DNA of 63,847 bases, the filler included. It is 4 parts of 4 records of this genome, joined end to end, with 100 filler letters (N's around TTAATTAATTAA, not from the genome) between each part and the next. Parts side by side here need not be neighbours in the genome. Positions count along the whole stretch, not along the records: positions 39,806 to 55,687 come from DRR723986_3481; 3 more parts are not named here. One strand, written 5' to 3'. Shown here one piece after another: positions 1 through 63,847 of this stretch. Made by a program: the position numbers and the translations under genes. The notes beneath the pieces are model-generated. The model was not told where the DNA came from and searched no databases. It saw nothing but the letters and a program-made list of their open reading frames with translations. How positions within the stretch are numbered: the first letter of the stretch is position 1; the number at the start of each line of letters is the position of its first letter.

Positions 1-341
1 GGTTGAGAGAATTGCGCAGGTTTCCGGATTCGGGACCAGTTGCTTCATTGAACGCAGGAGGGTGTTGACTTCTGTGGGCAATTTACCGCTGCTTTGCTGG
101 GGGGGGGAAATAACCCCATTATTAAGCATTTCAAAATTGAACGAAGAGTGAACCCGATACATCCAAATGGTAATTATTGCTGTTTATATCGAAAAACGTT
201 TGGGTTCAACGAAACCCAGAAGAAAACATCGGCATTTTTACTATTGAGAAGTTGCGCAATAGATCAAAATCACATTACGGCAATGGTGGTTGGTCCTTGA
301 GGGGCGCGGTCGCACGAAATAATCGGCAGGTATCTATAGAT

Positions 342-833
342 TTATCTGATTGGCTTGAACGCAATCCATCCGGCAAACTGCGCGAGCGTACACCACCAGC
401 CCGGGTTGGCAGGTTGCCAGCCAATCCAGCGGATGCCTCGCGTTACCTCCGTCGGTACGCCGACACCGGCAAAGGCTGACGTGTTTGCCGACTGCAAATG
501 TTGCAGGTACCCGGCGACGGTGAACGGGATAGAGCCTGCAAAGAAGACGCAGTTTATCTGGAAACCCGACAGATCGGCAGGCACCAGTGACAGGAGAGAA
601 CCTAGCATGAACAGGGAAGCCCCGGCTGCAAAGACCACGCCCGTCCTCCAGTTGTAGGAGGGGCGATGCCAAAACGGTATCGTCCCCTGCCCAGGGACGC
701 GAACGAACCCTTTACGATGTTGACGGGCACGCCAGATGAACTCGTCCTCGTGCAAACGGAAAGTCCGGGTGGTAACGAACGGCCAGGCGCCACGCCGGAG
801 AGTCTCGACCGAGCTTTCATTAGACCTCGTCAA
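342..833 (-). pseudogene. YrhK-like membrane protein, apparently 3'-truncated
   Basis: Hydrophobic repeats (GASLFMLGS, FFAGSIPFTVAG, WQPxxxGWW..QFAG) resemble YrhK-type membrane proteins. The frame stops right after the third hydrophobic segment, where the sequence becomes AT-richer. Confidence 0.5.
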
Positions 834-889
834 AACTCTCGTGGCGTCTTTTGTTCATCAAATTCTCCAGGGTCTGGAAACTAAAAATT

Positions 890-2002
890 TTATTTGGCAA
901 ATGGCGTCAGTTTTGTTGTGGCATCAATCAGCTCGCCTCTGAGTGCTGTCATCGGAAGGACCCGTACCTCCGCTTCGGACGAAAGCGCTTCGAGATCGAA
1001 ACGCACGTAGTTCAGGCTACCATGAGGCCTGAGGTGGAACAGTTTTCGATCAAGGTCCGAGAGATTGGTCCAACTCGTGAATTCCGTGGCATATTCCGCC
1101 GGCGATTCATCCGGGAGCCCGGCCACCTCGAGATGACCGCCTCCTTCGTCGGGGTAGTCGATGGTAACGCCGCGTGGCCGGTCGAAATTGTTCATGATGT
1201 GGGCAAGGGTCAACACAGCGTCGTCGGCCGTATCGGCCTTCTCGGCGTAATGCGCATAGTAGGCAGCCCGCACGAAACGCCCGACCGACGTATTGGAGGC
1301 CGGCAGGCCCGCAGTCGCAATTCCCGAATCCGGCTGCACTGCAAGGTAGTCGCCGAAGCGGGCGCTTGATTTATCGACGTTCGTCAGGAACGTGTAGTTG
1401 TTCAGGTTTGTCACGTGCCACGGAAATTCAGGTCCATTCGTCATCACGCCGACGGGATTATCGTGGAGTGACATGCTGCCAAGGTTGAATTCGATCACGA
1501 GCGAAGCGCCGCTGGAATCGTGAACAACATAGTGGAACGGAGACTCGACACCGCCGAGAAGGGCCAACGGCTCCAGCAGCACCGGCTGCTGTTCGAGAGC
1601 CCGGCGCACCTCATCGACACTGGAAAACTGGCTCAGCGCCCAGCTTCCAAGATCCGAGGCAGACAGGACAGCTGTTGTCGTTTCGACCGCCTGCTTCCGC
1701 CCCCCCGCGCTCGGGTAGGACAGGAGGCTGAAGGTCAGGCCCTGATCGTTCATGCCTTCCAGACATTTAAAGTCCCGAAATGTCAGCGGAGCGTCCGGCG
1801 TTGGCATGCGTCCTGGCATGGTTACACCGATAACGCTGTACTTGCCGGAAAAGACCAGGTCCGGGTGTCCATCGATGTGTGACGTGTAGTCGAGCGCCTT
1901 AGGAAAGAAGACCACCTGGTAGGGAAGATCCATCGTCAGTTCAAGGGTCCTGCCGAGATAGGCCTTGCCTGCGGCATCACGGTAGATGAGAGATGTACAC
2001 AT
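890..2002 (-). CDS. Linear amide C-N hydrolase (choloylglycine hydrolase / penicillin V acylase family, Ntn hydrolase)
   Basis: N-terminal Cys2 nucleophile (MCTSL), GRTLE, GMNDQGL, TNGP and GLPASNTSVGRF motifs. Confidence 0.9.
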   Translation of the reverse strand: MCTSLIYRDAAGKAYLGRTLELTMDLPYQVVFFPKALDYTSHIDGHPDLVFSGKYSVIGVTMPGRMPTPDAPLTFRDFKCLEGMNDQGLTFSLLSYPSAGGRKQAVETTTAVLSASDLGSWALSQFSSVDEVRRALEQQPVLLEPLALLGGVESPFHYVVHDSSGASLVIEFNLGSMSLHDNPVGVMTNGPEFPWHVTNLNNYTFLTNVDKSSARFGDYLAVQPDSGIATAGLPASNTSVGRFVRAAYYAHYAEKADTADDAVLTLAHIMNNFDRPRGVTIDYPDEGGGHLEVAGLPDESPAEYATEFTSWTNLSDLDRKLFHLRPHGSLNYVRFDLEALSSEAEVRVLPMTALRGELIDATTKLTPFAK

Positions 2003-2116
2003 GCAGTTACTTCCAGTGGTTGGAGAGTTCTTTAGTTAGAAACGGGTCTCTTTAACGCCATGGTCCGGTGTCGACGGAAGCCCATTCGTCCAGGCGATGC
2101 TGTGCCCGACTGCACC

Positions 2117-3661
2117 TCATTGCGAGGCCACGACGGGAGCGGCTGCGGAAGTCATGGCCCCGAGTGAAAACGCCAGCGACGCTGCGGCGACAAGTGCAGC
2201 AGCATGCGCATCCGCCTGCGCCTGGCGGGCTTCGAGCAGCCCGGTGTCAGCAAATGTGACGTCCGTGATCGTTCCCAGACCGTTCCGGTATGCGTCGAAG
2301 GCTGCATCGTAAGTCAGGCTTGCTGCGGCTTTCAATTCAGATGCGGCGGAAAATGCTTCCAGGGCCGAGCGCAGATTATCGGAGGCAATCACGATTTCGC
2401 GTGTCGCCGTCTGCCGCGTCTGTTCAAGCCCGGCGCGGGCTGCCGCCGTCTCCGATTTGGCCCGCTTCCGCCTGGCGTTGCGGATGCCCCCGTCATAGAG
2501 AGGAATGCTGACGCCGACGAAGACGCCGGTTGAGCCAGAGTCGACGCCCACTTCAGGCAGATTATTGACCTGAAACCCAGTCTGGTTGGAAGCAGCAATC
2601 CCGCTCAGATATACCTTCGGCAGGAAGGCGGCATCGGCTGCCCGTTCGTTGGCCTTGCTCGCCTTTACGGCCGCATAGCTGGCAAGAACGTCCGGCCGTC
2701 TTGCCAGGGCGGTCTCGATGATCCGATCGGTAGGAACCGAAGACGCGGTCGGCAAGCGACGGTTTGCAACGGAAACGATGCGAATTTGCGATCTCGGTGA
2801 AATGCCTACTGCGCCGATCAGTTCCTGGTAAGCGTCCAAGCGAGAATCTTCGGCCTGGACCCGCCGCAGCTTGGCTTGCGCCGCCAGTTGGTTCGCCTGC
2901 GCGACTTCTATTCTGGTCCCAGTCCCGTTTTGCATTCTTGCTTCTGCTGCAGACTTGACTTCGCGGCTGTTGCGCAAAGCCTGGTCAGCGAGCTTGACGC
3001 TGGTTTCAGCAAGGTCATAGCGATAGTAGGCTTGGGTTACTGCGTAAATCAGCGCCTGGTGCGTTCCGTTGAAGCTGACATTCGCGGCAAGGGCATCCTG
3101 TTTGGCTGCTTCGCGCCACGCCTGGCGCTGACCAAAGTCGAAGACGAGCCATTGCAGGGCAAGGTTGGGATGGGCTCCTTGAACGGTCGTTGACAGGTCT
3201 CTCGTCCCGCCCTGCAGGTCCGGAACCGGAGTGACGACTTCGGTCCATCCTCCGATGACGTTGCCGGTCAGCACGGGGAGAAACGAAGCCTCGACCATGC
3301 CGACCGCGAGTGCGGCTTGCCGCGCGCGCTCCCAGGCTACGCGCGTCGACGGGTTGTTCTTCTGTGCCAGATCGATCAGTTGTGCCAGATTGTAGGTCGC
3401 GTTAACCCGCACATCAGCGCCCTCGCCAAGAGCCTCCGGGTTGCTCGCGACGGAGAAGTCCGAAGCCGCACCGGGCGATTTGGCGGGATGCCAGGCCTTG
3501 TCGGGTGCTTGCGGTGCGTCGCGGTAGGAGTCGGCCACGCAACCTGTAAGAAGGGCTGCGATAAGCAGATACCGGCACCATGCAGACAGGCGCTTCGCGC
3601 CGGTACGAAATACAAGTCGCATCAGGCTCTCCGCGGCGTCAGGAGGGAAGCAGGCAAACAT
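2117..3661 (-). CDS. TolC/MdtP-family outer-membrane efflux lipoprotein
   Basis: Lipobox LLTGC, two OEP repeats (FDFG, AFLPKV, SIPLYDGG). The chosen ATG overlaps the upstream stop (TGATG) and has a GGAGG RBS. Confidence 0.88.
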   Translation of the reverse strand: MFACFPPDAAESLMRLVFRTGAKRLSAWCRYLLIAALLTGCVADSYRDAPQAPDKAWHPAKSPGAASDFSVASNPEALGEGADVRVNATYNLAQLIDLAQKNNPSTRVAWERARQAALAVGMVEASFLPVLTGNVIGGWTEVVTPVPDLQGGTRDLSTTVQGAHPNLALQWLVFDFGQRQAWREAAKQDALAANVSFNGTHQALIYAVTQAYYRYDLAETSVKLADQALRNSREVKSAAEARMQNGTGTRIEVAQANQLAAQAKLRRVQAEDSRLDAYQELIGAVGISPRSQIRIVSVANRRLPTASSVPTDRIIETALARRPDVLASYAAVKASKANERAADAAFLPKVYLSGIAASNQTGFQVNNLPEVGVDSGSTGVFVGVSIPLYDGGIRNARRKRAKSETAAARAGLEQTRQTATREIVIASDNLRSALEAFSAASELKAAASLTYDAAFDAYRNGLGTITDVTFADTGLLEARQAQADAHAAALVAAASLAFSLGAMTSAAAPVVASQ

Positions 3662-5493
3662 CACGCACCTCCCCGGCACAGTGTCGCCATGTCATGGCTT
3701 GAACTATCCGAACTGGCCGGCAGTAGACCGGGCCTCGTCAGTGTTTCTGCCAGCGAGGAACGTGTTTGGTCGGGCGATACCTCGTCGCAGGCCAGCTCTA
3801 TTGCAAGGTACCGCAATTCTTCAACAGCCACCCGGAGACTGGTTCGATCCATCCCGCGGGGATGCATATGGGCGGTCTCGAACACAGCCGCCTCGATCAG
3901 ACGATCAGCCTCCGCAAGAACAGAATGAACTTCTGCAATATCCCCGGTGCGCGCGGAAGTCGACCCTCTATCGGTCGCCCGTTCGAGCAAGGCTGCGGCC
4001 TTCGAGAGTTTCTCTCCGGCAGCCAGAAGCGCACTTTTAGGCCAGAAACGCGTGAATACCAAGAACACCACCAGGTTACCGACCAGTATGCCAATGATCC
4101 GGTCGCTGGCTTGCGAAAACTCGTAACTGGGTCCGAAATCATTGAGCACCGTCAGCAGGAACGCGAGCGCGATCTGGACGCCGGCATAGTTGATCCTCTC
4201 GCTTCCAGACGAGACCCAGGCGCCCGCAAGAACACCGAGAAATACCAGGATCATCAACCCGCCGACCGATGTGATGTATGGCATGATGAAAAACAGGGAA
4301 GCCACCCCTAAAGTCGCTCCAACGAGACATCCGCCAATCCGCAGCACCAATTTGTGGACTGTTTCTCCGACACTGCCGAGTGAGGCGACATAGCAGGTGA
4401 TCATCGCCGTGTGTATGCCGTCCCAATGGATGCCAGTATAGAGCAGGTAACACAGGAGCGCAGCGGAAGCCGTCTTCAGCGCGAACCGCAAATGTTCGGG
4501 ATTGGTCAGGGCGTCAGCAGAAACCAGCTCGGGCGAAGAGACATCAGGCTGACTGCCTCCGTCCGGCGTAGCCAGTTTGGCCAGAACCTCCATGATCGGG
4601 TCGTGAACCGGCAGGTCTGTGCCGCAGGCATCCGCGGGTTTCGGAAACTCGCCTGCTGCGACTTGATCTGCAAACCGGTTGAGCACGGCGGCATGTTCAG
4701 GGCACGTTTCCCCAGCGGCAAGGTTTGCGTGACGGGATGCGTAGACCAGCACCTGGTAGCTTGTGGCCACAGCCCCGGTCAGCCAGAGTGTCTCGGGGCG
4801 CGGAGCCAGCCGCAACACCCGGGTCAGCATCATCTTTTGCGCCAGTGCCTGATTGCCTTCGGAAAGGAGCTGCCGCAGCGCACCGGAGTGCGCGCCGATT
4901 TCATAAAGGCCGGCGGCACAGCGCAGCCTCTCGGCAATCTTGTCGCGAACGAGACGCTGTGGCGCGGGGCCTGCAACCAGGCTGAACAGGAACATCACCG
5001 CCATAGGCACGAGGACCATCTTCCAGGCCATCAGCAGGCCCTGGTCCGCAATGTTTGCGACTGGGACGTCGCTTACCAGGGTAAGAAGGAAGGCAATGAT
5101 GAGACCAACAATGGCCGCTTGTTCCCCCAGCATGGTGGCGGAACTGAGATATAGGAAAACGAACGAGGCTCCGAATATGATAGCTAGCCGCACCGCAGGT
5201 GAGTCCGCGGTCGCGGAGATCAGGGGCACCATGCCTGCAACGACAAGAGCTGCGAGTAGAACGAGCCCGAGTGCCATGATGCAATTGTTGAGCGCGTCTC
5301 GCTTCATCAGGAAGATCACGAGATAGAGGCTGATTGCTGCTTCCGGGATCCGGAACGTCATGGAGACGGCTGCCGCGATGGAGCACACAAGAGCCACCTG
5401 CCAGGAAAGTTGGAAGCGACCTGGGAAAGGCGTCAGGTCTTTCAGGATCCGTCGCCATATGAGACCAGGATATTGCTTAGCAGGATTTGTCAT
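3661..5493 (-). CDS. mdtO: FUSC-family inner-membrane efflux subunit (MdtO-like)
   Basis: PFPGR N-terminus, FALKT..YTGIHWDGIHTAMITC and YAGVQIALAF motifs; lies between the MFP and the OMF. Confidence 0.8.
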   Translation of the reverse strand: MTNPAKQYPGLIWRRILKDLTPFPGRFQLSWQVALVCSIAAAVSMTFRIPEAAISLYLVIFLMKRDALNNCIMALGLVLLAALVVAGMVPLISATADSPAVRLAIIFGASFVFLYLSSATMLGEQAAIVGLIIAFLLTLVSDVPVANIADQGLLMAWKMVLVPMAVMFLFSLVAGPAPQRLVRDKIAERLRCAAGLYEIGAHSGALRQLLSEGNQALAQKMMLTRVLRLAPRPETLWLTGAVATSYQVLVYASRHANLAAGETCPEHAAVLNRFADQVAAGEFPKPADACGTDLPVHDPIMEVLAKLATPDGGSQPDVSSPELVSADALTNPEHLRFALKTASAALLCYLLYTGIHWDGIHTAMITCYVASLGSVGETVHKLVLRIGGCLVGATLGVASLFFIMPYITSVGGLMILVFLGVLAGAWVSSGSERINYAGVQIALAFLLTVLNDFGPSYEFSQASDRIIGILVGNLVVFLVFTRFWPKSALLAAGEKLSKAAALLERATDRGSTSARTGDIAEVHSVLAEADRLIEAAVFETAHMHPRGMDRTSLRVAVEELRYLAIELACDEVSPDQTRSSLAETLTRPGLLPASSDSSSHDMATLCRGGA

Positions 5494-6517
5494 GATGAAC
5501 GACCGTGTTAGCGGAAGCACCTACACGCATCAAACCATCCGGTGGGTCGATGAGCCGGATCCGGACCGGAAAGCGTTGTTGTATGCGGACCCAGTCAAGC
5601 GACTTGGGCACGATCGGCAAGGACACCGGAAGCTCAATAAGTTCTTTCGACGCGACCCCCCAGCCGATCCCGTCCACAACACCTGCAATCGCTTTGTTCC
5701 GGTCGGACAAGACATAAACCGTTGCACAGTCTCCTACCGATATTTTGGGAAGGATGGTTTCAAGATAAGCCGCAGAGGCATGCCAGGTATCGGTCCGAAT
5801 GAGTGTGAAGACACGCTGACCAGGCAAGACGTATTCTCCCGAAGAGATAGTCAGCCCGGCGATACGACCGTCGTGAGGTGCTCGCACCACCGTGTTGGAC
5901 AATTCGTACTCTGCAATTGCCAGGGCGGCTTGACGCTCGGCGACCAGCGATTCCGCACCGGCTTCTGTTCGTACCAGGGCCTGAGCCGCCTCAAGTTGCT
6001 TTAGCGCCTCGTTGAGACTAACGCGCGCATCTTTCTGTGCCGTTCGAGCGGTGTCCACCTGCTGGGCAGATACATAGCCTTTTTCTTCCATGGGCAGGAG
6101 CCGCGTGAGTGTCTGGGTCGCCAATTCAAGGTTGGTTTCGGCTCGTTCCACCTGGTCTTCGGCTATCGCCACATTGAGAAGCTGCGCCTGAATATTTTGA
6201 GACTGATCAGTCTGGGCCGCGAGCGCGATATCGAGATCCGCCTGTGTCTGGTCGACCGCGAGCGCGTAGATAGAAGCGTCGATTTCAAACAGGACATCGC
6301 CTTTGCGCACGAAAGCGCTGTCATCCACCGCTATGCGCGTTATCCGCCCCGCGATGGATGGCGCGATGTGAACGACATCCGCTTTGAGGATTGCGTCGTC
6401 GGAGACCGAGAGATTCGTAGACGACTGGTATCCACAATAGACGGCTGCTAGCGCAGCGGCGATAAGGCCAATGCTGACGATGGTTCCGATCGCTTTCGCT
6501 TTTCTTTTGCTCATCAC
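5477..6517 (-). CDS. mdtN: HlyD-family membrane fusion protein (MdtN-like)
   Basis: Single N-terminal TM, lipoyl half motifs (VRKGDVLFEID, VRAPHDG), C-terminal LDWVRIQQRFPVRI. Confidence 0.85.
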   Translation of the reverse strand: MMSKRKAKAIGTIVSIGLIAAALAAVYCGYQSSTNLSVSDDAILKADVVHIAPSIAGRITRIAVDDSAFVRKGDVLFEIDASIYALAVDQTQADLDIALAAQTDQSQNIQAQLLNVAIAEDQVERAETNLELATQTLTRLLPMEEKGYVSAQQVDTARTAQKDARVSLNEALKQLEAAQALVRTEAGAESLVAERQAALAIAEYELSNTVVRAPHDGRIAGLTISSGEYVLPGQRVFTLIRTDTWHASAAYLETILPKISVGDCATVYVLSDRNKAIAGVVDGIGWGVASKELIELPVSLPIVPKSLDWVRIQQRFPVRIRLIDPPDGLMRVGASANTVVHHDKSC

Positions 6518-6533
6518 GCTTCTTCCTACACGC

Positions 6534-6824
6534 TCAGATCACGAATACATCGATGAGTGCGGTAAGACCGGCAACGAGGCAGAGGTAAAGAGTACCACGC
6601 CAGCGGAGAATACCCTCAAGCCCGACGGTCACAAACACGACCCGCGCGATAACAGTCAGACAGACCGCGGCTCCGAAGGACAATAGCCAGGAAGGAAAGT
6701 AGCTTCCGAACATCGGAACGCTCGGAGCCGCTGCGGAAGCAGAGGTGGCTGTCAGCACGGGAAAAAAGAGGCAGGATGCACTGGCAAACGCCGTTGGTCG
6801 CGTTGATTTCCAGAACATCTTCAT
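6534..6824 (-). CDS. ytcA: YtcA-family small membrane protein
   Basis: APSxxxFGSYFPSWLL signature; directly upstream of mdtN as in ytcA-mdtNOP operons. Confidence 0.75.
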   Translation of the reverse strand: MKMFWKSTRPTAFASASCLFFPVLTATSASAAAPSVPMFGSYFPSWLLSFGAAVCLTVIARVVFVTVGLEGILRWRGTLYLCLVAGLTALIDVFVI

Positions 6825-6867
6825 CCTTTTGTCTGCTCGCTGCCGTGTAGAGCGTTTCATCGGTACC

Positions 6868-7944
6868 CTAGTTGTCGCCGAAGTACTTCTTACGCAGATC
6901 ATCGATCAGCCCGTCTTCCTGGGCGCCGACCACTTCTTTGGTCATCTCCCGTCTCAACGGACTTCCATGCGGAAGTCCGAAGCCGTATTTCTCTGGCTGG
7001 AAGATTGGACCAACAACCTTGAGCTCTCGCTGCGGGTTGCGGTGCAGGTAATATTCCAATACCGGGGCATCGCCGATAATCGCTTCCACCCACCCCCTAT
7101 CGAGTGCATCAACCGAGGCCTGGATATTTTTGGTGGAAATGGATGTGATGATTGAATCGTGCGTGAATTCCTCGGCACTACTGCCTTGGGCGACGGCAAC
7201 CGTCTTGCCTTGCAGATCGGAGACGTTGTGGACGGTTCCCGTGATTGAAAGGCTGGTCATCACGCTGGTCACCGAAGAGGTGACATAGGCCATGACCGCA
7301 ATGCCGCAAACAAGCCAGAGGGCTTGCCAGATGCGCCCGACCCAGCCGAACAGGTTTTTGCGCTTGGGCGACTTGCCCGAGGTGACGACGGACATCACGG
7401 AATAGAAGCTTTCGGCAACACCCTCGGTCCAGCGTTCGGGAAAGTCCTTGTCAAACCTGCGATCAAAAACGGTCATTCCGATGGTTGAAATTAGAATAAT
7501 GAATACCAACCAGCCATAGGCCTTCAGGTAACCCGCATCATGCAAACCTTCGATCAGTCCCCGGAAACCAACGTGCGGTGTCTCGCTCACCATGATGCGC
7601 AACCCTGCATCGAACCAGGGCTGTGTGAAATCGAAACGGGCAGCACGTTTTTCGGTAATGGTCAGATTGGTAACTGCAAGATCGACTTCTTCGGCTGAAA
7701 CCGCATCGACCAGCTGTCCGACCGTGTCGTATGGTTTGTAGGTGTATCCCACGCCAATTTCGCCGGCAATATATTCCCACAAATCGACTGCCATGCCGGT
7801 GACTTCCTCGCCTTCAATCATGACAAAGGGAGGGCTTTCGTGGACGCCGACAACAATCTGCGTGGTCTCCGGAGCCGGATCCTGTGCATCGGCGAATGAG
7901 GAGAAGCTGAAGAAAACGAAAAGTGCAGCGAGGAAGCGCAGCAT
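6868..7944 (-). CDS. Prokaryotic ionotropic glutamate-receptor-like channel (SBP family 3 domain split by TM-pore-TM)
   Basis: Signal peptide, S1 lobe (PPFV, LTITEKR, DFTQPW), M1, pore helix (ESFYSVMSVVT), M2, S2 lobe (DLQGKTVAV.GSS, GDAPVLEY, YGFGL). Confidence 0.85.
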   Translation of the reverse strand: MLRFLAALFVFFSFSSFADAQDPAPETTQIVVGVHESPPFVMIEGEEVTGMAVDLWEYIAGEIGVGYTYKPYDTVGQLVDAVSAEEVDLAVTNLTITEKRAARFDFTQPWFDAGLRIMVSETPHVGFRGLIEGLHDAGYLKAYGWLVFIILISTIGMTVFDRRFDKDFPERWTEGVAESFYSVMSVVTSGKSPKRKNLFGWVGRIWQALWLVCGIAVMAYVTSSVTSVMTSLSITGTVHNVSDLQGKTVAVAQGSSAEEFTHDSIITSISTKNIQASVDALDRGWVEAIIGDAPVLEYYLHRNPQRELKVVGPIFQPEKYGFGLPHGSPLRREMTKEVVGAQEDGLIDDLRKKYFGDN

Positions 7945-8474
7945 GAAGGCTACCTTATCATGGGGCGACGAAGACAGTGACTGTTTGATCGGGGTTGGAA
8001 CGGATGTAACGGCAATTCTGTCAAATCGGAATTTCAGATGGAGGGAAAATCACAAAGCACACAGCTTTTGGCTGAAGTTTGTACAAGTGGATTATAACGT
8101 CAAGTTAACGGATGAGCGCAAGTGGAGTACCTGGCAATAATTGATCTAATCGTGTTTCCCTCTATGACTGGACTCAATTGAAACCAGGGCAGGGCACCCA
8201 AATCCGGGGTGTTGACCCGGCCTTGATATGTGGTTTGCCGTGTTCTCTCCCAACGACATTGATCCAATTTTCGGATCGAGTCCAATACCATTGCACTCGC
8301 CGATCCGCCCCGCACAAGCGCGCCGGGTGCGACTTAATTGGCTATTGTGGAGCCGGTCATTTCACAACAGACGCAATTGTGTTCGGATTTTACTCTGATG
8401 AACACCAGGTCATTTTGCTGTGAAGCTCGAGAACACGAGTCGCCTTTACATTTGGCGATCAACCATATGGAGTA

Positions 8475-8486
8475 TATTATATAAGT
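8475..8486. promoter_or_regulatory. Putative GntR operator (TATTATATAAGT, variant of TCTTATATAAGA)
   Basis: Two mismatches to the palindrome also found at 13877, 17992 and 18048; lies upstream of the GntR gene. Confidence 0.55.
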
Positions 8487-8574
8487 ATCAAAATACGGTC
8501 ATCGTGCCGATAAACATCAAGATAGGGGCTGCTAAATTTCCATACTTCCAGGATTTGAGCAGATTAGAGGGAAC

Positions 8575-9309
8575 GTGAGCAAGAACAGCCATTTGTCGCC
8601 ACAGCCTTTATACAAGCGTGCAGAAGTCGAAATGACAAATCGCATCGCCACTGGCACCTGGTCGCCAGGCGAAGTGCTGCCAAACGAGTTTGTGCTCGCT
8701 GAAGAATTTGGAGTAAGCCAGGGCACCATCAGAAAAGCCCTCGTTGCAATGGAAAAACGTGGGCTCCTGGCGCGAAGCCCGGGACGTGGAACTATTGTTT
8801 CCAGAACCACGCAGGAAGAGGCCCTTTATTCGTTTTTCCGGCTAAGGAACGAAAACGGGGATTTGGTGATCCCTCATCCCGTCAAGGAGACTGTAAAACT
8901 CAGAGCGTCCACCAAGCGGGAAAGAAAATACCTTGGTGAAGACTGCAAGAAGGTGATGCAGCTCTCTCGGGTCAGAGAGAATGAGCATCGGCCCTTTGCA
9001 CTGGAGGAGATGAGTTTTGATGCCTCCGTCTGCAGTGGCCTTCCGGACGATCTTCCCTTACCGCCCTCACTCTACCCCTATTTGCACGAACGGTTTGGAA
9101 TAGCCGTCATGCATGTCGACGAGTCGATTTCGGCAACGGTGGCGGACGAGGGAGCTGCAAGCACGCTCGCAGTCGAAGTTGGAATGCCGCTTCTGAAAGT
9201 CGTGCGAGTTGCCTACGACCTCGCCGATCGGGTGGTGGAGTTGAGAGAGAGCCTCTACAGAACAGATTTTGCGACCTATCAGATAACGCTTTCGAGATCC
9301 GAAGGTTGA
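8575..9309 (+). CDS. GntR-family (HutC/UTRA subfamily) transcriptional regulator
   Basis: wHTH LPNEFVLAEEFGVSQGTIRKAL..GRGT plus C-terminal UTRA-like domain (SLYPYLHERFGI, VELRES). Confidence 0.92.
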   Translation: MSKNSHLSPQPLYKRAEVEMTNRIATGTWSPGEVLPNEFVLAEEFGVSQGTIRKALVAMEKRGLLARSPGRGTIVSRTTQEEALYSFFRLRNENGDLVIPHPVKETVKLRASTKRERKYLGEDCKKVMQLSRVRENEHRPFALEEMSFDASVCSGLPDDLPLPPSLYPYLHERFGIAVMHVDESISATVADEGAASTLAVEVGMPLLKVVRVAYDLADRVVELRESLYRTDFATYQITLSRSEG

Positions 9310-9381
9310 TTTGCGGAAAATAAGCTCTGTTTTACAATGTTGTAAGCCGTTTTCCCCGGGTCTTGATGATCTCGAGCCACC

Positions 9382-10404
9382 TTATGAAAGCTTGAGCCAG
9401 ATTATCGCAAAGCAGGCAATAAATCCGGTTTCCAGAACAATCAGAGCAACCGACTGTGGCGGGATTTCCCTGAATTTCCGCAGCTCTGTCTTGACCCCCA
9501 CCGCTGCAATTGCTGTCAACATCGCCCATTTGGACAGGAATACTGCAGCGCTCTGAACTGCGGCCGGCAACAGGCCAAACGAATTGGCTATCACCAGCAA
9601 CAGGAAAGCGAGCACGAAACCGGGGATAAGGGGCGGTCTCTTTGCCTGGCCATCTGACGTTTCATGTGCGACGCGCAGCGCCAGTGTGAGCAGAAGAACG
9701 AATGGCGCAAGCATGGACACTCGGATCAACTTCACCGTTGTTGCGGTTTCTCCTGTCGCATCCGAAACACCGAACCCCGCCCCGACGACCTGGGCCACGT
9801 CGTGGATGGTTGCGCCAAGAAATATGCCGGATTGCATTTCATCGAAATTCAGGACGGAGGCGAGCAGGGGATAGCCGATCATGGCCAATGTGCTCAGAAG
9901 GGTAACACTGAAGACAGTGAAGCCGAGGTTCCGCTCCGAAAACTCATTCTTTGGCAGAACCGCTGCAATTGCCATTGCCGCAGAAGCGCCGCAGATCGAC
10001 ACCGCGCCGGCAGTCAAGATCGCAAGTCTCCAGCCGCGGCCCAAAAGACGCGAAGCGGCATAGCCAAACACAAGGGTCGCCAGCAATCCTGAGACAACCA
10101 GCAGAACGACCGGCCAGCCAAGGTCGACGAAAGCGTCAAACCCGATGCGTGCTCCGAGAAGTGCAACGGCAATTCTCAGGATCACCTTGGCTGAAAATCC
10201 GACACCGGCTGCGGCCCGGGACGGTTCCTCCTGAACGAAGTTCATCGTCATCCCGAGCAACAGCGCCATCAACATGGCCGGCGAGCCGTAGTGTTCTGAC
10301 AGGAATTGCGCCGCAAGTGCGATCATGGCGCAGATCAACACGCCCGGAGCCAGGCTTTGGACGCGCGTAATGGTTGCTCGAGAAAACGATGCTTCGGTTT
10401 GCAT
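9382..10404 (-). CDS. YeiH/UPF0324 putative sulfite/sulfate exporter
   Basis: SICGASAA, GATIHDVAQVVGAG and VKLIRV motifs; about 10 TMs; last gene of the suyAB operon. Confidence 0.88.
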   Translation of the reverse strand: MQTEASFSRATITRVQSLAPGVLICAMIALAAQFLSEHYGSPAMLMALLLGMTMNFVQEEPSRAAAGVGFSAKVILRIAVALLGARIGFDAFVDLGWPVVLLVVSGLLATLVFGYAASRLLGRGWRLAILTAGAVSICGASAAMAIAAVLPKNEFSERNLGFTVFSVTLLSTLAMIGYPLLASVLNFDEMQSGIFLGATIHDVAQVVGAGFGVSDATGETATTVKLIRVSMLAPFVLLLTLALRVAHETSDGQAKRPPLIPGFVLAFLLLVIANSFGLLPAAVQSAAVFLSKWAMLTAIAAVGVKTELRKFREIPPQSVALIVLETGFIACFAIIWLKLS

Positions 10405-10422
10405 GGAATCGTCTTGGCCGGC

Positions 10423-11430
10423 TTATTTTGCAACAGGGGTGAGGTCTTCGATCTCACGCAGCAAGTGGTCCGGAATTTCGATACCCTGGACCGATGCAAT
10501 CCGGCGGGCCTCGGTCTTTCCGGAGCCCGGAAGCCGTGTCCCTTCTTGCGAGAGGATCTCTGACAGAAGAGTCTCCAGACGAGAGGCATATCCGCTTCCC
10601 GAAATGTCCGGCCGGATGGCGATTATGGTCTGACCCACGCCCGGAGGGGCGCCGTCGACATCAAAGAAGGAACTGGCTTCAAAGGCGTGGTTCGCTCCAA
10701 TGAGGCTGGCAGACAGTATCTCGACCATCAAGGCAAGGGCTGCGCCCTTTGCGTCCCCTAGCGGTATCATCGTACCTTTCAGGGCTTCGTCAGGATCGGT
10801 TGTCGGATTGCCATCCCGGTTCAAGGCCCACCCTTCAGGGATGGTCTTGCCAGCCTTCGACGCCGCCATCACCTTGCCACGGGCAACTTTTGACAAGGAC
10901 AGGTCGATGACCAGCGGGACACTGCCTTCGCGTGACGTGGCAAAGGCTATGGGATTGGTTCCGAAAACCGGCCGCGAACCTCCCCAGGGCGCCATGGCTC
11001 CGGGCGAATTGGCAACCATCAGGGCGACAAACCCGCGTTCCGCCAACCGCTCGACGTGCACACCGAGCTGACCGCAGTGGTGCGACCGGCGGATACCGGC
11101 GATGGCGATACCCGTCTTGGTCAGCATTTCAGTCAAACCATCAATGGCCGCGTCGATCGCCGGAAAGGCAAATCCATTCCCGGCATCGACAATGAGGCTG
11201 CCGGTAAATGGCCGTGCGACCTGCGGGACCGCATGGCCGTCGACCTTGCCGGACTTCGCCTGCGCCGCATAGGCGGCAACACGCGAAAAGCCGTGCCCCT
11301 TTTGACCGTCGACCTCTGCCGCAACAAGCGCCTTGGCGACAGACGCAGCGTTCGCCGGAGAGACATTGCTGGCAACGAGAGCATCCTGGATTAACGCTTC
11401 AGCCGCCGCGATGCTAAGCAGTTTGGACAT
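10423..11430 (-). CDS. comC: Ldh_2-family oxidoreductase, probable (R)-3-sulfolactate dehydrogenase
   Basis: GHG, SHHCG, GTNPIAF, DLSLS..ARGK and KG motifs; adjacent to slcC and suyAB. Confidence 0.8.
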   Translation of the reverse strand: MSKLLSIAAAEALIQDALVASNVSPANAASVAKALVAAEVDGQKGHGFSRVAAYAAQAKSGKVDGHAVPQVARPFTGSLIVDAGNGFAFPAIDAAIDGLTEMLTKTGIAIAGIRRSHHCGQLGVHVERLAERGFVALMVANSPGAMAPWGGSRPVFGTNPIAFATSREGSVPLVIDLSLSKVARGKVMAASKAGKTIPEGWALNRDGNPTTDPDEALKGTMIPLGDAKGAALALMVEILSASLIGANHAFEASSFFDVDGAPPGVGQTIIAIRPDISGSGYASRLETLLSEILSQEGTRLPGSGKTEARRIASVQGIEIPDHLLREIEDLTPVAK

Positions 11431-11431
11431 T

Positions 11432-12361
11432 CTAGTAATCCTTCAATGCGCGCCGGACATTCTCAACCGTCAGGAAACTGACACGCGTGTTGCCTTCGTC
11501 AGTGACCCCTGCAATGTGCGGGGTGAGAACAAGGTTGGGACATTGGTCAAAAAGGAGCCCGGCTTCGGCCGTGAGCGGTTCGGTTTCGAAAACGTCAAGC
11601 GCGGCCCCGCCGAGCTTGCCGGCCTTGAGCGCGCCGACCAGGGCAGCCTCATCCACGATCCCGCCGCGGGCTGTGTTTATCAATACCGCGCCATTCTTCA
11701 TCTTGCTGATTGCAACGGCATCCAGCATTCCCCGCGTCGTGTCCGTCAACGGCACGTGAAGGCTCAGCACATCGGATTGGCGGATGAGGTCGTCGATTTC
11801 CATTCGCTGGACGTTGTTCCAGGCCGGGTGGTCCGCGGGCAGGAAGGGATCATGGGCGATCACCTGCATGCCAAGGGCTTGCGCGCGGGATGCCACTGCC
11901 CGGGCAATGTCGCCAAAGCCCACCAAACCCATTATGCGGCCTGCAACTTCTCCACCGCGTCCCAGTTCGGACCGTGGCCAGGCACCCTTGATCATCTCCT
12001 GGTTGGAGCTGTAGCTGCGACGAACCAAATTCATTGTGGCACCGATCACATACTCGGCGACCGAGAGTGTATTGGCTCCCGTAGCCGGCAGAACGGCAAT
12101 GTTGCGAGCCTTGCAGGCTGCGAGATCGATGTTGTCCAGTCCAACACCGAGACGTCCCACGGCCTGAAGTCTCTGGGCTGCGTTCAGCATCTCCTGATCT
12201 ACCTGGGTGCGGTTTCGCACAATGACCGCATTGGCTTGCGAGACCGTGGCAAGCATCTTGCCACGGTCGTCAACAAGCGACGGATCATAGGTGACGGCGA
12301 AGTCGCCCCCGAATGTCTCGAGAGCGGCTTCATCCATAAATTCCGTAACCACGATGCGCAT
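11432..12361 (-). CDS. slcC: D-2-hydroxyacid dehydrogenase, probable (S)-3-sulfolactate dehydrogenase
   Basis: EFMDEAA N-terminus, IVRNRTQV, GRLGVGLDNID, PATGANTLSVAEY, INTARG, TPHIAG; context next to comC and suyAB. Confidence 0.82.
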   Translation of the reverse strand: MRIVVTEFMDEAALETFGGDFAVTYDPSLVDDRGKMLATVSQANAVIVRNRTQVDQEMLNAAQRLQAVGRLGVGLDNIDLAACKARNIAVLPATGANTLSVAEYVIGATMNLVRRSYSSNQEMIKGAWPRSELGRGGEVAGRIMGLVGFGDIARAVASRAQALGMQVIAHDPFLPADHPAWNNVQRMEIDDLIRQSDVLSLHVPLTDTTRGMLDAVAISKMKNGAVLINTARGGIVDEAALVGALKAGKLGGAALDVFETEPLTAEAGLLFDQCPNLVLTPHIAGVTDEGNTRVSFLTVENVRRALKDY

Positions 12362-12364
12362 GTG

Positions 12365-13546
12365 TCAGGCCGATCGATACAGCTTGGTCATCGAGAATTC
12401 CCGATGTCCGAGTGCTTCGGAAGCCGTGTTCCGGCCGTTCGCTGTGCGGACGATCATTTCGATCAAGGCATCGCCAGCCTGGTCGATCGTCATTTCGCGG
12501 TTCAGCACCCCGGTCACATCGACATCGATGTGTTCGGACATGGTCCGCAAGGTTCTCGGGTTGCCCGAAATTTTCACGACCGGAATAATCGAGTTGCCGA
12601 TGACGTTGCCCTGACCCGTCGGGAAGGTGTGAATGACGTATCCTGCGGCAGCCATCAGCGTCACGCATTCCGCAGCCGCCGAGGAGGTGTCCATGAAGTA
12701 GAGTCCCGGGCCCTTTTCCGGGGCTTCGGCGGGGCCCATCGCATCGATGTAGGTCGATGTCCGGCCGATTTTCTCCAGATTGCCGAGAGCTTTTTCCTCA
12801 ATCGTGGTCAGGCCGCCGAGGATATTGCCCTTGGTCGGCTGACTGTCCGACAGGTCTGACGTCTTGAAGGGCTCGATAACCTCGTCCTGATAGGCCTGGA
12901 AGATCTTCATGAACTTCTCGCCAGCTTCCGGGGTGGCCGCGCGCTTGACGCAGATATGTTCCGCACCGGTGATCTCTGAGGTTTCACCAAAGCAGCCGTA
13001 TATTCCTTCCGGAAGCAGCTTGTCGTACATGTTGCCGACCGTGGGGCAGGATGACAGACCCGTGGTGGTGTCGCTTTCCCCGCATTTGGTCGAAATCCAC
13101 AAATCGCTGATCGGGCACTCTTCCTTCTGCAGTTCCGTTGCCCATTGAACGAATTCCTTGGCCTTCCAGCTCGCCTGCCGGATGGTCTCGAAATCACCTT
13201 TCTGTTCGATGGAAATTCCGAACACCGGTTTGCCGGTCTTGGCAATGCCGTCGACAACGATGCTCGTCCATTCAGGTTCGATCCCGATCACGACCACAGC
13301 CGCAACATTGGGATTGGCGCCGGTGCCGATGATCGTTCTGAAGTGAAGGTCGAGGTCTTCCCCGAATTGGAGGCGTCCATAGGCATGGGGGATGGCCATG
13401 GTGCCCTTGACGTTATTCGCAACAGCTTCGCACGCTGCATTCGAAATATCGTCGACAGGCAGGATCACAACGTGGTTTCGAACGCCGACACGGCCATTTT
13501 CGCGGCGCCAGGCGTTTACGGTCATCTTGGAAAAATCTTGCGCCAT
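12365..13546 (-). CDS. suyB: (2R)-sulfolactate sulfo-lyase beta subunit (UxaA family)
   Basis: [54 protein letters not shown] and HTFPTGQGN motifs. Confidence 0.9.
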
Positions 13547-13548
13547 GG

Positions 13549-13836
13549 TTACCACCTTTTGGTCTTGCAGTTGTGAACGTGAACGTGGTCGCCGATGGCG
13601 ACATCAGAGATCATTCTGCCGATATCCTCGCCGTATTTGATCACCGTATCGTCGGCCTTCATCGCCTTGAGCGCGACCTTGTGGCCGATCGGAATGTCGG
13701 TATTGGCCTTCAGCTTGAAATCGGAATTGTCTGCGGTGACGACGCAGAGCATTTCCGTGCCGGCTATCAGACCTTCCACGACGACGACACCCACGTTGTC
13801 TTCGTGATCGTGGACTAAGAGTTGCGGTTTGCTCAT
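13549..13836 (-). CDS. suyA: (2R)-sulfolactate sulfo-lyase alpha subunit (SAF domain)
   Basis: [27 protein letters not shown] and [12 protein letters not shown] motifs. Confidence 0.9.
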
Positions 13837-13870
13837 GGGTACCTCCAGTGTGAGTTCTTGAGTATGATTT

Positions 13871-13888
13871 CTTATATTTTATATAAGA
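13871..13888. promoter_or_regulatory. Putative GntR operator upstream of suyA (CTTATATTTTATATAAGA)
   Basis: TTTTATATAAGA (13877-13888) is one mismatch from TCTTATATAAGA; an extra half-site is adjacent. Confidence 0.7.
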
Positions 13889-13929
13889 ATAAAAACGCAG
13901 AATGCCGCTTTTGAGGCTTTTCTGTCCGG

Positions 13930-15042
13930 TTACGGCAACAACGTCGCCCGGAATGGTTGACTGGAACCGGTCAACCCGCGGAGCGCGTCATAGACATCCA
14001 GGGTGGACACCGGATGTTGCATGTTGTGGATCCGGCTTCCCTGACGCGTTGCAAAGACTGCAATCTGCCGCAGTTCTTCGTGGGAAAGGTCAATCAGTCC
14101 GACATCGCGCAGGCGTCGCGGCATTCCGACTTCCTCGTAGAAACTCAGAATGTCGGCCATGAAGGCGTTGTCCCGGCCTTCCAGGGCGAACTGTGCCAGA
14201 AGGCCAACGGCGACCTCTTCTCCATGGAGAATGCCTTTTGCCTGCGGCAGCACGGAAAGAGCCATGCCAATCGCGTGTGCACCGGCAACACCACAGCCCT
14301 CGAAGCCGAGCCCGCTGAGCAATATGTTGGCTTCAACCACCTTTTCCACGGCAGGACTGGTCTGCGTGTTCAAGACGTCACGAACCGCTGCCCCACCATG
14401 TTTTCGCAACACGGTGTAGCAGTGGTCGGCGAGGCAGATTGCCGTCTCGGTGGGCTGGGCGTCGAAGAAGTTGTTCTTGCCCGCAAGCCGCACCTGGTCA
14501 GCTTCGAACTTCGTGGCCAAGGCATCCGCAATTCCGGCACGGAAAAACCGGACCGGCGCTTTCGCAACAACTTCCGTGTCCACAAAGATGGCATCGGGAT
14601 TTGTCGTCAGGAATTTTGGACCGAGGAACTTTCCGTCCTCGTCGTACATGATCGCCAATCGGCTGGTGGGGGAATCGTTCGAAGCGATTGTCGGAGCCAC
14701 GATGACGGGAACACCCGTGTCGATCTTGACGGCCTTGGCAGCATCAATCGCTTTGCCACCGCCAAGACCAATCACGCAATCAAGGTCTTTCGAACGTACT
14801 CGTTCCACCGCAGATGCCACGGCTTGAGGTGAACACTCACCAGCAAAATCGTCGAATGTGACATCAAGGTTGGCGGCTTGCATTGAGCGGCTGATCGTGT
14901 CGCCGTAGTTCGTTTTAACGAACTGGTCGCAGACGATGAGCGGCTTCTGTCCGAAAGGCCGGACGAGTTCGCCGAGATGCTCAAGCAAACCGCTTCCTTG
15001 TTTATAGATCGATGGGAAACCAATCGCGAACATGTACTTCAT
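13930..15042 (-). CDS. Glycerol dehydrogenase (GldA)-family metal-dependent polyol dehydrogenase
   Basis: PSIYKQG, GLGGGKAIDAAK, PTIASNDSPTS, AGIADALATKFE, LSGLGFE..G..AH and HGEEVA motifs. Confidence 0.85.
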   Translation of the reverse strand: MKYMFAIGFPSIYKQGSGLLEHLGELVRPFGQKPLIVCDQFVKTNYGDTISRSMQAANLDVTFDDFAGECSPQAVASAVERVRSKDLDCVIGLGGGKAIDAAKAVKIDTGVPVIVAPTIASNDSPTSRLAIMYDEDGKFLGPKFLTTNPDAIFVDTEVVAKAPVRFFRAGIADALATKFEADQVRLAGKNNFFDAQPTETAICLADHCYTVLRKHGGAAVRDVLNTQTSPAVEKVVEANILLSGLGFEGCGVAGAHAIGMALSVLPQAKGILHGEEVAVGLLAQFALEGRDNAFMADILSFYEEVGMPRRLRDVGLIDLSHEELRQIAVFATRQGSRIHNMQHPVSTLDVYDALRGLTGSSQPFRATLLP

Positions 15043-15051
15043 CCATTTTCA

Positions 15052-15075
15052 GGGACGGGACGAAACGCCCGTCCC
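15052..15075 (-). terminator. GC-rich stem-loop between dctP and the dehydrogenase gene
   Basis: GGGACGGG-N8-CCCGTCCC inverted repeat. Confidence 0.45.
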
Positions 15076-15091
15076 ACTTGCGCTTTGGTTG

Positions 15092-16117
15092 TTACTGGCC
15101 AGCCGCGGCTTTTGCTTCTTCTACGGCCTCGAGCATAACGTTCAGCCATTTGTCGCCATATTTCTCGACGTACCAGTCCTGCATCGCCTGGCGAGCGCCA
15201 AGGAAGGTCTCCCGGTCCTCTTCGGTTGGCGTGTAAATGGTGCCGCCCGCAGCTTCGAAGTCGGCATTCGCACTGGCTTCCACTTCCGCGTTGAATTTCG
15301 TCTGTTCTGCCGCGGCAAACTTGAAGCCGTCCAGAACGACGGTTTTCATCTCGTCGGGAAGGCCGCTCAGCCAGCTGTCGCTCACGAAGTAGTAGCCAAA
15401 CAGGAATGTATGCCGGTCGAGAATGACATTCGTGACCACTTCGTTGAACTTGTTGGACATGATGTCAGGGGTACCGTTCTTGGTGCCATCAACGACGCCG
15501 GTGGACAGTGCGGTATAGAGTTCGCCCCAGGCCACAGGGGTGGCAGAAGCGCCCAGGCTGCTGACGAATTGCTGCTGCAGCGGGGAGCTGATCGTGCGGA
15601 TCTTCATCCCCTTGAGATCGTTTGCGTTATGCACCGGCTTGGTCGTGAAAAAGGAACGCCAGCGACCACCGTCGCTCACGGCGACAAGGCGAGTGTTCGG
15701 CAGCTTTTCCATCACCGCGTCGGTCATGGCATCGCTAAAGGAACCTTCCATGAATTTGTAGGCGACTTCGTCATTCGGCAAGATGTACTGCAGGTCGACA
15801 ACGGCCAGTTCAGGCACGAACGGCGTGACCCCTCCAATGGACACGTGCGCGACTTCAAGCGCTCCTGCGTTCACCTGCTCCATCACTTCCTGGTAGTTGC
15901 CAAGCTGGTTGCCAGGATAGATCTCGACAGCAATACGGCCGTTCGAATTCTCTTCGATATAGGACTTAAGCGACGTGGATCCGACGTAGTCGTCGTTTGC
16001 CATGGTGGCGGGCCCGGCATGGGCGATTTTCATCGTGAAATCCTGGGCCTGGGCGGCGCTAGCCAATCCAAAACCCAACGCAATTGCAGTCACTGCGCTT
16101 TTCAAACCGATCTTCAT
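15092..16117 (-). CDS. dctP: TRAP transporter substrate-binding protein
   Basis: Signal peptide, YPGNQLG, DLKGMKIR and ELYTALSTGVVDG motifs. Confidence 0.93.
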   Translation of the reverse strand: MKIGLKSAVTAIALGFGLASAAQAQDFTMKIAHAGPATMANDDYVGSTSLKSYIEENSNGRIAVEIYPGNQLGNYQEVMEQVNAGALEVAHVSIGGVTPFVPELAVVDLQYILPNDEVAYKFMEGSFSDAMTDAVMEKLPNTRLVAVSDGGRWRSFFTTKPVHNANDLKGMKIRTISSPLQQQFVSSLGASATPVAWGELYTALSTGVVDGTKNGTPDIMSNKFNEVVTNVILDRHTFLFGYYFVSDSWLSGLPDEMKTVVLDGFKFAAAEQTKFNAEVEASANADFEAAGGTIYTPTEEDRETFLGARQAMQDWYVEKYGDKWLNVMLEAVEEAKAAAGQ

Positions 16118-16144
16118 AGTACTCCTCCATTTGAAGATTAGTTG

Positions 16145-17434
16145 TTAGACGGGATAGCCAAGTAGTCTTGGCAGGGCGAGAGAGATGTCTGGGATCAGGG
16201 TGATGGCCAGGATCACCAGGATGTGCACCAGATAAAAAGGCAGCATTGCCCGGACGATTTCCCCCACCCGGAGCTTTGAAACCGCCGCGGATGCGAACAA
16301 GACAAGTCCAAAGGGCGGAGTTGCCAGGCCGATGGTCAGGTTCAGACACATGATGACCGCGAAATGGATGGGGCTGATATCCATGCCCAGCATTGTCGGG
16401 CCCAAGACCGGCCCGACGATCAGAATGGCCGGCCCGGCATCAAGGAACATGCCGACGACAAACAGCACCAGATTGATCAGCAAGAGGAAGAGGATGGGGT
16501 TTTCCGTGATGTCCAGAACCAGGCGCGCAAGGGACTGCGGGATACCGGCGATATTGAGCGCCCAACCGAACAGGGAGGCGGATCCTATCATCAGAAGAAC
16601 AATCGATGAGGATTTCGCCGCTCTCACGAACAGGCCGGGGATTGCACCGGGGGTCAGTGTCCCGCTGACGAGACTGAGAACCAGCGAATAGGCGACCGCC
16701 AGCACGGCTGCTTCCGTCGGCGAGACGATCCCAAGAAGGATACCGCCGAGAATGATGACCGGCGTCATCAACGGGAAGAAGCCTTGAACAATTCCGGTGA
16801 CGGCTTCGTTCCTTGAAGGAAGACCCTCACGTTTGGGGAAGTTGTGCTTCCGCGCGATGAGAGCGGTCATTGCCATAAGGCTGACCCCCATCAGAAGTCC
16901 GGGAACGAGTCCGGCGGCAAAAAGAGCTCCGACCGACACATTCATGATGTATGCGTAGACGATCATGATGATGCTCGGAGGAATGATCGGCCCGATTATC
17001 GAGGACGCAGCGGTGACGGCTGTTGCGAATTTGCGGGTGTAGCCATCCTTCTCCATCGCGGGAATGAGCATCGATCCTAATGCGGTGGTGTCTGCAACGG
17101 CGGAACCGCTCAATCCTGCAAACAGAATGCTCGACAGGATGTTCACATGGGCCAGGCCGCCTCTCAGGTGGCCGACGAGAAGCTTCGAGAACGTCACGAG
17201 CCGGCGGGTGATCTCGCCTGCGTTCATGATTTCCCCGGCCAGAATGAACAGGGGAATTGCAAGCAACGGGAACTGGTTGATACCCGCAAAAAACCGCTGC
17301 AAACCTATCTGCGCCATCACCTGCTTGCCATCGATCACAAACCCGGCAAGCGGTCCGAAGGCGAGGGCGAAGACTATCGGCATGCCCAGCAACGCCGCGA
17401 CGATCGTCAAGCTAACAAACAGTGGCATGATCAT
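16145..17434 (-). CDS. dctM: TRAP transporter large permease
   Basis: FPLLAIPLFILAG, SGSAVAD, IIPPSI, PTEAA and TPPFG motifs. Confidence 0.95.
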   Translation of the reverse strand: MIMPLFVSLTIVAALLGMPIVFALAFGPLAGFVIDGKQVMAQIGLQRFFAGINQFPLLAIPLFILAGEIMNAGEITRRLVTFSKLLVGHLRGGLAHVNILSSILFAGLSGSAVADTTALGSMLIPAMEKDGYTRKFATAVTAASSIIGPIIPPSIIMIVYAYIMNVSVGALFAAGLVPGLLMGVSLMAMTALIARKHNFPKREGLPSRNEAVTGIVQGFFPLMTPVIILGGILLGIVSPTEAAVLAVAYSLVLSLVSGTLTPGAIPGLFVRAAKSSSIVLLMIGSASLFGWALNIAGIPQSLARLVLDITENPILFLLLINLVLFVVGMFLDAGPAILIVGPVLGPTMLGMDISPIHFAVIMCLNLTIGLATPPFGLVLFASAAVSKLRVGEIVRAMLPFYLVHILVILAITLIPDISLALPRLLGYPV

Positions 17435-17940
17435 TCACCCGTCGGCTGGTCTAGGTGAGGAAAAATCGGCCGCAACGCCTGTTCCACGCACAAGGGAACG
17501 ATGAGCAGAAACCCGACAGGAACGGCGAGATAAACATAGCCTTGCTTTATCCAGTCGAGGCTGGGTACGATGCGAGCCATCCCCTGCTTCACAAAGCCGA
17601 AGCTCACCCACACGACCATCACAGCGATAAAACAAACCGCCACATAAACGGCCGTGTTGACCATCTTGGCGAGCGGAGAAGGTAATACGGAGAGCAGCCC
17701 CTCAACAGCGATGTGCCCTTGCCGCATCCCGACCACGAGCCCCAGCAAGGTCATCCAGACCAGCGAGATGAGACACGCGTCATCGCTCCAGGAAAGCGGA
17801 TTGTTCAGGACGTATCTGCACAAGACCGAGACGGTCATGATGACAACGATCACCCCGAGAAGGGACGCGATCGCCGCCGTGCAGACACGCATCAACACCG
17901 AGTTGAGAGCGACGAGCGCCCTGTAAACGTTTGAAGCCAT
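17431..17940 (-). CDS. dctQ: TRAP transporter small permease
   Basis: Four TMs, RYVLNNPLSWSDD, HIAVE; ATGA overlap with dctM. Confidence 0.92.
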   Translation of the reverse strand: MASNVYRALVALNSVLMRVCTAAIASLLGVIVVIMTVSVLCRYVLNNPLSWSDDACLISLVWMTLLGLVVGMRQGHIAVEGLLSVLPSPLAKMVNTAVYVAVCFIAVMVVWVSFGFVKQGMARIVPSLDWIKQGYVYLAVPVGFLLIVPLCVEQALRPIFPHLDQPTGE

Positions 17941-17991
17941 TTCCTCCCCGCGCGCTATTACGCAAAGGCGTGTTTTTTATCGCCTTATGTA

Positions 17992-18003
17992 TCTTATATA
18001 AGA
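17992..18003. promoter_or_regulatory. Putative GntR operator TCTTATATAAGA
   Basis: Perfect 12-bp palindrome in the divergent dctQ/kinase promoter region. Confidence 0.75.
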
Positions 18004-18046
18004 AATAAATTGAATGAACGTCAAGTGTTGAATCTTCAATTTTTAT

Positions 18047-18060
18047 ATCTTATATAAGAT
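18047..18060. promoter_or_regulatory. Putative GntR operator ATCTTATATAAGAT
   Basis: Perfect 14-bp palindrome; second copy in the same divergent promoter. Confidence 0.75.
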
Positions 18061-18112
18061 TGAAATTGCAGTCGTTAAGACCCGCGTTGATAAGGGGTCG
18101 TCGGGAGGTGCG

Positions 18113-19021
18113 GTGGAAATGAAATCACCCGTAGTCGTGTGTGCTGGCATAGTAACGGTCGACGCGGTCTACCTGATAAAGGGCGCTCTTGAGGAGGGGC
18201 TGAAGCACAGGGCTTCGCATTCCTATCTGACCACTGGCGGATGCGCTTTGAACGCCGCACATGCGATTGCCTCTCTCGGCGGTAAGGCGTTTCTTTCGGG
18301 CGTGGTGGGCGATGACATCTTCGGAAAGTTTGTCCGGGATGAACTCAGGAATCTCCGGATCGATGGCCGGTATCTGACCGAGCGGGCAGGAGAGGCGACA
18401 GCGCATTCGGCCGTGCTGGTCGATGTGAACGGCGAACGCACCATCATCAATCATCGCTCTGAGAACCTGTACGAAATCGGCGCCGCCCGGGTCGATTTGC
18501 AAGAGGCTTCCGGCGTCCTGGTCGACACACGCTGGCCAAAAGGGGCTGTGGATCTGGTCGAAGCGGCACGCTCGGTTGGAATTCCCTGTGTTGTCGATGC
18601 GGAGGCTCCGGTGAACCACGCCGCAGAGGCCTTGCGCGGGGCAACTCATGTTGCGTTTTCCGAGCAGGGGCTCGCCGATTTCGCCGGCGGAGCAGACGCG
18701 GATGCGCTTTCCCGTGCCGCCGCGAGCCTCAGGGCATGGGTCTGCGTCACTCGAGGCTCATCCTCCGTCCTTTGTCACGACGGACAAACGCTGTCCGAGG
18801 TGCCCGCGTTCAAGGTGAAAGCCGTTGACACGCTGGGAGCCGGAGACGTTTGGCACGGCGCCTTCACGCTCGCGCTTTGTGAAGGCTATGGCGAATTGGA
18901 GGCTATAAGACGCGCCAACGCTGCGGCCGCGTTGAAGACCACACGAATTGGTGGCGGCTCTCCGCTGCCCTGTAAAAACGAAGTCGAGAATTTTCTAAGG
19001 GAGACTGTTTCATGCCACTGA
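18113..19021 (+). CDS. PfkB-family sugar kinase, sulfofructose kinase (YihV)-like
   Basis: GG.ALNAA, VGDD, GERTIINH, VLVDTRW, HVAFSEQGL and VDTLGAGDVWHGAF motifs resemble E. coli YihV. Confidence 0.85.
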   Translation: MEMKSPVVVCAGIVTVDAVYLIKGALEEGLKHRASHSYLTTGGCALNAAHAIASLGGKAFLSGVVGDDIFGKFVRDELRNLRIDGRYLTERAGEATAHSAVLVDVNGERTIINHRSENLYEIGAARVDLQEASGVLVDTRWPKGAVDLVEAARSVGIPCVVDAEAPVNHAAEALRGATHVAFSEQGLADFAGGADADALSRAAASLRAWVCVTRGSSSVLCHDGQTLSEVPAFKVKAVDTLGAGDVWHGAFTLALCEGYGELEAIRRANAAAALKTTRIGGGSPLPCKNEVENFLRETVSCH

Positions 19022-20052
19022 GCGCTGGAAAATTGTGGGGCATGCGCCGAATGGCCGACGCCAACGGGCTGTTCAAGATGACCGCCGTGGACCAAAGGCC
19101 ACCAATTAAGGCTGCGATTGCCAAACACTACGGAACGGACACGGCTCCGTATGACGATGTGGCTGAATTCAAGCGGTTGCTGATTGAAACACTGCAAGAC
19201 AAATCGACCGCGCTTCTTCTCGATCCTCATTTCGCAATTCCCAGAGGTCTCCCGACCCTGTCGCCAACCAAGGGACTGATTGTGACCCTGGAGGACTCGA
19301 TTTTCGAGGACACGGGCAAAGGCCGCCGGTCCTCGCCGATCGATGATTGGTCCGTCGGCAAAATCAAACGTATGGGCGGTGACGCGGTGAAGGTTCTTGC
19401 CTGGTACCGCCCGGATGCCGATCCGGAGATAAATCGCCACCAGCAGGACTTCACGAAACGGATCGGTGAAGCCTGTTCAAAATACGATATCCCGTTCCTT
19501 TTCGAACTCCTGGTATTCCCGCTCGACTCCGATGTTCACCAGACCAAGGACTACGTCGAGATGCAGGGCAAGCGATCCGATGATGTCCTGAAATCCGTTG
19601 AGGAATTCGCGAAACCGGACTACGGCGTTGATGTCTTCAAGCTCGAAAGCCCTGTAAGCGCGGCTGACGTTCCAGGCGTCGGTGAGGGTGACTGGCAAGC
19701 GGTTCAGCAGATATTCGACGAAATGGGCAGGCTTGCCGGAAGGCCCTGGGTGATGCTTTCTGCCGGCGCCAGCAAACCGGCTTTCCGCAAGATCCTGAAC
19801 CACGCCTATAAAGCCGGCGCTTCCGGCTATCTGGCCGGACGGGCAATCTGGCTGGACGCCTTCGGTCACTTCCCCGACTGGGGCAAGATTCGGGAAGAAC
19901 TCTCGGGCGACGCAGGCACCTACATGGACGATTTGAACGCCCTGACGGATGCAGAAGCAACACCCTGGCACAAGCACGCTGTTTTTGACGGGGAGGGCGA
20001 CGCGTTTTCTCCGGCAGATGCTTCCTTCCGGCACACATACGGAGACATCTGA
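19012..20052 (+). CDS. Class I aldolase, LacD/YihT family (tagatose-bisphosphate / sulfofructose-phosphate aldolase)
   Basis: AVDQR, DAVKVL, DVFKLE (Schiff-base Lys), WVMLSAG and GASGYLAGRAIW motifs. Confidence 0.88.
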   Translation: MPLSAGKLWGMRRMADANGLFKMTAVDQRPPIKAAIAKHYGTDTAPYDDVAEFKRLLIETLQDKSTALLLDPHFAIPRGLPTLSPTKGLIVTLEDSIFEDTGKGRRSSPIDDWSVGKIKRMGGDAVKVLAWYRPDADPEINRHQQDFTKRIGEACSKYDIPFLFELLVFPLDSDVHQTKDYVEMQGKRSDDVLKSVEEFAKPDYGVDVFKLESPVSAADVPGVGEGDWQAVQQIFDEMGRLAGRPWVMLSAGASKPAFRKILNHAYKAGASGYLAGRAIWLDAFGHFPDWGKIREELSGDAGTYMDDLNALTDAEATPWHKHAVFDGEGDAFSPADASFRHTYGDI

Positions 20053-20053
20053 T

Positions 20054-21502
20054 ATGGCCAGCTATGCGAAGTACCTCATCAACGCCAATCTGATCGGCGG
20101 AGATTGGCTCTCTCCAGCTGAGGATCAATCGATCCTCGTCACAAACCCGGCCACCGGGGAAGAACTCGGCCGCGTGCCGGCCTTCGGTGCGGCCGAAACG
20201 ACTGCGGCAATCAATGCGGCGGCTGAAGCCTTTCCTGGATATTCCTCGCTGGATCTGGCCAAGCGCGTGAAGTTGCTGCGTGATCTGCATGACGCCTTGA
20301 TGGACAATCAGGAGCCTTTGGCGGCGTTGCTGACGGCGGAGCAGGGAAAACCCCTGGCAGAATCGCGCGGGGAGATTGCCATCGGCGCGGCCTATATTCT
20401 GTGGTTCGCTGAGGAGGTTCGCCGCACCAAGGGCGAGGTCGTTCCTTCCCCCGTCAACGGGCGCCAGCTTCTGGTGACGCATCACCCTGTCGGTGTCGTT
20501 GCAGCCATCACGCCCTGGAATTTTCCGTCCTCAATGCTTGCTCGCAAACTGGGTCCGGCACTCGCCGCAGGATGCACTACGGTCGTGAAACCCGCATCGC
20601 TGACCCCCTATTCCGCGCTTGCCTGGGGTAAACTTGCCGAAGAGGTCGGTTACCCGGCGGGCGTCATCAACATTGTCACCGGGTCTGCCCGGCAGATCGG
20701 CGGTGCAATCATGACCGACCCGCGTGTGCGCAAGGTCACTTTCACCGGTTCGACCGAAGTCGGAAAAGAACTGATCCGGCAATCCGCCGATACCGTGAAG
20801 AAAGTGTCGATGGAACTTGGCGGCAACGCTCCGTTTATCGTTTTTGATGACGCTGATCTCGACAAGGCCGTTCAAGGGGCGATGATCGCAAAGTACCGCA
20901 ACTCGGGGCAAACCTGTGTATGCGCCAATCGTTTCTACGTTCAGTCGGGCATACATGATGCATTTGTCAAACGGCTGACCGAGGCAACCGAGGCCCTGAA
21001 GGTTGGCGCAGGAGCCGAGGCGGGCGTTGAACAAGGCCCGCTGGTGGATCAGTCTGCATTCGACAAGGTCAAGGAGCTGATTGACGACGCCGTTTCAAAC
21101 GGTGCGACCGTCGAGACGGGCGGGAAGGGACATGCCCTTGGTGGAACATGGTTCGAACCGACGGTCCTCTCCGGCATCAAGACGAGGATGAGCATCGCCC
21201 GTGAGGAGATCTTCGGGCCGGTATCTGCAATTTTCCGCTTCGATACGGAAGAAGAGGTGGTTGCAGCTGCCAACGACACGGACTTCGGCCTCGCCGCTTA
21301 TGTCTATACCCGGGACCTCGGCCGCACTTTCCGCATGAGCGAAAAGCTGCAGTATGGGCTGATTGGCGTCAATGAAGGCTTGATTACGACGGTCGAAGCA
21401 CCTTTCGGCGGATTGAAGTCCAGCGGCCTTAGCAAGGAAGGTGGCAGCCAGGGCATCCTGGATTACTTCGACACGAAATACACCTGCGTTGGTGGAATTT
21501 GA
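20054..21502 (+). CDS. SSADH-family NAD(P)-dependent aldehyde dehydrogenase, probable 3-sulfolactaldehyde dehydrogenase
   Basis: ITPWNFP, FTGSTEVG, MELGGNAP, NSGQTCVC and EEIFGP motifs. The SLA dehydrogenase role is inferred from context. Confidence 0.85.
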   Translation: MASYAKYLINANLIGGDWLSPAEDQSILVTNPATGEELGRVPAFGAAETTAAINAAAEAFPGYSSLDLAKRVKLLRDLHDALMDNQEPLAALLTAEQGKPLAESRGEIAIGAAYILWFAEEVRRTKGEVVPSPVNGRQLLVTHHPVGVVAAITPWNFPSSMLARKLGPALAAGCTTVVKPASLTPYSALAWGKLAEEVGYPAGVINIVTGSARQIGGAIMTDPRVRKVTFTGSTEVGKELIRQSADTVKKVSMELGGNAPFIVFDDADLDKAVQGAMIAKYRNSGQTCVCANRFYVQSGIHDAFVKRLTEATEALKVGAGAEAGVEQGPLVDQSAFDKVKELIDDAVSNGATVETGGKGHALGGTWFEPTVLSGIKTRMSIAREEIFGPVSAIFRFDTEEEVVAAANDTDFGLAAYVYTRDLGRTFRMSEKLQYGLIGVNEGLITTVEAPFGGLKSSGLSKEGGSQGILDYFDTKYTCVGGI

Positions 21503-21560
21503 GCCGAAGGGCGTTGAGACCAATTGATGGTTAGTGTGCATTTTTTGAATGTGAATACCT

Positions 21561-21583
21561 TCCCCTGGCCGACTGCCAGGGGA
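21561..21583 (+). terminator. Stem-loop downstream of the aldehyde dehydrogenase
   Basis: TCCCCTGGC-N5-GCCAGGGGA inverted repeat. Confidence 0.5.
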
Positions 21584-21756
21584 TTGATGTTGAGACCTTC
21601 TCTATAGTTTCGATCTTAGCCAGTTCACACTTCAAGCGGAGAGGAGGCGTCTCTCAGACAATGTGTCTGCACCAGCTCGCCGAACCACTTCCGGTGCAGC
21701 CGCGGTTGATGAAACGCCAGCTTAGCTTGCGGGACAGCCACAGGCCTCCTCGATCA

Positions 21757-21917
21757 TCCACAAGCCGCTCCTTTTCCTCTTGCGACCATCGCCGGCGACG
21801 CTCCACCGACGTGATCACCTCAATATGCTGCTTGGTCATAGGACTATTCCTAGTGTTACCACTAGGACTGGCAGTCTTCAGTCTTTGCCGGCAAGGCGGT
21901 CTTCACCGGAGGGAGAC
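21757..21917 (-). mobile_element. IS66-family remnant (terminal region plus 5' end of tnpA)
   Basis: MTKQHIEVITSVERRRRWSQEEKERLV is a typical IS66 TnpA N-terminus; upstream GTCTCCCTCCGGTGAAGACCGCC resembles an IS66 end. The ORF then diverges. Confidence 0.65.
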
Positions 21918-22003
21918 ATCTTGGCCAGGATCTGGTCCGTCCCAACTCAAAAGCAGAGGCACCTTCAAAGTCGGAAAACAAGAGAGTTTTTCAACGAAAT
22001 AGG
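21918..22003 (+). mobile_element. Possible IS1182/IS5-type right-end remnant
   Basis: LARIWSVP-like transposase C-terminal tail followed by GAGTTTTTCAACGAAATAGG, resembling the ends of this IS group (recalled, not searched). Confidence 0.4.
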
Positions 22004-22239
22004 CGGAAAGCGGGCATTCGCTGCGGTCAATGCAAATGACCGGAATGGGCCGACAGGAGACTATCGATTAAGAGGCCAAAATAGTGGGATAGCTGCGGTT
22101 CGCACGGTATCTGATTAACTGCGGCTTCCAGATTCATAGCGCCTGTCCTCGAAAGATTGGGATGGAGGCGCATTTCTGGGTGGCGGCATTGCTGCCTTTG
22201 TCCTGCTCAGCGAATGGGTGCCATAGTCCTCCCGCCGCA

Positions 22240-22530
22240 GACTGATCGAGCCATGCTAACAGGCTTGCTCTGACGTCAGCAGATATCTCGAACTGGGGCG
22301 GCCCGTCTTCTTTCGAACCACCACTGTGCTTATACGGATCGCAGCTCCACCGACCGTCGTTCCGATCTTCAACGTTACTAGATCGAAACCTCGCAGTTTG
22401 CTGTCGATTGCAAGTTCGCACAGCACCCGGTTGCGCGTCCGTCCTTCCCGATCGAGGAAAAAGCGGATCGCCCAGATCTGGCGTTGCCTGAGAGGCTTCT
22501 TAACTCCAACGATTCGACCAGCATTCCATA
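22240..22530 (-). pseudogene. Small tyrosine recombinase, frameshifted and truncated
   Basis: Stitched minus-strand frames read WNAGRIVGVKKPLRQRQIWAIRFFLDREGR..ELAIDSKLRGFDLV..KKTGRP / QFEISADVRASLLAWL. The catalytic HxxR/Y half is absent. Confidence 0.75.
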
Positions 22531-23057
22531 CTCCTTAGGCCAATATTGGCCGTCCGGAAGATATGCGAGCATGGTGAGCCAATGGGATCGACTGCAGGCT
22601 CTAGGGTTTTATTTTCAAAACCAGCGATGGTTTGAGCTTGAAATGTCTTAGCCACTTCAGAAAGAGCCCTGACATTTATTTATTCCCGTCAGGCGAAATG
22701 TACCCGTCTTTGGGTGGCGCCAATATGGTTGATCGGATTCTCGATATTCGTATACCCAACAAAAATTTGCACTGCTCGAATGCTGCGTCTGCTATGAAAA
22801 TGACCGACGATTTATCCGATGCAACGACCACTTGCCATATTCTTCTTGTGTCGACCTTATTGCGGAATCACGCCCACCAGCCAGTCTTGAAAACTGTCCT
22901 GTACGCATCGGCGTGGAGCAACATGGTCCTTGATCGAGCCTTCAGAAGGTTCCATCCAGGGGAGACGTCTGTCGAGTGCGTCCGCTACAGATTCCGTTTT
23001 GACAGGAACGCCCACCTGTTTTGGTCGTCAATGTTGACACGCTGATTACCGAAGAAG

Positions 23058-23969
23058 TCAGGTGTCGATCTGCCATGCGGTCAATCCCGGCTGACTTCCC
23101 AATCCACGTTGCCGGGGATGAGGCCTGGTTTCAAGGGATTGCAGCAAAGCGGCCTCGTCCTCATTGTCGGCCAGCTCCAGGCTCCAGACACGAAAGCCGG
23201 TAAGCTCATAGGCACCGAAAGACGTTATCATTGCGACGTCTGCCGCATCGTGCCCCCTGACCATCAGAACTCGTCCGGCTCTTGGCACATTGTAGCGAGC
23301 ATCGAATGTGTACCATTTGCCGTCCAGATAAACTTCGAACCACGCGCAGAAATCATCGAAGCCCGTGTCGGCGACGCCTATGTCCCCCAGATAACCACTG
23401 ACATAGCGAGCCGGAATTCCCATTGCCCGGCACAGGCTTATCGCCAGTTGGGCAAAATCCCGGCAAACGCCGGTTTTTTCCTTCAATACGTTCGCGGCTG
23501 TTTTATCCGGCCGGCCATATTCGTAGCCAAAGGAAACATGGCTGTGAACGAAATCACAGATCGCCTGAACTCTCGACCATCCCTCCTTCGTCCGCCCGAA
23601 TTTCTTCCAGGCAAAATCCCCCATCAGGTCTGAGTCGCAGTAACGGCTTGCGAAAAGGTAGGTCAATGTTTCGTTGGGCAGGTCCTGCAGGGCGATTTGC
23701 GATGCGGCAAGTTGAACTTCATCCGGCTGACCGTCCACTTCGACGATGCAGTCGGACCAGAATGTGGAGATACCTGCAGGCGCGGTCAGCCGGGTAATGC
23801 GATTGCCATAGCCGTCAGTGTATTCCCGGATATCGGGAATGTCGATGTTCCGTACGCGATCGGAGCCGATCATTCTGCTGGCAAAATCGCTATGAACACT
23901 CAAGGCCAAAAGCATTGGTACAGGCGCCGGGCACGTGACGGTAATCTCAAACCCTATTCGAATGAGCAT
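23058..23969 (-). CDS. Transglutaminase-like family protein
   Basis: SRYCDSD, GVCRDFAQL (catalytic Cys), PARYVSGYLGD, DFCAWFEVYL and FDAR motifs; the usual His is replaced (DFCAW). Confidence 0.88.
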   Translation of the reverse strand: MLIRIGFEITVTCPAPVPMLLALSVHSDFASRMIGSDRVRNIDIPDIREYTDGYGNRITRLTAPAGISTFWSDCIVEVDGQPDEVQLAASQIALQDLPNETLTYLFASRYCDSDLMGDFAWKKFGRTKEGWSRVQAICDFVHSHVSFGYEYGRPDKTAANVLKEKTGVCRDFAQLAISLCRAMGIPARYVSGYLGDIGVADTGFDDFCAWFEVYLDGKWYTFDARYNVPRAGRVLMVRGHDAADVAMITSFGAYELTGFRVWSLELADNEDEAALLQSLETRPHPRQRGLGSQPGLTAWQIDT

Positions 23970-24067
23970 GTCGTTCTTCCTTGTGCGCGAGTGAAATAAG
24001 GTCCAGGCTGCAGCGCTTTCCGAGCCAGGAACAACCAACAACGGCATGCGGTGGCGACAAGGTTTAG

Positions 24068-24964
24068 ATGACAACCGCTATTCGCATCCTTCACACTACA
24101 CGATATCGCTATAGCCGGCCGGTAAAGTTTGGTGTTCACAGGCTTTTGCTGCGCCCCAGAGACGGCCATGATTTGCGACTGCTCTCGTCTGCAATTGCAA
24201 TTTCTCCCGCACCCAAGCTGAGTTGGCACTTCGACACGTTTGGCAATTCGGTCGCTACCGCGGAGTTTTCCGAGGCCTCTAGCAGACTTGAATTCCGCAG
24301 TGAATTGCTGATCCGGCGGTTTTCCCACGATGATTTCGTTGCCTCTCCGGGGCGAAGTAGAAGCGCCTATCCATTCACGTACCCAACGGAAGATCTTATA
24401 GACCTCGCGCCGTTCATATCGCTTGAGAACCCGGAAGAGTGTCCGGTACTCGATGCGTGGCTGGCGGCTGAAATCGGTTCCGGTCCGGATGAGGTCCTCG
24501 ACTTTTTGCGTTTGTTGTCAGAAACGGTCAACCACAATGTGACTTATGTTCGACGGGAACGTAGCGGCACGCAGAGTGCAGGAACAACTCTGAAGAAAGG
24601 AACCGGCAGTTGCCGCGATTTTGCTTTCCTATTTATGGAAGCGGCGCGCCGTTCTGGCTTCGCAGCCCGCTTTGTCACGGGTTATCTAAACAATGTCCTG
24701 GATGACGGACACGTGCACTCTGGCGGCGGGGCAACCCATGCATGGGCGGAGGTATATCTGCCTAGCGAAGGTTGGGTCGAGTTCGATCCCACCAATCGCA
24801 TCATCGGCAGCCCAAACCTCATCCGGGTTGCCGTTACCCGGACACCTCGACAGGCAATCCCTATCAGCGGAACATACGACCCGCGTCCCGGAGCGGTCTT
24901 TTACGGAATGGATGTTGAGGTCAAGACGAGTATCGAGCCCTATGATCCAAGGAATTCCGGCTAG
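24068..24964 (+). CDS. Transglutaminase-like family protein (Bact_transglu_N plus core)
   Basis: HTTRYRY..LRPR N-domain, GSCRDFA, ARFVTGY, THAWAEVYLP and GWVEFDPTN (complete Cys-His-Asp triad). Confidence 0.92.
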   Translation: MTTAIRILHTTRYRYSRPVKFGVHRLLLRPRDGHDLRLLSSAIAISPAPKLSWHFDTFGNSVATAEFSEASSRLEFRSELLIRRFSHDDFVASPGRSRSAYPFTYPTEDLIDLAPFISLENPEECPVLDAWLAAEIGSGPDEVLDFLRLLSETVNHNVTYVRRERSGTQSAGTTLKKGTGSCRDFAFLFMEAARRSGFAARFVTGYLNNVLDDGHVHSGGGATHAWAEVYLPSEGWVEFDPTNRIIGSPNLIRVAVTRTPRQAIPISGTYDPRPGAVFYGMDVEVKTSIEPYDPRNSG

Positions 24965-25601
24965 GACACAGCTGATCAAGAAAAGCAGATCTTACGCTTA
25001 GTGAGACAGCCTGTTCCTCTCCTCGGCATCGCCTAATCTACATCACAAGACCTGCAAATACATAGGAAGCACAAGCTGAAAGTTGCCGACGAATAGTCTT
25101 CTGACCGCAAAGCCAGCACCCAGGGCAATCATGGTTCATTAAAAATAACCCTCCACCGACACGTAAATGATCATCGCAAAGCTCAAAAATGCCAAACACG
25201 TCGTGGCGACGTCGGGTCCCAAGCGTTTTTGGAAAGTAGATCTGTTGAACGTCATTCTGCCCTCGATGTTGGGGCGAAGTATGATGGCTTCGGTCGGCAA
25301 TGCCCTAAAAATTGCTGCCGCTGCTGTATTATATAGGAATATTTTTTGTATTTGCTAATTTTATTTTGAATGAAATTGAATTACATTATGGTTTTTCAAT
25401 ATTAAGTATTGCATTTTTTAAGAAAAATACTGGCATAACATAACGATGTAGATTTTTATTTCATATAAAACCTTCTAAATTTTGGTAATTCAAGCTCAAT
25501 GCATAACAATGCAATTGCATTCTCTAAATTCAAAAAGTGCTACATAGAGGGTGACATTCGTTGACGACAAGCATGGAAGGTCCCACAAAGTTTGCCCTCT
25601 G

Positions 25602-25838
25602 CTAGACGCTCCGAACCGAGTTTCCTCCGGCGATGATACGCCTTATCAAGCTCACAACCGCCTGGTGCGCTTTTCTTTCGGCTTCTGTACCCAGGGCATT
25701 CTCGTGAGCGGCTGCGGCATCATGCAGGACGCCTACAATCTCGTGTTCGGGGAGAAGTTTATGATCGCTCAAGGCAAGCAGAAGTGCTTCGCAGATCGAA
25801 AGAGCGGCCATTCCCGAATAGTCTGCGTGGTCAGACAT
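25602..25838 (-). CDS. Conserved small hypothetical protein
   Basis: AALSICEALLLAL..GGNSVR pattern; AGGA RBS; divergent from the Crp/Fnr gene. Confidence 0.65.
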   Translation of the reverse strand: MSDHADYSGMAALSICEALLLALSDHKLLPEHEIVGVLHDAAAAHENALGTEAERKAHQAVVSLIRRIIAGGNSVRSV

Positions 25839-25990
25839 TGCAGTTTTCCTTTGTCGGAATTGAATTCCAAAATAGGCTTGAGGCCTCATGAAATTACCAT
25901 TGTCGCAGGAAGTGCCCTAAGCTGGACTGATCGAAAGCAGTCTCAGCACAGACCATTGCAAGAAATCACTACCGGTCCGGTAGGTGCCAC

Positions 25991-26725
25991 TTGAACGACA
26001 TCCAAGATAGTCCCTTTACCCGCAAGTTGGCCGGATACGTCACGTTGTCACCGGTTGAGCTCGAGGTTTTGGAACAATTGCATAAACGTCGCCGGTCTTT
26101 TGCAGCGGGGCGAGACCTCGTGCAGCAAGGTCAATCGGAGCAGGCAGCCTACATTCTTTCAGAGGGTTGGGTCTGCTCCTATAAGATTCAGCAGGATGGG
26201 ACGCGCCAGATCATAGACTTCCAGATCCCAGGTGATTTTCTAGGCTTGCGCAGTGTGCTCTTGCGCACTTCCGACCATAGCTTTGAACCGGTAACCAACA
26301 TCCAGGCTGTCGAGGTTCTGGCAGGCGATTTGTTTCAAGCATTCTCGCAAACGCCTCGCCTGGCAAACGCCATCCTGTGGGCTGCGTCGCGAGATGAGGC
26401 AATGGTGGTTGAGCATCTGGTGAATATCGGTCGTCGCGACGCAGGTGCACGCCTTGCGCATTTTCTGCTTGAACTCGGCGCCAGATTGGCTCTGGTCGGC
26501 ATGGGGAGCAGGGCAGGTTTCGACTGTCCTTTGACGCAGTATCATCTTGCCGACGCACTGGGACTAAGCGCAATCCATGTCAATCGTGTCCTACGACAAT
26601 TGCGCGAAGATAGATTGCTCACATTTAGAAACGGTCACGTGACGTTCGATAATCGGCTTCGTCTCGTCGAAATAGCAGAGTTCGACGAGGCATATCTCGA
26701 CCACGAAGGTCCATTGTTAAAATAG
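25991..26725 (+). CDS. Crp/Fnr-family transcriptional regulator
   Basis: cNMP-binding fold (GTRQIIDFQIPGDFLG) and HTH PLTQYHLADALGLSAIHVNRVLRQL. Confidence 0.92.
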   Translation: MNDIQDSPFTRKLAGYVTLSPVELEVLEQLHKRRRSFAAGRDLVQQGQSEQAAYILSEGWVCSYKIQQDGTRQIIDFQIPGDFLGLRSVLLRTSDHSFEPVTNIQAVEVLAGDLFQAFSQTPRLANAILWAASRDEAMVVEHLVNIGRRDAGARLAHFLLELGARLALVGMGSRAGFDCPLTQYHLADALGLSAIHVNRVLRQLREDRLLTFRNGHVTFDNRLRLVEIAEFDEAYLDHEGPLLK

Positions 26726-27099
26726 CTACGAGATAAAACAAAACCGGCAGCTACTTGATCTCTTCCAATCTGTCGCGCGTTGCTTGTGATTTTGCTAAAT
26801 CTCTCCTTTAGCCCAGCTTTCGGCTGACAATCGAGATCTGCCAAGCCGACGGGAACCTGACTGCAAACAGTTGGTTCACGCGCATAACAGACCGGCATGC
26901 AAAAATTGCCGAAAAAAGCAGCGCTAACAGCTAGCGGACACGAAGGCATAAAAGGTTTCAGGCTAACTTGGATCAGCGCGCGTCATCGAAGCGCCGTGTA
27001 AAGTTATCAGCAAGATCGGGTCTAAGGGTACATCCCCCCTGAAAAGACTACGATTTCGATTTTGCAACGCAGTTATCAAACAGATCGGCAGCAACCAAG

Positions 27100-27360
27100 A
27101 TGAACATGCGATCAACAAGGTCGACGGTGACTTTCTGCCATCCTTTCACACTAAAGGGCCGTTCAGAAATTCTACCAGCCGGCGCCTACGAGGTGCTGGT
27201 CGAGGAGGAGGAACTGCAAGGAGTGAGCTTTCTGGCCTACAGAAAGACGGCAACTTATTTGATCGTCATGAGACGGGGCAAGACCGAGATGCGTGAAATC
27301 TCCGGCGAAGATTTGGCAGCCGTACTCAGTCTGGATCAACTTGCATTTCAAGACAATTAA
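27100..27360 (+). CDS. Hypothetical protein
   Basis: Clean ORF (VTFxHPF..LPAGAYEV..EEE..SFLAYR) in an apparent operon. Confidence 0.7.
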   Translation: MNMRSTRSTVTFCHPFTLKGRSEILPAGAYEVLVEEEELQGVSFLAYRKTATYLIVMRRGKTEMREISGEDLAAVLSLDQLAFQDN

Positions 27361-27398
27361 CGAAGCGAAGCGGACGTTTCTCCGCAGGAGGACCTGAA

Positions 27399-27752
27399 AT
27401 GAATACTCCCGAATGGCTGAAACCTGTAACGCTTGGCGTATTGATCGGAGCCGTTGCAGTGAGCGCGGTAGGATTTTCCTGGGGTGGTTGGGTAACGGGT
27501 GGAAATGCAACAAAAATGGCGAACACGCAGTCACGAGACGAAGTGATTGCAGCGCTGGTACCGGTTTGCATCGACCTATCCCACACCGACACAGAACGTG
27601 TAGCAAAGCTGGAAAAGATCCGTGAAACCGCTGCGTACCAGCGCTGGAATGCACTCATGGAAACTGGGTGGGCGATAGTTCCTGGTTCGGACAGCTCAGA
27701 CCGAGATTTGGCGAAAGCCTGCCTGGATGCACTCGAACTCGACAAGTCATGA
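27399..27752 (+). CDS. Hypothetical membrane-anchored protein
   Basis: AGGAGG RBS, N-terminal TM, GFSWGGWVTGG, two Cys. Confidence 0.75.
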   Translation: MNTPEWLKPVTLGVLIGAVAVSAVGFSWGGWVTGGNATKMANTQSRDEVIAALVPVCIDLSHTDTERVAKLEKIRETAAYQRWNALMETGWAIVPGSDSSDRDLAKACLDALELDKS

Positions 27753-27767
27753 TCGGGAGAGCACATC

Positions 27768-27977
27768 ATGTCAGAAAACAAACCTGGTTCGGCGTCCGCA
27801 GAGGATCTCCAACTTCACAATCATGCCGCAGTGGATACCGTTGCTTTCTATGTGAAGGAAGGCCCGACACTCAGGGACTTTTTTCGTCACAAACCGCGAA
27901 ATAGCCGAAGGGAGACTTTTGCGATCCAGGCAGCGGAAAATGAAGGCATGCAGATCATGTTGGACGAACCGGAATAA
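27768..27977 (+). CDS. Hypothetical protein
   Basis: GGAG RBS; C-terminal AENEGM motif. Confidence 0.5.
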   Translation: MSENKPGSASAEDLQLHNHAAVDTVAFYVKEGPTLRDFFRHKPRNSRRETFAIQAAENEGMQIMLDEPE

Positions 27978-28164
27978 CAACGAAGCCCTGCGGCTTATCT
28001 TGGCTGAAATTGATCAAATAACTAGGGAGAAAGCGTTTCTCGGGGTCAGGCGGGCGATACGAACTTCTGATAATCCACCTTACAGAACGAGAGCATTTCG
28101 TCCCGGTCAGCTGGCGCGTATGCAATTCTCAGGAAAGAATTGCCATGGCACTGGAAAACAACGG

Positions 28165-28255
28165 CACTCCCGGTTCGGGCCTATGGGTGGGTTGAGATTT
28201 TCGTGCCAGGAGCAGGCTGGATTTCATTCAATCCCACCAACAGGGCTTTCGGGTC
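28165..28255 (+). pseudogene. Transglutaminase core fragment
   Basis: GWVEIFVPGAGWISFNPTNR parallels AWAEVYLPSEGWVEFDPTNR of 24068-24964. Confidence 0.6.
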
Positions 28256-28737
28256 GCCTCGGAGAATCTATCCTGCTTGGCTTGGCCCCTCTCAATCGAA
28301 AGCCGATCGAAGGCCTCTATACAAATGCCATTTCTCTGGTTGCGGAAGTCATCGAGGATAAGACAAAGCCATTCACGCTCTGTGGAGAGATCGTTCAGTC
28401 GGCATTCGGCACACCGCCGGCCGATGAACGTGACGGAAAAGCGTTGCGGACTATACTGGCCTTGGGTCGTCAGGACATCGACTCTTGTGGTTTGACTGCT
28501 GCGCCGGAAATTAAGGTTCTTGGGGCAAGCGGCGACCATCTGATACTGGACACCGGAAAGCATGGGGCGACCGTGGGTTCCGAGATAACCTTCAGGCTCA
28601 ACTACAGTGCATTGCTGCGCGCCATGACGTCTCCATTCATCGCGAAGACCCACACCTTGCCCACAAAACGCGGAGCATTTGCGACCTGGATAGTTCACAC
28701 GCCACAGTCATCGGAGGAGCTGCACCAATGGCATTGA
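28255..28737 (+). pseudogene. Alanine/ornithine racemase-family PLP enzyme, C-terminal fragment
   Basis: RLGESILLG, LVAEVIE.K.KP, ALGRQD, LGASGDHL and YSALLRAMTSP motifs; the N-terminal PLP-Lys barrel is missing. Confidence 0.75.
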
Positions 28738-28994
28738 CATTTCCCAATCATAGCCGAAGTTACGATCCAGGGAAGCAATCCATACGCTTCACAGGATACG
28801 ATGGTGTATTCGAAATCTCGGTTTTCGTTGAGGTCGCTATTCTCCAGGCGATGACAAAAGAGCGGCTTTCCGAAGAGATACACTATCTGGCAGCATTCGA
28901 TGGCCTGCGAGCTGCAATCGAGCGGCATACCAGCAAGACTTATTCGCGCAGACGCAGGGCCACGGTCGTGCTCACGAAAGCCGATATCAAGTAG
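28728..28994 (+). CDS. DUF1488-family protein
   Basis: LTFPNHSRSYD..IRFTGYDG.FEISVFVE pattern; GGAGG RBS. Confidence 0.78.
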   Translation: MALTFPNHSRSYDPGKQSIRFTGYDGVFEISVFVEVAILQAMTKERLSEEIHYLAAFDGLRAAIERHTSKTYSRRRRATVVLTKADIK

Positions 28995-29138
28995 GCGTCC
29001 CTTTGCCCGGGATCCGGCACAGGTCGTCAGACGCAACCGGAAATCTCGCACTACAACATTCCGCCAATTTCAGTGGGAAAGAGCCATACCCATCGAATGG
29101 TTCGAACAAACTCGGCTCACTCAACAGGAGAAGATTAT

Positions 29139-29279
29139 ATGGCCAAAGGGCAAAAACGCGGAAATCGCGAAATAAGGAAACCTAAGAAGGTGCAAACGAA
29201 AACAGAAACGCCACAACCAGCGACACCAGCCCTGACCAGGGGTGTTTCGGCAACTGTCGCAGGTAACAAGAAAAAGTGA
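29139..29279 (+). CDS. Small basic hypothetical protein
   Basis: AGGAG RBS; MAKGQKRGNREIRKPKK. Confidence 0.65.
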   Translation: MAKGQKRGNREIRKPKKVQTKTETPQPATPALTRGVSATVAGNKKK

Positions 29280-29426
29280 CTTTGGCGTGATCGAGGAAAG
29301 ATGCTGGCCTGCAAAATACCGCGAAATTTTTCGTGCTTGAGCAAGCTGAAGCTCTTTGCTTACAGAGACGGGATGGCGAACAGAGTTAGAATTCCCGCGT
29401 CCGCTTCGCCTGCACACCGACGCATG

Positions 29427-29622
29427 TCAGTTCGGATGTGCGTCTTCTAAGGGGTAAAATGGGACCATGAACCGGAAAGACTCGGCCAGCACCACTTTGC
29501 GCGTGGTAGTGATGTCTGGTTCGCCCTCGTCCATTTCCTCGAAAGCTGCGCCAATCGCCACACTAGTGTGGTCGCACGGGTACAGGTTGAAGAGCGTGCG
29601 CGGGCGCCAGCCTTTCATCGGA
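29427..29622 (-). CDS. Partial CDS (3' end), unidentified
   Basis: Open frame running to the contig edge with GC-rich codon usage. Confidence 0.4.
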
Positions 29623-29722
29623 NNNNNNNNNNNNNNNNNNNNNNNNNNNNNNNNNNNNNNNNNNNNTTAATTAATTAANNNNNNNNNNNNNNNNNNNNNN
29701 NNNNNNNNNNNNNNNNNNNNNN
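29623..29722. other. Artificial contig spacer
   Basis: N44-TTAATTAATTAA-N44 (stops in all six frames). Confidence 0.98.
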
Positions 29723-29723
29723 C

Positions 29724-31931
29724 CTGTCGCTGGACTGGAGCCGGGAATTCGCAACTTGCGACCCGGAATACTATGGCGCACAGCAGGCCCTGTTCCTGAA
29801 GATGCTGGACAAGGGCCTGATCTACCGGAAAGCCTCCAAGGTGAACTGGGATCCGGTCGACAATACGGTTCTGGCGAACGAGCAGGTGATCGACGGGCGC
29901 GGCTGGCGTTCCGGCGCGCTGGTGGAGCAGCGCGAGCTGACGCAATGGTTCTTCAAGATCACGCATTACGCTGAAGACCTGCTGGAAGAAGTTCAGAAGC
30001 TGGAGCGCTGGCCCGAGAAAGTGCGCACCATGCAGGCGAACTGGATTGGCCGGTCGGAAGGCTTGCAGATGCGGTTCGAATGGGCCGGTGATGCACCGGC
30101 CAATTTCGACGATGGCATCGAGATTTTCACCACCCGCCCGGACACGCTGTTCGGCGCAAGCTTCATTGCGCTGTCTCCGGATCATCCGCTGACGATCCAG
30201 CTGGCGGAAAATTCGGAAGAATTGAAGGCCTTCCGTGGAAAATGCGCACAGGTCGGCACCAGCGAGGAGGCCATCGAGAAAGCCGAGAAGCTGGGCTTCG
30301 ATACCGGCCTGACGGTCAAGCACCCATTCGAGGACGGAAAGACCCTGCCTGTCTGGGTCGCGAACTTCGTGCTGATGGGCTACGGCACCGGCGCCATTTT
30401 CGGTTGCCCGGCGCATGACCAGCGTGACATCGAATTCGCCCGCAAGTTCGACTTGAGCGTGACACCGGTTGTGCTGCCTCCGGGCGCTGACCGGGCGAGC
30501 TTTACCATAGAGGACGAGGCCTATACGGGCCCCGGTTCCATCTTCAATTCGGCATTCCTGGATGGTCTCGGTATCGAAGACGCCAAGCGTACCGCAATTG
30601 AACGGATTGAAGACATGGGCCTCGGCGCCGGCACGGTGAATTATCGCCTGCGCGACTGGGGCGTCTCGCGGCAGCGTTATTGGGGTTGCCCGATCCCGGT
30701 TGTCCATTGCGAAGGCTGTGGCGTGGTCCCGGTCCCGGAAAGCGACTTGCCCGTGCGCCTGCCGGATGACGTGACCTTTGACCAGCCAGGCAATCCGCTG
30801 GACCGGCATGCGACGTGGAAACATGTCGATTGCCCGAAGTGCGGAAAGCCAGCTCGTCGTGAGACGGACACGCTGGATACGTTTGTCGACTCGTCCTGGT
30901 ACTATGCCCGCTTTGCGAGCGCTGACGATCTGGAAGAGCGCGCCTACTGGCTGCCGGTCGACCAGTATGTCGGCGGCATCGAGCACGCCGTGCTGCATCT
31001 CCTGTATTCCCGCTTCTTCTCCCGTGCGATGCGGGACATTGGCGAACTGGACCTGCCGAGTGGCGAGCCCTTCGCCGGCCTGTTCACGCAAGGCATGGTC
31101 ACGCACGAAACCTACAAGTCAGCTTCCGGACAATGGCTGCAGCCGTCCGAGGTCGAGCAGGAAGGAGACACCTGGATCGAAAAGGCAACAGGCGGACTCG
31201 TGACGCCCGGCCCGATCGAGAAGATGTCGAAGTCCAAGAAGAACACGGTCGATCCGGACGCGATTATCGCGCAGTTCGGCGCGGACGTCGCACGCTGGTT
31301 CGTCCTGTCTGATTCCCCGCCAGAGCGCGACGTGGAGTGGACACAAGCCGGCGTTGAAGGCGCTGGCCGGTTTGCGCAGCGTCTGTGGAGCGTGTTCGAT
31401 GCTCTGGGTGACCTTGAAAAGGTCGACCCGGCCGATGACGCCTCTTCCGTCACAGTGCGCAAGGCCAGCCACAAGGCGGTCGTTGCCATCGACAAGGCGA
31501 TTGAGGAATTCCGCTTCAACTCAGCTGTTGCCAGCATCCATGAATGGGTCAGCGCACTGAAAAAAGCCGAGTCGGCAGGTGAAGCCATCGGGGCCCGCTT
31601 TGAAGGCGCTTCGATGCTGGCACGCTGCCTGACACCTTTCATGCCGCACCTCGCTGAGTCCTGCTGGGAGCGTATCGGTGGCGAAGGCTTTGTTTCGGCT
31701 GCGCCCTGGCCGGTCGCCGACAAGGCACTGACCGAAGACGACGCCGTGACCATGGCCGTTCAGGTCAACGGCAAGCGCCGTGGTGAGATCACTGTGCCGA
31801 AAGGCGAATCCAACGAGGCCGTGGAAGCTGTCGCGCATGCGCTGCCGGAAGTCATGTCCTTCATCGAAGGCAAGACCGTGAAGAAAACCATTGTCGTGCC
31901 GGGCCGCATCGTGAATATCGTGGTGGCATGA
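29724..31931 (+). CDS. leuS: Leucine--tRNA ligase (5'-partial)
   Basis: [55 protein letters not shown] and KMSKS motifs. Confidence 0.97.
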
Positions 31932-32401
31932 AACGCTTCCTGATCGCGCTCGCTCTTGTTCTTCCGGCCTGCGGCTTCCAGCCGGTCTATGCGCCCGGCG
32001 GCAGCGCATCATTCGCCTCTGGCAATATCACCGTAAAAGAGATCCCTGGCCGGGCCGGCTACATGCTGCGCCGCGAACTTCAGAAGGAACTCGCAGCGGG
32101 CCTGCCGAACCTGAGCACAACAGCAATTCTGGAAGTCAGGCTGAATGATCAGCTGACGCGCCTTCAGTTCAAACCAGACGGCGCCGCATCCCGTTCGTCC
32201 TACACGGCTGCCGCGTCTTATGTTCTGGCCGGAGAATCTCTCCGGGTCACCGGTAGCTCGGATGCTGAAACCAGCTTTTCTGTGCCGGACCAGCCCTATG
32301 GGGACATCTCGGCCCAGACCAATGCGAGCGATCGGGTGATGCGCGTCCTGGCTGGCCGCATTGTCGATGATCTTCGACTGCAGCTCTCGACGCAGAACTG
32401 A
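31928..32401 (+). CDS. lptE: LPS assembly lipoprotein LptE
   Basis: Lipobox [10 protein letters not shown]; conserved leuS-lptE-holA order. Confidence 0.85.
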
Positions 32402-33435
32402 TGCTTTTCCAGGGCAAGAAGGCTGCTTCCTTTGCCCGCAAGCCGGACGCTGATGTCTGGGCCGTGCTTGCCTTCGGAGAAGATGAAGGCCTTGCGAGCG
32501 ATAACGGCCAGCTGCTGATCTGCGCATGGGCAGGCAATGGTGCACATGCTGACGTCACCTTGCTGGACGACGACACAATCCGGAAAGAGCCCGCCCTTCT
32601 GTTCGATGCACTGGAAGCCGTCTCCTTGTTGGGCGATCCGCGTGTCGTTCGCGTGCGCACCAGCGGAGACAAGATCGCCAAGCTGCTGATCGACGCGATC
32701 CAAGAAGGCGACAAAGGCGACCGCCGGTTTAGCGCGCACTTGCTCATAGAAGCCGGCAGTCTGCAGAAGAAGTCCAAACTTCGAATTGCTGCGGAATCTG
32801 CCAAGCGAACCGCCTGTCTCCAGTTCTTTGCGGATGAGGGCGTCGATATCGAGCAACGCGCCAAGCAGGCGCTGAAGGAGGCCGGGGTCGATATCGAGCC
32901 AGACGCCCTGCGCCTGTTCGTCGGCGACCTGCCCGGCCACCGCATGGCGGCAAATTCGGAGATCGAGAAACTGGCGCTGTATGCGCGCGGTCTCGGCCGG
33001 TCCGTTTCAGAAGCTGATATCCGCGCACTCTGTGCAACAGAGTTCGAGCAGACTCTTTCCACCGCGATCTCCGCCACGCTCGATGGCCACCCGGCCGCCG
33101 CCAATGCAGCATTCGAAAAACTCGCAATGGCCGGTACCGCAGGTATCAGCGTCTTGCGATCCCTTCAGTTTGAGGTGCGCCGCATGCTGGACGCGCATGT
33201 CCGGATCGAAGAAGGCCAGTCCAGCCCGAACATGAAACTGCGCCCGCCGGTCTGGCAAAGCGAATGGCCCGCCTATCGCGCCCGCCTCAGCAAGTGGCCG
33301 GTTCGCCGTCTCACGCGCGTCCTGGAGCGGATCTATGATGCCGAAGCACAAGCCAAGCGCGCAGGCGGTAGCACGGACGCGGTTGTTCGTGTACTGATGA
33401 ATGATCTTGCGCGGGCCGCCGAAGCCAACCGATAA
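32401..33435 (+). CDS. holA: DNA polymerase III delta subunit
   Basis: FGEDEGL, SLLGDPRVVRV and EIEKLALY motifs; synteny. Confidence 0.9.
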   Translation: MLFQGKKAASFARKPDADVWAVLAFGEDEGLASDNGQLLICAWAGNGAHADVTLLDDDTIRKEPALLFDALEAVSLLGDPRVVRVRTSGDKIAKLLIDAIQEGDKGDRRFSAHLLIEAGSLQKKSKLRIAAESAKRTACLQFFADEGVDIEQRAKQALKEAGVDIEPDALRLFVGDLPGHRMAANSEIEKLALYARGLGRSVSEADIRALCATEFEQTLSTAISATLDGHPAAANAAFEKLAMAGTAGISVLRSLQFEVRRMLDAHVRIEEGQSSPNMKLRPPVWQSEWPAYRARLSKWPVRRLTRVLERIYDAEAQAKRAGGSTDAVVRVLMNDLARAAEANR

Positions 33436-33437
33436 GA

Positions 33438-34352
33438 TCAGGCCTTCTTGCGGGTCAGCCTGCGACAGACATCGTCCAGCTGTTCCAGATCGCGATACTT
33501 GATGCGCAACTCACCGCCATTCTTGCCGTGCCGGATATCCACCTGCAGGCCAAGCTGGCGCATCAGGTCCGCTTCAAGCGCCTCGGTGTCGACATCCTTT
33601 TCCGGTGCCTTGGACTTGGCGGGCTTGGCTTCAAGCGTCCCGCCATTCTTGGCGCCTTTGACAAGGGCCTCGACTTCGCGGACGCTGAGGCCACGCTCTG
33701 CTGCCATCTCGATCACAGCTTCCGGATCCGTTGCCCCGAGCGCGGCGCGGGCATGGCCTGCGGTGACCTTGCCTTCCCGCACATAGGCCCTCGCGGCCTC
33801 CGGCAATTGGAGCAAGCGGAGCGTGTTGGTGATGTGCACCCGGCTCTTGCCGACGCTGCTGGCCAGGCTTTCCTGCGTCCGCCCAAACCGGCTCATCAGC
33901 GCCTCATAGGCTTCGGCCTCTTCAATCGGGTTGAGGTCTGCACGCTGGACGTTCTCGATGATTCCGATTTCCAGAAGTTCCAGCTCGTCGAGGTTCCGGA
34001 CGACGGCCGGAATGGATTCGAGGCCGGCAAGCCGAGCCGCGCGCCAGCGGCGTTCCCCCGCGATGATCTGATACTTGCCCGGCTCTTTGGGATCGGGTCG
34101 GACAAGGATCGCCTGCAGGATACCTTTGGTGCGGATCGAATCCGCCAATTCCTGCAGGGCCGTTTCATCAAACGTCCGGCGCGGCTGGGCCGGGTTCCGG
34201 CGGATGCTCTTGATCGAAATCTCGTTGACGCCGTGCGCAGACGGCGCAGCACCGGGTTCCGGCTTGGCGGGCGTGGAGGCCTCAACCTCACCGATCAGGG
34301 CAGACAAGCCCCGGCCGAGACGACTTGGTTTCTGTTTCGGTTCGTTCGCCAT
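33438..34352 (-). CDS. parB: Chromosome partitioning protein ParB
   Basis: LGRGLSAL, QPRRTF, IIAGERRWRAA, ENVQRADL and HTH motifs. Confidence 0.97.
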   Translation of the reverse strand: MANEPKQKPSRLGRGLSALIGEVEASTPAKPEPGAAPSAHGVNEISIKSIRRNPAQPRRTFDETALQELADSIRTKGILQAILVRPDPKEPGKYQIIAGERRWRAARLAGLESIPAVVRNLDELELLEIGIIENVQRADLNPIEEAEAYEALMSRFGRTQESLASSVGKSRVHITNTLRLLQLPEAARAYVREGKVTAGHARAALGATDPEAVIEMAAERGLSVREVEALVKGAKNGGTLEAKPAKSKAPEKDVDTEALEADLMRQLGLQVDIRHGKNGGELRIKYRDLEQLDDVCRRLTRKKA

Positions 34353-34357
34353 ATCGA

Positions 34358-35170
34358 TCAGGCCGCCCGTGCCTTCTCGCGCTGAAGAACTTCCGAAGCG
34401 AGGCGGATATAGGCCTCACTGCCGGGACAACGATAATCATAGAGCAGCGCGGGCTTGCCGAAGGACGGCGCCTCCGACAGGCGCACATTGCGCGGGATCA
34501 CCGTATTGTAGACCTTGTTGCCGAAGAAGGCGCGGACTTCATCAGCAACCTGGTCGGAGAGATTGTTGCGGCGATCATACATCGTTAGCACAACGCCCTG
34601 GATTTCCAGGTTCGGGTTCAAACCCTGTCGGACCACATCCACGGTGCGCAGCAACTGGCTGAGGCCTTCCAATGCCAGGAATTCACACTGCAGCGGGACG
34701 AGCAGTGCGTCGGCGGCGGTCATGGCGTTCATCGTCAGCGCAGACAGCGACGGCGGGCAGTCGATGAGAATATAGTCGTAGCGCGGGAGGCCCTGCTCTT
34801 CGGCGCGATCAACATAGTTGTGGAGCGCTTCACGCAGCCGGTAGGACCGATGCGGGTCTGCTGCCAGTTCTGTCTCGACGCCGGAGAGGTTCTCATCCCC
34901 CGGCACGATGTCCAGGCGAGGAACGATGGTCGATAGAACCGCCTGCTCCAGCGGCAAACGATCCACGACAATATCGTAAGACGTTGTTGCGCGGTCCGTC
35001 CGCTCGATCCCAAGTCCAGTCGACGCGTTGCCCTGAGCGTCGAAGTCGACGATGAGCACACGGCGGCCAACGGCGGCGAGCGCCGTCCCGAGATTGATTG
35101 AAGTAGTCGTTTTGCCGACGCCACCCTTTTGGTTCACGACGGCAAAGATTCTGGGCCTAATGCCTGCCAC
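34358..35170 (-). CDS. parA: Chromosome partitioning ATPase ParA
   Basis: NQKGGVGKTT, DCPPSL and PRNVRLSEAPSFG motifs; GTG start with GGAG RBS. Confidence 0.96.
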   Translation of the reverse strand: MAGIRPRIFAVVNQKGGVGKTTTSINLGTALAAVGRRVLIVDFDAQGNASTGLGIERTDRATTSYDIVVDRLPLEQAVLSTIVPRLDIVPGDENLSGVETELAADPHRSYRLREALHNYVDRAEEQGLPRYDYILIDCPPSLSALTMNAMTAADALLVPLQCEFLALEGLSQLLRTVDVVRQGLNPNLEIQGVVLTMYDRRNNLSDQVADEVRAFFGNKVYNTVIPRNVRLSEAPSFGKPALLYDYRCPGSEAYIRLASEVLQREKARAA

Positions 35171-35777
35171 CTCGTAGCTCCCTGACAATCAGAATTGTAC
35201 CTGACCCACCAACCCGGCTTGGAATCGCCTCATAAGCGAAGTTCCATGTTTGACTGGCCTCCGTCAATTCTTCTTTCCAGCGTTCGCCCTTGAGGAAAAG
35301 CCCTGTTGCACCCTGTTTCAGCCACGGCGCCGCATAGTCGAGCAGTTTCGGAAGCGGCGCAAAAGCGCGCGCGGTGACATAGTCGGCAGCAATCGGTCCG
35401 ACAGATTCCACCCGTTCCTGCCGAACGGATGCCTTCAGGCCTGCCGCTTCAATTGCCGCACGAAGGAAAGCGCATTTCTTTCCCACGCTCTCAATCATGG
35501 TTACGTGGCCCTCCGGTCGTGCCGCCGCGATGATCAGACCGGGAAATCCGGCGCCAGATCCGAGGTCGACGACTCTTGCGTCCGCTGGAAGATGGTCCAG
35601 AAGCTGGAAACAGTCCGCGACATGGCGGGTCCATATGACCGGCCACTCCCGCGGACCGATCAGATTGCTCCGCAGCCGCCATGAATCCAGCGTGTCGATG
35701 ACACGGTCGAGCCGGTCCAGTGTTTCACGTGAAACATCCTCAGCGGCCAGAAAGGCCGCGCGATCCTGGTTTTCCAT
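35157..35777 (-). CDS. rsmG: 16S rRNA m7G527 methyltransferase
   Basis: RHVAD, DLGSGAGFPG, KKCAFL and ARAFA motifs. Confidence 0.95.
   Translation of the reverse strand: MENQDRAAFLAAEDVSRETLDRLDRVIDTLDSWRLRSNLIGPREWPVIWTRHVADCFQLLDHLPADARVVDLGSGAGFPGLIIAAARPEGHVTMIESVGKKCAFLRAAIEAAGLKASVRQERVESVGPIAADYVTARAFAPLPKLLDYAAPWLKQGATGLFLKGERWKEELTEASQTWNFAYEAIPSRVGGSGTILIVRELRGGRH
35721..35736. other. parS centromere site
   Basis: Perfect TGTTTCACGTGAAACA palindrome inside the rsmG 5' end. Confidence 0.9.
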
Positions 35778-35780
35778 ATT

Positions 35781-37658
35781 CTAGCCTGTCTTCCGGCGGC
35801 GTTTCACATGACCGAGAAGCGCCGTTAGCGCCCCGGGCGTCACACCTTCGATACGGGAAGCCTGTCCGAGTGTCGCTGGACGGATGGCCTCGAGTTTCTG
35901 ACGGACCTCATTCGAGAGGCCGCCGATCGCCGAATAGTCGATCGTTTCGGGAATACGAAGGGCTTCGTCACGGCGGAGGGCTTCGACGTCCCCGGCCTGG
36001 CGTTCGATATATCCGGAATACAGAGCCTCGATTTCCAATTGCTCGGCGATAGCCGGCTCAATATCTGAAAGCTCCGGCCAGACCCGAGCGAGGGTCTCGA
36101 GAGAAATGTCCTTGTATCCGAGATATTCCCACGCGGTGCGGACGCGGCCATCCTGATTAACGTTCCACCCGGCCTCCCGAGCCTTCGCCGGGGATAATGA
36201 TAGGGTTTGGAGCGTTTTTCGGGATTCCGAGAGGGCCAAATGTTTCACGTGAAACATCGCCGCGCGTGTTTCACCGACGCATCCGGCGGCGATCCCTTTC
36301 TCCGTGAGACGCTGATCGGCATTATCGGCGCGAAGGGCGAGGCGGTATTCGGCCCTGGATGTGAACATTCGATAGGGCTCTGTCACACCGCGGGTGATCA
36401 GATCATCGACGAGAACGCCGATATAGGCCTCTGCCCGGTCCAGAATGATTGGATCTGTTCCATCGGCCGCACGGGCCGCATTCAGACCGGCCATCAGGCC
36501 CTGGGCGCCGGCTTCTTCATATCCGGTCGTCCCATTGATCTGGCCGGCGAGATAAAGGCCTGAAAGGGCTTTTACTTCGAGTGACGCGTTCAAGGCTCGC
36601 GGATCGACGTAATCATATTCGATGGCATAGGCATGCTGGAGAATCTTCACGTTCTCGAGTCCGGGGATCGTCCGGACAAAACGCTCCTGAACATCTTCTG
36701 GAAGCGACGTCGAAATGCCGTTCGGATAGACCGTGTGATCGTCGAGACCTTCCGGTTCCAGGAACACCTGATGCCGGTCGCGGTCTGCAAACCGTTTCAC
36801 CTTGTCTTCAATCGACGGGCAATAGCGCGGTCCGCGCCCGGCAATTGCGCCGGAATAGACGGCCGATTGTCCCATGTTCTCTTCGATGATCGCGTGGGTT
36901 TCCGGCGTGGTCCACGTAATCCCGCAAGAGATCTGCGGAACGTCGATCCGGTCGGTCATGTAAGAGAAGGGCACCGGCTCATCATCGGCCGGCTGCATTT
37001 CCAGCCGGTCCCATGCGATCGTGCGACCATCCAGGCGGGCAGGCGTGCCGGTTTTCAGCCGGCCCATCGGAAGGTCCAGACTGTACAACCGGTCCGACAG
37101 GCCGATGGCAGGCGCCTCGCCCACACGTCCGGCGGGAATCCGCTTTGCCCCGATATGGATCTCACCCTTCAGGAAAGTCCCGGTCGTTATCACGACTTTC
37201 GGCGCCCGGTATTCTTCGCCGGTCAGGCCAATCACACCTGCGACCTGGTCATTCTCCACGATCAGGTCTTCGGCGCCATCTTCGATGACCGTCAGGTTTT
37301 CATGGTTCAGGATCGCTTCCTGCATGGCCTGGCGATAAAGCTTTCGGTCGATCTGGGAGCGCGGGCCCCAAACAGCCGGGCCTTTTGAGCGGTTCAGCAT
37401 CCGGAACTGGATACCCGCCTTGTCGGCCAGCCGGCCCATCAGACCGTCCAGCGCATCGATCTCCCGGACCAGATGCCCCTTGCCGAGCCCGCCGATGGCT
37501 GGATTGCAGCTCATCTCGCCAATGGTCGAGATCTTGTGCGTGACGAGCGCCGTCTTTGCGCCATAGCGTGCGGCCGCGGATGCTGCTTCGCATCCGGCAT
37601 GGCCGCCGCCAATTACAATGACATCAAAGCGGGAGGTTCCCGTCATGGCTCTGCTCAT
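35781..37658 (-). CDS. mnmG: tRNA uridine-5-carboxymethylaminomethyl(34) synthesis enzyme MnmG (GidA)
   Basis: [30 protein letters not shown] and [12 protein letters not shown] motifs. Confidence 0.97.
36241..36256. other. parS centromere site
   Basis: Perfect TGTTTCACGTGAAACA palindrome inside mnmG. Confidence 0.9.
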
Positions 37659-37660
37659 CC

Positions 37661-37669
37661 TGTGGATAA
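37661..37669 (-). promoter_or_regulatory. DnaA box upstream of mnmG
   Basis: Perfect TTATCCACA on the minus strand in the mnmE-mnmG gap. Confidence 0.55.
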
Positions 37670-37711
37670 TGAGCGGGCTATATAACGCCGGGTGCCGCTA
37701 AACCCTAGGGG

Positions 37712-39037
37712 TCATTTGCCGATACAGAACTGGGAGAAGACAGCGCCCAGAATATCTTCAACGCCAACCGTCCCGATCACGGCGCCCAACTGGCGCAGGG
37801 CCATGCGCACATCCTCGGCTGCAAGTTCAGCCCCCATATCGTCTTCCAGCAGCTGGCGTGCCTGAACCAGACTGGCGAGACCGGCGCTCAGCTTTTCCCG
37901 GTGCCGTGCCCGCGTGATGACCGGAGCTTCCACGGAGGCGGCACGGTTGGAGATGAATGCTCCGATCAGGGATTCGAGTTTTTCAATCCCTTCGCCGGTC
38001 GCTGCCGAGACGAGCAGGGGGCCCTCTGAGGCCAACGCGCCTGACCGCTGATCGGCCTTGTTGAAGACGACGATATCCAGATCTTCAACCGGACCTGCTG
38101 GCGGGGCGGGATTGGCTCCGTCGATGACATGAATGCGTAGATCTGCTTCGCGTGCTGCACGCTCTGCCCGGCGTACACCTTCCGCTTCAACGACATCTGC
38201 TGTCTCACGGAGGCCTGCTGTGTCTGCCACCCATACGACCTGCCCACCGAGCACCAGACGAACTTCAACAACGTCTCGGGTCGTGCCCGCAATATCTGTC
38301 ACGATGGCCGCTTCACGCCGGGCGATCCGGTTGAGCAGGGAAGACTTGCCAGCATTCGGTGGTCCGACGATTGCGACTCGGAACCCGTCCCGGATTTTTT
38401 CACCAATTCCCCTGTCGCCGAGTGCGTCTTCGAGTTCGGCGATGATCAGATCCAACTTGTCAAGAATCGGCCGGACCGTGTCTTCCGGCGTATCGCCTTC
38501 ATCCGGAAAGTCGACCATGACCTCTATCAGCGCGAGCACACCTGTCAGCTCTGCGCGCCAGCGATCATAGGTCTCAGTCAGACCGCCCGTCAGCTGGCGC
38601 AAGGCCTGGGCTTTCTGTGCTTCGGTCTCGGCCTCGATGATATCGGCCACGCCCTCAGCTTCCGTGAGGTCCAGCTTGCCAGCCTCGAAGGCGCGACGTG
38701 TGAACTCTCCCGGCTCCGCCAGGCGCACACAGGGTTGCCGGGTCAAAGCCTCGAGTGAGTGTTTGATCACTGCAGGCCCGCCATGGAGATAGAGCTCCAG
38801 CGTGTCTTCGCCCGTGTAAGAGTGGGGCCCCGGCATGAATAGGGCGAGGCCCTCATCAATCAGGTTTCCGTCTTCATCGCGAAACCGGGTGAGGGTGGCA
38901 TGGCGCGGTTCCGGCAACCCGCACTCGAGCAGGGCGCCGGCAATTTTCCAGACGCGCTCGCCCGACAGACGGAGAATACATATGGCGGCCGGGGGCTGGC
39001 CCGAAGCGAGGGCGCAGATTGTGTCGCGCTCGCTCAT
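37712..39037 (-). CDS. mnmE: tRNA modification GTPase MnmE
   Basis: SYTGED, GPPNAGKSS, GTTRD, DTAG, NKAD and C-terminal FCIGK motifs. Confidence 0.97.
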   Translation of the reverse strand: MSERDTICALASGQPPAAICILRLSGERVWKIAGALLECGLPEPRHATLTRFRDEDGNLIDEGLALFMPGPHSYTGEDTLELYLHGGPAVIKHSLEALTRQPCVRLAEPGEFTRRAFEAGKLDLTEAEGVADIIEAETEAQKAQALRQLTGGLTETYDRWRAELTGVLALIEVMVDFPDEGDTPEDTVRPILDKLDLIIAELEDALGDRGIGEKIRDGFRVAIVGPPNAGKSSLLNRIARREAAIVTDIAGTTRDVVEVRLVLGGQVVWVADTAGLRETADVVEAEGVRRAERAAREADLRIHVIDGANPAPPAGPVEDLDIVVFNKADQRSGALASEGPLLVSAATGEGIEKLESLIGAFISNRAASVEAPVITRARHREKLSAGLASLVQARQLLEDDMGAELAAEDVRMALRQLGAVIGTVGVEDILGAVFSQFCIGK

Positions 39038-39053
39038 GACCAAACGCCCCCGA

Positions 39054-39705
39054 TCAGTTTTTCATCGCTTCGAAGAATTCGTCGTTCGTCTTCGTCTGAC
39101 GCAGCTTGTCAATCAGGAAGTCGATCGCATCGTTCGTGCCCATCGGTCCCAGAATACGGCGAAGGATATAGATCTTCGACAGCTGGTCCTGCGGCGTGAT
39201 GAGTTCTTCTTTCCGCGTACCGGATTTCATGATGTCGATGGCCGGGAATGTCCGCTTGTCGGCGATCTTCCGGTCGAGCACGACTTCGGAGTTACCGGTG
39301 CCTTTGAATTCTTCGAAGATGACTTCGTCCATCCGGCTGCCCGTATCGATCAGGGCTGTTGCGACAATGGTCAGCGAGCCACCGTTTTCGACGTTCCGCG
39401 CGGCACCGAAGAAACGCTTCGGCCGCTGCAGGGCGTTGGCGTCGACACCGCCGGTCAGGACCTTGCCGGAGGAGGGGACCGTCGTGTTGTAGGCTCGGCC
39501 AAGACGCGTGATCGAGTCGAGCAGGATCACGACGTCGCGTTTGTGCTCAACGAGGCGCTTGGCTTTCTCGATCACCATTTCGGCGACCTGGACGTGGCGG
39601 GTGGCCGGCTCGTCAAAAGTCGAAGCAACAACTTCGCCCTTCACCGTACGGCGCATGTCCGTCACTTCTTCCGGTCGCTCGTCGATCAGCAGGACGATCA
39701 GGTAG
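39054..39705 (-). CDS. rho: Transcription termination factor Rho (5'-partial)
   Basis: [29 protein letters not shown] and SGTRKEE motifs. Confidence 0.97.
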
Positions 39706-39805
39706 NNNNNNNNNNNNNNNNNNNNNNNNNNNNNNNNNNNNNNNNNNNNTTAATTAATTAANNNNNNNNNNNNNNNNNNNNNNNNNNNNNNNNNNNNNNN
39801 NNNNN
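39706..39805. other. Artificial contig spacer
   Basis: N44-TTAATTAATTAA-N44. Confidence 0.98.
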
Positions 39806-39883
39806 CGCTGATCACCTGCCTCGGCGCTGGTTATGCCTAACCTACTCCCACAAGCACATCATATGGCGCTCTAACGCACCCAT

Positions 39884-39925
39884 AGGTTCTTTGGACGCAA
39901 TATATAGTATACGGTGCCGCGGCTC
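39884..39925 (+). other. Putative lambda-type cos site (cosQ-cosN-like)
   Basis: AGGTTCT + 23 nt ending TACG + GTGCCGCGGCTC. Same spacing as lambda GGGTCCT + 23 nt ending TACG + GGGCGGCGACCT, and about 460 bp upstream of a GpA terminase. Confidence 0.55.
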
Positions 39926-40136
39926 CCAGGAATGGTTGAAAATGCAACTAGTTTTCAGCATGTCACGCGCCCCCGCTGACCGCATCCCATCAGGGTGAGC
40001 CCGCGACGCGCCAGCTTTCCCGTTGATCCTCAAAGCATTACAGGTCTCCCCAGCTTGCACCGCTCCCAAACTATTGAACCACCGGGCGGAGAGATTAAAT
40101 TCTTGTCACGAGGAAAAACGACGAGAGAGCGATCTG

Positions 40137-40391
40137 ATGATAAACGGAAACCAATGCATTGCAGCACGGGCGCTGGCACGGCTCAGCGTGAGGCAGCTTG
40201 CGATTGAGTCTGGGGTGTCTGCGAGCACAATCATCAGGCTGGAGGCGGGCAAGCGCATTGATCCTGAAAACGCCGGCGCGATCTCCCGTGCTCTGCATGA
40301 CCACGGTATCCAAGTACTGACCCCGGGCGATGGCGCTGAGGGCGATGGCGCGGCTGTTCGCCCAGATGGATGGAGGCCGAAACGTGGCTAG
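40137..40391 (+). CDS. XRE-family HTH protein
   Basis: QCIAARAL..SVRQLAIESGVSASTIIRLEAG. Confidence 0.8.
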   Translation: MINGNQCIAARALARLSVRQLAIESGVSASTIIRLEAGKRIDPENAGAISRALHDHGIQVLTPGDGAEGDGAAVRPDGWRPKRG

Positions 40392-43152
40392 CTTTCAACC
40401 CTCTCACAACGGCCGCGAAGTGATCAGAAAGGCAGAAGCCGCTGAAATCCTTGGCATTCATCACAATTACATCTCGCGGGCGTTCGTCAAAACCGGCATT
40501 CTGACTGATCTCAGGCCCGAGGGTGTTGAGGGTGTTTACCGCGACGAAGTAGAGAACGCCGCAGCGGCCCGCGACGGCGGTGTTGCCGATGCACCAGAGA
40601 ATGAAACGGCGGCAGAGCGCTACGCCAGCGCCCAGCTTAGGCAGGTTCGCGCGACGCTGATCAAGGTTTCACGCAAGCACAATGACACTGCTGAGGGCCT
40701 GATCCTTGCTCACGATGCCCAGCGCGTCACGGCGGTTTGTGCGGATGCATGGGCGAAGCACGTCAGTGCTGCCGAGCCTCCATTTCTCTCCGATATCGCC
40801 CCGGCCGGCGCTGCGATTTACAAGCGGGACATCGAATCCGCGGTTGAAGATATGCGCGAGCAGGTCAGGCTGGCGTTTGCCGGTGATCTGATGCCACCCG
40901 ACCCCGCGACTCGCGCCTTGCTCGATCCTGTGACCGGTGTATCGCAGATCAATGATAAGATCGCCGATGTCAGGGCCCGTACCGCCAACACCAAGGCCGA
41001 TACCATCCTGCTTGAGGACGGCGCTGCTCGTGGTGTGTTTGTTGACCACGGCGACACGCGCCGCAAAGTCCAAGGCATCGCTGCCACAGCCCGGAACCAA
41101 ATCACCAACATCCGCCACAGGATTCAAGTTTACGTGCCCGTAAGCCACCGCAGTCAGATCACCTCTGACATTTTTGAGATGCTCAGCGCAGCAGCCAACA
41201 AAGCTGCGAAAGGCGTGAAGTCCAAGGATGATACAGCCGGCATGGCTGAGGTATTCGCAGCAGCCTTGCGCCCCCTTGAACCCCTGAGCGGCAGCGAGTG
41301 GCAGAACAAGCACCGCCGTCTTGACTCGTCCGTTTCTGCACGCCCGGGCCCGATGCTGATGGAATTGACACCCTACATGCGCCTGCCTCTCGATCTTGCT
41401 TGCGGCGCTGATCCGAACGTGCGGCAAGTGACGTTTGCATCCGGTGCCCAGCTGTCCAAATCGGAGACTTTGTTGCTCTCGACCGTGGGATATTTCATTG
41501 ACCGCAGCCCTGCCGGGATCGTGGCCGCATATCCGACTGAGGGGCTCGCTAAAACCTTTGCCGCCACCCGCTTCCCTGCCCTGCTCCAGACACCCACTCT
41601 TGCCGCCAAGGTGGATGAAGTGCGCGAGGACAAAACCCGAAAAGGTCGCGCCGAAGCCATGACAAGCCGCAGCTTTTCTGGGGGCAATCTGGCAATCGTC
41701 AGTGCAGGTTCTGTCGCGGAACTATCCGGGCGCCCCGCCAAGTTGATCATCGCCGACGAATTGGACCGTATGACCGGGACAAAGGAGGGCGATCCGTTTG
41801 AGCTCCTGCAGGCGCGTAGCATCACATTCCCTGATCGCATGGCCGTTGTTGCCTCGACTCCCACGCATATTGAGACGAGCCGGATCTGGAAACTGTTTCT
41901 TGAGGGATCACAGGCTCACTACTTTGTGCCGTGTGACTGCGGGCATTCCCATGTGCTCGACTTCGACAACCTGCAGGCAACAGACCCTGATAACCCCGAC
42001 AATGTGGATTCCGCTGCCTACATCTGCCCCAGCTGCGGCGAAGCGTGGGATGACGCCCAGCGCTTAAAAGCAATCGATCATGGCGAATGGAAAGAGGCGC
42101 GGCCCGATGTGAAGGCTCACAAGAGCTTTCATCTCAACTCGCTCAACTCACCATTCATGACCAATGCCGAGCTTTACAAGAAAAAGCGCAACGCTGAGAA
42201 GGGCGACATTGAGACCAAGATTACCTTCACAAACCTCTACGCCGGTTTGCCATGGGATGACTCTGACGATGCCAGTAGCCCTGAGAAAATGGCCGAGCGA
42301 CTGCGCCGTGATGCGATGCTGCATGATTGCTCGTGGGACTCGATTCCCCCGGAGTGTCTTGTGCTGACTGCCGGCGCGGACATCCAGCAGGACCGGATCG
42401 AGCTCACGCTGGTCGGCTGGGGTGAGCCAAACCGCGCTGACGGTGATGGCACAACGTGCTGGGTGCTTGGGCATACCGTGTTCGAGGGCGACACAAGCGC
42501 GGACTCCGTTTGGGATGATCTGGACGAGTTTTGCAAAGCCCGTTTCCAGCACCCTTTTGGCGGTGAAATGATCATCAGCCGAACCTGTGTTGACACCGGC
42601 TACAACACGCAAAACGCAATGAAATTCTGTGCCAGACGCCCGAGCCGGTACTTCGCGATCAAAGGCAGCAACCAATTCACGGCGCCAATCTGGGCACAAT
42701 CCAAGAGCAAGCCCAAGCGAGGCGAGGCGAAGTTGCATCTGGTCGGCGTGTCACAGATGAAATTGGCGCTTTTCAAGTCGATGCTGCAGGCCGACGCTGG
42801 CAATGAGGGCCATGTGCGTTTTGCCGACATGGACCAGCATAGCCCGCTTGGGATTGAAGGCTTTGCGGATCAGCTGACCAGCGAATACCTGTTCACGTCC
42901 TTCGGGACAAAGGGACCGGTGCAGGAATGGAAACGCCGCGGCCGTGTTGATCGTGAGATTCTGGATACGATTGTCTATGCCAGCGCTGGGCGCAGGAGCA
43001 TGGCTCATATCCGGTGGAATGATCTGCGTGACCGCCTGACCGTCCGCGAGACCCCTGCCGCACCAAACCCCGGCATCACCACCCAGAACCACCCAACCCC
43101 AACCGGCAACACACCCACCCCAGCGAAAGGAGGCTGGGCGGCTTTCGAGTAA
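40384..43152 (+). CDS. Phage terminase large subunit (GpA family) with N-terminal small-terminase-like extension
   Basis: GpA motifs: SEW, TPYMR, AQLSKSE, LIIADELDR, ASTP, CxC..CPxCG, GADIQQDR, DTGY, AIKG, EILDT.VYA. About 290-aa N-extension with HTH and Nu1-like coiled coils. GTG start with GGAGG RBS. Confidence 0.9.
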   Translation: MASFQPSHNGREVIRKAEAAEILGIHHNYISRAFVKTGILTDLRPEGVEGVYRDEVENAAAARDGGVADAPENETAAERYASAQLRQVRATLIKVSRKHNDTAEGLILAHDAQRVTAVCADAWAKHVSAAEPPFLSDIAPAGAAIYKRDIESAVEDMREQVRLAFAGDLMPPDPATRALLDPVTGVSQINDKIADVRARTANTKADTILLEDGAARGVFVDHGDTRRKVQGIAATARNQITNIRHRIQVYVPVSHRSQITSDIFEMLSAAANKAAKGVKSKDDTAGMAEVFAAALRPLEPLSGSEWQNKHRRLDSSVSARPGPMLMELTPYMRLPLDLACGADPNVRQVTFASGAQLSKSETLLLSTVGYFIDRSPAGIVAAYPTEGLAKTFAATRFPALLQTPTLAAKVDEVREDKTRKGRAEAMTSRSFSGGNLAIVSAGSVAELSGRPAKLIIADELDRMTGTKEGDPFELLQARSITFPDRMAVVASTPTHIETSRIWKLFLEGSQAHYFVPCDCGHSHVLDFDNLQATDPDNPDNVDSAAYICPSCGEAWDDAQRLKAIDHGEWKEARPDVKAHKSFHLNSLNSPFMTNAELYKKKRNAEKGDIETKITFTNLYAGLPWDDSDDASSPEKMAERLRRDAMLHDCSWDSIPPECLVLTAGADIQQDRIELTLVGWGEPNRADGDGTTCWVLGHTVFEGDTSADSVWDDLDEFCKARFQHPFGGEMIISRTCVDTGYNTQNAMKFCARRPSRYFAIKGSNQFTAPIWAQSKSKPKRGEAKLHLVGVSQMKLALFKSMLQADAGNEGHVRFADMDQHSPLGIEGFADQLTSEYLFTSFGTKGPVQEWKRRGRVDREILDTIVYASAGRRSMAHIRWNDLRDRLTVRETPAAPNPGITTQNHPTPTGNTPTPAKGGWAAFE

Positions 43153-43210
43153 CCACCACCTACCACCCACCCACCAACCCCAACAAAAGAGCTACGTGAA
43201 GGACACACAA

Positions 43211-43357
43211 ATGCTTGATTTTATTATCACATCCACAACAATCACCCTGGCAATTGCCTACATCGCAATCCTTGCGGAGATGGCCTTTGACACGCTGCAG
43301 CAGCGACATGATCTCGAACGCGCTGCCGAGCGCAAGCTGTTGGGGCTCGGGGGCTGA
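43211..43357 (+). CDS. Small membrane protein (48 aa), hypothetical
   Basis: GAAGGA RBS; MLDFIITSTTITLAIAYIAILAEM hydrophobic N-terminus; below the ORF-track cutoff. Confidence 0.5.
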   Translation: MLDFIITSTTITLAIAYIAILAEMAFDTLQQRHDLERAAERKLLGLGG

Positions 43358-43409
43358 AATTGCCCAACCGAGGCACTATTTCAATCATAGGATTATGAAA
43401 GGACAGCCC

Positions 43410-43652
43410 ATGCAAGACCACGAGGTGATCGCATTTCTGCGCAGGCTCGGCGCCCTCGATGCCTCCATATGGCACCTGCTCAAACATGCGGACCGCACAG
43501 ACGAGTACACCCTCGCCCGTGCATTTTACGCCTGCGACGGACTCAAACGGGACGCTGCACAGCATCGCTACGGGCACCTCGGCCGCCCCGAAGATCATTA
43601 CCCTGCCCCTCAGCCACAGACTCAGCCACAGGCACCGGCGGCAACAGCATGA
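43410..43652 (+). CDS. Hypothetical phage protein
   Basis: AAAGGA RBS; ATGA overlap with the next gene. Confidence 0.55.
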   Translation: MQDHEVIAFLRRLGALDASIWHLLKHADRTDEYTLARAFYACDGLKRDAAQHRYGHLGRPEDHYPAPQPQTQPQAPAATA

Positions 43653-44194
43653 GCGTCACAATCGATCTGAGTGAAATGCGGGCCCTTGAGCGCAATCTGC
43701 GCCGATATGGCAATGACTTCGCGGATAAAGTGCTGCTGCGGTCCGTGAACAAGGTCGCGAGATCCACCAAGACCAAAGCCATCCGCGCCGTCCGCGAGGC
43801 TGCCAATTTCGACCGCGTGGGCCTTGTGCGGGACGTGACGAGCGTCAGCTTCGCATCCAAGGCGCGACCCTTCGCGGAGATCACGATGAGGAGCGGATGG
43901 CAGACACTCAAGCGCCACCACCCCAGCCCCCGGCAAGGCGCGGCTGGCAAACCGTTCCGCCGTGCGCGGCCATGGGGGGAGTCTCGCACGTACCAAAAGG
44001 CGTTCCATTTGAGTAACGGGCTGCCGGCGATCCGAACATCGAGCGCACGTTTTCCGGTCAAGGTGCTGCACGGCGCCAGCGCGGCAAGAGAACTGGAGCG
44101 TCCGCAGGCAAACAAACAAGTAACGCGGTATGTCGGCGAACGCCTGCCTGCAGAGGCGCTGCGGTACAGCAAATATATGTTAAGCCGACTCTAG
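43649..44194 (+). CDS. Phage minor tail protein Z (gpZ)-like
   Basis: Basic 181-aa protein: RSVNKVARSTKT..R, KAF, R.SSARFPVKVLHG, RLPAE. Confidence 0.6.
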   Translation: MSVTIDLSEMRALERNLRRYGNDFADKVLLRSVNKVARSTKTKAIRAVREAANFDRVGLVRDVTSVSFASKARPFAEITMRSGWQTLKRHHPSPRQGAAGKPFRRARPWGESRTYQKAFHLSNGLPAIRTSSARFPVKVLHGASAARELERPQANKQVTRYVGERLPAEALRYSKYMLSRL

Positions 44195-44328
44195 TCTCGG
44201 GCAATCAACCGGGCCTCTCATGGTTTGCCGCTTCGACTTACCATATTGGAAATATTATCGATTAGAAACAGCCTGTTGCAATGATGTCTTAAGGTGATAG
44301 ATTAACCTTATTCAGAAGGAGAATCATC

Positions 44329-44511
44329 ATGCAAGCCACCACGCCACACGCCACAACGCCCACATCTGAGCCCATGCCCGCCGACACGCCCAGCGCGTCT
44401 GAAATGCTGCTTGATGTGCTGCTTGAGATTGAGCAGAACACCCACCGCCACGAGCATGCCCGCGTGCTTGAGTTGCTCAGTGAGGCGCGGGGTTATGTGA
44501 CCATGTGCTGA
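44329..44511 (+). CDS. Hypothetical protein
   Basis: GAAGGAG RBS after an AT-rich promoter-like stretch. Confidence 0.55.
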   Translation: MQATTPHATTPTSEPMPADTPSASEMLLDVLLEIEQNTHRHEHARVLELLSEARGYVTMC

Positions 44512-44552
44512 GACCATGTTTGCAAGGATCGTTTTTGATTGTATTGGAAGGC

Positions 44553-45218
44553 ATGAGATTTGCGATTGCCGATCAAGTGAGGGTCACGCCTTCCCCGGGA
44601 GCACGCGGTTCTTGCTCTTTCTGCGGAGCCGAGCTTATTGCCAAGTGTGGCCCCCAGAAGATTTGGCATTGGGCTCACAAACGCAAGGCGGACTGCGATC
44701 ATTGGTGGGAGAATGAAACGGAGTGGCACCGCAACTGGAAAGAGCAGTTTCCTCCCGATTGGAGTGAGCAAGTCCAGTTTTCTGTGGATGGCGAAAAGCA
44801 CATCGCCGACATCAAAACTGATCTGGGGCTCGTAATTGAGTTTCAGCACTCGCCGATCAGCTCTCGCGAGCTCTGGTCTCGCGAAGACTTCTACCAGAAA
44901 ATGATTTGGGTCGTTGACGGCGCAAGGCTGAAGTCGGATTCGGCCGCTTTCTTCAAACACATAAAGAACAAAGAACGCAAAGACATTAACGGTACTGAGA
45001 TTTTCATATTCAATCCGCTCGTACCCAAAATAACGAAGCGGTGGATGATAGCTCAAGCTCCAGTGTTCTTAGATTTTGGAGATGGCGACCTCTGGCGGAT
45101 CTCCGTGCAAAAGGGAATTTGGCAGAAAGTCGCCAGCAAGACGCCTAAGACCGCATTTATAGAGGCGCTTTTGTCGGACAAAGATCCGCTCGCAGTTGTT
45201 GACGAAATGCACTTCTGA
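44553..45218 (+). CDS. CoiA-like PD-(D/E)xK nuclease
   Basis: CxxC..KCG..WHWAH..C, ETEWH, HIADIK, VIEFQHS and MIWVVDG motifs. Confidence 0.8.
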   Translation: MRFAIADQVRVTPSPGARGSCSFCGAELIAKCGPQKIWHWAHKRKADCDHWWENETEWHRNWKEQFPPDWSEQVQFSVDGEKHIADIKTDLGLVIEFQHSPISSRELWSREDFYQKMIWVVDGARLKSDSAAFFKHIKNKERKDINGTEIFIFNPLVPKITKRWMIAQAPVFLDFGDGDLWRISVQKGIWQKVASKTPKTAFIEALLSDKDPLAVVDEMHF

Positions 45219-45408
45219 GAATGGCCCAGCGCGGCAGATCTGCTACTTGAGATTGAAAGGGCGGCCCGAGCTTGACCGAGCGCGAGATATGGTTACCGAG
45301 ACTGAAACTATGGGACGAGGATCGAATCCAAATGACAGTAGCCAAGCGAATGCTGGCGATCTAACGTGTGGTTCTCGAACCTTTCACATAGAATACTTGA
45401 GGTTACCC

Positions 45409-47118
45409 ATGTCAGCGAATGCAAAACAGATTCTTGGCGACATCGTTGAGCAACGCCGTAAGGAGAGCATGCCAGAGCTGTCCCTACAGGATTTTTTTGA
45501 GATTTTTTCTGCAGAACAAATTACAAAAGACTATGCGCTGAACTTCGAAGAATTAGAGGCTTGCATTGTTGATGGCGAGCACGATGGCGGCATTGATTCA
45601 GTGTTCGTTTTGGTGAACGGAGACCTCGTAGTCGAAGATACTGATTTGAGCTCCTACAAAAAGAACGTGGTTATTGACCTAATTGTTGTACAGAGCAAAA
45701 CCGCTGGCGGTTTTTCTGAAGATCCTATCAATAGGATAAAATCCGCTATGGAAAAACTGCTCGACCTCACCACTGACTTTGATACGCTTTCACAGTACAA
45801 TGAGCAGGTCAGAACAGTCTTTGACAGATTCCGCACAACATACCGCACCCTTGCCTCTCGTTTCCCAGATCTACGCATAGAGATCAAATATGCCGCGATG
45901 GCGGCCGACAGTGATGTTCATGACAACCTCAAAACCAAAAGCGATGAGCTAGTTAGCAGAGTTCAATCTATGTTCGATGAAGCATCTGTTGATTTTTCAT
46001 TTCTTGGAGCTAAGGAAATCCTTTCGCTCGCAAGGCAACAGCCAAACCAAACGTTTAGCCTTGTGTTTTCGAAGTCGCTGCCCGGTGACAATGGATATGT
46101 CGTCCTAGCTAAACTCAAGGATTTCAATAAATTCCTTCGAAACGACGGAGAGGCTGTTCGGCACGACCTATTCGAATCTAACGTTCGCGATTATCAGGGT
46201 TCGACAGAAGTAAACTCAGATATTAACGAAACCCTTAAATCAGCGAGTGATGTAGATTTTTGGTGGCTGAATAATGGAGTCACAGTGCTTTCCAGCAAAG
46301 CAACTCAAGCCGGGAGTGCCGTCACAATTGAAAATCCGCAAATTGTAAACGGCCTTCAAACAAGTTCTCAGATAGCCCGGTTCTTTGATGAGGGCGGAAC
46401 GGATGACAACCGGATGGTAATGGTCAAAATTGTTTCATCTGAGGATGAAGCCGTTCGAGATCAAATCATCAAAGCAACAAATAGCCAAAATACCGTTCCG
46501 AGAGCATCACTTCGCGCAACTGACAAAATCCAACGAGACATTGAGCACGCCTTAAAGATGGGCGGTTACTTTTACGATAGAAGGAAAAACTTCTATAAAA
46601 ACCAGGGGCGAGCAGCGGCAAAAATAGTTAGCATACCATTGCTGGCCCAAGCAATGATGACTCTTCTTCTCGGTGAGCCTGATAATGCAAGAGCTCGGCC
46701 ATCTTCTTTGATTAAGGAGGATGATGTGTACAATTCACTTTTTGCCGAGAGCCATCCAGTTGACGCCTATTTGGTTGCAGCAGACCTAATAAAACGTGTT
46801 GAGTCTTCATTGAAGACGAGAACCGCCTATACAGCGCAAGACCGAAACAATCTTCGGTTTTATTGCATGTATTGGATCATGGGCTGGGAATGCAAATCCA
46901 GCAGCATAACAGCCCCCAAGGTAGCGGCAAAAAAAGGCTTGATTTCAGATCCAACGTTGGAGGCCGGAATCGACAAAGTTGCTTCACTTTTCTTTGACGC
47001 CGGAGGGACGGACCAGTTAGCCAAGGGCCCAGACTTCAAGAGCCAGCTGAGAGATCAGCTTAACGCCGGGATTGAAAGCCATTTTGGGAATGGCAATGGA
47101 GCCCCGACCTCGGATTAA
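45409..47118 (+). CDS. AIPR-family (abortive infection phage resistance) protein
   Basis: DGGID..QSK N-domain; FESNVRDYQG, FWWLNNGVT, QIVNGLQT and ATNSQN motifs. Confidence 0.9.
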   Translation: MSANAKQILGDIVEQRRKESMPELSLQDFFEIFSAEQITKDYALNFEELEACIVDGEHDGGIDSVFVLVNGDLVVEDTDLSSYKKNVVIDLIVVQSKTAGGFSEDPINRIKSAMEKLLDLTTDFDTLSQYNEQVRTVFDRFRTTYRTLASRFPDLRIEIKYAAMAADSDVHDNLKTKSDELVSRVQSMFDEASVDFSFLGAKEILSLARQQPNQTFSLVFSKSLPGDNGYVVLAKLKDFNKFLRNDGEAVRHDLFESNVRDYQGSTEVNSDINETLKSASDVDFWWLNNGVTVLSSKATQAGSAVTIENPQIVNGLQTSSQIARFFDEGGTDDNRMVMVKIVSSEDEAVRDQIIKATNSQNTVPRASLRATDKIQRDIEHALKMGGYFYDRRKNFYKNQGRAAAKIVSIPLLAQAMMTLLLGEPDNARARPSSLIKEDDVYNSLFAESHPVDAYLVAADLIKRVESSLKTRTAYTAQDRNNLRFYCMYWIMGWECKSSSITAPKVAAKKGLISDPTLEAGIDKVASLFFDAGGTDQLAKGPDFKSQLRDQLNAGIESHFGNGNGAPTSD

Positions 47119-47159
47119 TTCGACCTATTGTCGAGCGTCCCCCCCCTTTTGCTGCACTG

Positions 47160-47825
47160 CTATGCGGCAAACCGCTGCTGCTCAGCATCATAAAGGCGAT
47201 GGGCAGCCTCGGCGCAGATCGCCGTCAGGTCGGGTGCCCTCAGATCCTGAGCATCGATCACGTCGCCATCATCGGCATAGTCACCGCGCAATGGCGCCCA
47301 ACCGCTCCGCAAAGCACGGCGATAGGAGCGAAACGCATCATGAAAACACGCCAGATCAACGCAGATATGACCCATTAGATGCAGATCATTGCATTTGACC
47401 GGGCGATAATCGAGCGCCCAAGGCAGCAGGTTGGGATCAGCCTCAAGATCGCGAGACAGCAGCGCGATTGCCATATTGTCGAACTCAGTATCCCAGTATC
47501 CATCGCGCGAGAGACTCACGAACTGGGCGATCACCAGCTTGCGGGCCTCTGCGGGTGTGACGAGGTGGACTGACTCGCCCCGCACAAAGCCAAGCCGATG
47601 CGCGACCCTGTGGATATCATCCCGATGTAGCCAAGTGTAATGCGCTGCGAGGCGAGGCATCGCCATAAAGCTCTCGCGGGACAGACGCCGCATCGCAGCT
47701 TTGAGATTGAGGTCGGTCGGCACCTGCCAGCCTTCTTCTGCAAATGCAGATTCAGCGGCGCCGCGTTTGGTGATATTGATGTAATGAAGGCCCTCAGCCG
47801 GGGCGGGGTATTTGGTCGTGAACAT
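47160..47825 (-). CDS. Hypothetical protein
   Basis: 221-aa ORF with element-like codon usage. Confidence 0.6.
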   Translation of the reverse strand: MFTTKYPAPAEGLHYINITKRGAAESAFAEEGWQVPTDLNLKAAMRRLSRESFMAMPRLAAHYTWLHRDDIHRVAHRLGFVRGESVHLVTPAEARKLVIAQFVSLSRDGYWDTEFDNMAIALLSRDLEADPNLLPWALDYRPVKCNDLHLMGHICVDLACFHDAFRSYRRALRSGWAPLRGDYADDGDVIDAQDLRAPDLTAICAEAAHRLYDAEQQRFAA

Positions 47826-48199
47826 CTCTTTGTGTCCTGAGTTGCGGACGGCGATTGTTCACGATAGAATCTGGAAGCGGCCTTGAATTTTTAGCGGTTT
47901 GGGCCGATATCTTGATAGTCGTTGTCGTGATCAACGGAGCCATCCTTGGTTGCAGAATTTAAGAGCCATTGCGTTGGTAGCGCAGTGGCTCTTTCCCTAT
48001 TTAGGGTCAGCAAAGTGACCTACAATAGACAGGGCGCCCATCCTTCATTTTTTATATTGATTTTTTTGAAATTCTATGAGCCAGGTTTTTCGCGGCAGTG
48101 CTGATTGATTCGCTTCGCCCCGCCCAGCGCCGCTAACAGCCTAAACGCAAAGAGACCGGGGCACATCGCGTGATCCCCGGTCAACAGCCCTGCGGGCGC

Positions 48200-48433
48200 T
48201 CAAAAGGCCTTCATGGTGTGTTTACCGTTCCATGCGATGCGAAACTCAACCGCCTTGCCACCGCATTCGCGGCAAACAGCCCGCCTCAGCGCGTCAACGG
48301 TTGTTTCGGGTGGGTTGGGCAATGATAGCAGGTCAGCAACCGCAACGCCCCGCACATGATCAGTCCTGCACCAGAAATGCAGAGCCATTCCAGGCAAGTC
48401 GGTTAACCGGGTTGGAGTGATCGAGGTCTGCAT
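48200..48433 (-). CDS. Small hypothetical protein with Zn-ribbon-like C/H..CxxCG
   Basis: WCRTDH...CRECGG. Confidence 0.5.
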   Translation of the reverse strand: MQTSITPTRLTDLPGMALHFWCRTDHVRGVAVADLLSLPNPPETTVDALRRAVCRECGGKAVEFRIAWNGKHTMKAF

Positions 48434-48526
48434 GGGATGGATTATGGCACGAGCGCCAGCGCCTGTCGCGAAGTTCAAAGGGGACGGAAATTATAACTCG
48501 CGGCACTCCGAGGCTCATAACTTGGG

Positions 48527-49936
48527 TCATTTTGCCAGCCGCCAGCCATCATCATACTTGACAAAGCGAGCGGTTACTCTTTTCGTACTGCCGAGTTTTT
48601 CGTAACCAAAGTATCTGGCCTCTGGCTCGTAGCCGTAAAACATCGCTGTAAACTCGACGAACTTTTCTTTGTCGTCACCGCGAATGCCGTCTACACTGTG
48701 AGCCAAGAAATGCCCTGTTGTAAAAATACATTGGCCGTCTGAAGAGCAATGCGATTTATACTTCGGTGCGACAATAAAATCAGCCGCAACACTTATACGC
48801 CCCTGGGATGCACGACCGGTAAGCCAAGTAACTTTGCTTAAAAAACCTGCATTTATAAGATACCGAGAATAGTACAGATCTTCTAGCTTAAGATTGGGCA
48901 AATCTCCGGAACGCGCACCTGAATTTATGCCCTTATTCACAAAGTGGTCTATCTTTCTCATTGCGCTATGGAGTTGGGCTTCACTTAGCTTGCTACCCCC
49001 TATTGCGAAAGGGTCAACTAAGCGACGAGGTTGAGAAACATATAGTATTTCTCTATTACCTCCCCAAGTTCGGCTCTTAAGGATGCTTAACGCACTTTCT
49101 CGAGTTAACTTTCGCGGGGTCTGATCTTTTGGAGCGGGCGGCTGGGAGTACTCCACAATAAAGCTTCCAAGGCGCTTTACTTGCGCCTCCCGTTGGCGCT
49201 CTGAAGAGAGAGCTCTTTTGTCCAGCTGTCTGTTTCTTGCAATCTCATCTTTCCGACGATCAATTCTTTTTAGTTCTGCTTGCAGCATGCCCCAATAATT
49301 TTGTTGACGTATGACCCAAGCAGGCTCACGTTTGCTTTTCCTCAAATCCATGGACATTACGCGCAGAGCCTGACCACTTGTCCTTGGCAGTTCTCCAACA
49401 TAAACATATATATTGTCGAAGCGGGCTTTGCGGTTATAGCCGCATTTCTTATCAAACCTCTCAGTTAGATAATTAAAGATCGGTTTTCGTACCCACGCAC
49501 CCCATAGAGCATAGCCTTCCGGCAAAACAACCTGCCAGTACCTATCCCTCCCGATCTCCGCAGGCTTGCAGCTATCTCTAATGAATTTTATGGCTCCGTA
49601 ATCTATATCGTCGTAGAAGTCTCCTCGCTTGAGCACCAGCCCGTGCCCTGGACCAACCCTTGTAATAAATGTGGGTTTCTTGTTTTCCCAACTCACAACT
49701 GTACCCGGCCCATCGGCCCAACCGTCAACACACAGGCCATCCCATGTCAGTGTCTTTGTGATGCTCTCTGGGTGAACGTACATTGAGCACTCTACTCCGT
49801 CTGTCCGAATTTTCACACGATAATCGTCAGACAACTTTCGCTCTTGAGCGGCTACTGGAGAGTTTGCTGCAATAAGCACCAACCCCAAAACGAATGCGAG
49901 TAGTCCCCTAATTAACAACAATTCATATCCTCTCAA
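48527..49936 (-). CDS. Hypothetical secreted protein
   Basis: Signal-like N-terminus, WDGLCVDGWADGPG motif, C-terminal KYDDGWRL; low GC. Confidence 0.7.
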   Translation of the reverse strand: MRGYELLLIRGLLAFVLGLVLIAANSPVAAQERKLSDDYRVKIRTDGVECSMYVHPESITKTLTWDGLCVDGWADGPGTVVSWENKKPTFITRVGPGHGLVLKRGDFYDDIDYGAIKFIRDSCKPAEIGRDRYWQVVLPEGYALWGAWVRKPIFNYLTERFDKKCGYNRKARFDNIYVYVGELPRTSGQALRVMSMDLRKSKREPAWVIRQQNYWGMLQAELKRIDRRKDEIARNRQLDKRALSSERQREAQVKRLGSFIVEYSQPPAPKDQTPRKLTRESALSILKSRTWGGNREILYVSQPRRLVDPFAIGGSKLSEAQLHSAMRKIDHFVNKGINSGARSGDLPNLKLEDLYYSRYLINAGFLSKVTWLTGRASQGRISVAADFIVAPKYKSHCSSDGQCIFTTGHFLAHSVDGIRGDDKEKFVEFTAMFYGYEPEARYFGYEKLGSTKRVTARFVKYDDGWRLAK

Positions 49937-49945
49937 TGCAGAACA

Positions 49946-51790
49946 TCACAGGCCAAACTCCCCCCCAGACGCCAATCCGACGACTTCCAAGTCATAAGCA
50001 CCGGTCGATTGCCCCGAATAACCGCCTGCATTTACAAAAAACGTACCCGAAAAATCAGGGGCAAAAATGATCAAAGAATTCACCATAGATCCATCGGCAT
50101 TTGTGCCAAAGCCGCCGTCATCATTGAAAGCTATCTGTTGGCCGCCTGCGTCCATCAACCGGAGGAAGCTATCCAGGCGAGAACCCACTGAGGCATTCTG
50201 GAAGATCGCGTATGACCTCCCTGCCTCAAGTTGAACTGAAAACCAATCATAGTCACCGTTTGCGTTGATTGAAGAAGACACAACTTGCCCATCCGGCAAG
50301 ATAGATGAGGTGGTAAAAATATTGCCGAGAATATCGCCGACTGGGCCATCCGCTGGACCACCGACTGGGGCCAAGCCCTCAAACGGATTGTCGAACACAC
50401 CAGAAACCTGGATCAGAAAGTCATCTTCCGCCGCCACAGCATAGAACTGGTCACTCAGACCTTTAGCTGTCACAATACTATCCTGTGTACCGTCGAAACT
50501 GTCCATAACAGTTCGCGCGTCGGCAGTGTCACTCATGCCAAGAATTGTTGAGAAATAGATACCAATGTCAACTTTGTTGTCCAAAAACGCAACGTCGTCT
50601 GCCTTTTGTGCTATGAACTCGTCTGTCGCTCCATCAGCATTCTCGGCCCTAACCCCACGCAGAACTTCTAAAATAAATGTGTCACGCCCAACTAAGCCAG
50701 CGTTTAGAAGTCCTACCCAAAATTCCAAACCCGTTGGATCAGGTGTGCGCCCCAACACATTGTTGTAGACAGCTTCTGCGAATGTTTCGTTTGAGGTGCC
50801 AGATGGGTAGGTCGCAGCATATTCCGGCGAGTTAAGAAATGCTCGCGCGGACTCTTCCATCGAAAAACCATTGGCAAAAGCACTGGCCCAAAAGAAGAGA
50901 CCTTCTGCATCAGGCGCCCTATTAAAATAAGCGATGTAGAGTTCAGTGAATTCCCGGAACGCTATCTCTGGGAGATCTCGAAACCCTAGGTACTTCCCCG
51001 CTTCCCAGGTTCCACTTCCGGATACTGAAAGAAACTCTAGCACTTCCACATCGACGATTTCAGTTTCGATTGAAGATGACTTCCCTTTTACCTTGATCGA
51101 GTCGCTCGAAATCAGAATGTCAGTGCTACTCTTGAATAGAGATGTATGAAGCGTATCCACCCCCCCACCGCCATCGAAAAGACCATTACCGACATGGAAA
51201 GCAGTGTCGTTTCCAGCCTCACCAAAAATCTCTTCGTTACCGAGGTTTCCGTTTAGCCGGTCGTCACCGGCACCTCCATAGATGGTGTCGTTCCCAAGGC
51301 CACCCTCTATGTAGTTATCTAGCTCATTTCCGTCTATTCGCTCACTGGCAGACGTACCGAAAATCTCAATTTCAAGCTGCGGAGGGGGAGGAGGAGGGGG
51401 AGGAGGCACAACAAAGCTAACCTCTCCCAGCGAACGCAAGAAATTTAGGAATGCAGAACTTGATCCAATAGTACCAAGCGTAGCGTTAAAGTAAGTTGAG
51501 TATTCAAGTTCTAGGCCTGAGATGACGTAAGTGATATCGCCCTGCAGGGAACGTTGAGTTATCGTGTTTATCGTCCCACGAGTACCATATTCGCTGAAAC
51601 TGCCTTGCAGTTCCATCGTGTGCACTGTGAAAGACGTACCGAATGCATCGTTTTTTACCCGAGCGGTCCCGAACAGAGTATCGCCCGAAGGCAGTCGAGG
51701 CCCATTGAATGTGTCAGAAATGCCTTCAGGCACGAATGTATGCTCAATCTGCCGCCTAGGCAGATCGTTGAAAATCTCAATTTCGATCAA
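49946..51790 (-). CDS. Surface/secreted protein with RTX Ca-binding repeats, DUF4214 (S-layer-like) and C-terminal PPC domain
   Basis: GGLGNDTIYGGAGDDRLNG, LYIAYFNRAPDAEGL.FW, YNNVLGRTPD..GLEFW, GDYDWFSVQLEAG..NDDGG; poly-Pro linker. Confidence 0.82.
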   Translation of the reverse strand: MIEIEIFNDLPRRQIEHTFVPEGISDTFNGPRLPSGDTLFGTARVKNDAFGTSFTVHTMELQGSFSEYGTRGTINTITQRSLQGDITYVISGLELEYSTYFNATLGTIGSSSAFLNFLRSLGEVSFVVPPPPPPPPPQLEIEIFGTSASERIDGNELDNYIEGGLGNDTIYGGAGDDRLNGNLGNEEIFGEAGNDTAFHVGNGLFDGGGGVDTLHTSLFKSSTDILISSDSIKVKGKSSSIETEIVDVEVLEFLSVSGSGTWEAGKYLGFRDLPEIAFREFTELYIAYFNRAPDAEGLFFWASAFANGFSMEESARAFLNSPEYAATYPSGTSNETFAEAVYNNVLGRTPDPTGLEFWVGLLNAGLVGRDTFILEVLRGVRAENADGATDEFIAQKADDVAFLDNKVDIGIYFSTILGMSDTADARTVMDSFDGTQDSIVTAKGLSDQFYAVAAEDDFLIQVSGVFDNPFEGLAPVGGPADGPVGDILGNIFTTSSILPDGQVVSSSINANGDYDWFSVQLEAGRSYAIFQNASVGSRLDSFLRLMDAGGQQIAFNDDGGFGTNADGSMVNSLIIFAPDFSGTFFVNAGGYSGQSTGAYDLEVVGLASGGEFGL

Positions 51791-51914
51791 AGCATTTTCC
51801 CCCGAACAATCGTGGTATTTCTATCAAGAATATTGGCAGTCTTGTCAGGGTTGAATTCTTTCCAATAAAAGTCAATAGGTAGAGACTTTTGGCGTACGAG
51901 ACCCCATTTTCTTC

Positions 51915-52205
51915 TTAATCCTCGCTTGACGACAAGCTCACGCGAAAGGGAGTGGAAATGCGTTCTGTTGGTCTGGTGCTCCAATCCACCACCGAGCAGA
52001 GAAGCGGAATTCTCTGCGCTGGGCTGACCCCTTTAACGAGCAGTGCCCCCGGCGACGGCATGACATGGGGCGCGAGGCGACACCGCAGATTAACCCGCTC
52101 TATTTCTCGCAGATCACAGTCAGTCCTGATAGCGGCGAACTGCAGAGCTTGGTCATAGTTCGGGCTCGTGCCTGTGGTTTCGAGGTCATAGAACACAAAA
52201 CTCAC
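51915..52205 (-). pseudogene. Exodeoxyribonuclease I (SbcB)-like N-terminal fragment
   Basis: FVFYDLETTG..DQALQFAAIRTD..PSPGALLV. Similarity ends after about 65 aa; ExoII/III motifs are absent. Confidence 0.75.
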
Positions 52206-53242
52206 GCTGCAACCCTGCTGTCTTCAGCCTCACTTGGCAGCGAGTACGGGAGCACAGACGCTATTTGCTCCGCATCCCCACGAGCTAGCAACCACAATTC
52301 AGGAAGGGGCTGTTTCTTTTGAGATGTTGCCCTGTGTCTTGCGTCCCACGCGCCGCGATCTGACCTCAGTGTTTTTTTTGCTCGGGCAGATGTGACCAAT
52401 GGTATATCGCACGGCTCAGAGGTTCGCTTGGGAATCCCCGGCTCATAAGGTCCCGTGAGCTTTGGTGTTCGTGTTTTTTTTGAGATCAGTGCGCTGAGAG
52501 ACTGCACTGCAGACGGTGAAACGGCGCCTTGATCGACAGCGAGGTCGAGGGCGTCCGGGCAGAAGAATAGAGCCCCGTCGTCGTCAACGCATCGTACTGC
52601 AGGCACCGCAAACGCGCCATCCGACCAAAAGTCACAGGGGTCGGCAAAACACCCGACCAGCTCCTCTGATGAAATCATCATTTCATGAGCGAAGTCGTGG
52701 ACCAAGAAAGGCGATAGGCCTTCTTTCGCGAGTCCAGCAACATCAGATTGCCCAGTCAGATAAAGTTGCCAAGCTACACGGATGTCGTCTGTGGACGCGC
52801 GAGACACATTGTAGGGATCAACGACCTCAAGGCAATCCTTACAGAAGGCCCGAAACCCAAAAGGATCAGAGGCGGAGGTCAGCGTCAAGCGCTCCTCGCT
52901 CGCGAACATGGCAACTTCCGCCACACTGGTTGTGCCATCTCCATACCTAATCAAGTGCTCAGCCTCTGCGTGGGTCGGCCGTACCTCTCGGGCCCCCCTC
53001 CTGCCCTCCACAATGATCTCTCCAAAATCAGGGCTCAGATGAGCGCTTATTCCGAACTCAGATATTAGCGGTGAGGGCTCCAAAGTGTCCCCCCAGAACC
53101 AAGGCTCGTACGGCAGGCTCAGCAGGCCCCACCTGATGCCGGGGAACTCCTCGGCAAACGCGAATAGTGCTTTTGTGTTGTGGTACGCTGAGGCGCATGA
53201 CACCGCTTCGGCAGGAGGGTTGTACGCATGCTGCTGCACCAC
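52202..53242 (-). CDS. Hypothetical protein
   Basis: 346-aa ORF; GTGA overlap with the exonuclease fragment; start uncertain. Confidence 0.55.
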   Translation of the reverse strand: MVQQHAYNPPAEAVSCASAYHNTKALFAFAEEFPGIRWGLLSLPYEPWFWGDTLEPSPLISEFGISAHLSPDFGEIIVEGRRGAREVRPTHAEAEHLIRYGDGTTSVAEVAMFASEERLTLTSASDPFGFRAFCKDCLEVVDPYNVSRASTDDIRVAWQLYLTGQSDVAGLAKEGLSPFLVHDFAHEMMISSEELVGCFADPCDFWSDGAFAVPAVRCVDDDGALFFCPDALDLAVDQGAVSPSAVQSLSALISKKTRTPKLTGPYEPGIPKRTSEPCDIPLVTSARAKKTLRSDRGAWDARHRATSQKKQPLPELWLLARGDAEQIASVLPYSLPSEAEDSRVAA

Positions 53243-53682
53243 AATAGGCCGAGCTGGCCCCGCTGGACAGGCCGGGACGCGGCGCTCACTGTCTTGCGTG
53301 GCTTCTGATCTGGGTGAGGCCCTATGAGCTTGGCATTAGGCTTGGATGGCTGCGCTTTTGCGCTTGGCACGCGAGGGATAACTCGATTAACCACAACCAA
53401 GTTCAGCGCTCGATAGTGAGCAAGCCAGTCCTGCTCTTTGGCTTCGAGATCCTCCAGCGCAATACCGCTCTCCAAAATAATGAAGGAAGGATTTCCTTTA
53501 GCGTACATGTCCCTAACATATAGATTGTGGCTGTGGTGTTGGTGTTGGTACTGCCGCCTGACGGGGTTGTCCGTGCTGCCGATGTAGCGAGTGCCGAGCT
53601 CCTCGTTTTCGATCAGGTAGACACAGTGCAAATTTTGTTCGGCTTGTTTGTGAATCTTGGTTGGGCTTGTGGCTTTTTTCAT
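53119..53682 (-). CDS. GIY-YIG nuclease-domain protein
   Basis: CVYLIEN..RYIGST..RR..QH..E..N catalytic pattern. Confidence 0.75.
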   Translation of the reverse strand: MKKATSPTKIHKQAEQNLHCVYLIENEELGTRYIGSTDNPVRRQYQHQHHSHNLYVRDMYAKGNPSFIILESGIALEDLEAKEQDWLAHYRALNLVVVNRVIPRVPSAKAQPSKPNAKLIGPHPDQKPRKTVSAASRPVQRGQLGLLWCSSMRTTLLPKRCHAPQRTTTQKHYSRLPRSSPASGGAC

Positions 53683-53870
53683 TCGTTAGTGCTCTTGCTA
53701 AATATCCCTCTATCCATTTGGCGGGCATGGGCCCTTGGGGTGGGTGGCGGTCGATTTGTTAGTGCTGCACCCCCAGAAAACGCAAATTCACCCTGCCCAG
53801 CGCTGGAATGCGCAAGGGTATTTCAGAAAAAAGGCGTTTCTAGGGATTTGGTATGCTAGGCTGTTGGTGG

Positions 53871-54089
53871 TCAAAGGATGCCCTCAAGCTCCTGTGCCAT
53901 GGTCTGTACTGTTCGCCGTTCGGCAAGCAGCTTATTGATCAGGGGGCGCAGTTCTGGGCGCTTTTGATCCTTGGAGATGCCCGCAATCAGCCTGATGGCG
54001 TTGTCAATTTCTTTGATATACGTGGTATCGTCGCCGCTGATGGGAGCAGATGCAGCGGGTGCTGCGGTGGTTGTCTGTTGTTCGATCAA
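53871..54089 (-). CDS. Hypothetical protein
   Basis: 72-aa ORF downstream of the integrase with GAGAGG RBS. Confidence 0.55.
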   Translation of the reverse strand: MIEQQTTTAAPAASAPISGDDTTYIKEIDNAIRLIAGISKDQKRPELRPLINKLLAERRTVQTMAQELEGIL

Positions 54090-54195
54090 AGGATGACCCT
54101 CTCATGTGTGGTCCCGTCCTTTGTGTCGTGGGCATTGGCCCTTTGGGATTCGATTTGTGTACAGATTAGAGCCGAAGTGACTCCCGTGCGCTAGT

Positions 54196-55506
54196 CTATA
54201 GCGCCACTTTCTTTAGGGCCTCATGGCGAACCTCATCCCCTCCCCCTGTCCCGTAGCGTATTTCCTGCAATGCGTGCCCAAAGATGTCACGGCGAACACG
54301 GTCCAAGACTCCAGCCTCAATCATGCGATCCTCCAGTGAGTGCCGCAGGCCGTAAAGCGTGTGGCTTGGCGTCTCCATCAGCTTGTTATCACGCATGAAT
54401 TTGTTGATCGCTGCTGACTCAGTTCCCTTGCCTGCATACCGCGGAAATAGGTCCTCACTGCGCTCAGCCTCGGCCTTCATCTTGGCATCAATTGCCGCGT
54501 CCAGTGAAACGCCAACAAGCGGGATGCGGCGCTTGGAGTTTTTGTTCTTGAGCTCCCGGCCTTCGGGCTTGATATCAATCATCGGGATAGGCCCATCAAG
54601 CAGAACGTGGTGCGTCTTGAGCCCACTGATCTCGCTCACCCGACCACCCGTGTTGACCATTATCAGAGCAATGCGTCGCGCCTCGTCATTCATTCCGCTC
54701 AGAGCGTCAGGTGCCAGCAGTTTGTCGGTGATCCATTCACGGGAGAACGCGGCCCGTGTGTTGACCTCAGCCCCTTCAAGGGTCAGGTCAGACAAAGGCA
54801 GATCGAGATCAAGCTCCATTTCACGGTTGGCCGTCTTGAGAATCTTCGCCAGCGTGTGAATGCGCTTGTTTGCGGTGGCCGTCTGGATTTTGCCCGCGTC
54901 CACTTGGGTTTTGAGCCATCGCGTGAACACCCGCATGTTCTGCCGTGTGATCTCTGCAAGGTCCAGATCGCCAACAGCCTCGACAAACTGGTTCACCACG
55001 AGGGCACGAGGATCGCGCCAGTTCTTGACTTGCCGGTCAGTCTTGGCGCTCAAGGCTCCGGTTTCCTCGGCGTGACGAAAAAAGAAGTCGAGCGCGGTAG
55101 TGATCGACACGCGCGGCTCATCCACAAGGCCGAACGCCGCTGTTTGACGGGCCTCTCGCGGGATCTCTGCGAAAGGCTCATCAGGGCGTTCAACCGCAGC
55201 CGCACGGCGCAGGATCTCGGCAACGGAAATATCAGCAAGGTCTGCTGCGGAGCGGTATTGCAGCCCCATGCGCCCTGCATCCTCTTTGGCTTTCTTGAAG
55301 CGACGAGCGGCGCTGTCGCTGTTACCATCGAGAGCATCCTCCCATCCGGCGATCATTTCCGCCCAAATGCGGGATGCTTTGCCCTTGGCCTCAAACTCGC
55401 TGTCTGTTTTTAAGCTCATCGAGATGGTGTGTTGATCTTCGATGCGGCTATAAACGGTTGGCACCCGCTTTCTGAGCCACCAAACCTTGCCTCTTTTTAC
55501 GATCAT
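54196..55506 (-). CDS. Tyrosine integrase with N-terminal DUF6538 domain
   Basis: WWLRKRVP..SLKTDS N-domain; catalytic R (TGGRVSEI), K (LKNKNS), YGLRH, FGH, RYG. Confidence 0.9.
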   Translation of the reverse strand: MIVKRGKVWWLRKRVPTVYSRIEDQHTISMSLKTDSEFEAKGKASRIWAEMIAGWEDALDGNSDSAARRFKKAKEDAGRMGLQYRSAADLADISVAEILRRAAAVERPDEPFAEIPREARQTAAFGLVDEPRVSITTALDFFFRHAEETGALSAKTDRQVKNWRDPRALVVNQFVEAVGDLDLAEITRQNMRVFTRWLKTQVDAGKIQTATANKRIHTLAKILKTANREMELDLDLPLSDLTLEGAEVNTRAAFSREWITDKLLAPDALSGMNDEARRIALIMVNTGGRVSEISGLKTHHVLLDGPIPMIDIKPEGRELKNKNSKRRIPLVGVSLDAAIDAKMKAEAERSEDLFPRYAGKGTESAAINKFMRDNKLMETPSHTLYGLRHSLEDRMIEAGVLDRVRRDIFGHALQEIRYGTGGGDEVRHEALKKVAL

Positions 55507-55515
55507 GTTCTGCCC

Positions 55516-55546
55516 TGTGTACAAAATGTGTTACGTTTTGTGTTAC
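55516..55546. repeat. Direct repeats TGTGT(T)AC, putative integrase arm-type sites
   Basis: TGTGTACA 55516, TGTGTTAC 55527 and 55539; further TGTGTACA copies at 55628 and 54156. Confidence 0.55.
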
Positions 55547-55637
55547 AATATCGCAGGCGAACGAACAATCCACGCCCAGCGCGTTGCTTGAAAGCCCTTG
55601 TTTATATGATATAGAGGTAATTGGGAGTGTGTACAAG

Positions 55638-55687
55638 TGGCGGACCATAGAGGATTCGAACCTCTGACCTCTGCCTTCGGAGGGCAG
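55638..55687 (-). tRNA. tRNA-Arg(CCG), 3' part (gene cut by contig end, or att duplicate)
   Basis: Minus strand reads CTGCC-CTCCGAA-GGCAG (anticodon arm), AGAGG-TTCGAAT-CCTCT (T arm), ..GGTCCGCCA. Confidence 0.88.
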
Positions 55688-55787
55688 NNNNNNNNNNNNN
55701 NNNNNNNNNNNNNNNNNNNNNNNNNNNNNNNTTAATTAATTAANNNNNNNNNNNNNNNNNNNNNNNNNNNNNNNNNNNNNNNNNNNN
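55688..55787. other. Artificial contig spacer
   Basis: N44-TTAATTAATTAA-N44. Confidence 0.98.
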
Positions 55788-56947
55788 CGCATCGGGTTCA
55801 ATTTGGTGATCTGGCTGCCCACCATCCGGATCAGTTTGGGACCAAAGAGGAACAGGCCAAAGGAGATGCCAAAGGCGCCGATGATCATCACCCACATCGG
55901 GATAGACACTTTGGAGGCGAAATCACCAAATTCAGTCGCGTGCACAATCGCGGCCAGCGGGCCAACCGCATTGGCAACGTCGTTGGCCCCATGGGCAAAG
56001 CTGAGGAAGGCGGCTGACACAACCAAAGGCAGGCCAAACAGGGTTTTCAGAGACCGTGTGCGGTTCTCCAGACCTTCGGATTTGCGGCGTACCCAAGGGA
56101 CGGTCGCGGCCCATGTCACGACTGCTGTGGCCAAACCGATCAGGACTGCGACCTCTAGCTCAATCTTAACGATCCGCTTGAGACCTTTGACTGACAGATA
56201 GGCCGCAAAAGCGCCAGCCATAATGGCTACGAGGATGGGAACCCAACGGCGCGCGGCGCCGATTTTGTCCTCTTGGTATTGGATTTTGGCTTTGATGATG
56301 GCCAGAAACAGAGCTGCAATGGCCCCGCCCAGAACGGGTGAAATCACCCAGCTGGCGGCGATCTTGCCCATTGTGGGCCAGTTTACTGCGGCCATGCCTG
56401 CAGCCGCGATCCCTGCGCCCATAACACCACCGACGACCGAGTGCGTGGTCGAAACAGGGGCGCCGACCCAAGTCGCAAGATTCACCCATAGCGCCGAAGA
56501 GATCAGCGCGGCCATCATCGCCCAGACGAACACTTCGCTGTTTTGAACGGACATCGGGTCGATGATGCCTTTGGAAATGGTCGAAACCACGTCGCCCCCT
56601 GCCAGCAGAGCACCGGCACTTTCAGCGATTGCTGCGATGACAATGGCCCCGCCCATAGACAAGGCATTTGCGCCAACAGCCGGACCCATGTTGTTGGCAA
56701 CATCGTTTGCCCCGATGTTGATAGCCATATAGGCGCCAACGGCTGCGGCTGCGATCACGATATAGCTGCCGGGCGTGTCGCTAAAGAAAATGGCGGCGAT
56801 CAGGGCGGCTGTGATGATAAAGGCCATCGCAATGCCGGTGCCGATCAACGGTCGCGCCACGTATGATGTGGCGAGTTCCATCCGTGAGATCCTGTTCAGA
56901 TCCTTGTCCAGAGTGGTCCATTTGGTCTTGTTTGGGCTATGTGTCAT
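55788..56947 (-). CDS. pit: PiT-family inorganic phosphate transporter (3'-partial)
   Basis: Two GANDVAN motifs and PVSTTH. Confidence 0.93.
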
Positions 56948-57013
56948 GGCCGAGGCTTTCCATCCAGTGGTCGCGCCTGCGGTTAGAGACTCATGGGCGT
57001 TGAGGCAAGTGTA

Positions 57014-57031
57014 CTGTCATGAAACTGACGT
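57014..57031 (+). promoter_or_regulatory. Putative Pho box
   Basis: CTGTCAT-GAAA-CTGACGT (11-bp direct-repeat period) about 70 bp upstream of pit, on the opposite strand. Confidence 0.6.
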
Positions 57032-57038
57032 AAAGGTG

Positions 57039-57497
57039 TTACAAATGCCGCAACAAGGCTTGCAATTGGGGCTCGCGGACCAGGTTGGCGGCTTCTTTGG
57101 TCGAAATCCAGCGACGCTCGCGTTGCCCAGCTTCGGGATAGTCATCTGCTAGCGTGGCCACGTCGATTCGATACACATTGGCGCGGACAGGCTGAGAGAC
57201 ACCATCAAACAGCTTTTTGTCATAGTGGTATTGGCCAACCGGTTCCGGATCATAGCCTGCGCTTTTCACACCAGCCTCTTCCCAGGCTTCTTGGGCGGCG
57301 GCCTCGGCCCCGTTCATGCCGGCGATGTGCCATCCCTTGGGAACGATCCAGCGTCCGGTTCCACGACTGGTGATTAGCAGAACCTCTTGGCCTTTGGGGG
57401 TTGTGCGCAGACACAAAGCAGCGACCTGCACCTGATACGGGCGCTGGATCAGAGGTTTTACAACCTCGTGCCAAGCTTTGGTCCATTTTTCAGTCAT
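57039..57497 (-). CDS. NUDIX hydrolase
   Basis: LLITSRGTGRWIVPKG..AAAQEAWEEAGV Nudix box. Confidence 0.9.
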   Translation of the reverse strand: MTEKWTKAWHEVVKPLIQRPYQVQVAALCLRTTPKGQEVLLITSRGTGRWIVPKGWHIAGMNGAEAAAQEAWEEAGVKSAGYDPEPVGQYHYDKKLFDGVSQPVRANVYRIDVATLADDYPEAGQRERRWISTKEAANLVREPQLQALLRHL

Positions 57498-57666
57498 CGC
57501 GCGTTTCTGCTCGTTTTGGCGCTATTATGCGCTTCAATTCGTTCAGAACATAGGTATTTTTTCACAGAGTGCAACGTTTGCCTCTGGAAACTAATCGCAC
57601 CGGGTCATCTTGCGTCCCCTGTCGTCCTGACGCAGATTGCAGGAACCAAGACCACAGAGGTGATGG

Positions 57667-59067
57667 ATGAGCAAAGCACGGATCGGCGTATACGGGCTGG
57701 GAACGATGGGCAGCGCTTTGGCGTTGAACTTTGCCAGCCGTGGCATCCCGACTGCTGTTTGTAACCGCGAGAGCGAGTGGATCGCCCCGTTTCTGCAAGA
57801 GGCAGGGCCGCTGGCGGATCATCTGCGTGGCGCTGAAACATTGCAGGGGTTTGTCGCAAATCTTGAGGCCCCGCGGTTGATATTAATGATGATCCCGTCC
57901 GGCGCACCTATTGATGCGATGATTGCGCAATTGCAGCCCTTGCTGGAGGCGGGGGATACGGTGATTGATGCAGGCAACGCTGACTTTAACGACACGCGCC
58001 GTCGGTCCGAGGATTTTGCCGGTACCGGGCTTCATTTTGTGGGGATGGGCGTTTCCGGTGGCGAAAAAGGTGCGCGCACCGGTCCATCGATGATGGTGGG
58101 CGGATCGACGCACAGTTGGGCCCAATTGCGCCCGGTGTTAGAGCCGATTGCGGCGCGGTTTCAGGGATTGCCCTGCGTGGCGCATGTGGGGCCAGACGGG
58201 GCCGGGCATTTCGTTAAGACCATACACAACGGCATCGAATACGCTGACATGCAGATGATTGCCGAGGTTTATGGCTTGCTGCGTGATCATGCAGGGATGG
58301 CGGCTGCTGACATTGGCGCCGTGTTTGCAGGATGGAATGATGGCCCCCTGTCGTCGTATCTGATCGAAACCACGGCCAAGGTGTTGCAAACCATTGACCC
58401 GGAGACCGGCAAGCCACTGGTGGATCTGATCCAAGATCAGGCAGGGCAAAAGGGCACCGGTCGGTGGACCTTGATCGAGGCGCTTAAGTTGGGTCAGTCA
58501 GCCTCGACAATCGAAGCTGCTGTTGGAGCGCGCGCGTGGTCATCTGCAAAAGAGACGCGTGTTGCGGCGGCCGATGTGCTGCCTGCGGGGGCTTTGGATG
58601 CGGGATTGCCCGCGCCGGATGTCTTGGCACAGGCGCTGTTTGCGGGGCGTATCCTGGCGCATATCCAAGGATTTGAGATTTTGCGCGCTGCCTCAGTTGA
58701 ATTTGAGTGGGCGCTGGATCTGGCCGAGATTGCCGAAATCTGGCGCGCAGGCTGCATCATCCGGTCCAGTCTGTTGGATGATCTGGCCGAGATGTTACGT
58801 GCAAGCGGGTCAGAGCCCGTTTTGCTTGCACCGGCCGTGGGTGAATTGTTGACGCCCATCCTGCCTGCGTTGCGCCAGACTGTGTCGGCTGCGGTGCAAT
58901 CAGGCCTGCCGGTACCTGCCTTGGCAGCGGCGCTGAGCTGGTATGACAGTGCGCGGCAGGCGCGCGGTACCGCCAACTTGATCCAAGGCCAACGCGATGC
59001 CTTTGGGGCGCATGGGTTCAAGCGGGTGGATCACGATGGGGTCCATCATGGCGATTGGGGCGCCTAA
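57667..59067 (+). CDS. gnd: 6-phosphogluconate dehydrogenase (NADP+, decarboxylating)
   Basis: GLGTMG, GVSGGE, VKTIHNGIEY, QKGTG.WT and QRDAFGAH motifs. Confidence 0.95.
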   Translation: MSKARIGVYGLGTMGSALALNFASRGIPTAVCNRESEWIAPFLQEAGPLADHLRGAETLQGFVANLEAPRLILMMIPSGAPIDAMIAQLQPLLEAGDTVIDAGNADFNDTRRRSEDFAGTGLHFVGMGVSGGEKGARTGPSMMVGGSTHSWAQLRPVLEPIAARFQGLPCVAHVGPDGAGHFVKTIHNGIEYADMQMIAEVYGLLRDHAGMAAADIGAVFAGWNDGPLSSYLIETTAKVLQTIDPETGKPLVDLIQDQAGQKGTGRWTLIEALKLGQSASTIEAAVGARAWSSAKETRVAAADVLPAGALDAGLPAPDVLAQALFAGRILAHIQGFEILRAASVEFEWALDLAEIAEIWRAGCIIRSSLLDDLAEMLRASGSEPVLLAPAVGELLTPILPALRQTVSAAVQSGLPVPALAAALSWYDSARQARGTANLIQGQRDAFGAHGFKRVDHDGVHHGDWGA

Positions 59068-59138
59068 GCTGAAATTTACACGAAATTATTGACGCAGGCG
59101 TGGGAACGCCGCGCCTTGGTCTGAAGGGGACAGCATCA

Positions 59139-60743
59139 ATGGGGCAGCCACTTGATGGAAGCTATGACTATGTGATTGTGGGCGGTGGCACGGCGGGATG
59201 TGTGTTGGCCAATCGTCTGAGCGAAGACCCTGGCACCAAGGTTTTGCTGTTAGAGGCCGGGGGCAATGATCGCTATCATTGGGTCCATATCCCGGTTGGC
59301 TATCTGTATTGCATCGGAAATCCGCGTGTGGATTGGATGATGAAAACGGCGCCCGAGCCGGGATTGAATGGCCGCTCGTTGGTGTATCCGCGCGGTAAGG
59401 TTCTGGGCGGCTGCACCTCGATCAATGGCATGATCTATATGCGTGGGCAGGCCGCTGACTACGATGGCTGGCGGCAGATGGGCAACGCGGGCTGGAGCTG
59501 GGCGGATGTTTTGCCGTATTTTCGCAAATCCGAGGATCACCACGACGGCGAGACCGATTTGCATGGCGCGGGCGGCGAGTGGAAGGTCACCAAACAACGT
59601 TTGAGTTGGGATATTCTCAGTGCCTTTCAGGAGGGCGCGCGTGAATTTGGCTATCAGCCCACCGAGGATTTCAACTCTGGCACCAACGAGGGGTCTGGGT
59701 TCTTTGAGGTCAATCAAAAGAACGGGGTGCGCTGGAACACCACCAAAGCATTTTTGCGTCCGGCGATGAAGCGGCCCAATTTGCGGGTGCTGACCCATGC
59801 GATTACGGATCATCTGATATTGGACGGCAAGCGCGTCACCGGTGTTGCGTTTCGCCACAAGGGGCAGGCGATGACGGTTGAGGCGGGGCGCGAGGTGTTG
59901 CTGGCAGCCGGGGCGATCAATTCGCCCAAGATTTTGGAGCTGTCCGGAATTGGGCAGCCGGACCGGTTGAGCGATTTGGGGATCGCGCCAACCCATGAAC
60001 TGCCCGGAGTGGGCGAGAACTTGCAGGACCATTTGCAAATTAGAACCGTATTTAAGGTGAAGAATACCGAGACCCTGAATGAGAAAGCGAATTCGCTGAT
60101 CGGGCGGATGAAGATTGGGATGCAATATGCCACGTCGCGATCAGGCCCTTTGGCGATGGCGCCCAGTCAGTTCGGTCTGTTCACCAAATCAGACCCTGCG
60201 TTGGAGACGCCTGATCTGGAATATCACGTGCAGCCGCTGTCGACGGACAAGCTGGGTGATCCGCTGCATTCGTTCCCGGCCATTACCGTTTCGGTCTGCA
60301 ATCTGCGCCCTGAAAGTGTAGGGGCCTGCCATATCACCACCAAAGACGCCGACCCGCAGCCTGAGATCAAACTGAATTACCTGAGTGCACCGCGGGACAA
60401 GCAGGTCGCGGTGACAGCGATCAAACAAGCACGCCAAGTGATGACGGCCAAAGCTTTGCAGCCCTATCAGCCAGAGGAATTCCTGCCCGGTCCCTCGGTT
60501 CAGTCAGAGGCTGAATTGGTGGCTGAGGCTGGCAATATCGCCACCACCATTTTTCACCCTACGGGCACCTGCAAAATGGGCAGTGATCCCATGGCTGTGG
60601 TGGGGGCCGATTTGCGGGTGCATGGGCTGGATGGGGTGCGGGTGATTGATGCGTCGATCATGCCCAAAATTGTCTCGGGCAACACCGCGTCGCCCGTCAT
60701 CATGATCGCGGAAAAAGCGGCTGATATGATCCGAAACGGCTGA
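59139..60743 (+). CDS. GMC-family oxidoreductase (choline dehydrogenase-like)
   Basis: GGGTAG, RGKVLGGCTSINGMIY, GENLQDHL, HPTGTCKMG and GNT motifs. Confidence 0.92.
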   Translation: MGQPLDGSYDYVIVGGGTAGCVLANRLSEDPGTKVLLLEAGGNDRYHWVHIPVGYLYCIGNPRVDWMMKTAPEPGLNGRSLVYPRGKVLGGCTSINGMIYMRGQAADYDGWRQMGNAGWSWADVLPYFRKSEDHHDGETDLHGAGGEWKVTKQRLSWDILSAFQEGAREFGYQPTEDFNSGTNEGSGFFEVNQKNGVRWNTTKAFLRPAMKRPNLRVLTHAITDHLILDGKRVTGVAFRHKGQAMTVEAGREVLLAAGAINSPKILELSGIGQPDRLSDLGIAPTHELPGVGENLQDHLQIRTVFKVKNTETLNEKANSLIGRMKIGMQYATSRSGPLAMAPSQFGLFTKSDPALETPDLEYHVQPLSTDKLGDPLHSFPAITVSVCNLRPESVGACHITTKDADPQPEIKLNYLSAPRDKQVAVTAIKQARQVMTAKALQPYQPEEFLPGPSVQSEAELVAEAGNIATTIFHPTGTCKMGSDPMAVVGADLRVHGLDGVRVIDASIMPKIVSGNTASPVIMIAEKAADMIRNG

Positions 60744-60760
60744 GCGCGCCCCGGTTGGGG

Positions 60761-63202
60761 TCAGCGCCGGGGTTTTGCACGCACGGTTGGATCGGCTTGT
60801 GTTGGGTCCTCGGGCCAGGGGTGGCGGGGGTATTGCGCTTTCATGTCTTTGCGCACGTCCGCATAAGACCCGGCCCAAAACCCTGGCAAATCGCGGGTGA
60901 TTTGAATGGGGCGCTGGGCGGGGGATAAGAGCGTCACCTTGAGCGGCACGCCCCCAACGGTTGGGTGCCGGGTCACACCGAACATTTCCTGCAAACGGAC
61001 AAGGATTTCGGGCACTTCGCTGCCGTAATCAATCGGTACTTTGCGCCCCAAGGGGGTTGTGAAATGGCCCGGGGCTTGTTTGTCCAGTTCTTGGGTTTGT
61101 GCCCAGCTGAGGGCGGCGCGCAGGGCGGGGAGCAGATCAAAGCGTTTCCATCCTTCGGCGGTTTTTACGCCTGTGAACATGGGCAAGAGCCAGTCCTCGA
61201 CGGTGGCCATCAATCCAGCGTTTGAGAAATCGGGCAGGTCCGCGCCTTCGGCCCGAACGAGTTCAACCCTTGCCGCCAGTCGTGCGGCGGCCCCGTCCAG
61301 ACGCAGGCCCAGATCGCGCACCCCATCCAACATCGCCTCGGCAACGCGGTCTGCGGGAACATCTTTCCAGATCCGATCCTCAAGCGTGATCGAGCCGAAC
61401 CGTTGTTGTTGACGTGCTAGCACGCGGCGTTCGCGTTTGGACCATTCGCAGACATCGACCCATGTGATCTGATCCTCGAACAGATCCCGGATTTCACCCT
61501 CGGAGATTTGGACAGCCATCCGAATGCGGGCTTCGCGGGGGGTCCCGTCGGTGTCGATGGCAACCAGATAGGGGGCGCTGGCCAAGGTGTCTTCGGGGGC
61601 GAGAACAGCGCCTTTGCCACCGGACAGGACAAAGCGCGGCACATCGCCTTTGCGCCGTTGTCCGATGCGGTCAGGATAGGCAAGGGCGGCCATGGCGGCG
61701 GGGCTCATCCTGTGGCCAGTGCCACGTCCGCGCAGGCGCTTGGTCTCGCCCTTGATTCGATCCAGCACGCCATAGTTCACTTGATACGGTCGGTTGCGCT
61801 GGAACGCTTTTGCATCGCGCATCGCCTCGAGCCGCAGGGTCAGATCAGAGGGTGCCCCTCGCAAAGGGTCGCGTTCGGCCATCAGGGCGGCAAGGGGGGC
61901 GGCCTCGTTACTGGCGGTGATCAGCATATGGCCTAAGCGGGGATGCAGCGGCAGAGCACTGAGCGCGCGCCCGTGTTTGGTGATCTGTCCTTTGGCATCA
62001 AGTGCTCCGAGCATGAGCAAGAGCGCGCGCGCCTCGGCCAATGCGCCCTCGGGTGGGGGTGTCAGGAACGCCAGCTCGTTGGGGTCAGCCCCCCAGAGCG
62101 CCAATTCAAGCGCCAAGCTGGTCAAATCGGCGGCTTCGATTTCAGCGGGAGGGAAGGCCATCAAGGCACCTTCTTCGCCTTTGGTCCAGAGGCGGTAACA
62201 GACCCCTTCGGAAACACGGCCAGCCCGACCGGCACGTTGGGTTGCTTCGGCGCGGGTGACGCGTTCGGTGACCAGCCGGGACATGCCTGCGCCGGGGTCG
62301 AACCGGGCGCGGCGGGCTTGGCCCATGTCGACCACGACGCGGATGTCTTGAATGGTAAGCGAGGTTTCTGCGATTGAGGTGGCCAGTACCACCTTGCGTC
62401 CCGATTTGAGCGGGGCGATGGCGGCGCGTTGGTCAGCAAAGGGCATCGCGCCAAACAGGGGACGCACCACACAATCACCGGATAAGCGCCCTTTGAGTGC
62501 ACCTTCGGCGCGCCGGATTTCACCTTCGCCGGGGAGGAACACCAATATCCCGCCACCCATGGCGCGGGTGTCACGGTCGGCTTGGATCACGAGATCAACT
62601 AGCGCATCGGTCCGGCGGGCTTTGGGGCCAAGGGGGCGCTCAAGCCAACGGGTTTCGACCGGAAAGCTGCGCCCTTGCGAGGTGATCAGCGGCGCGTCCA
62701 TCAAAATGCCAACTGGACCGGCGTCCAACGTAGCGGACATGGCCATTAGGATCAAATCGTCGCGCAGGGCCTCGGCCACCTCAAGACACAGGGCGAGCCC
62801 AAAGTCGGCGTTGAGAGACCGTTCGTGAAATTCATCAAAGATCACCGCCCCGATGCCGGGCAAGTCGGGGTCAGACTGCAACATTCGGGTCAGGATGCCT
62901 TCGGTCACGACCTCGATCTTGGTGACTTTGGAGGTTTTGGCATCGCCGCGCACCCGGTAGCCCACGGTTTGTCCCGGTGTTTCCCCCAGCGTTTCAGCCA
63001 TGCGTTCGGCGGCGGCGCGCGCGGCAAGGCGGCGGGGTTCCAGCATGATGATCTTGCCGTCTGTCAGGCCAGCCTCAAGCATGGCGAGCGGCACGCGTGT
63101 TGTCTTACCTGCCCCGGGGGGGGCCTGCAAAACGGCGCGACCCCGGTTGCGCAGGGCGTCGATCAGGTCGGGCAGGGCGTCTTCGATGGGTAATCTGGTC
63201 AT
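60761..63202 (-). CDS. hrpB: ATP-dependent helicase HrpB
   Basis: APPGAGKTT, DEFHERS, MSAT, QRAGRAGR and C-terminal YPRHPWPEDP motifs. Confidence 0.95.
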   Translation of the reverse strand: MTRLPIEDALPDLIDALRNRGRAVLQAPPGAGKTTRVPLAMLEAGLTDGKIIMLEPRRLAARAAAERMAETLGETPGQTVGYRVRGDAKTSKVTKIEVVTEGILTRMLQSDPDLPGIGAVIFDEFHERSLNADFGLALCLEVAEALRDDLILMAMSATLDAGPVGILMDAPLITSQGRSFPVETRWLERPLGPKARRTDALVDLVIQADRDTRAMGGGILVFLPGEGEIRRAEGALKGRLSGDCVVRPLFGAMPFADQRAAIAPLKSGRKVVLATSIAETSLTIQDIRVVVDMGQARRARFDPGAGMSRLVTERVTRAEATQRAGRAGRVSEGVCYRLWTKGEEGALMAFPPAEIEAADLTSLALELALWGADPNELAFLTPPPEGALAEARALLLMLGALDAKGQITKHGRALSALPLHPRLGHMLITASNEAAPLAALMAERDPLRGAPSDLTLRLEAMRDAKAFQRNRPYQVNYGVLDRIKGETKRLRGRGTGHRMSPAAMAALAYPDRIGQRRKGDVPRFVLSGGKGAVLAPEDTLASAPYLVAIDTDGTPREARIRMAVQISEGEIRDLFEDQITWVDVCEWSKRERRVLARQQQRFGSITLEDRIWKDVPADRVAEAMLDGVRDLGLRLDGAAARLAARVELVRAEGADLPDFSNAGLMATVEDWLLPMFTGVKTAEGWKRFDLLPALRAALSWAQTQELDKQAPGHFTTPLGRKVPIDYGSEVPEILVRLQEMFGVTRHPTVGGVPLKVTLLSPAQRPIQITRDLPGFWAGSYADVRKDMKAQYPRHPWPEDPTQADPTVRAKPRR

Positions 63203-63355
63203 GTCTGCCTTATCGCCAAAGCTAGCCCAGAGGTCTAGCACCCGATCGTGGGGGCGTGGGGCAGAGACATCACAACGCAGGCGGATCCGTCATTGGCACT
63301 GGACAAATCGCGTTCCGCCCCGTCAATTGGCGCCCAGTTTTTAAGAGGGCGGCCC

Positions 63356-63847
63356 ATGGATATCAAACAGCTCGGAGAGAGAGTTCTGGCAGGGGAGCGG
63401 CGCGCGTTGGCGCGCTCGATCACATTGGTGGAAAGCCAGCGCAGTGATCACCGGGCCCAAGCGTCTGAGTTGTTGGAGTATCTTGCCGGGGCGAAACGCC
63501 AAGCCTTGCGCATTGGTCTGTCTGGGACACCGGGCGTGGGCAAATCCACGTTTATCGAAAGCTTTGGCATGGCACTGACTGCGCAGGGGATGCGGGTTGC
63601 TGTGTTGGCGGTTGATCCCAGTTCGTCGCGCTCGGGCGGGTCCATTTTGGGGGATAAGACGCGGATGGAGCGTCTATCGCGAGACCCCAATGCGTTTATT
63701 CGCCCGTCGCCCAGCCAGACCCATCTGGGGGGCGTTGCACGTCGCACCCGTGAGGCGGTGGCCCTGTGCGAGGCGGCAGGTTTCGATGTGGTGCTGATTG
63801 AAACGGTGGGCGTTGGGCAATCCGAAACCGTGGTGGCGGAAATGTCC
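63356..63847 (+). CDS. meaB: Methylmalonyl-CoA mutase-associated GTPase MeaB (3'-partial)
   Basis: [49 protein letters not shown]. Missing from the ORF track because there is no stop in the window. Confidence 0.93.

Follow-up and report, generated by a model that had tools for sequence, protein, structure and literature searches.

The window, i.e. the whole stretch of DNA analysed (63,847 nucleotides in four joined parts), appears to come from a marine bacterium and carries at 8475..21583 a cluster of 13 genes in three transcription units, predicted from sequence to be of the type that degrades a sulfosugar to sulfite. All 13 genes listed by the first-pass annotation were found at their places. 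The genes and operator sites are:

8475..8486, no strand: operator-like site, two mismatches to TCTTATATAAGA, upstream of gntR
8575..9309, + strand: GntR/HutC-type regulator (GntR HTH PF00392 and UTRA effector domain PF07702)
9382..10404, - strand: YeiH/PSE-family membrane protein, candidate sulfite (or sulfate) exporter (PF03601, 212 bits)
10423..11430, - strand: ComC-type (R)-sulfolactate dehydrogenase, Ldh_2 family (PF02615, 314 bits)
11432..12361, - strand: SlcC-type (S)-sulfolactate dehydrogenase, D-2-hydroxyacid dehydrogenase family (PF02826 and PF00389)
12365..13555, - strand: SuyB, large subunit of (2R)-sulfolactate sulfo-lyase (PF20629 and PF04295)
13549..13836, - strand: SuyA, small SAF-like subunit (95-aa ORF overlapping suyB)
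13877..13888, no strand: operator site, one mismatch to TCTTATATAAGA, in the 93-bp gap between the gldA-like gene and suyA
13930..15042, - strand: GldA-family (group III, metal-dependent) dehydrogenase, proposed entry enzyme (NF006941)
15092-16117, - strand: TRAP dctP (the TRAP set matches PF04290, PF06808 and PF03480)
16145-17434, - strand: TRAP dctM (same set)
17431-17940, - strand: TRAP dctQ (same set)
17992..18059, no strand: two exact copies of TCTTATATAAGA in the dctQ/kinase divergent promoter region
18113..19021, + strand: predicted YihV-family sulfo-ketohexose 1-kinase (PfkB), nearest solved relative 7ag6
19012..20052, + strand: predicted class I (LacD/DUF2090-type) sulfo-ketohexose-1-phosphate aldolase (NF009498)
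20054..21502, + strand: GabD/SSADH-like aldehyde dehydrogenase, candidate sulfolactaldehyde dehydrogenase (TIGR01780)

The operator palindrome TCTTATATAAGA marks the promoter regions of all three units. Its exact copies at 17992 and 18048 stand 56 bp apart, and near-matches lie at 13877 upstream of suyA and at 8475 upstream of gntR. With up to two mismatches allowed, the whole window gave five matches against 0.48 expected, and none of 100 shuffles gave five; the fifth match, at 25327, lies outside the cluster. The paired copies keep the same 56-bp spacing in the related loci L003-L005 and stand 51 bp apart in L006, the site between the gldA-like gene and suyA is also present in L003, and the motif is also found upstream of the kinase gene in five loci that carry the isomerase SqvD (L007, L008, L009, L042 and L062). 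Orthologues of the regulator flank the window-type loci L004-L006 (59-66% identity) and occur in SuyAB-bearing sulfoquinovose loci (31-56% identity). Since the three units carry one operator, co-regulation is likely, and the single shared operator claimed earlier was thus borne out. The region could be one GntR-controlled regulon for the complete breakdown of a C6 sulfonate, a reading in which our confidence is intermediate.

The genes of the suyAB unit have counterparts with assigned roles. SuyB relatives at 86-98% identity carry the name '(2R)-sulfolactate sulfo-lyase subunit beta' in JGI, NCBI or UniRef, and suyA, whose product weakly resembles the N-terminal part of galactarate dehydratase, is conserved alongside suyB in 17 related loci. 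An SlcC-like gene was found in 37 of the 80 loci compared; the pair PF02826 and PF00389 is the family assignment given for SlcC in the available part of PMC12421959, as PF02615 is for ComC in its Table S2. The best NCBIfam model for ComC was NF040650 (L-sulfolactate dehydrogenase), at 181 bits and short of the cut-off of 500, and YeiH scored 130 bits against TIGR00698, also under the model cut-off. The yeiH gene is the last of the unit here and likewise in L003, L042, L062 and L103.

The nearest solved relative of the kinase is the sulfofructose kinase YihV (7ag6, E 4e-44). A HMMER alignment with E. coli YihV (PDB 7ag6) places K31, N113 and R140 opposite the sulfonate triad K27, N109 and R138, which confirmed the K, N and R previously aligned by eye; D17, S99 and D245 align with D13, S95 and D244, the equivalents of the sugar-binding D13 and S95 being kept. 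All 82 family members have K27 and R138, and 57 of them have N109. A phylogeny had been suggested as a check, and in a quick tree E. coli YihV nests inside the family of the window kinase, in which the window-type kinases and three SqvD-type kinases form a clade of 10 rows with a support of 100*. The protein is a YihV-family member with a complete sulfonate triad. The aldolase scored above the cut-off of NF009498 (339 bits), named 'tagatose 1,6-diphosphate aldolase' in NCBIfam, and its best structure match was the DUF2090/LacD-type 8tnf (E 1e-95), with YihT at 3e-17. Its Schiff-base lysine K210 and its R277 align with K193 and R253 of YihT; both are also expected in LacD enzymes and therefore do not discriminate. 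An identity of 28% to E. coli YihT, together with 8tnf as the closest structure, ruled out a YihT orthologue, and the aldolase was assigned to the LacD/DUF2090-type class I enzymes. The aldehyde dehydrogenase reached 639 bits against TIGR01780, just short of the cut-off of 646; its nearest solved relative is E. coli GabD (3jz4), and orthologues with 57-72% identity are found in 19 SqvD-type loci.

The context of the aldolase was surveyed in 80 loci, several of which are related to one another (the GldA-like proteins of L104 and L105 are identical, as are those of L126 and L138), so that the counts overstate independence. The kinase gene stands directly upstream of the aldolase gene in 78 of these loci, and SqvD accompanies the aldolase in 71. 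A GH188 or GH31 sulfoquinovosidase is present in 68 of the 71 (GH188 membership was verified by comparison with the SqgA structures 8QC2 and 8QC3), and 16 also have suyA and/or suyB, in most cases along with SlcC and ComC. Strains bearing the window-type cluster include Roseibium sp. FZY0029 and Paracoccus onchidii Z330; the adjacency of suyAB and the kinase operon recurs in FZY0029 and partly in the metagenome contig L103. In the window cluster, none of SqvD, YihS, sulfoquinovosidase and mutarotase was found.

The unusual feature of the cluster is its entry step, where a TRAP transporter and a GldA-like dehydrogenase stand instead of the usual sulfoquinovose enzymes. DctP is 98% identical to that of L003 and 80-82% to those of L004-L006, against only 32-41% to the DctP proteins of SqvD-type loci, and showed no close relative among solved structures. 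The GldA-like protein exceeded the cut-off of the glycerol dehydrogenase model NF006941 (404 bits against 336), every solved relative with E below 1e-20 is a glycerol dehydrogenase, and alignment A1 shows no variation at the metal ligands D173, H256 and H273. Its gene immediately follows dctP in each of the 16 related loci with a TRAP transporter, namely L003-L006 and 12 loci on metagenome contigs, where dctQMP plus the gldA-like gene forms a fixed module. It was found together with SqvD in none of the 80 loci, four being GldA-only (Fisher p = 8e-5, related loci counted as independent). The TRAP-linked GldA-like proteins group together in a quick tree (SH-aLRT 86, under the star threshold) and have in common K106, R333 and R337, which are missing from E. 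coli GldA, as are the further clade-specific residues P142, A151 and G249. The clade is rare, a relative above 41% identity being found in one of 401 sampled alphaproteobacterial genomes. The module is accompanied by kinase and aldolase in L104, L105 and L107, and it is divergent from a split transketolase and an RpiB-type isomerase (PF02502) in L109, L110, L112 and L126, with an aldehyde dehydrogenase in L110, L112 and L126 and an ADP-forming CoA ligase in L110 and L126. It occurs with TauE in L114 and L116, the latter adding a class II aldolase and a PfkB kinase. In L022, an SDR holds the GldA position after dctP.

The following route is proposed for the cluster. The TRAP system would import a sulfonated compound other than sulfoquinovose, the likeliest candidate being a 6-deoxy-6-sulfo-hexitol, and the GldA-like enzyme would oxidise its C2, as with glycerol, to supply a sulfoketose. 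The kinase would phosphorylate C1 of this 6-deoxy-6-sulfo-ketohexose, the class I aldolase would cleave the product to DHAP and sulfolactaldehyde, and the GabD-like dehydrogenase would convert the latter to (S)-sulfolactate. SlcC and ComC would invert (S)-sulfolactate via sulfopyruvate, SuyAB would split sulfolactate into pyruvate and sulfite, and YeiH probably exports the sulfite. The predicted lower pathway, from the sulfoketose to pyruvate and sulfite, is well supported by homology and context. The first-pass annotation had proposed a sulfo-EMP/sulfo-lyase pathway in a single organism with TRAP uptake; its kinase, aldolase, SSADH-like enzyme, SlcC/ComC, SuyAB and dctQMP are all present, but the enzymes that would form sulfofructose are missing, and the replacement of the front end by TRAP and the GldA-like enzyme had been overlooked. 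We infer that these two take the place of sulfoquinovosidase, mutarotase and SqvD/YihS, and this entry points to a sulfonated food source other than sulfoquinovose. Whether the GldA-like enzyme would oxidise an imported sulfonated polyol to the sulfoketose is, in our judgement from sequence, evenly balanced, and the candidate substrate is a guess: no sulfo-alditol is known to occur naturally, and neither a literature search under sulfo-alditol names nor one for the proposed entry substrate found a paper.

As a counterpoint to the polyol reading, the GldA family also reduces alpha-hydroxy-aldehydes (the protein scored 350 bits against the NCBIfam glycolaldehyde reductase model NF053832), and SqwF, the sulfoacetaldehyde reductase of sulfo-TK, belongs to Pfam PF00465. 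The GldA-like enzyme could thus be an end-product reductase, a YihU/SqwF analogue making DHPS from sulfolactaldehyde, whether it serves as a redox valve or handles most of the aldehyde. Uptake by TRAP would in that case be of the ketose, sulfofructose or a stereoisomer, which would make an isomerase unnecessary, and the lack of an aldehyde dehydrogenase beside the aldolase in L004 and L104 would suit such a reductive fate. We regard this as unlikely, since it leaves unexplained both the exclusion of the gldA-like gene from loci with SqvD, sulfoquinovosidase or mutarotase (no co-occurrence in 80) and its constant last place in the TRAP operon. GldA-type metal chelation uses an alpha-hydroxyl, which is absent from the sulfoacetaldehyde that the transketolase-type loci would yield, and the same K106, R333 and R337 are found in the kinase/aldolase and the transketolase contexts. 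In L022, moreover, the TRAP-linked dehydrogenase is accompanied by a distinct reductase of the YihU type (37% identity to E. coli YihU), the close solved relatives are glycerol dehydrogenases, and free sulfofructose is not known to serve as a nutrient in the environment. DHPS could also be the starting compound, being a 1,2-diol that is abundant in the sea: two adjoining systems would then be present, with TRAP and the GldA-like enzyme turning DHPS into sulfolactaldehyde for the aldehyde dehydrogenase, SlcC/ComC and SuyAB, and the kinase and aldolase serving another sugar. Small 1,2-diols are substrates of GldA, the E. coli enzyme being annotated as a propanediol/glycerol dehydrogenase, and HpsN is missing from the window cluster. 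In L103, which begins with aldehyde-dehydrogenase fragments, the gldA-like gene immediately precedes suyAB, and neither a TRAP transporter nor a kinase is in view. However, this arrangement seems improbable: GldA chemistry is the oxidation of a secondary alcohol and would not give sulfolactaldehyde, the module also accompanies transketolase-type sets without genes for processing sulfolactaldehyde or sulfolactate, and it is tied to kinase/aldolase in seven lineages (window/L003, L004, L005, L006, L104/L105, L107 and L103). The kinase operon would also be left without a substrate source, and one operator is common to all units.

Ordinary sulfo-EMP on sulfoquinovose, with uptake by this TRAP system and an unlinked isomerase, was the version first put forward, and the close relationship of the kinase and aldolase to those of sulfoquinovose clusters, as well as the operator motif shared with the five SqvD-type loci, would agree with it. 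We consider it quite improbable. When the L009 protein was used to search G001-G003, the three closest isolates with the cluster, no SqvD orthologue was found, the sole match being a weak one of 28% identity in G002, and PF07221 is confined to a capsule-synthesis locus of G001; these genomes may be incomplete, so absence means not found with these queries. A YihS homologue was found in 0 of 122 loci, and DctP is distant from its SqvD-type counterparts. In addition, G001, the closest genome, already has a separate sulfo-SMO cluster with GH188 and a sulfoquinovose-type TRAP transporter, by which it is predicted to handle sulfoquinovose. It is very improbable that the substrate of kinase and aldolase is a non-sulfonated (tagatose-/fructose-type or carboxylated) sugar and that they stand beside suyAB by chance, as the NF009498 match and the LacD-compatible K210 and R277 might suggest, given the complete YihV triad, the orthologues in SqvD loci with sulfoquinovosidase, the operator shared with suyAB and the repeated adjacency in Roseibium sp. 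FZY0029 and, in part, L103.

The joining of sulfoglycolysis to SuyAB is not new, and the impression of an undescribed arrangement did not hold in principle. 'Extended' clusters of sulfo-TAL with SuyAB have been reported for Thermotogae and Chloroflexi (2022 review, PMC9594981) and sulfofucose-ED with SlcC/ComC/SuyAB for Paracoccus wurundjeri (mBio 2025, PMC12421959), and SuyAB genes occur in the 16 SqvD loci mentioned above. As these systems are described in the accessible parts of the two papers, they resemble the window cluster in that a single organism couples cleavage of a C6 sulfosugar, sulfolactate racemisation and desulfonation. Cluster 2 of P. wurundjeri has, like the window cluster, GntR, SuyA, SuyB, SlcC and ComC. 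Further on, it lacks an isomerase but holds a transporter, two dehydrogenases (SDR and MDR), a kinase of the PfkB family and an aldolase of PF01791; the proven route is of the Entner-Doudoroff type with uptake by an ABC transporter, and in the available text the authors give the kinase and aldolase part no function. In the window cluster, no cleavage route other than the EMP-type one is present. From the sulfoketose on, the cluster is like sulfo-EMP of E. coli, with a PfkB kinase that has the K-N-R triad and a class I aldolase that yields DHAP and sulfolactaldehyde; in the oxidation to sulfolactate it is like that of Arthrobacter spp., the sulfolactate-forming version of the E. coli YihS/YihV/YihT/YihU pathway (PMC8873060). 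It differs from the E. coli system in the missing YihS/SqvD isomerase, sulfoquinovosidase and mutarotase, the LacD/DUF2090-type aldolase and the TRAP uptake, and its product would be desulfonated within the same cluster, not excreted. Ma et al. 2025 cite an EMP variant of marine Roseobacter, and alphaproteobacterial TRAP-kinase-aldolase-SqvD-SqgA (GH188) clusters, some with and some without SuyAB, are drawn as sulfo-EMP in the portion available of Kaur et al. 2023. With such marine and soil sulfoquinovose clusters the window cluster has in common a kinase (orthologues at 34-59% identity), an aldolase (57-87%) and an aldehyde dehydrogenase, as well as the GntR regulator and the operator motif, whereas it has the GldA-like gene in place of SqvD, SqgA and mutarotase, a TRAP transporter of another type and no MauG-like gene.

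Unlike sulfo-TK (SqwGH and SqwI, with sulfoacetaldehyde dehydrogenase and CoA ligase), the window itself has no transketolase genes; judged by gene content, L109, L110, L112 and L126 resemble the published oxidative variant of sulfo-TK, but lack SqvD. The window enzyme belongs to the same family as GldA of E. coli, Bacillus stearothermophilus and Thermotoga, whereas its clade, unlike classic GldA, is always TRAP-linked in sulfonate-type clusters.

The cluster at 8.5-21.5 kb of the window consists of 13 genes, one of them for a regulator and the others in three transcription units, and the gene set noticed at this place in the first-pass annotation was confirmed. All 13 genes were recovered by a codon log-odds gene caller trained on related loci, with slightly different starts for three of them. 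The units are as follows:

8575-9309 (+): gntR, the regulator gene
13836 down to 9382 (-): suyA-suyB-slcC-comC-yeiH unit
17940 down to 13930 (-): dctQ-dctM-dctP (TRAP transporter) and then the GldA-like dehydrogenase gene, one unit
18113-21502 (+): PfkB kinase, class I aldolase and aldehyde dehydrogenase unit, divergent from the TRAP unit

The closest public locus, L003 of Roseibium sp. FZY0029, has an identical gene order and encodes proteins 96-99% identical to those of the window. Copies of an operator palindrome, TCTTATATAAGA, were found at the following places:

Between dctQ and the kinase gene: two exact copies, 56 bp apart
In the 93-bp gap before suyA: one copy with 1 mismatch
Before gntR: one copy with 2 mismatches

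At up to 2 mismatches the palindrome had 5 matches in the window, four of them being the sites in the cluster, against 0.48 expected, and 5 matches were reached in none of 100 shuffles. Two copies are also kept in the divergent region of the related loci L003-L006, with a spacing of 56 bp in L003-L005 and 51 bp in L006, and the sulfoquinovose-type loci L007, L008, L009, L042 and L062 have a single copy just 5' of the kinase gene. Since operator copies stand at all three units, these units would very probably form one regulon. The first-pass pathway would have failed if the kinase operon were not co-induced with suyAB; as far as sequence goes, the shared operator sites speak for co-regulation.

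The window kinase has the PfkB fold and GXGD motif (PF00294 at 155 bits), and its closest solved relative was E. coli YihV (7ag6, E 4e-44), the best ribokinase being at 7e-22. It has been reported that YihV binds the sulfonate through the triad K27-R138-N109 and the C3/C4 hydroxyls through D13 and S95, with D244 as the catalytic base (Sharma et al. 2021, PMC8006165). In HMMER and MAFFT alignments K27, R138, N109, D13, S95 and D244 of YihV were matched by K31, R140, N113, D17, S99 and the catalytic D245 of the window kinase. Among 82 sequences (78 from genome loci, 2 from metagenome loci, the window kinase and E. coli YihV itself) the equivalents of K27, R138 and D244 were invariant (82/82), and that of N109 was kept in 57, with A, G or S in the other 25. 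In a quick maximum-likelihood tree built without a ribokinase outgroup, YihV was placed on a long branch inside the window kinase family; by the structure matches and this tree the window kinase groups with YihV, not with ribokinase or PfkB. The YihV-like sulfonate site suggested in the first pass held up in this comparison, the K-R-N triad being complete. The seven kinases from loci with a GldA-like gene and three from loci with the isomerase gene SqvD (L007, L008 and L062) formed one clade of 10 rows (quick tree, support 100*). The kinases are not split by the type of entry module, which would fit a common substrate.

The aldolase was assigned to NCBIfam PRK12858 'tagatose 1,6-diphosphate aldolase' (339 bits), and its closest solved relative was 8tnf (E 1e-95), an uncharacterised 'DUF2090 domain-containing protein' for which a literature search found no relevant paper; LacD enzymes followed at about 1e-40 and YihT chains at 3e-17. 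Because it is only 28% identical to E. coli YihT, the window aldolase is not a YihT orthologue, and by these comparisons it belongs to another subfamily of the DeoC/LacD fold. Two residues of the YihT site were conserved: K210 (the Schiff-base lysine, K193 in YihT) and R277 (Arg253 of the phosphate/sulfonate pocket in YihT) were invariant in 7/7 aligned sequences. These residues are probably common to LacD enzymes too and so do not discriminate, and the function of the aldolase would be better inferred from gene context. Relatives of this LacD/DUF2090-type class I aldolase sit directly after a YihV-type kinase in 78 of 80 loci, and the window itself has no SqvD.

The aldehyde dehydrogenase scored 639 bits with TIGR01780 (cut-off 646), a result from which sequence alone cannot tell a sulfolactaldehyde dehydrogenase from a true succinate-semialdehyde dehydrogenase. 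Of its solved relatives, E. coli GabD scored higher (580 bits), ahead of 8c54 (531 bits), which we take to be the Rhizobium sulfolactaldehyde dehydrogenase, and its orthologues occur in 22/80 aldolase loci and in 19 loci with SqvD. SuyA is a 95-aa ORF overlapping the 396-aa SuyB (PF04295/PF20629), the pattern of a two-subunit sulfo-lyase with a small SAF-like and a large UxaA-type subunit. SuyB was 86-98% identical to its 120 best relatives, many of which carry the annotation name '(2R)-sulfolactate sulfo-lyase subunit beta'. It is carried by all three of the nearest cluster-bearing genomes (G001-G003) and adjoins the cluster only in Roseibium. Beside suyAB, a PF00389/PF02826 dehydrogenase adjoins a PF02615 dehydrogenase, which is the SlcC/ComC family pattern of Table S2 in PMC12421959; the ComC candidate scored 181 bits with NF040650, under its cut-off of 500. 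From the ketose downward, the pathway proposed in the first pass appears right, to judge from the YihV-type triad of the kinase and the aldolase, aldehyde dehydrogenase, SlcC, ComC and SuyAB gene families.

To place the cluster among its relatives, one genome per species was scanned, and the best 80 of 438 loci encoding aldolase relatives (57-97% identity) were compared; the counts are over related and partly redundant loci. A FucI-like isomerase of the SqvD family is encoded in 71/80 loci. According to the review PMC9594981, sulfo-EMP2, -TAL and -TK use SqvD to isomerise sulfoquinovose. Sixty-eight of these 71 loci also encode a GH31 enzyme or a Gfo/Idh/MocA protein, the latter matching the SqgA (GH188) structures 8QC3 and 8QC2 at about E 1e-110, and an aldose epimerase is found in 38 of the 80. 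One locus, L061, with a kinase on a long branch and altronate-dehydratase-like genes, did not fit the sulfonate pattern and was left outside the argument. A gene for a MauG/cytochrome-c-peroxidase-like di-haem protein is conserved beside the sulfoquinovose-type dctP in 44/80 loci; it is present in EMP-type clusters and in a Roseibium sulfo-SMO cluster (for example L009:7138-8997, L031:7830-9122 and L093:18067-19824).

The first-pass view that the arrangement had not been described was not borne out. The sulfoquinovose-type EMP pathway joined to SuyAB in a single organism is common in genomes of marine and soil Alphaproteobacteria: 16 of the 71 SqvD loci have suyA and/or suyB, mostly together with slcC, comC and a gene for a GntR regulator. 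In 8/80 aldolase loci a sulfopyruvate-decarboxylase-like TPP enzyme is encoded instead of suyA/suyB. Related pathways are also in print, namely 'extended' sulfo-TAL + SuyAB clusters (PMC9594981), a tandem sulfofucose-ED + SlcC/ComC/SuyAB pathway in Paracoccus wurundjeri (PMC12421959) and a Roseobacter EMP variant, as cited by Ma et al. 2025. A FEMS review of 2026 describes the process as two-tiered, with sulfoglycolysis and desulfonation in separate organisms, and calls co-inheritance rare. In L062, from an uncultured alphaproteobacterium, a sulfoquinovose-type TRAP transporter, kinase, aldolase, SqvD and SqgA share one locus with yeiH, suyB, suyA and genes for a Zn-dependent alcohol dehydrogenase, an SDR and an HpsN-like protein of the histidinol dehydrogenase family, so that the sulfoquinovose and sulfolactate routes and probably a DHPS route lie side by side.

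The feature of interest, and one that can be tested, is the entry module built on a dehydrogenase, together with its substrate. Neither the window cluster nor L003-L006 showed an SqvD, sulfoquinovosidase or mutarotase gene; they lack the GH31/GH188 and YihS/SqvD pairing that marks a canonical sulfoquinovose cluster, and no YihS homologue was found in the 122 loci examined. In the window and in L003-L006 a GldA-family dehydrogenase gene is the last gene of the TRAP operon. The window DctP is 98% identical to that of L003 and 80-82% to those of L004-L006, against 32-41% identity to DctP of sulfoquinovose-type loci. The GldA-like gene and SqvD never occurred together in the 80 loci (GldA-like only in 4, SqvD only in 71, neither in 5, of which 3 are contigs ending at the aldolase), an exclusion with a Fisher p of 8e-5 when each locus is counted as independent, though the loci are kin. 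When G001-G003 were searched with the SqvD protein of L009, no match was found except one of 28% in G002, and PF07221 matched only in the Roseibium genome G001, within a capsule locus. G001 also holds a separate, complete-looking sulfo-SMO cluster (L093, G001:C3:638500-658499) with genes for an SqgA-like protein, GntR, a luciferase-like monooxygenase, an aldo-keto reductase, a flavin reductase, a sulfoquinovose-type TRAP transporter and the MauG-like protein.

The GldA-like enzyme scored 404 bits with NF006941 (cut-off 336), and its metal ligands D173, H256 and H273 are invariant. Its gene context makes a part in glycerol catabolism doubtful. The reading that it handles glycerol set free from sulfoquinovosyl glycerol, a scheme put forward for Faecalicatena, was rejected because there is no sulfoquinovosidase in the cluster and none was found in G002 and G003. 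The clade is rare: among the 401 alphaproteobacterial genomes sampled, a single one encodes a relative above 41% identity. Proteins at 50-66% came from Paracoccus onchidii, Amaricoccus, Litorisediminicola, Hoeflea, Thalassospira and Oceanidesulfovibrio marinus, with 59% for the last two. The TRAP-linked proteins group together (quick tree, 21 rows, SH-aLRT 86) and have K106, P142, A151, G249, R333 and R337 in common, residues that E. coli GldA does not have and that are also missing from most homologues without a TRAP transporter. A GldA homologue beside an ABC transporter (L119) did not fit the sulfonate pattern and was set aside.

In a metagenome scan that gave 42 loci, the GldA-like gene directly followed dctP in 12. 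The module continues into or faces kinase and aldolase genes in L104, L105 and L107, the last with additional aldehyde dehydrogenase, GntR and TauE genes. In L109, L110, L112 and L126 genes for a split transketolase and a PF02502 (RpiB-type) isomerase are transcribed divergently from it; an aldehyde dehydrogenase is also encoded in L110, L112 and L126, and an ADP-forming CoA ligase in L110 and L126. The GldA-like protein of L138 is identical to that of L126, with only a partial transketolase at the contig end. TauE is encoded in L114 and L116, the latter with further genes for PfkB kinases and for a class II aldolase; the remaining two, L111 and L113, are truncated or lack informative neighbours. 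One further contig (L103) has the gene row GntR, GldA-like, suyAB, slcC, comC, yeiH. A published oxidative sulfo-TK variant comprises SqwGH, SqwI (PF02502), a sulfoacetaldehyde dehydrogenase and a CoA ligase. The transketolase-type contigs resemble it in gene content alone, but they have no SqvD. A Crp-type regulator gene lies near these transketolase-type modules.

Sulfofructose is the starting point of the EMP backbone as well as of the TK backbone, and the simplest account would be that the module delivers this ketose from an imported precursor. GldA acts on a secondary alcohol adjoining a primary alcohol. GldA-type oxidation of a 6-deoxy-6-sulfo-hexitol would yield sulfofructose, which would be converted by known steps to pyruvate and sulfite. 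As a serious possibility that falls somewhat short of probable, we propose a second, dehydrogenase-based gateway into sulfoglycolysis, in which a dedicated TRAP transporter and a GldA-type polyol dehydrogenase would import a hitherto unrecognised natural sulfonate (e.g. 6-deoxy-6-sulfo-glucitol or -mannitol) and oxidise it to sulfofructose; an SDR or MDR may replace GldA in other lineages, and the gateway would feed at least two backbones, the EMP-type kinase/aldolase (here with SuyAB, to full mineralisation) and the transketolase type. The weak point is that a sulfo-hexitol is not known in nature: a literature search with sulfo-alditol names found no paper, and the combination of sulfofructose, GldA and polyol gave nothing relevant among the matches listed. 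Two arrangements are non-orthologous parallels that fit delivery of the ketose by the module. In L022 the gene after dctP is for an SDR, and a YihU-like reductase is encoded separately. Cluster 2 of P. wurundjeri is listed in Table S1 of PMC12421959 with an ABC transporter, SDR, MDR dehydrogenase, PfkB kinase and PF01791 aldolase and no isomerase. In the proteomics data of that paper (supplementary files 2 and 4) a 38-kDa 'Tagatose 1,6-diphosphate aldolase' is about 4.8 log2 units up on sulfofucose, and its text states that the cluster 2 PF01791 protein was not significantly raised.

The main rival to a polyol-oxidising module is that the GldA-like enzyme reduces sulfolactaldehyde, like YihU or SqwF, and that the TRAP transporter imports the ketose itself. 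This would leave unexplained the exclusion of SqvD, the fixed gene position after dctP, the extra YihU-like gene in L022 and the pairing of this module with a backbone whose aldehyde has no alpha-hydroxyl. Less likely is the plain sulfoquinovose pathway of the first-pass annotation, which on the entry step was wrong or silent, the cluster having the TRAP and GldA-like genes instead of SqvD, YihS, sulfoquinovosidase or mutarotase genes. Uptake of DHPS by the module is also less likely, as is a non-sulfonated substrate for the aldolase and for a kinase with the whole sulfonate triad.

Much carbon and sulfur passes between algae and bacteria as sulfoquinovose and its C3 products. In the clusters described here a recurrent transporter-dehydrogenase module stands in for the sulfoquinovose-specific entry enzymes, and if the oxidation of a sulfo-hexitol is true, the marine sulfonate pool would include an unknown sulfonated polyol. 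DctP, the GldA-like enzyme and the cultured strains offer a handle on a sulfonated substrate that would be missed by surveys keyed to sulfoquinovosidase or isomerase genes.

No DNA match to the window was found in the plasmid collection, and the nearest plasmid-borne kinases, 55% and 42% identical, lie in unrelated contexts. After the aldehyde dehydrogenase gene, 1.5 kb (21503-23057) has no called gene; a 61-aa ORF within it (21654-21839, -) presumably resembles the start of an IS66-type accessory protein. L006 and L062 are also flanked by transposase genes, and transposase genes near the loci would fit a patchy spread of the cluster. No additional sulfonate genes were found elsewhere in the window, the remainder of which is ordinary origin-proximal chromosome (parAB, gidAB, mnmE) and a prophage-like island. 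This low-GC region (40330-55524) is probably either a defence island or what is left of a prophage; it has genes for an integrase, the large subunit of a phage terminase (gpA), an RTX/DUF4214 protein and an AIPR protein of the abortive-infection type.

Follow-up and report, generated by a model that had tools for sequence, protein, structure and literature searches.

A GldA-family dehydrogenase gene stands where a sulfoquinovosidase and an SQ isomerase would be expected in a predicted sulfosugar cluster of a marine Roseibium, and its product probably serves as the entry enzyme by forming the sulfoketose. The evidence consists of the family and clade membership of the enzyme, the conservation of its catalytic residues, the gene order, and an either/or distribution with SQ isomerases in related clusters. 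That the dehydrogenase and the TRAP transporter encoded beside it form an entry module delivering sulfofructose from a free sulfo-hexitol, a substrate that we infer, is a plausible reading to which we give slightly less than an even chance.

Organization of the gene cluster

The features of the cluster are given in Table 1; the window is the whole 63.8-kb stretch of DNA that was analysed. The gldA-like gene belongs to a single minus-strand operon with the order dctQ-dctM-dctP-gldA-suyA-suyB-2HADH-Ldh_2-exporter, from which the kinase, aldolase and aldehyde dehydrogenase genes diverge. As an earlier, sequence-only reading of this DNA had stated, a GldA-family enzyme follows dctP; the distance is 49 nt. 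In this gap a G+C-rich 8-bp hairpin can be read from the sequence at positions 15052 to 15075 (minus strand). The translation start of gldA may be M4 at 15033 rather than the codon at 15042, because a 97%-identical relative has 367 aa.

Table 1. Positions of the features discussed, along the whole window
Feature	Position	Strand	Description
GntR/UTRA-family regulator	8575..9309	+	Pfam GntR + UTRA; probable cluster regulator
YeiH-like membrane protein (Cons_hypoth698)	9382..10404	-	Pfam PF03601, 212 bits
Ldh_2-family dehydrogenase, ComC-like	10423..11430	-	Pfam PF02615, 314 bits
D-2-hydroxyacid (3-phosphoglycerate) dehydrogenase-like	11432..12361	-	Pfam 2-Hacid_dh(_C); PDB matches are phosphoglycerate dehydrogenases
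SuyB-like large subunit, split UxaA-family lyase	12365..13555	-	Pfam GD_AH_second + GD_AH_C; 396 aa
SuyA-like small subunit (UxaA-family N-terminal domain)	13549..13836	-	95 aa, overlaps suyB start
gldA-like ORF (GldA-family dehydrogenase)	13930..15042	-	370 aa; focal gene, host a marine Roseibium
DctP, TRAP solute-binding protein, type B (GldA-linked)	15092..16117	-	Pfam DctP, 208 bits
DctM, TRAP large permease	16145..17434	-	Pfam DctM, 380 bits
DctQ, TRAP small permease	17431..17940	-	Pfam DctQ, 80.9 bits
PfkB-family kinase, YihV-like	18113..19021	+	top PDB match 7ag6
Class I DeoC/LacD-family aldolase	19012..20052	+	NCBIfam PRK12858, 339 bits (cut-off 184)
GabD/SSADH-like aldehyde dehydrogenase	20054..21502	+	Pfam Aldedh, 544 bits
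Terminator-like hairpin, kinase operon end	21561..21583	+	9-bp stem, 7 G-C pairs, 5-nt loop, poor T tail

By homology the kinase is predicted to be a YihV-like sulfofructose kinase: its best solved relative is 7ag6, the sulfofructose kinase of E. coli (E 4.1e-44), and over 292 aa it shares 37% identity with YihV of that species. For the aldolase, which we propose to be a sulfofructose-1-phosphate aldolase, the PDB matches were 8tnf (E 1.1e-95), LacD (E about 1e-40) and YihT (E 2.8e-17); at 27% identity to E. coli YihT (E 8e-21) it is much nearer to LacD-type proteins and 8tnf. A literature search on PDB entry 8TNF gave unrelated matches only. The PDB matches of the third gene product are of the SSADH family and include 8c54 (E 2.7e-158); the ORF opens at 19949 with a likely start at 20054, and the enzyme is proposed to be a sulfolactaldehyde dehydrogenase. 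The hairpin that the sequence-only reading had placed at the end of this operon is real and forms the first row of the terminator scan, the total of 15 terminator-like sites in that scan being not above that of shuffles (15.6 +/- 3.4). ORFs past the hairpin are either without a Pfam match or transglutaminase-like.

Of the 507 positions in the galactarate dehydratase model, the SuyB-like ORF on the other strand covers 106-491, which means that it lacks the N-terminal domain. The SuyA-like ORF has no Pfam match, has the N-terminal domain of altronate hydrolase as its top PDB match (3k3s, E 1.7e-10) and is 87% identical to its counterpart in metagenome locus L037. Together these ORFs have the subunit architecture of a split UxaA-family sulfolactate sulfo-lyase, and they may have its activity. 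The top NCBIfam model for the Ldh_2 protein was L-sulfolactate dehydrogenase (NF040650), with 180.7 bits under a cut-off of 500. The D-2-hydroxyacid dehydrogenase-like enzyme is probably a second sulfolactate dehydrogenase; among the 11 other aldolase loci, seven (L018-L020 and L022-L025) encode homologues with 50-57% identity. In line with work on SlcC and ComC of Chromohalobacter, these two enzymes would racemise sulfolactate via sulfopyruvate. The YeiH-like protein, a probable sulfite/sulfonate exporter, is kept after comC in L037 (73% identity), and homologues of the GntR/UTRA regulator (52-67% identity) adjoin the GldA-type clusters L037, L038 and L040.

Family and clade of the dehydrogenase

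The gldA product scored 404.4 bits on the NCBIfam model "glycerol dehydrogenase" (NF006941, cut-off 336) and 111.9 bits on Pfam PF00465 (cut-off 31.3), and it also matched PF13685. Its closest solved structure is T. maritima GldA 1kq3 (E 8.9e-79), and it is 37% identical to E. coli GldA over 348 aa. For B. stearothermophilus GldA, a review names Asp173, His256 and His274 as zinc ligands, Asp39, Asp100, Ser127 and Leu129 as NAD contacts and Phe247 as a substrate contact. In an alignment of 32 sequences of the clade described below, D39, D100, D173, F247, H256 and H273 (corresponding to H274) were invariant and S127 and L129 were conserved in at least 90%; the zinc-ligand positions D173, H256 and H273 align to those of solved GldAs. 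Family membership and these catalytic residues mark the product as a GldA-fold dehydrogenase that depends on zinc and NAD+. Its AlphaFold model is confident (mean pLDDT 91.5).

Among 199 aligned sequences the protein fell into a separate clade of 70 members (split support 1.0), all of which carry the signature C250-V252-R337, while none of the 129 others does. The clade-specific changes lie in the beta7-beta8 hairpin (G137, F139, G141 and P142), which is reported to be flexible and located between the two domains, and immediately past F247. R128 was considered as a clade-specific cationic residue and rejected, nearly all of the 120 homologues listed carrying it. The clade shares fold, subfamily, zinc ligands, nicotinamide contacts, D39 and F247 with the GldAs of E. 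coli (b3945), B. stearothermophilus (1JQ5/1JQA) and T. maritima (1kq3), and the same chemistry would be expected, in which a terminal 1,2-diol is oxidised at its secondary hydroxyl, but the clade differs from them in its signature in the beta7-beta8 hairpin, past F247 and at R337.

The clade is rare among species representatives. The only carrier in a class sample of 401 genomes was the sister genome described below (next best 41% identity), which was also the only one in a sample of 81 relatives; further samples of 4, 22 and 401 genomes contained none, and a tblastn search of plasmids gave no GldA above 47% identity. Cultured carriers found by protein search are Roseibium sp. FZY0029, Paracoccus onchidii Z330, Litorisediminicola beolgyonensis and Oceanidesulfovibrio marinus.

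Searches for a glycosidase, a mutarotase and an isomerase

The sequence-only reading had seen no glycosidase, mutarotase or isomerase in the cluster, and tblastn searches of the whole window bear this out. E. coli YihQ, YihR and YihS gave no match at E<=1, nor did the cluster-linked GH31, a GH188-like GFO protein, a mutarotase or the AGE-family protein of the sister genome. SftI-like isomerase and RpiB queries gave short chance-level matches only (E 0.06-0.96), and a stricter scan likewise gave nothing.

Whole-genome searches were made in Roseibium sp. FZY0029, a 97%-identical sister genome used in place of the window's own genome. It contains no isomerase of the SftI/SqvD/FucI type, as NF048012, PF02952 and the L018 isomerase query were all unmatched. 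Its sole AGE-family (PF07221) protein, encoded among capsule genes, shares 23% identity with YihS across 166 aa, and its GH31 protein scored 150 bits on the YihQ-type model, under a cut-off of 553. A GH188-like sulfoquinovosidase candidate is present in a separate, sulfo-SMO-like cluster that does not include gldA. This candidate would give the cell a means of releasing SQ and glycerol. The sister genome has one Dak1 kinase gene, which, like the GH188-like gene, is on a contig other than that of gldA. It also has a single histidinol-dehydrogenase-family gene, and therefore no hpsN.

Two types of TRAP transporter

The DctP proteins of the GldA-linked group (type B) are 57-88% identical to each other and 29-40% identical to those of the sulfoquinovosidase-linked group (type A). 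In the sister genome, the sulfo-SMO-like cluster encodes a type-A DctP, which is 78-89% identical to the sulfoquinovosidase-linked DctPs and only 34% identical to the window DctP. The presence of two sulfosugar TRAP types in one genome argues for two substrates. No ligand can be transferred to the window DctP, since it has no close relative among solved structures (best E 1.4e-37). Its match to the DHPS-binding TRAP protein BwHpsK (24GG/24GH) was about 110 bits (E about 1e-30), and RpHpsK was not in the best 60 of the 83 DctP matches at E<=1e-10; the network of the HpsK paper groups proteins at about 40% identity. By these comparisons, the window DctP is not an HpsK orthologue.

Gene neighbourhoods of clade members

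Eight metagenome loci encode a GldA of at least 47% identity with the signature, and all eight show a sulfonate linkage. They were counted as seven lineages because the GldAs of L038 and L039 are identical; the window brings the number of clade lineages with readable context to eight. In contrast to other GldAs, clade members are found with sulfosugar genes and TRAP genes: dctQMP of the same type lies directly upstream of gldA in seven of the eight lineages, and no sulfoquinovosidase, mutarotase or dihydroxyacetone kinase gene was found near gldA in any of them. The kinase and aldolase genes are beside gldA in three lineages, suyAB in two, and split transketolase plus RpiB genes in three others (L041, L042 and L044). 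L037, where gldA adjoins suyAB, has no TRAP gene within 2.6 kb upstream, and L038 has dctP-gldA-kinase-aldolase on a single strand, without suyAB. An acylating sulfoacetaldehyde-dehydrogenase-like gene is present in L042 and L044 and a succinyl-CoA-ligase-like pair in L042, and the transketolase-type loci contain no C3-sulfonate genes. None of the other 72 loci has a type-B TRAP or the signature, the latter being readable in 71. The order of steps does not follow from gene adjacency, and the RpiB-like gene product of the transketolase-type loci could in principle isomerise SQ.

The expectation that homologous clusters would carry gldA instead of an isomerase held among loci with an aldolase of at least 58% identity. 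An SftI-like isomerase gene (called with NF048012 at 258 bits, under its cut-off of 700) is present and gldA absent in 7 of 7 alphaproteobacterial loci, whereas 4 of 4 gldA loci lack an SftI-like gene. In related aldolase clusters, gldA and the SftI-like isomerase therefore have an either/or distribution. Together with the sulfo-TK-like context and the searches in the sister genome, this supports one part of the sequence-only reading, the claim that the dehydrogenase stands in for sulfoquinovosidase and isomerase.

Proposed pathway and alternative explanations

We infer the following pathway, its substrate, the direction of the dehydrogenase reaction and every enzymatic step included. The type-B TRAP transporter would import a C6 sulfonate that is free rather than glycosidic, the likeliest candidate being an open-chain 6-deoxy-6-sulfo-hexitol. 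The terminal 1,2-diol of this compound would be bound by the zinc of the dehydrogenase, and transfer of the C2 hydride to NAD+ would give a 2-ketose, 6-deoxy-6-sulfofructose (SF) or a C5 epimer. After phosphorylation at C1 by the YihV-like kinase, the LacD/YihT-like aldolase would yield DHAP and sulfolactaldehyde, and the GabD-like dehydrogenase would form sulfolactate from the latter. Sulfolactate would be inverted via sulfopyruvate by the PGDH-like and ComC-like dehydrogenases, and SuyAB would produce pyruvate and sulfite, the sulfite being exported by the YeiH-like protein. In other lineages the TRAP-dehydrogenase module would feed a split transketolase route to sulfoacetate. Weighing against this reading are the gldA of L037 with no TRAP gene in the 2.6 kb upstream, the RpiB-like gene of the transketolase-type loci, the presence of the PF00465 enzyme SqwF in sulfo-TK clusters, and the GH188-like candidate of the sister genome.

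A free sulfo-hexitol is the most likely source of sulfofructose, and free SQ converted by redox isomerisation a less likely one. A sulfo-hexitol has no known natural source, as no 6-deoxy-6-sulfo-hexitol, sulfo-alditol or SQ-reductase was named in the literature searched. We tentatively suggest, as a possibility that we rate below an even chance by some way, that a hitherto undescribed reduced sulfosugar, such as a free 6-deoxy-6-sulfo-hexitol, occurs naturally in marine and anoxic habitats, where a dedicated TRAP transporter and GldA-clade dehydrogenase convert it to sulfofructose as a portable module plugged into both sulfo-EMP and sulfo-TK pathways. Uptake of free sulfofructose, which the sequence-only reading had listed as an alternative, would leave the dehydrogenase without a role.

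It is also conceivable, if unlikely, that the type-B TRAP transporter imports free SQ and that the GldA-like enzyme converts it to SF with catalytic NAD(H), the C1 aldehyde being reduced and the C2 hydroxyl oxidised via an alditol or an osone, which would replace SqvD or YihS without requiring a new natural substrate. SQ is an abundant known compound, and the either/or distribution with the SftI-like isomerase and the coupling to SF-consuming modules fit equally well. Moreover, SqvD is described as holding open-chain SQ by O1 and O2 on its metal, and the GldA zinc likewise binds a 1,2-dioxygen motif. Glycolaldehyde reductase was the second-ranked NCBIfam model (349.8 bits, under its cut-off of 550), indicating that C1 chemistry occurs in the subfamily. 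However, SQ is mostly glycosidic, yet sulfoquinovosidase and mutarotase genes are near gldA in none of the eight lineages, and in the sister genome SQ already has a route of its own, with the other TRAP type. No GldA-subfamily enzyme is known to act as an isomerase.

DHPS oxidation and glycerol use, the remaining alternatives of the sequence-only reading, are weakened. In the former, which we regard as improbable, the enzyme would interconvert sulfolactaldehyde with DHPS or, as SqwF does, sulfoacetaldehyde with isethionate, either for redox balance or as a way of channelling imported DHPS towards sulfolactate and SuyAB. DHPS has the 1,2-diol of glycerol, the sister genome lacks hpsN, gldA adjoins suyAB in the window and in L037, and the sulfoacetaldehyde-reducing SqwF of sulfo-TK is a PF00465 enzyme. 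Against this, the match to the sulfoacetaldehyde reductase (SarD) model NF050025 was 19.6 bits (cut-off 700), and one clade for C3 and C2 aldehydes is awkward, as sulfoacetaldehyde has no alpha-hydroxyl. In addition, L038 combines dctP and gldA with kinase and aldolase genes without suyAB, the transketolase-type loci have no C3-sulfonate genes, the window DctP is not an HpsK orthologue, and a TRAP transporter carrying DHPS would leave the kinase and aldolase without a source of substrate. DHPS as the main explanation was rejected on these grounds.

Least probable is an ordinary glycerol dehydrogenase consuming the glycerol freed from sulfoquinovosyl glycerol. In its favour, Faecalicatena SQ clusters are reported to hold SQ-induced candidates for both glycerol dehydrogenase and dihydroxyacetone kinase, the sister genome encodes the GH188-like candidate and a single Dak1 kinase, each away from the gldA contig, and the cut-off of the NCBIfam glycerol dehydrogenase subfamily was exceeded. 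However, neither sulfoquinovosidase nor dihydroxyacetone kinase accompanies gldA in any of the eight lineages, and the sister-genome gldA is outside the sulfoquinovosidase-candidate cluster. The clade is set off by a split of support 1.0 and by substitutions near the substrate site, and on the model of the E. coli-type GldA equivalog, NF047954 (L-1,2-propanediol/glycerol dehydrogenase), the protein scored 290.9 bits under a cut-off of 700. The conversion of SQ to SF would still have no enzyme.

Comparison with known pathways

With the sulfo-EMP pathway of E. coli and relatives (YihS, YihV, YihT and YihU/SlaB), the proposed route shares the YihV-like kinase, a class I DeoC/LacD-family aldolase and a GabD-like dehydrogenase. 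It differs in that the window lacks sulfoquinovosidase, mutarotase and isomerase genes, that the aldolase is nearer to LacD and 8tnf than to YihT, that uptake would be by a TRAP transporter, and that SuyAB, encoded in the cluster, would carry the route on to complete desulfonation. The GldA-like enzyme would have the same place in the pathway as SqvD/SftI (FucI family, PF02952) and YihS (AGE family, PF07221), supplying sulfofructose to a kinase or transketolase, but is unrelated to them in sequence and fold; those are plain isomerases, whereas the GldA-like enzyme would be NAD-dependent and its substrate may not be SQ.

The logic of polyol import, C2 oxidation to a ketose, phosphorylation and cleavage would be shared with polyol-to-ketose routes. 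Among these are sorbitol or mannitol 2-dehydrogenase acting with fructokinase, and the conversion of galactitol or D-altritol to tagatose in Agrobacterium. The dehydrogenases of such routes belong to the SDR or MDR families and take neutral polyols as substrates, in contrast to the GldA-fold enzyme and the presumed sulfonated polyol of the window.

The gene sets of L041, L042 and L044 match the sulfo-TK scheme (SqvD, SqwGH, SqwI, SqwD, SqwKL and SqwF) presented in reviews. Unlike that scheme, the three loci have no SqvD, and in its stead carry the TRAP and GldA-like pair and a CRP-family regulator. The primary report on sulfo-TK (Liu et al. 2021) may already tabulate GldA-like genes in sulfo-TK clusters.

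Implications

In the reviews consulted, every sulfoglycolytic route listed starts with an SQ isomerase, and a 2026 environmental survey required SQ isomerase as a marker. Such surveys miss clusters like that of the window because these have no isomerase. If the TRAP transporter and dehydrogenase are a true entry module, there would be either an NAD-dependent entry of SQ or an unknown sulfonated polyol in the marine and anoxic sulfur cycle. Our results suggest a new way for sulfonated sugars to come into metabolism, and perhaps also a new compound.

Gene organization of the cluster

The genes of the window cluster, and the coordinates of other features discussed here, are listed in the table; the functions assigned to the cluster are predicted from homology and gene order. 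The kinase, aldolase and aldehyde dehydrogenase genes are divergent from dctQ, and the hairpin noticed in the sequence-only reading does close this operon. The genes flanking the cluster are unrelated. The aldehyde dehydrogenase ORF opens at 19949, 104 nt within the aldolase gene. Since the aldolase stop codon is followed at once by an ATG (20054), and alignments to solved relatives start near residue 44, the shorter form is likelier and the gene probably starts at 20054. A second hairpin separates dctP from gldA; it may make the transporter segment of the mRNA more stable, or reduce read-through. Elsewhere in the window a 358-aa protein may be a bacterial GluR0-like channel.

Features of the window cluster and of the loci compared with it
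Feature	Location	Strand	Remarks
dctQ, dctM, dctP	window, followed by gldA	-	start of gene order
Hairpin	window 15052-15075	-	perfect, 8 bp, G+C-rich, no T tail; between dctP stop codon and gldA start
gldA	window 13930-15042	-	370-aa ORF
95-aa ORF	window, 3' of gldA	-	matches altronate hydrolase N-terminal domain; predicted SuyAB-like pair with next gene
UxaA-family large subunit	window	-	396 aa, without N-terminal domain
2-hydroxyacid dehydrogenase	window	-	phosphoglycerate-dehydrogenase-like
Ldh_2 enzyme	window	-	top NCBIfam match sulfolactate dehydrogenase, under its cut-off
YeiH-like membrane protein	window	-	end of gldA-side gene row
GntR/UTRA regulator	window, beyond YeiH-like gene
PfkB kinase	window	+	top solved relative E. 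coli sulfofructose kinase 7ag6, E 4.1e-44
Class I DeoC/LacD aldolase	window	+	8tnf E 1.1e-95; LacD about 1e-40; YihT 2.8e-17
GabD-like aldehyde dehydrogenase	window	+	third gene, after kinase and aldolase
358-aa protein	window 6868-7944	-	family 3 solute-binding domain and glutamate-receptor ligand-binding match; weak ligand-gated channel match (27.9 bits, under cut-off 30.8)
Second sulfosugar cluster	sister genome L124 (contig C3:639000-658900), about 9450-19900		outside window
MauG/cytochrome-c-peroxidase-like di-haem protein	L018 7360-9069; L124 17567-19324		about 570-585 aa
Aldolase of L018-L024	~9900-11000 of each locus
gntR-gldA-suyAB-2HADH-comC-yeiH	L037 2639-8289		no TRAP in preceding 2.6 kb
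dctQMP-gldA-kinase-aldolase-gntR	L038/L039		one strand
tauE, gntR, aldehyde dehydrogenase-aldolase-kinase	L040		divergent from dctQMP-gldA
Split transketolase and RpiB	L041, L042, L044		divergent from dctQMP-gldA-crp

Glycosidase and isomerase genes

In tblastn searches of the whole window, E. coli YihQ, YihR and YihS, a cluster-linked GH31, a GH188-like GFO protein, a mutarotase and the AGE-family protein of the sister genome gave no match at E≤1; SftI-like isomerase and RpiB queries gave short chance-level matches only. This confirms the absence of glycosidase, mutarotase and isomerase genes claimed for the cluster from sequence alone. Whole-genome statements are based on the sister genome, Roseibium sp. 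FZY0029, standing in for the window's own; one of its contigs matches the window in gene content and order over 13 genes (96–99% amino-acid identity). The proposed search for yihS and yihQ, run on this genome, yielded a single PF07221 protein, encoded between capsule export genes and folD and sharing 23% identity with YihS over 166 residues, and a single GH31, which adjoins fructuronate reductase and scores 150 bits with the YihQ-type model (cut-off 553). The SftI model NF048012, PF02952 and the SftI-like protein of related clusters had no matches there. The only Dak1 kinase lies on another contig, and there is a single histidinol-dehydrogenase-family gene and therefore no hpsN.

Related aldolase clusters

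Of 401 alphaproteobacterial genomes sampled, 12 have aldolase homologues at E≤1e-40, the sister genome among them. Seven further loci (L018-L024) encode an aldolase at least 58% identical to that of the window. In all seven a kinase and an SftI-like protein adjoin the aldolase and gldA is absent, in line with the suggestion that gldA takes the place of an isomerase. The sole NCBIfam match of the SftI-like proteins is the sulfoquinovose (SQ) isomerase SftI (258 bits, under cut-off), and they match Fucose_iso_C weakly; a review places SqvD/SftI in the FucI family PF02952. A GH188-like GFO/IDH/MocA oxidoreductase is encoded in five of the seven loci, aldose 1-epimerase in three and GH31 in one. 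The four remaining aldolase loci (45–49% identical) have neither an SftI-like gene nor gldA.

L018-L024 are hybrid sulfo-EMP-like clusters combining a YihV-like PfkB kinase, a LacD-like class I aldolase and an SftI/SqvD-like isomerase, often with a GH188-like gene and TRAP. Their aldolase is neither the YihT nor the SqiA of known routes, and the combination is absent from the available text of the sulfoglycolysis reviews.

The dehydrogenase and its clade

The window GldA matches Fe-ADH PF00465 at 111.9 bits and, with 404.4 bits, clears the cut-off of 336 for NF006941, the glycerol dehydrogenase subfamily model. It falls far under the cut-offs of the E. coli-type GldA equivalog (290.9 vs 700) and of the sulfoacetaldehyde reductase model SarD (19.6 vs 700), and shares 37% identity with E. 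coli GldA. Its nearest solved structures are glycerol dehydrogenases (1kq3, E 8.9e-79); residues 10-355 align to 10-355 of the B. stearothermophilus enzyme (1jpu). According to a review, the latter uses D173, H256 and H274 as zinc ligands, D100, S127 and L129 for nicotinamide contacts and F247 for substrate contact, with D39 close to adenosine. In the alignment all eight residues are conserved in the window GldA and its clade.

Of 7999 candidates scored in a protein search, 1710 were homologues at E≤1e-30; after the 97% relative the nearest, mostly marine, are 50–66% identical. In a tree built from 199 of 201 aligned sequences (two under 300 residues left out), 70 form one group with split support 1.0. 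The signature C250-V252-R337 is present in all 70 and in none outside; G137, F139, G141, P142 and G249 are further clade residues. In the predicted structure model, positions 129-144 are a beta-hairpin; according to a structural paper, the GldA beta7-beta8 hairpin is flexible and sits between the two domains, with the active site in the cleft that separates them. Since positions 249-252 directly follow F247, the clade-specific changes are probably grouped around the substrate site.

Gene context of the clade

Scanning metagenomes with the clade alignment gave 522 confirmed loci, of which 80 were kept. The signature was readable in 79 (L091, too short, was dropped; L041 is cut at its C-terminus). 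Eight loci (L037-L044) have at least 47% identity plus the signature, all with sulfonate-related neighbours; neither the window TRAP type nor the signature occurs in the other 72. Because the GldA of L038 and L039 are identical, these represent eight lineages including the window, whose pairwise identity never exceeds 69%.

In L037 gldA (66% identity) lies straight between gntR and suyAB, so that the dehydrogenase can be tied to desulfonation genes instead of a transporter. L043 begins at dctQ, and its divergent side is thus off the contig. The top NCBIfam match of the L042 and L044 aldehyde dehydrogenases is acylating sulfoacetaldehyde dehydrogenase SauS (510 bits, cut-off 600), and in L042 a succinyl-CoA-ligase-like pair is present too. 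Apart from the missing SqvD, the transketolase set of L041, L042 and L044 matches the sulfo-TK scheme as the reviews outline it; one TRAP and dehydrogenase module is therefore coupled with two sulfofructose-cleaving routes that are unrelated to each other. Outside the clade, L087 has a GldA-like gene (41% identity, no signature) followed by a split transketolase with 49–52% identity to the subunits of L042; the locus may represent a distant variant, or else a polyol route that is unrelated.

Two TRAP types

The GldA-linked (type-B) DctPs are 57–88% identical among themselves, those of SftI/GH188-type clusters (type-A) 77–98%, and the two groups share 29–40%. Both types are present in the sister genome. 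Its second cluster encodes a GH188-like GFO/IDH/MocA protein (53% identical to the GH188-like one), GntR, an SsuD-family FMNH2 monooxygenase, an aldo-keto reductase, a type-A TRAP, a MauG-like di-haem protein and a YeiH-like protein. It looks like a putative sulfo-SMO route, as named in an environmental survey's list, with an NAD-dependent sulfoquinovosidase. The di-haem gene adjoins type-A dctP in both EMP-type (L018) and SMO-type (L124) SQ clusters.

Substrate of the dehydrogenase

In the available text of the reviews and the survey, an SQ isomerase heads every sulfoglycolytic route. A literature search of main texts found no paper on sulfo-alditols, SQ reductase or related topics; a paper on Faecalicatena was the only main-text match for sulfoquinovose, glycerol dehydrogenase and TRAP together. 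Both downstream modules need sulfofructose, no other gene supplies it, and GldA-type enzymes make 2-ketoses from terminal 1,2-diols. We infer that the simplest substrate, as proposed in the sequence-only reading, is free 6-deoxy-6-sulfo-hexitol, whose terminal 1,2-diol the window GldA would oxidise to sulfofructose.

The main alternative is that free SQ enters through a cycle of reduction followed by oxidation, both carried out by this enzyme. However, none of the eight lineages has a sulfoquinovosidase or mutarotase and the sister genome has a separate SQ route, which tilts the balance towards a type-B/GldA substrate other than SQ. Oxidation of DHPS is a weaker reading, as DctP is no HpsK orthologue (RpHpsK is not among the best 60 of 83 matches), L038 lacks suyAB and the transketolase loci lack C3-sulfonate genes. 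Glycerol use, also weaker, has a precedent in Faecalicatena, where the paper describes SQ clusters encoding candidate glycerol dehydrogenase and dihydroxyacetone kinase, but neither that kinase nor a sulfoquinovosidase lies beside gldA in any of the eight lineages. The presence of two sulfosugar TRAP types in one organism argues that type-A and type-B carry different compounds.

Follow-up and report, generated by a model that had tools for sequence, protein, structure and literature searches.

How the small (TerS) and large (TerL) subunits of a phage terminase come together as a functional holo-terminase is as yet poorly understood. TerS rings and TerL pentamers are mismatched in symmetry, and their complexes are transient. 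According to the available text of a 2022 TerS review (PMC9611059), the C-terminal region of lambda TerS binds TerL, in P22 it is through its first 23 residues that TerL binds TerS, and the lambda heterotrimer is purified as TerL1:TerS2, which alone is without catalytic activity. Among mobile elements, PICIs carry TerS only, and cfPICIs add capsid and portal together with terS and terL, as stated in the available part of the source (bioRxiv 10.1101/2022.09.08.507074). We found no description of a natural TerS-TerL fusion in the literature searched by phrase, and the word 'fused' does not occur in the available text of the TerS review (PMC9611059).

Here we describe an ORF that is probably a genuine, conserved single-chain terminase, consisting of a winged helix-turn-helix (wHTH), a TerS core, a linker, a second, tandemly duplicated core and a complete GpA large subunit. 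It lies at 40384..43152 on the plus strand of the window, that is, the whole stretch of 63,847 nucleotides that was analyzed, and was assigned by translation, Pfam and PHROG. The first-pass annotation had reported an uninterrupted frame of 922 amino acids, and this stretch indeed translates without a break to that length plus stop. The longest version of the ORF would begin at ATG 40330 (940 aa); GTG 40384 is the best-supported start because it follows a Shine-Dalgarno sequence, GGAGG at 40372-40376, with a 7-nt spacer (40372..40386, plus strand, as read from the sequence), and because the HTH_3 gene upstream ends with its stop inside the terminase start, the two genes sharing 8 nt; the first-pass annotation had used this start as well.

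Unfused relatives align to the fused terminase from about residue 280 (GTG numbering), in agreement with the start near AALRPLEPLSGSEW that had been proposed earlier. The junction itself (41218..41334, plus strand) is an N-terminal TerL segment also present in unfused TerLs; its counterpart in the unfused proteins P0003 and P0004 is their initial ~40 aa, and an independent contig bridges it without gaps. There follow, in the order ATPase to nuclease and on the same strand, a GpA ATPase domain at 41335..42090 (PF05876, E 2.4e-55; 188.3 bits against a cut-off of 25.6) and a GpA endonuclease domain, RNase-H-like, at 42118..43002 (PF20454, E 3.1e-53; 181.3 bits against 22.5), corresponding to residues 336-587 and 597-891 when numbered from ATG 40330. 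Motif columns place Walker A (AQLSKSE) at 41446-41466, the Walker B Asp-Glu at 41755-41760 and a Zn ribbon at 41932-42036, all on the plus strand. Walker B D458/E459, the STPT coupling motif S491-T494 and the cysteines C517/C519/C548/C551 fall in invariant columns, and the nuclease residues D666, D737, E858 and D861 (codons at 42379, 42592, 42955 and 42964) are invariant across nine aligned proteins. With Walker B, STPT, the four cysteines and the acidic nuclease residues all kept, the large subunit looks functional.

Two positions depart from the family norm. Walker A had been flagged as atypical, and rightly so: its lysine and Ser/Glu are retained, and the glycine before the lysine is a serine. 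In this column, 102 aligned GpA proteins have G in 96, S in two, A in two, L in one and V in one, the two serines belonging to this protein and P0002. As only 2/7 fused proteins have it, the variant is not a feature of the fusion, and since it is common to P0002 at 43% identity it appears to be maintained. In the first Zn knuckle, CxC stands in place of CxxC, a change that no other of the 102 aligned rows shows. At the end of the protein, a Pro/Thr-rich tail (43003..43149, plus strand) terminates in GGWAAFE within a block of high DNA conservation. A W-x-x-F/Y end is found in six of the seven fused proteins. The tail is a candidate portal-binding end, a role that we presume by analogy with lambda gpA.

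The gene sits in an integrase/tRNA island of ~16 kb. A metagenome contig, L040, has the same gene order, namely HTH, fused terminase, small ORFs and gpZ-like gene, then integrase and tRNA, its fused terminase being intact and only ~35% identical. At the contig start, a conserved noncoding element (39807..39933, unstranded), for which a regulatory site, a packaging site or the island end are candidates, has 84% nt identity to L040 9407-9534, whereas the proteins of the adjacent genes are only 35-43% identical. Next is a small Cro/C1-type HTH_3 regulator gene (40137..40391, plus strand; Pfam HTH_3 E 2.5e-7), which has a 43% identical counterpart upstream of the L040 terminase. A block of 79% nt identity to L040 begins at 43066, inside the C-terminal tail of the terminase. 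Two small conserved ORFs follow (43196..43652, plus strand: 43196-43357, 53 aa and hydrophobic, and about 43395-43652, 85 aa), with 78% aa identity to L040 12750-13208. Neither Pfam nor PHROG gave a match for them, and the ESM Atlas gave no usable match for the small ORF after the terminase. The gene behind them encodes a tail-completion/Neck1 (gpZ/HK97 gp10-like) protein (43649..44194, plus strand; phrog_27 E 3e-17) that is 87% identical to the product of L040 13208-13756, which also matches phrog_27, plus Minor_tail_Z below threshold.

Further along are cargo genes (44505..47118, plus strand) recognized by Pfam as a CoiA-like nuclease (44505-45218) and an AIPR abortive-infection protein (45196-47118), and several ORFs of 220-470 aa matched nothing at all. 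A tyrosine integrase gene (54196..55524, minus strand; phrog_1 E 2e-23) marks the far end of the island, next to the 3′ part of a tRNA gene cut by the contig end (55641..55687, minus strand; Rfam tRNA 34 bits, E 6e-4, 5′-truncated). This tRNA gene is the probable integration site; in L040, a tRNA-Ser adjoins the integrase. A search for direct repeats that could serve as att sites, one at the tRNA and one at the opposite end of the island, found none in the window or in L040. The rho/mnmE/mnmG genes upstream were considered as island neighbors and rejected, given that a contig linker (N44-TTAATTAATTAA-N44) lies between. Because L040 has the same layout, the island may be a satellite-like element or else a remnant that has been conserved.

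In an alternative reading, the fusion is real yet functionless here: a decaying prophage remnant would have kept the terminase and neck gene by chance, and nothing would be packaged. Pfam and PHROG revealed no portal, capsid, protease or tail genes in the island or elsewhere in the window, and in a scan of 1133 ORFs from 118 related loci, the terminase and the gpZ-like protein were the only matches in the window and L040. Nor was a replication module (primase/helicase/Rep) or a helper-responsive regulator recognized among the scanned ORFs of the island and L040, those at 48527-49936 and 52202-53242 having been scanned by Pfam only. The Gly-to-Ser change in Walker A and the shortened Zn knuckle would fit decay as well. 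Against this, the 922-codon frame is intact, and it keeps every catalytic column that is invariant across the nine proteins; the serine variant is maintained in a protein as distant as P0002; and the gene order recurs in L040 around an intact terminase that has diverged so far. We therefore consider a relic unlikely.

The HTH that had been reported in the N-terminal extension is real: it extends over 40408..40584 (plus strand; AF2 strands and helices 29-83) and is a wHTH of the MerR/excisionase/Nu1 type, the DNA-binding domain of TerS. With the family profile, an alignment to 6ama, a MerR-like protein, was obtained (E 0.025), Foldseek returns a MerR-like HTH match (prob 0.98), and phrog_57 positions 9-51 are matched with E 0.0026. 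For profile-profile comparison, the query was a seven-sequence extension profile and the target a profile of 87 separately encoded TerS (phrog_57, Nu1/DUF1441-like); the HTH reached 91% in hhalign, with a score of 36.8 against a shuffle maximum of 17.3.

Beyond the HTH, the two helical segments previously likened to Nu1 both lie in units of equal predicted secondary structure that align to the same region of the TerS profile. The AF2 model of the extension (pLDDT 83, pTM 0.66) has a twofold secondary-structure repeat, with H94-122/E124-126/H127-147/H158-182 in unit 1 and H211-234/E237-239/H240-259/H271-294 in unit 2. Core 1 (40609..40878, plus strand) is contiguous with the HTH in hhalign (q30-183 to TerS 3-150, Prob 95.4%) and much more diverged than core 2; taken alone, it reaches only 33%, with a score of 26.6, whereas none of 60 column shuffles scored above 15.6. 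Core 2 (40957..41217, plus strand) is well conserved, aligning q210-273 to TerS 63-126 (Prob 94.6%), matching phrog_57 positions 86-179 (E 0.0033) and reaching 96.5% alone (score 56.1 versus a shuffle maximum of 13.3). Reversed controls gave 0.3-0.5%, and maximum scores in the 60 column shuffles were 13-17. Between the cores is a Pro/Asp-rich linker (40879..40956, plus strand), gappy and variable in the family alignment, where AF2 pLDDT falls to 72-78 (about residues 181-210). Compared directly, core 1 and core 2 gave only P 0.0028.

The relationship to known TerS is a distant one. While phrog_57, 'terminase small subunit', matches 4/7 extensions (best E 1.3e-8), the Pfam families Phage_Nu1/DUF1441 (PF07471/PF07278) match neither the query at E<=10 nor any of the seven extensions at E<=1, and a threshold as loose as E<=10 brings up none of the TerS families in Pfam for the query's extension. 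A plain search of the TerS HMM against the sequence gave E of only 0.053, and Foldseek of the extension model against PDB and BFVD yielded nothing at E<=1e-3, the small HTH alone having matched MerR-like structures. Complex prediction with two copies of residues 19-318 returned a score of 0.00 ('no answer') and weighs neither way. TerS similarity of the gpNu1/DUF1441 kind is thus present by phrog_57 and profile-profile comparison, and the kinship, seen by these two routes only, appears to be at the superfamily level. As for the TerS-TerS-TerL chain that the first-pass annotation had proposed, TerS homology and two cores are borne out; there is only one wHTH, and therefore the extension is not two whole TerS. 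To judge from sequence and profiles, it is best described as one TerS plus a duplicated TerS core, with a single predicted DNA-binding domain per chain.

One could still argue that the extension is a regulatory or tethering DNA-binding module rather than a TerS, and that the GpA part is served by a TerS encoded elsewhere, by a helper phage or at a distant locus. The HTH does resemble excisionase/MerR regulators (phrog_66 in 3/7 extensions, phrog_2474 in 2/7, and 6ama). When all six frames of the window were searched with the TerS HMM, the best match was the fused ORF itself, in line with the earlier statement that there is no separate terS; within the window, this exclusion covers Nu1-like TerS. 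Yet the similarity continues past the HTH through the TerS-specific helical core, and does so twice. Furthermore, of the 115 unfused related loci that we examined, 102 carry an ORF immediately before terL; a length filter kept 90 of these ORFs, and 87 of them form one TerS family (phrog_57 in 8/9 tested, one reaching the Pfam Phage_Nu1 cut-off), while the two fused loci have no separate upstream TerS ORF. A module other than TerS is improbable on these grounds. A transposed regulator had also been considered as the source of the extension and was rejected, the TerS core similarity reaching beyond the HTH.

The fused architecture is rare but not confined to this locus. Searched exhaustively with phmmer, 1.84 billion representatives yielded seven matches to the N-terminal 338 aa, six of which are proteins of 904-1063 aa that match at their own N-terminus and continue into GpA; the seventh, P0011, is a spurious repeat protein. 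Not one of the extension's six true homologues exists as a small protein on its own. Identity over the matched stretch is 28-36% by phmmer; relative to the six fused relatives, it is 23-30% over the aligned extension and about 30-45% over the whole protein, and the alignment with P0002 is continuous across residues 27-905. In a tree of 102 rows, the seven fused proteins fall on one side of a branch with SH-aLRT 99, that is, the fusion has a single origin. Genomic context is known for two of the seven family members. In further searches, all 36 matching IMG/VR loci match the TerL part alone, an extension-profile search for longer proteins returned P0010 alone (crowded word index), genome contigs held no relatives of the whole protein, a five-protein alignment or the gpZ-like protein, and a first metagenome scan with query and P0002 patterns retrieved no relatives. 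Likewise, tblastn gave no match for the extension in phages and plasmids or for the gpZ-like protein in phages.

Six other fused GpA proteins in a single clade argue for an old natural fusion and therefore against an assembly error, as the first-pass annotation had supposed in calling the fusion natural. That the long ORF is an artefact (a stop lost or a frame shifted between terS and terL), or that the true start is the internal ATG 41242, is accordingly very hard to maintain, although the stretch consists of draft contigs joined end to end and AAGGA stands 11 nt before that ATG: the six independent proteins have the same uninterrupted architecture, a 485-nt contig from another run crosses 40973-41457 with 11 substitutions and no gaps, so that the artefact is already effectively refuted, and Met at 41242 is conserved in 0/6 of the other fused proteins. 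The read evidence comes from low-depth Logan contigs, in which bins without coverage carry no meaning; they showed neither joints nor ends of molecules.

How might a single-chain terminase of this kind work? The HTH would recognize the element's own packaging site, and the two cores per chain may take over self-association from the pair of separate TerS chains that offer a surface for it in lambda TerL1:TerS2. Since it is normally the C-terminus of TerS that binds the N-terminus of TerL, joining the two head to tail would preserve the native geometry, and by this analogy the topology is plausible. The GpA part would then nick DNA and translocate it into a procapsid, presumably supplied in trans because the ~16-kb island has no portal or capsid gene. 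By the same comparison with lambda, the 2:1 stoichiometry may be hard-wired, and we infer that the fusion would block subunit exchange with a helper phage. One point against this explanation is that the enzyme has no partner encoded nearby, in an island that lacks portal and capsid.

A bolder and rather doubtful extension of this reading is that packaging in a capsid-less type of satellite, so far undescribed, is driven by the fused terminase, the satellite being a tRNA-Ser island with defence cargo, insulated packaging specificity and a cassette-swapped terminase body. If so, the island would bring a complete self-contained terminase, a conserved C-terminal portal-docking tail and neck/tail-completion parts. 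With TerS and TerL covalently joined and the core duplicated, one chain would equal a TerL1:TerS2 protomer, and subunits of the satellite would be kept from mixing with those of a helper. Between islands, the terminase body would have been swapped, as 35% aa identity inside flanks of 79-84% DNA identity would suggest. An active element with an integrase and a neck gene and with no capsid or portal would represent an unusual exploitation of phage capsids by a mobile element. Irrespective of the satellite question, core duplication plus fusion would be a route of terminase evolution for which we found no description in the literature searched. One natural chain with TerS parts and TerL would fix stoichiometry and connectivity and would therefore be an attractive target for cryo-EM and single-molecule work; such a rare fusion could ease study of the long-elusive complete terminase.

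Among known systems, the island resembles phage satellites in that it bears an integrase and lies beside a tRNA gene, encodes a packaging enzyme of its own and defence-type cargo (AIPR, nucleases), and lacks a full virion module. Compared with PICIs and cfPICIs, the island has no capsid, portal or recognizable replication module, and instead a complete fused terminase and a gpZ-like neck protein. The closest TerLs in the phage collection searched, which share 31-34% identity with the TerL part across >90% of its length, belong to Roseobacter phages CRP-821/822/823/831, Achromobacter phage Mano and Acidithiobacillus phage AcaML1, and it is the TerS family of these phages to which both extension halves align. 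There, terS (153-174 aa) and terL are separate adjacent genes with the portal gene next, whereas at the fused locus the subunits are joined, the core occurs twice and the terminase is not followed by a portal gene. As in lambda, the large subunit belongs to the GpA family (PF05876 + PF20454). The Walker A motif of lambda gpA is deviant; that of the fused protein is of the AQxGK[ST]E type with Ser for Gly, unlike lambda's. In the small-subunit part, likewise, a winged HTH stands at the N-terminus and precedes a helical region, presumably for self-association, of the Nu1/DUF1441 kind, although the Pfam Phage_Nu1 model does not match the fused protein. With two TerS cores per TerL, the fused chain may be likened to the lambda TerL1:TerS2 protomer as described in the available text of the review (PMC9611059). 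The lambda subunits are separate, while in the fused terminase they form one polypeptide with one HTH per TerL, the second TerS copy being a core without a DNA-binding domain.

Translated from window 40384-43152 (+), the terminase gene gives 922 residues free of stops, in keeping with the single uninterrupted frame described by the first-pass annotation. The longest form of the frame has 940 aa, from an ATG at 40330; the GTG at 40384 is the start with the best support, because it follows a GGAGG (40372-40376) at a spacer of 7 nt and overlaps by 8 nt the stop of a small HTH_3 gene (40137-40391). Residues are numbered from ATG 40330 unless stated otherwise, GTG numbering being lower by 18. The large-subunit part is readily recognized by Pfam GpA_ATPase (336-587, E 2.4e-55), Pfam GpA_nuclease (597-891, E 3.1e-53) and the PHROGs family phrog_15, "terminase large subunit" (E 1.4e-158).

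We were particularly interested in the N-terminal extension. The "terminase small subunit" family phrog_57 matches its first 317 aa (E 3.6e-7) and also four of the seven extensions found in fused terminases (best E 1.3e-8), while Pfam TerS models matched none of the seven at E<=1. In an alignment of the seven, which share 23-30% identity with the query, the start is conserved (DGR..I...EAA.IL.VS.N......G.LTDL), and is a winged HTH of the MerR/excisionase/Nu1 style. The presence of an HTH, claimed earlier, is backed by two further matches, of the alignment profile to a small MerR-like DNA-binding protein (6ama, E 0.025) and of the HTH piece to phrog_57 positions 9-51 (E 0.0026). In the same piecewise scan residues 201-320 hit phrog_57 positions 86-179 (E 0.0033), and residues 86-200 gave no match. 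The AlphaFold2 model built from the alignment is confident (pLDDT 83.1, pTM 0.66), with a repeat after the HTH: H94-122/E124-126/H127-147/H158-182, then H211-234/E237-239/H240-259/H271-294.

For a family-specific comparison, we used the ORF directly 5' of terL in unfused related loci, present in 102/116. Filtering to 120-260 aa and taking out the metagenome contig L040, which encodes the fused terminase P0009, left 90 ORFs, which single-linkage clustering of BLASTP matches sorted into groups of 87, 2 and 1. The 87 form one TerS family (median 175 aa): phrog_57 matched 8 of 9 tested representatives (E 1e-19 to 1e-34), and the TerS of phage Mano exceeded the Pfam Phage_Nu1 cut-off, with sub-threshold Phage_Nu1 or DUF1441 matches among the others. 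Using hhalign, the extension profile aligned to this TerS profile twice, with residues 30-183 on TerS 3-150 (Prob 95.4%, E 1.9e-8) and residues 210-273 on TerS 63-126 (Prob 94.6%, E 6.5e-8), against 0.3-0.5% for reversed-profile controls; the suspected kinship with gpNu1/DUF1441 is thereby borne out. Scored alone against the TerS profile, the HTH piece reached 36.8, the first helical core 26.6 (33%, P 4.4e-4, to TerS 84-154) and the second 56.1 (96.5%), compared with maxima of 17.3, 15.6 and 13.3, respectively, in 60 column-shuffled TerS profiles (mean about 9, sd about 1.8). Direct comparison of the two cores was weak (P 0.0028), in the register that the structure predicts. An ESM Atlas feature search, a weak but independent lead, returned as nearest neighbors clusters of 160-235 aa, several with Phage_Nu1 or DUF1441. 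Judged by homology, the extension is a complete Nu1/DUF1441-type TerS (HTH plus core), after which the core occurs once more in a better-conserved form. Of the two Nu1-like modules proposed at first, two cores thus hold and two whole TerS proteins do not; since there is a single HTH, the wording "TerS-TerS-TerL" was overstated.

When 1.84 billion cluster representatives were searched exhaustively by phmmer for matches to the N-terminal 338 aa, seven proteins came up at E<=1e-3. In six, the matched part is the protein's own N-terminus, with a GpA large subunit after it (P0002, 922 aa; P0006, 1038; P0007, 1063; P0008, 944; P0009, 904; P0010, 905); the seventh, P0011, was rejected as an unrelated repeat protein of 516 aa. 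The same search, at the same threshold, found no stand-alone small protein homologous to the extension. With seven representatives including the query, the fused family is rare. In all 36 IMG/VR loci the match to the query starts no earlier than about residue 250-300. The same is true of 79 among the best 80 metagenome loci retrieved with GpA patterns, the single exception being the contig of P0009 itself. In a TerL tree of 102 rows (7 fused and 3 unfused proteins plus 92 TerL ORFs from loci, 23 of 115 loci being left out for want of a 520-760-aa ORF with an STPT-type motif), computed with the quick IQ-TREE method under LG+G4 from 601 of 1514 columns, extension excluded, a branch of SH-aLRT 99 sets the seven fused proteins apart from the other rows, consistent with fusion as a single old event.

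Could the long frame instead begin at the internal ATG at 41242? This Met is not kept in any of the other six fused proteins. The BLASTP alignment with P0002 is continuous from residue 27 to 905 (43% identity). In addition, a 485-nt contig from a different sequencing run spans 40973-41457 and bridges the TerS-TerL junction with 11 substitutions and 0 gaps. Taken together, the six fused homologues, the tree branch and the gap-free contig exclude a lost stop or frameshift for practical purposes.

The large-subunit part itself retains its motifs. Walker A Lys, Walker B Asp-Glu, the STPT motif, four Cys and the nuclease residues D666, D737, E858 and D861 (GTG numbering) are invariant in a nine-protein alignment, query included. 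As first noted, the Walker A is atypical: Ser replaces the Gly ahead of Lys in the query and P0002 only, in a column that reads G 96, S 2, A 2, L 1, V 1 over the 102 rows. The first zinc knuckle (41932-41940) is C-D-C in the query alone, a one-codon deletion, and C-x-x-C in 101/102 rows. A C-terminal W-x-x-F/Y occurs in 6/7 fused proteins, and in P0006 and P0007 an intein of about 140-165 aa sits directly behind the Walker A Gly-Lys.

The reported lack of a separate terS gene also stands, as regards one of the Nu1-like kind. A profile HMM built from the 87-member TerS family, run with filters off against six-frame ORFs of >=40 aa from the whole window and L040, had the fused ORF itself as top match (E 0.053, residues 211-298 to HMM 67-159), and nothing outscored it.

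The window comprises several contigs joined by artificial linkers, not one molecule. Linkers of the form N44-TTAATTAATTAA-N44 (44 N, TTAATTAATTAA, 44 N) lie at 29623-29722, 39706-39805 and 55688-55787, and the latter two bound the terminase contig at 39807-55687. The placing of rho, mnmE and mnmG to the left of the terminase in the window is therefore no real adjacency; rho ends abruptly at 39705, the contig edge. The first genes of the terminase contig are the HTH_3 gene and the fused terminase, followed by two small ORFs without assigned function and a phrog_27 protein (tail-completion/Neck1, E 3e-17). A 53-aa hydrophobic ORF (43196-43357) directly behind the terminase stop overlaps the start of ORF 43215-43652 out of frame; because the N-terminal 60 codons of the latter look non-coding, the second small gene probably starts near 43395. 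Next come a CoiA-like nuclease and an AIPR (abortive-infection) protein, whose genes overlap head to tail (44505-47118) at lower G+C (46-50%) and look like defense cargo of the island, then ORFs without assigned function, an RTX/DUF4214 protein (49946-51790, -), a GIY-YIG-like ORF and a tyrosine integrase near the far end, and the 3' portion of a tRNA gene at the very end. L040 shows the same order: an HTH gene, the fused terminase (10001-12712), a small ORF, a phrog_27 protein (13208-13756), variable genes, an integrase (20679-22013, -) and tRNA-Ser (22217-22306). It also encodes an RTX/DUF4214 repeat protein (6093-9047, -) that shares about 50% identity with its counterpart here over the C-terminal part and lies on the terminase's other side rather than in the terminase-integrase interval. 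Neither the island nor L040 contains a portal or capsid gene, and when 1133 ORFs of 118 related loci were compared with both, only the two terminase ORFs were matched.

Conservation between the two islands is mosaic. Window 43066-44497 and L040 12628-14077 share 79% DNA identity, in a block that begins within the C-terminal tail of the terminase and takes in its last ~29 codons, and non-coding 39807-39933 (127 nt) is 84% identical to L040 9407-9534. Between these flanks, the terminase body reaches only about 35% protein identity, and the HTH_3 gene 43%. By this pattern the terminase looks like a cassette that may have been swapped between related islands. The 127-nt segment, which includes identical runs of 20-32 bases (e.g., around TATATAGTATACGGTGCCGC) and has no Rfam match, is a candidate packaging site, operator or island end.

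The order of the domains, their homologies, the duplicated core and the conservation of the fusion are directly supported. According to PMC9611059, lambda terminase is purified as TerL1:TerS2, four such protomers forming a larger species; TerL is bound by the C-terminal region of TerS, and in P22 TerS is bound by the first 23 TerL residues. Joining the TerS C-terminus to the TerL N-terminus would keep the native contact, and two cores per chain might stand in for the TerS dimer found in lambda's protomer. With one HTH per chain, paired DNA-binding domains would need at least two chains. Such a single-chain terminase may work in trans on procapsids from elsewhere, and the bar to subunit exchange with a helper proposed at the outset is compatible with the island context. 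We found no description of a natural TerS-TerL fusion in the literature searched, which lay mostly outside subscription journals, and the word "fused" is absent from a 2022 TerS review. In the nearest sequenced phages, terS and terL are separate and adjacent, with the portal gene next, whereas here TerS and TerL are fused.
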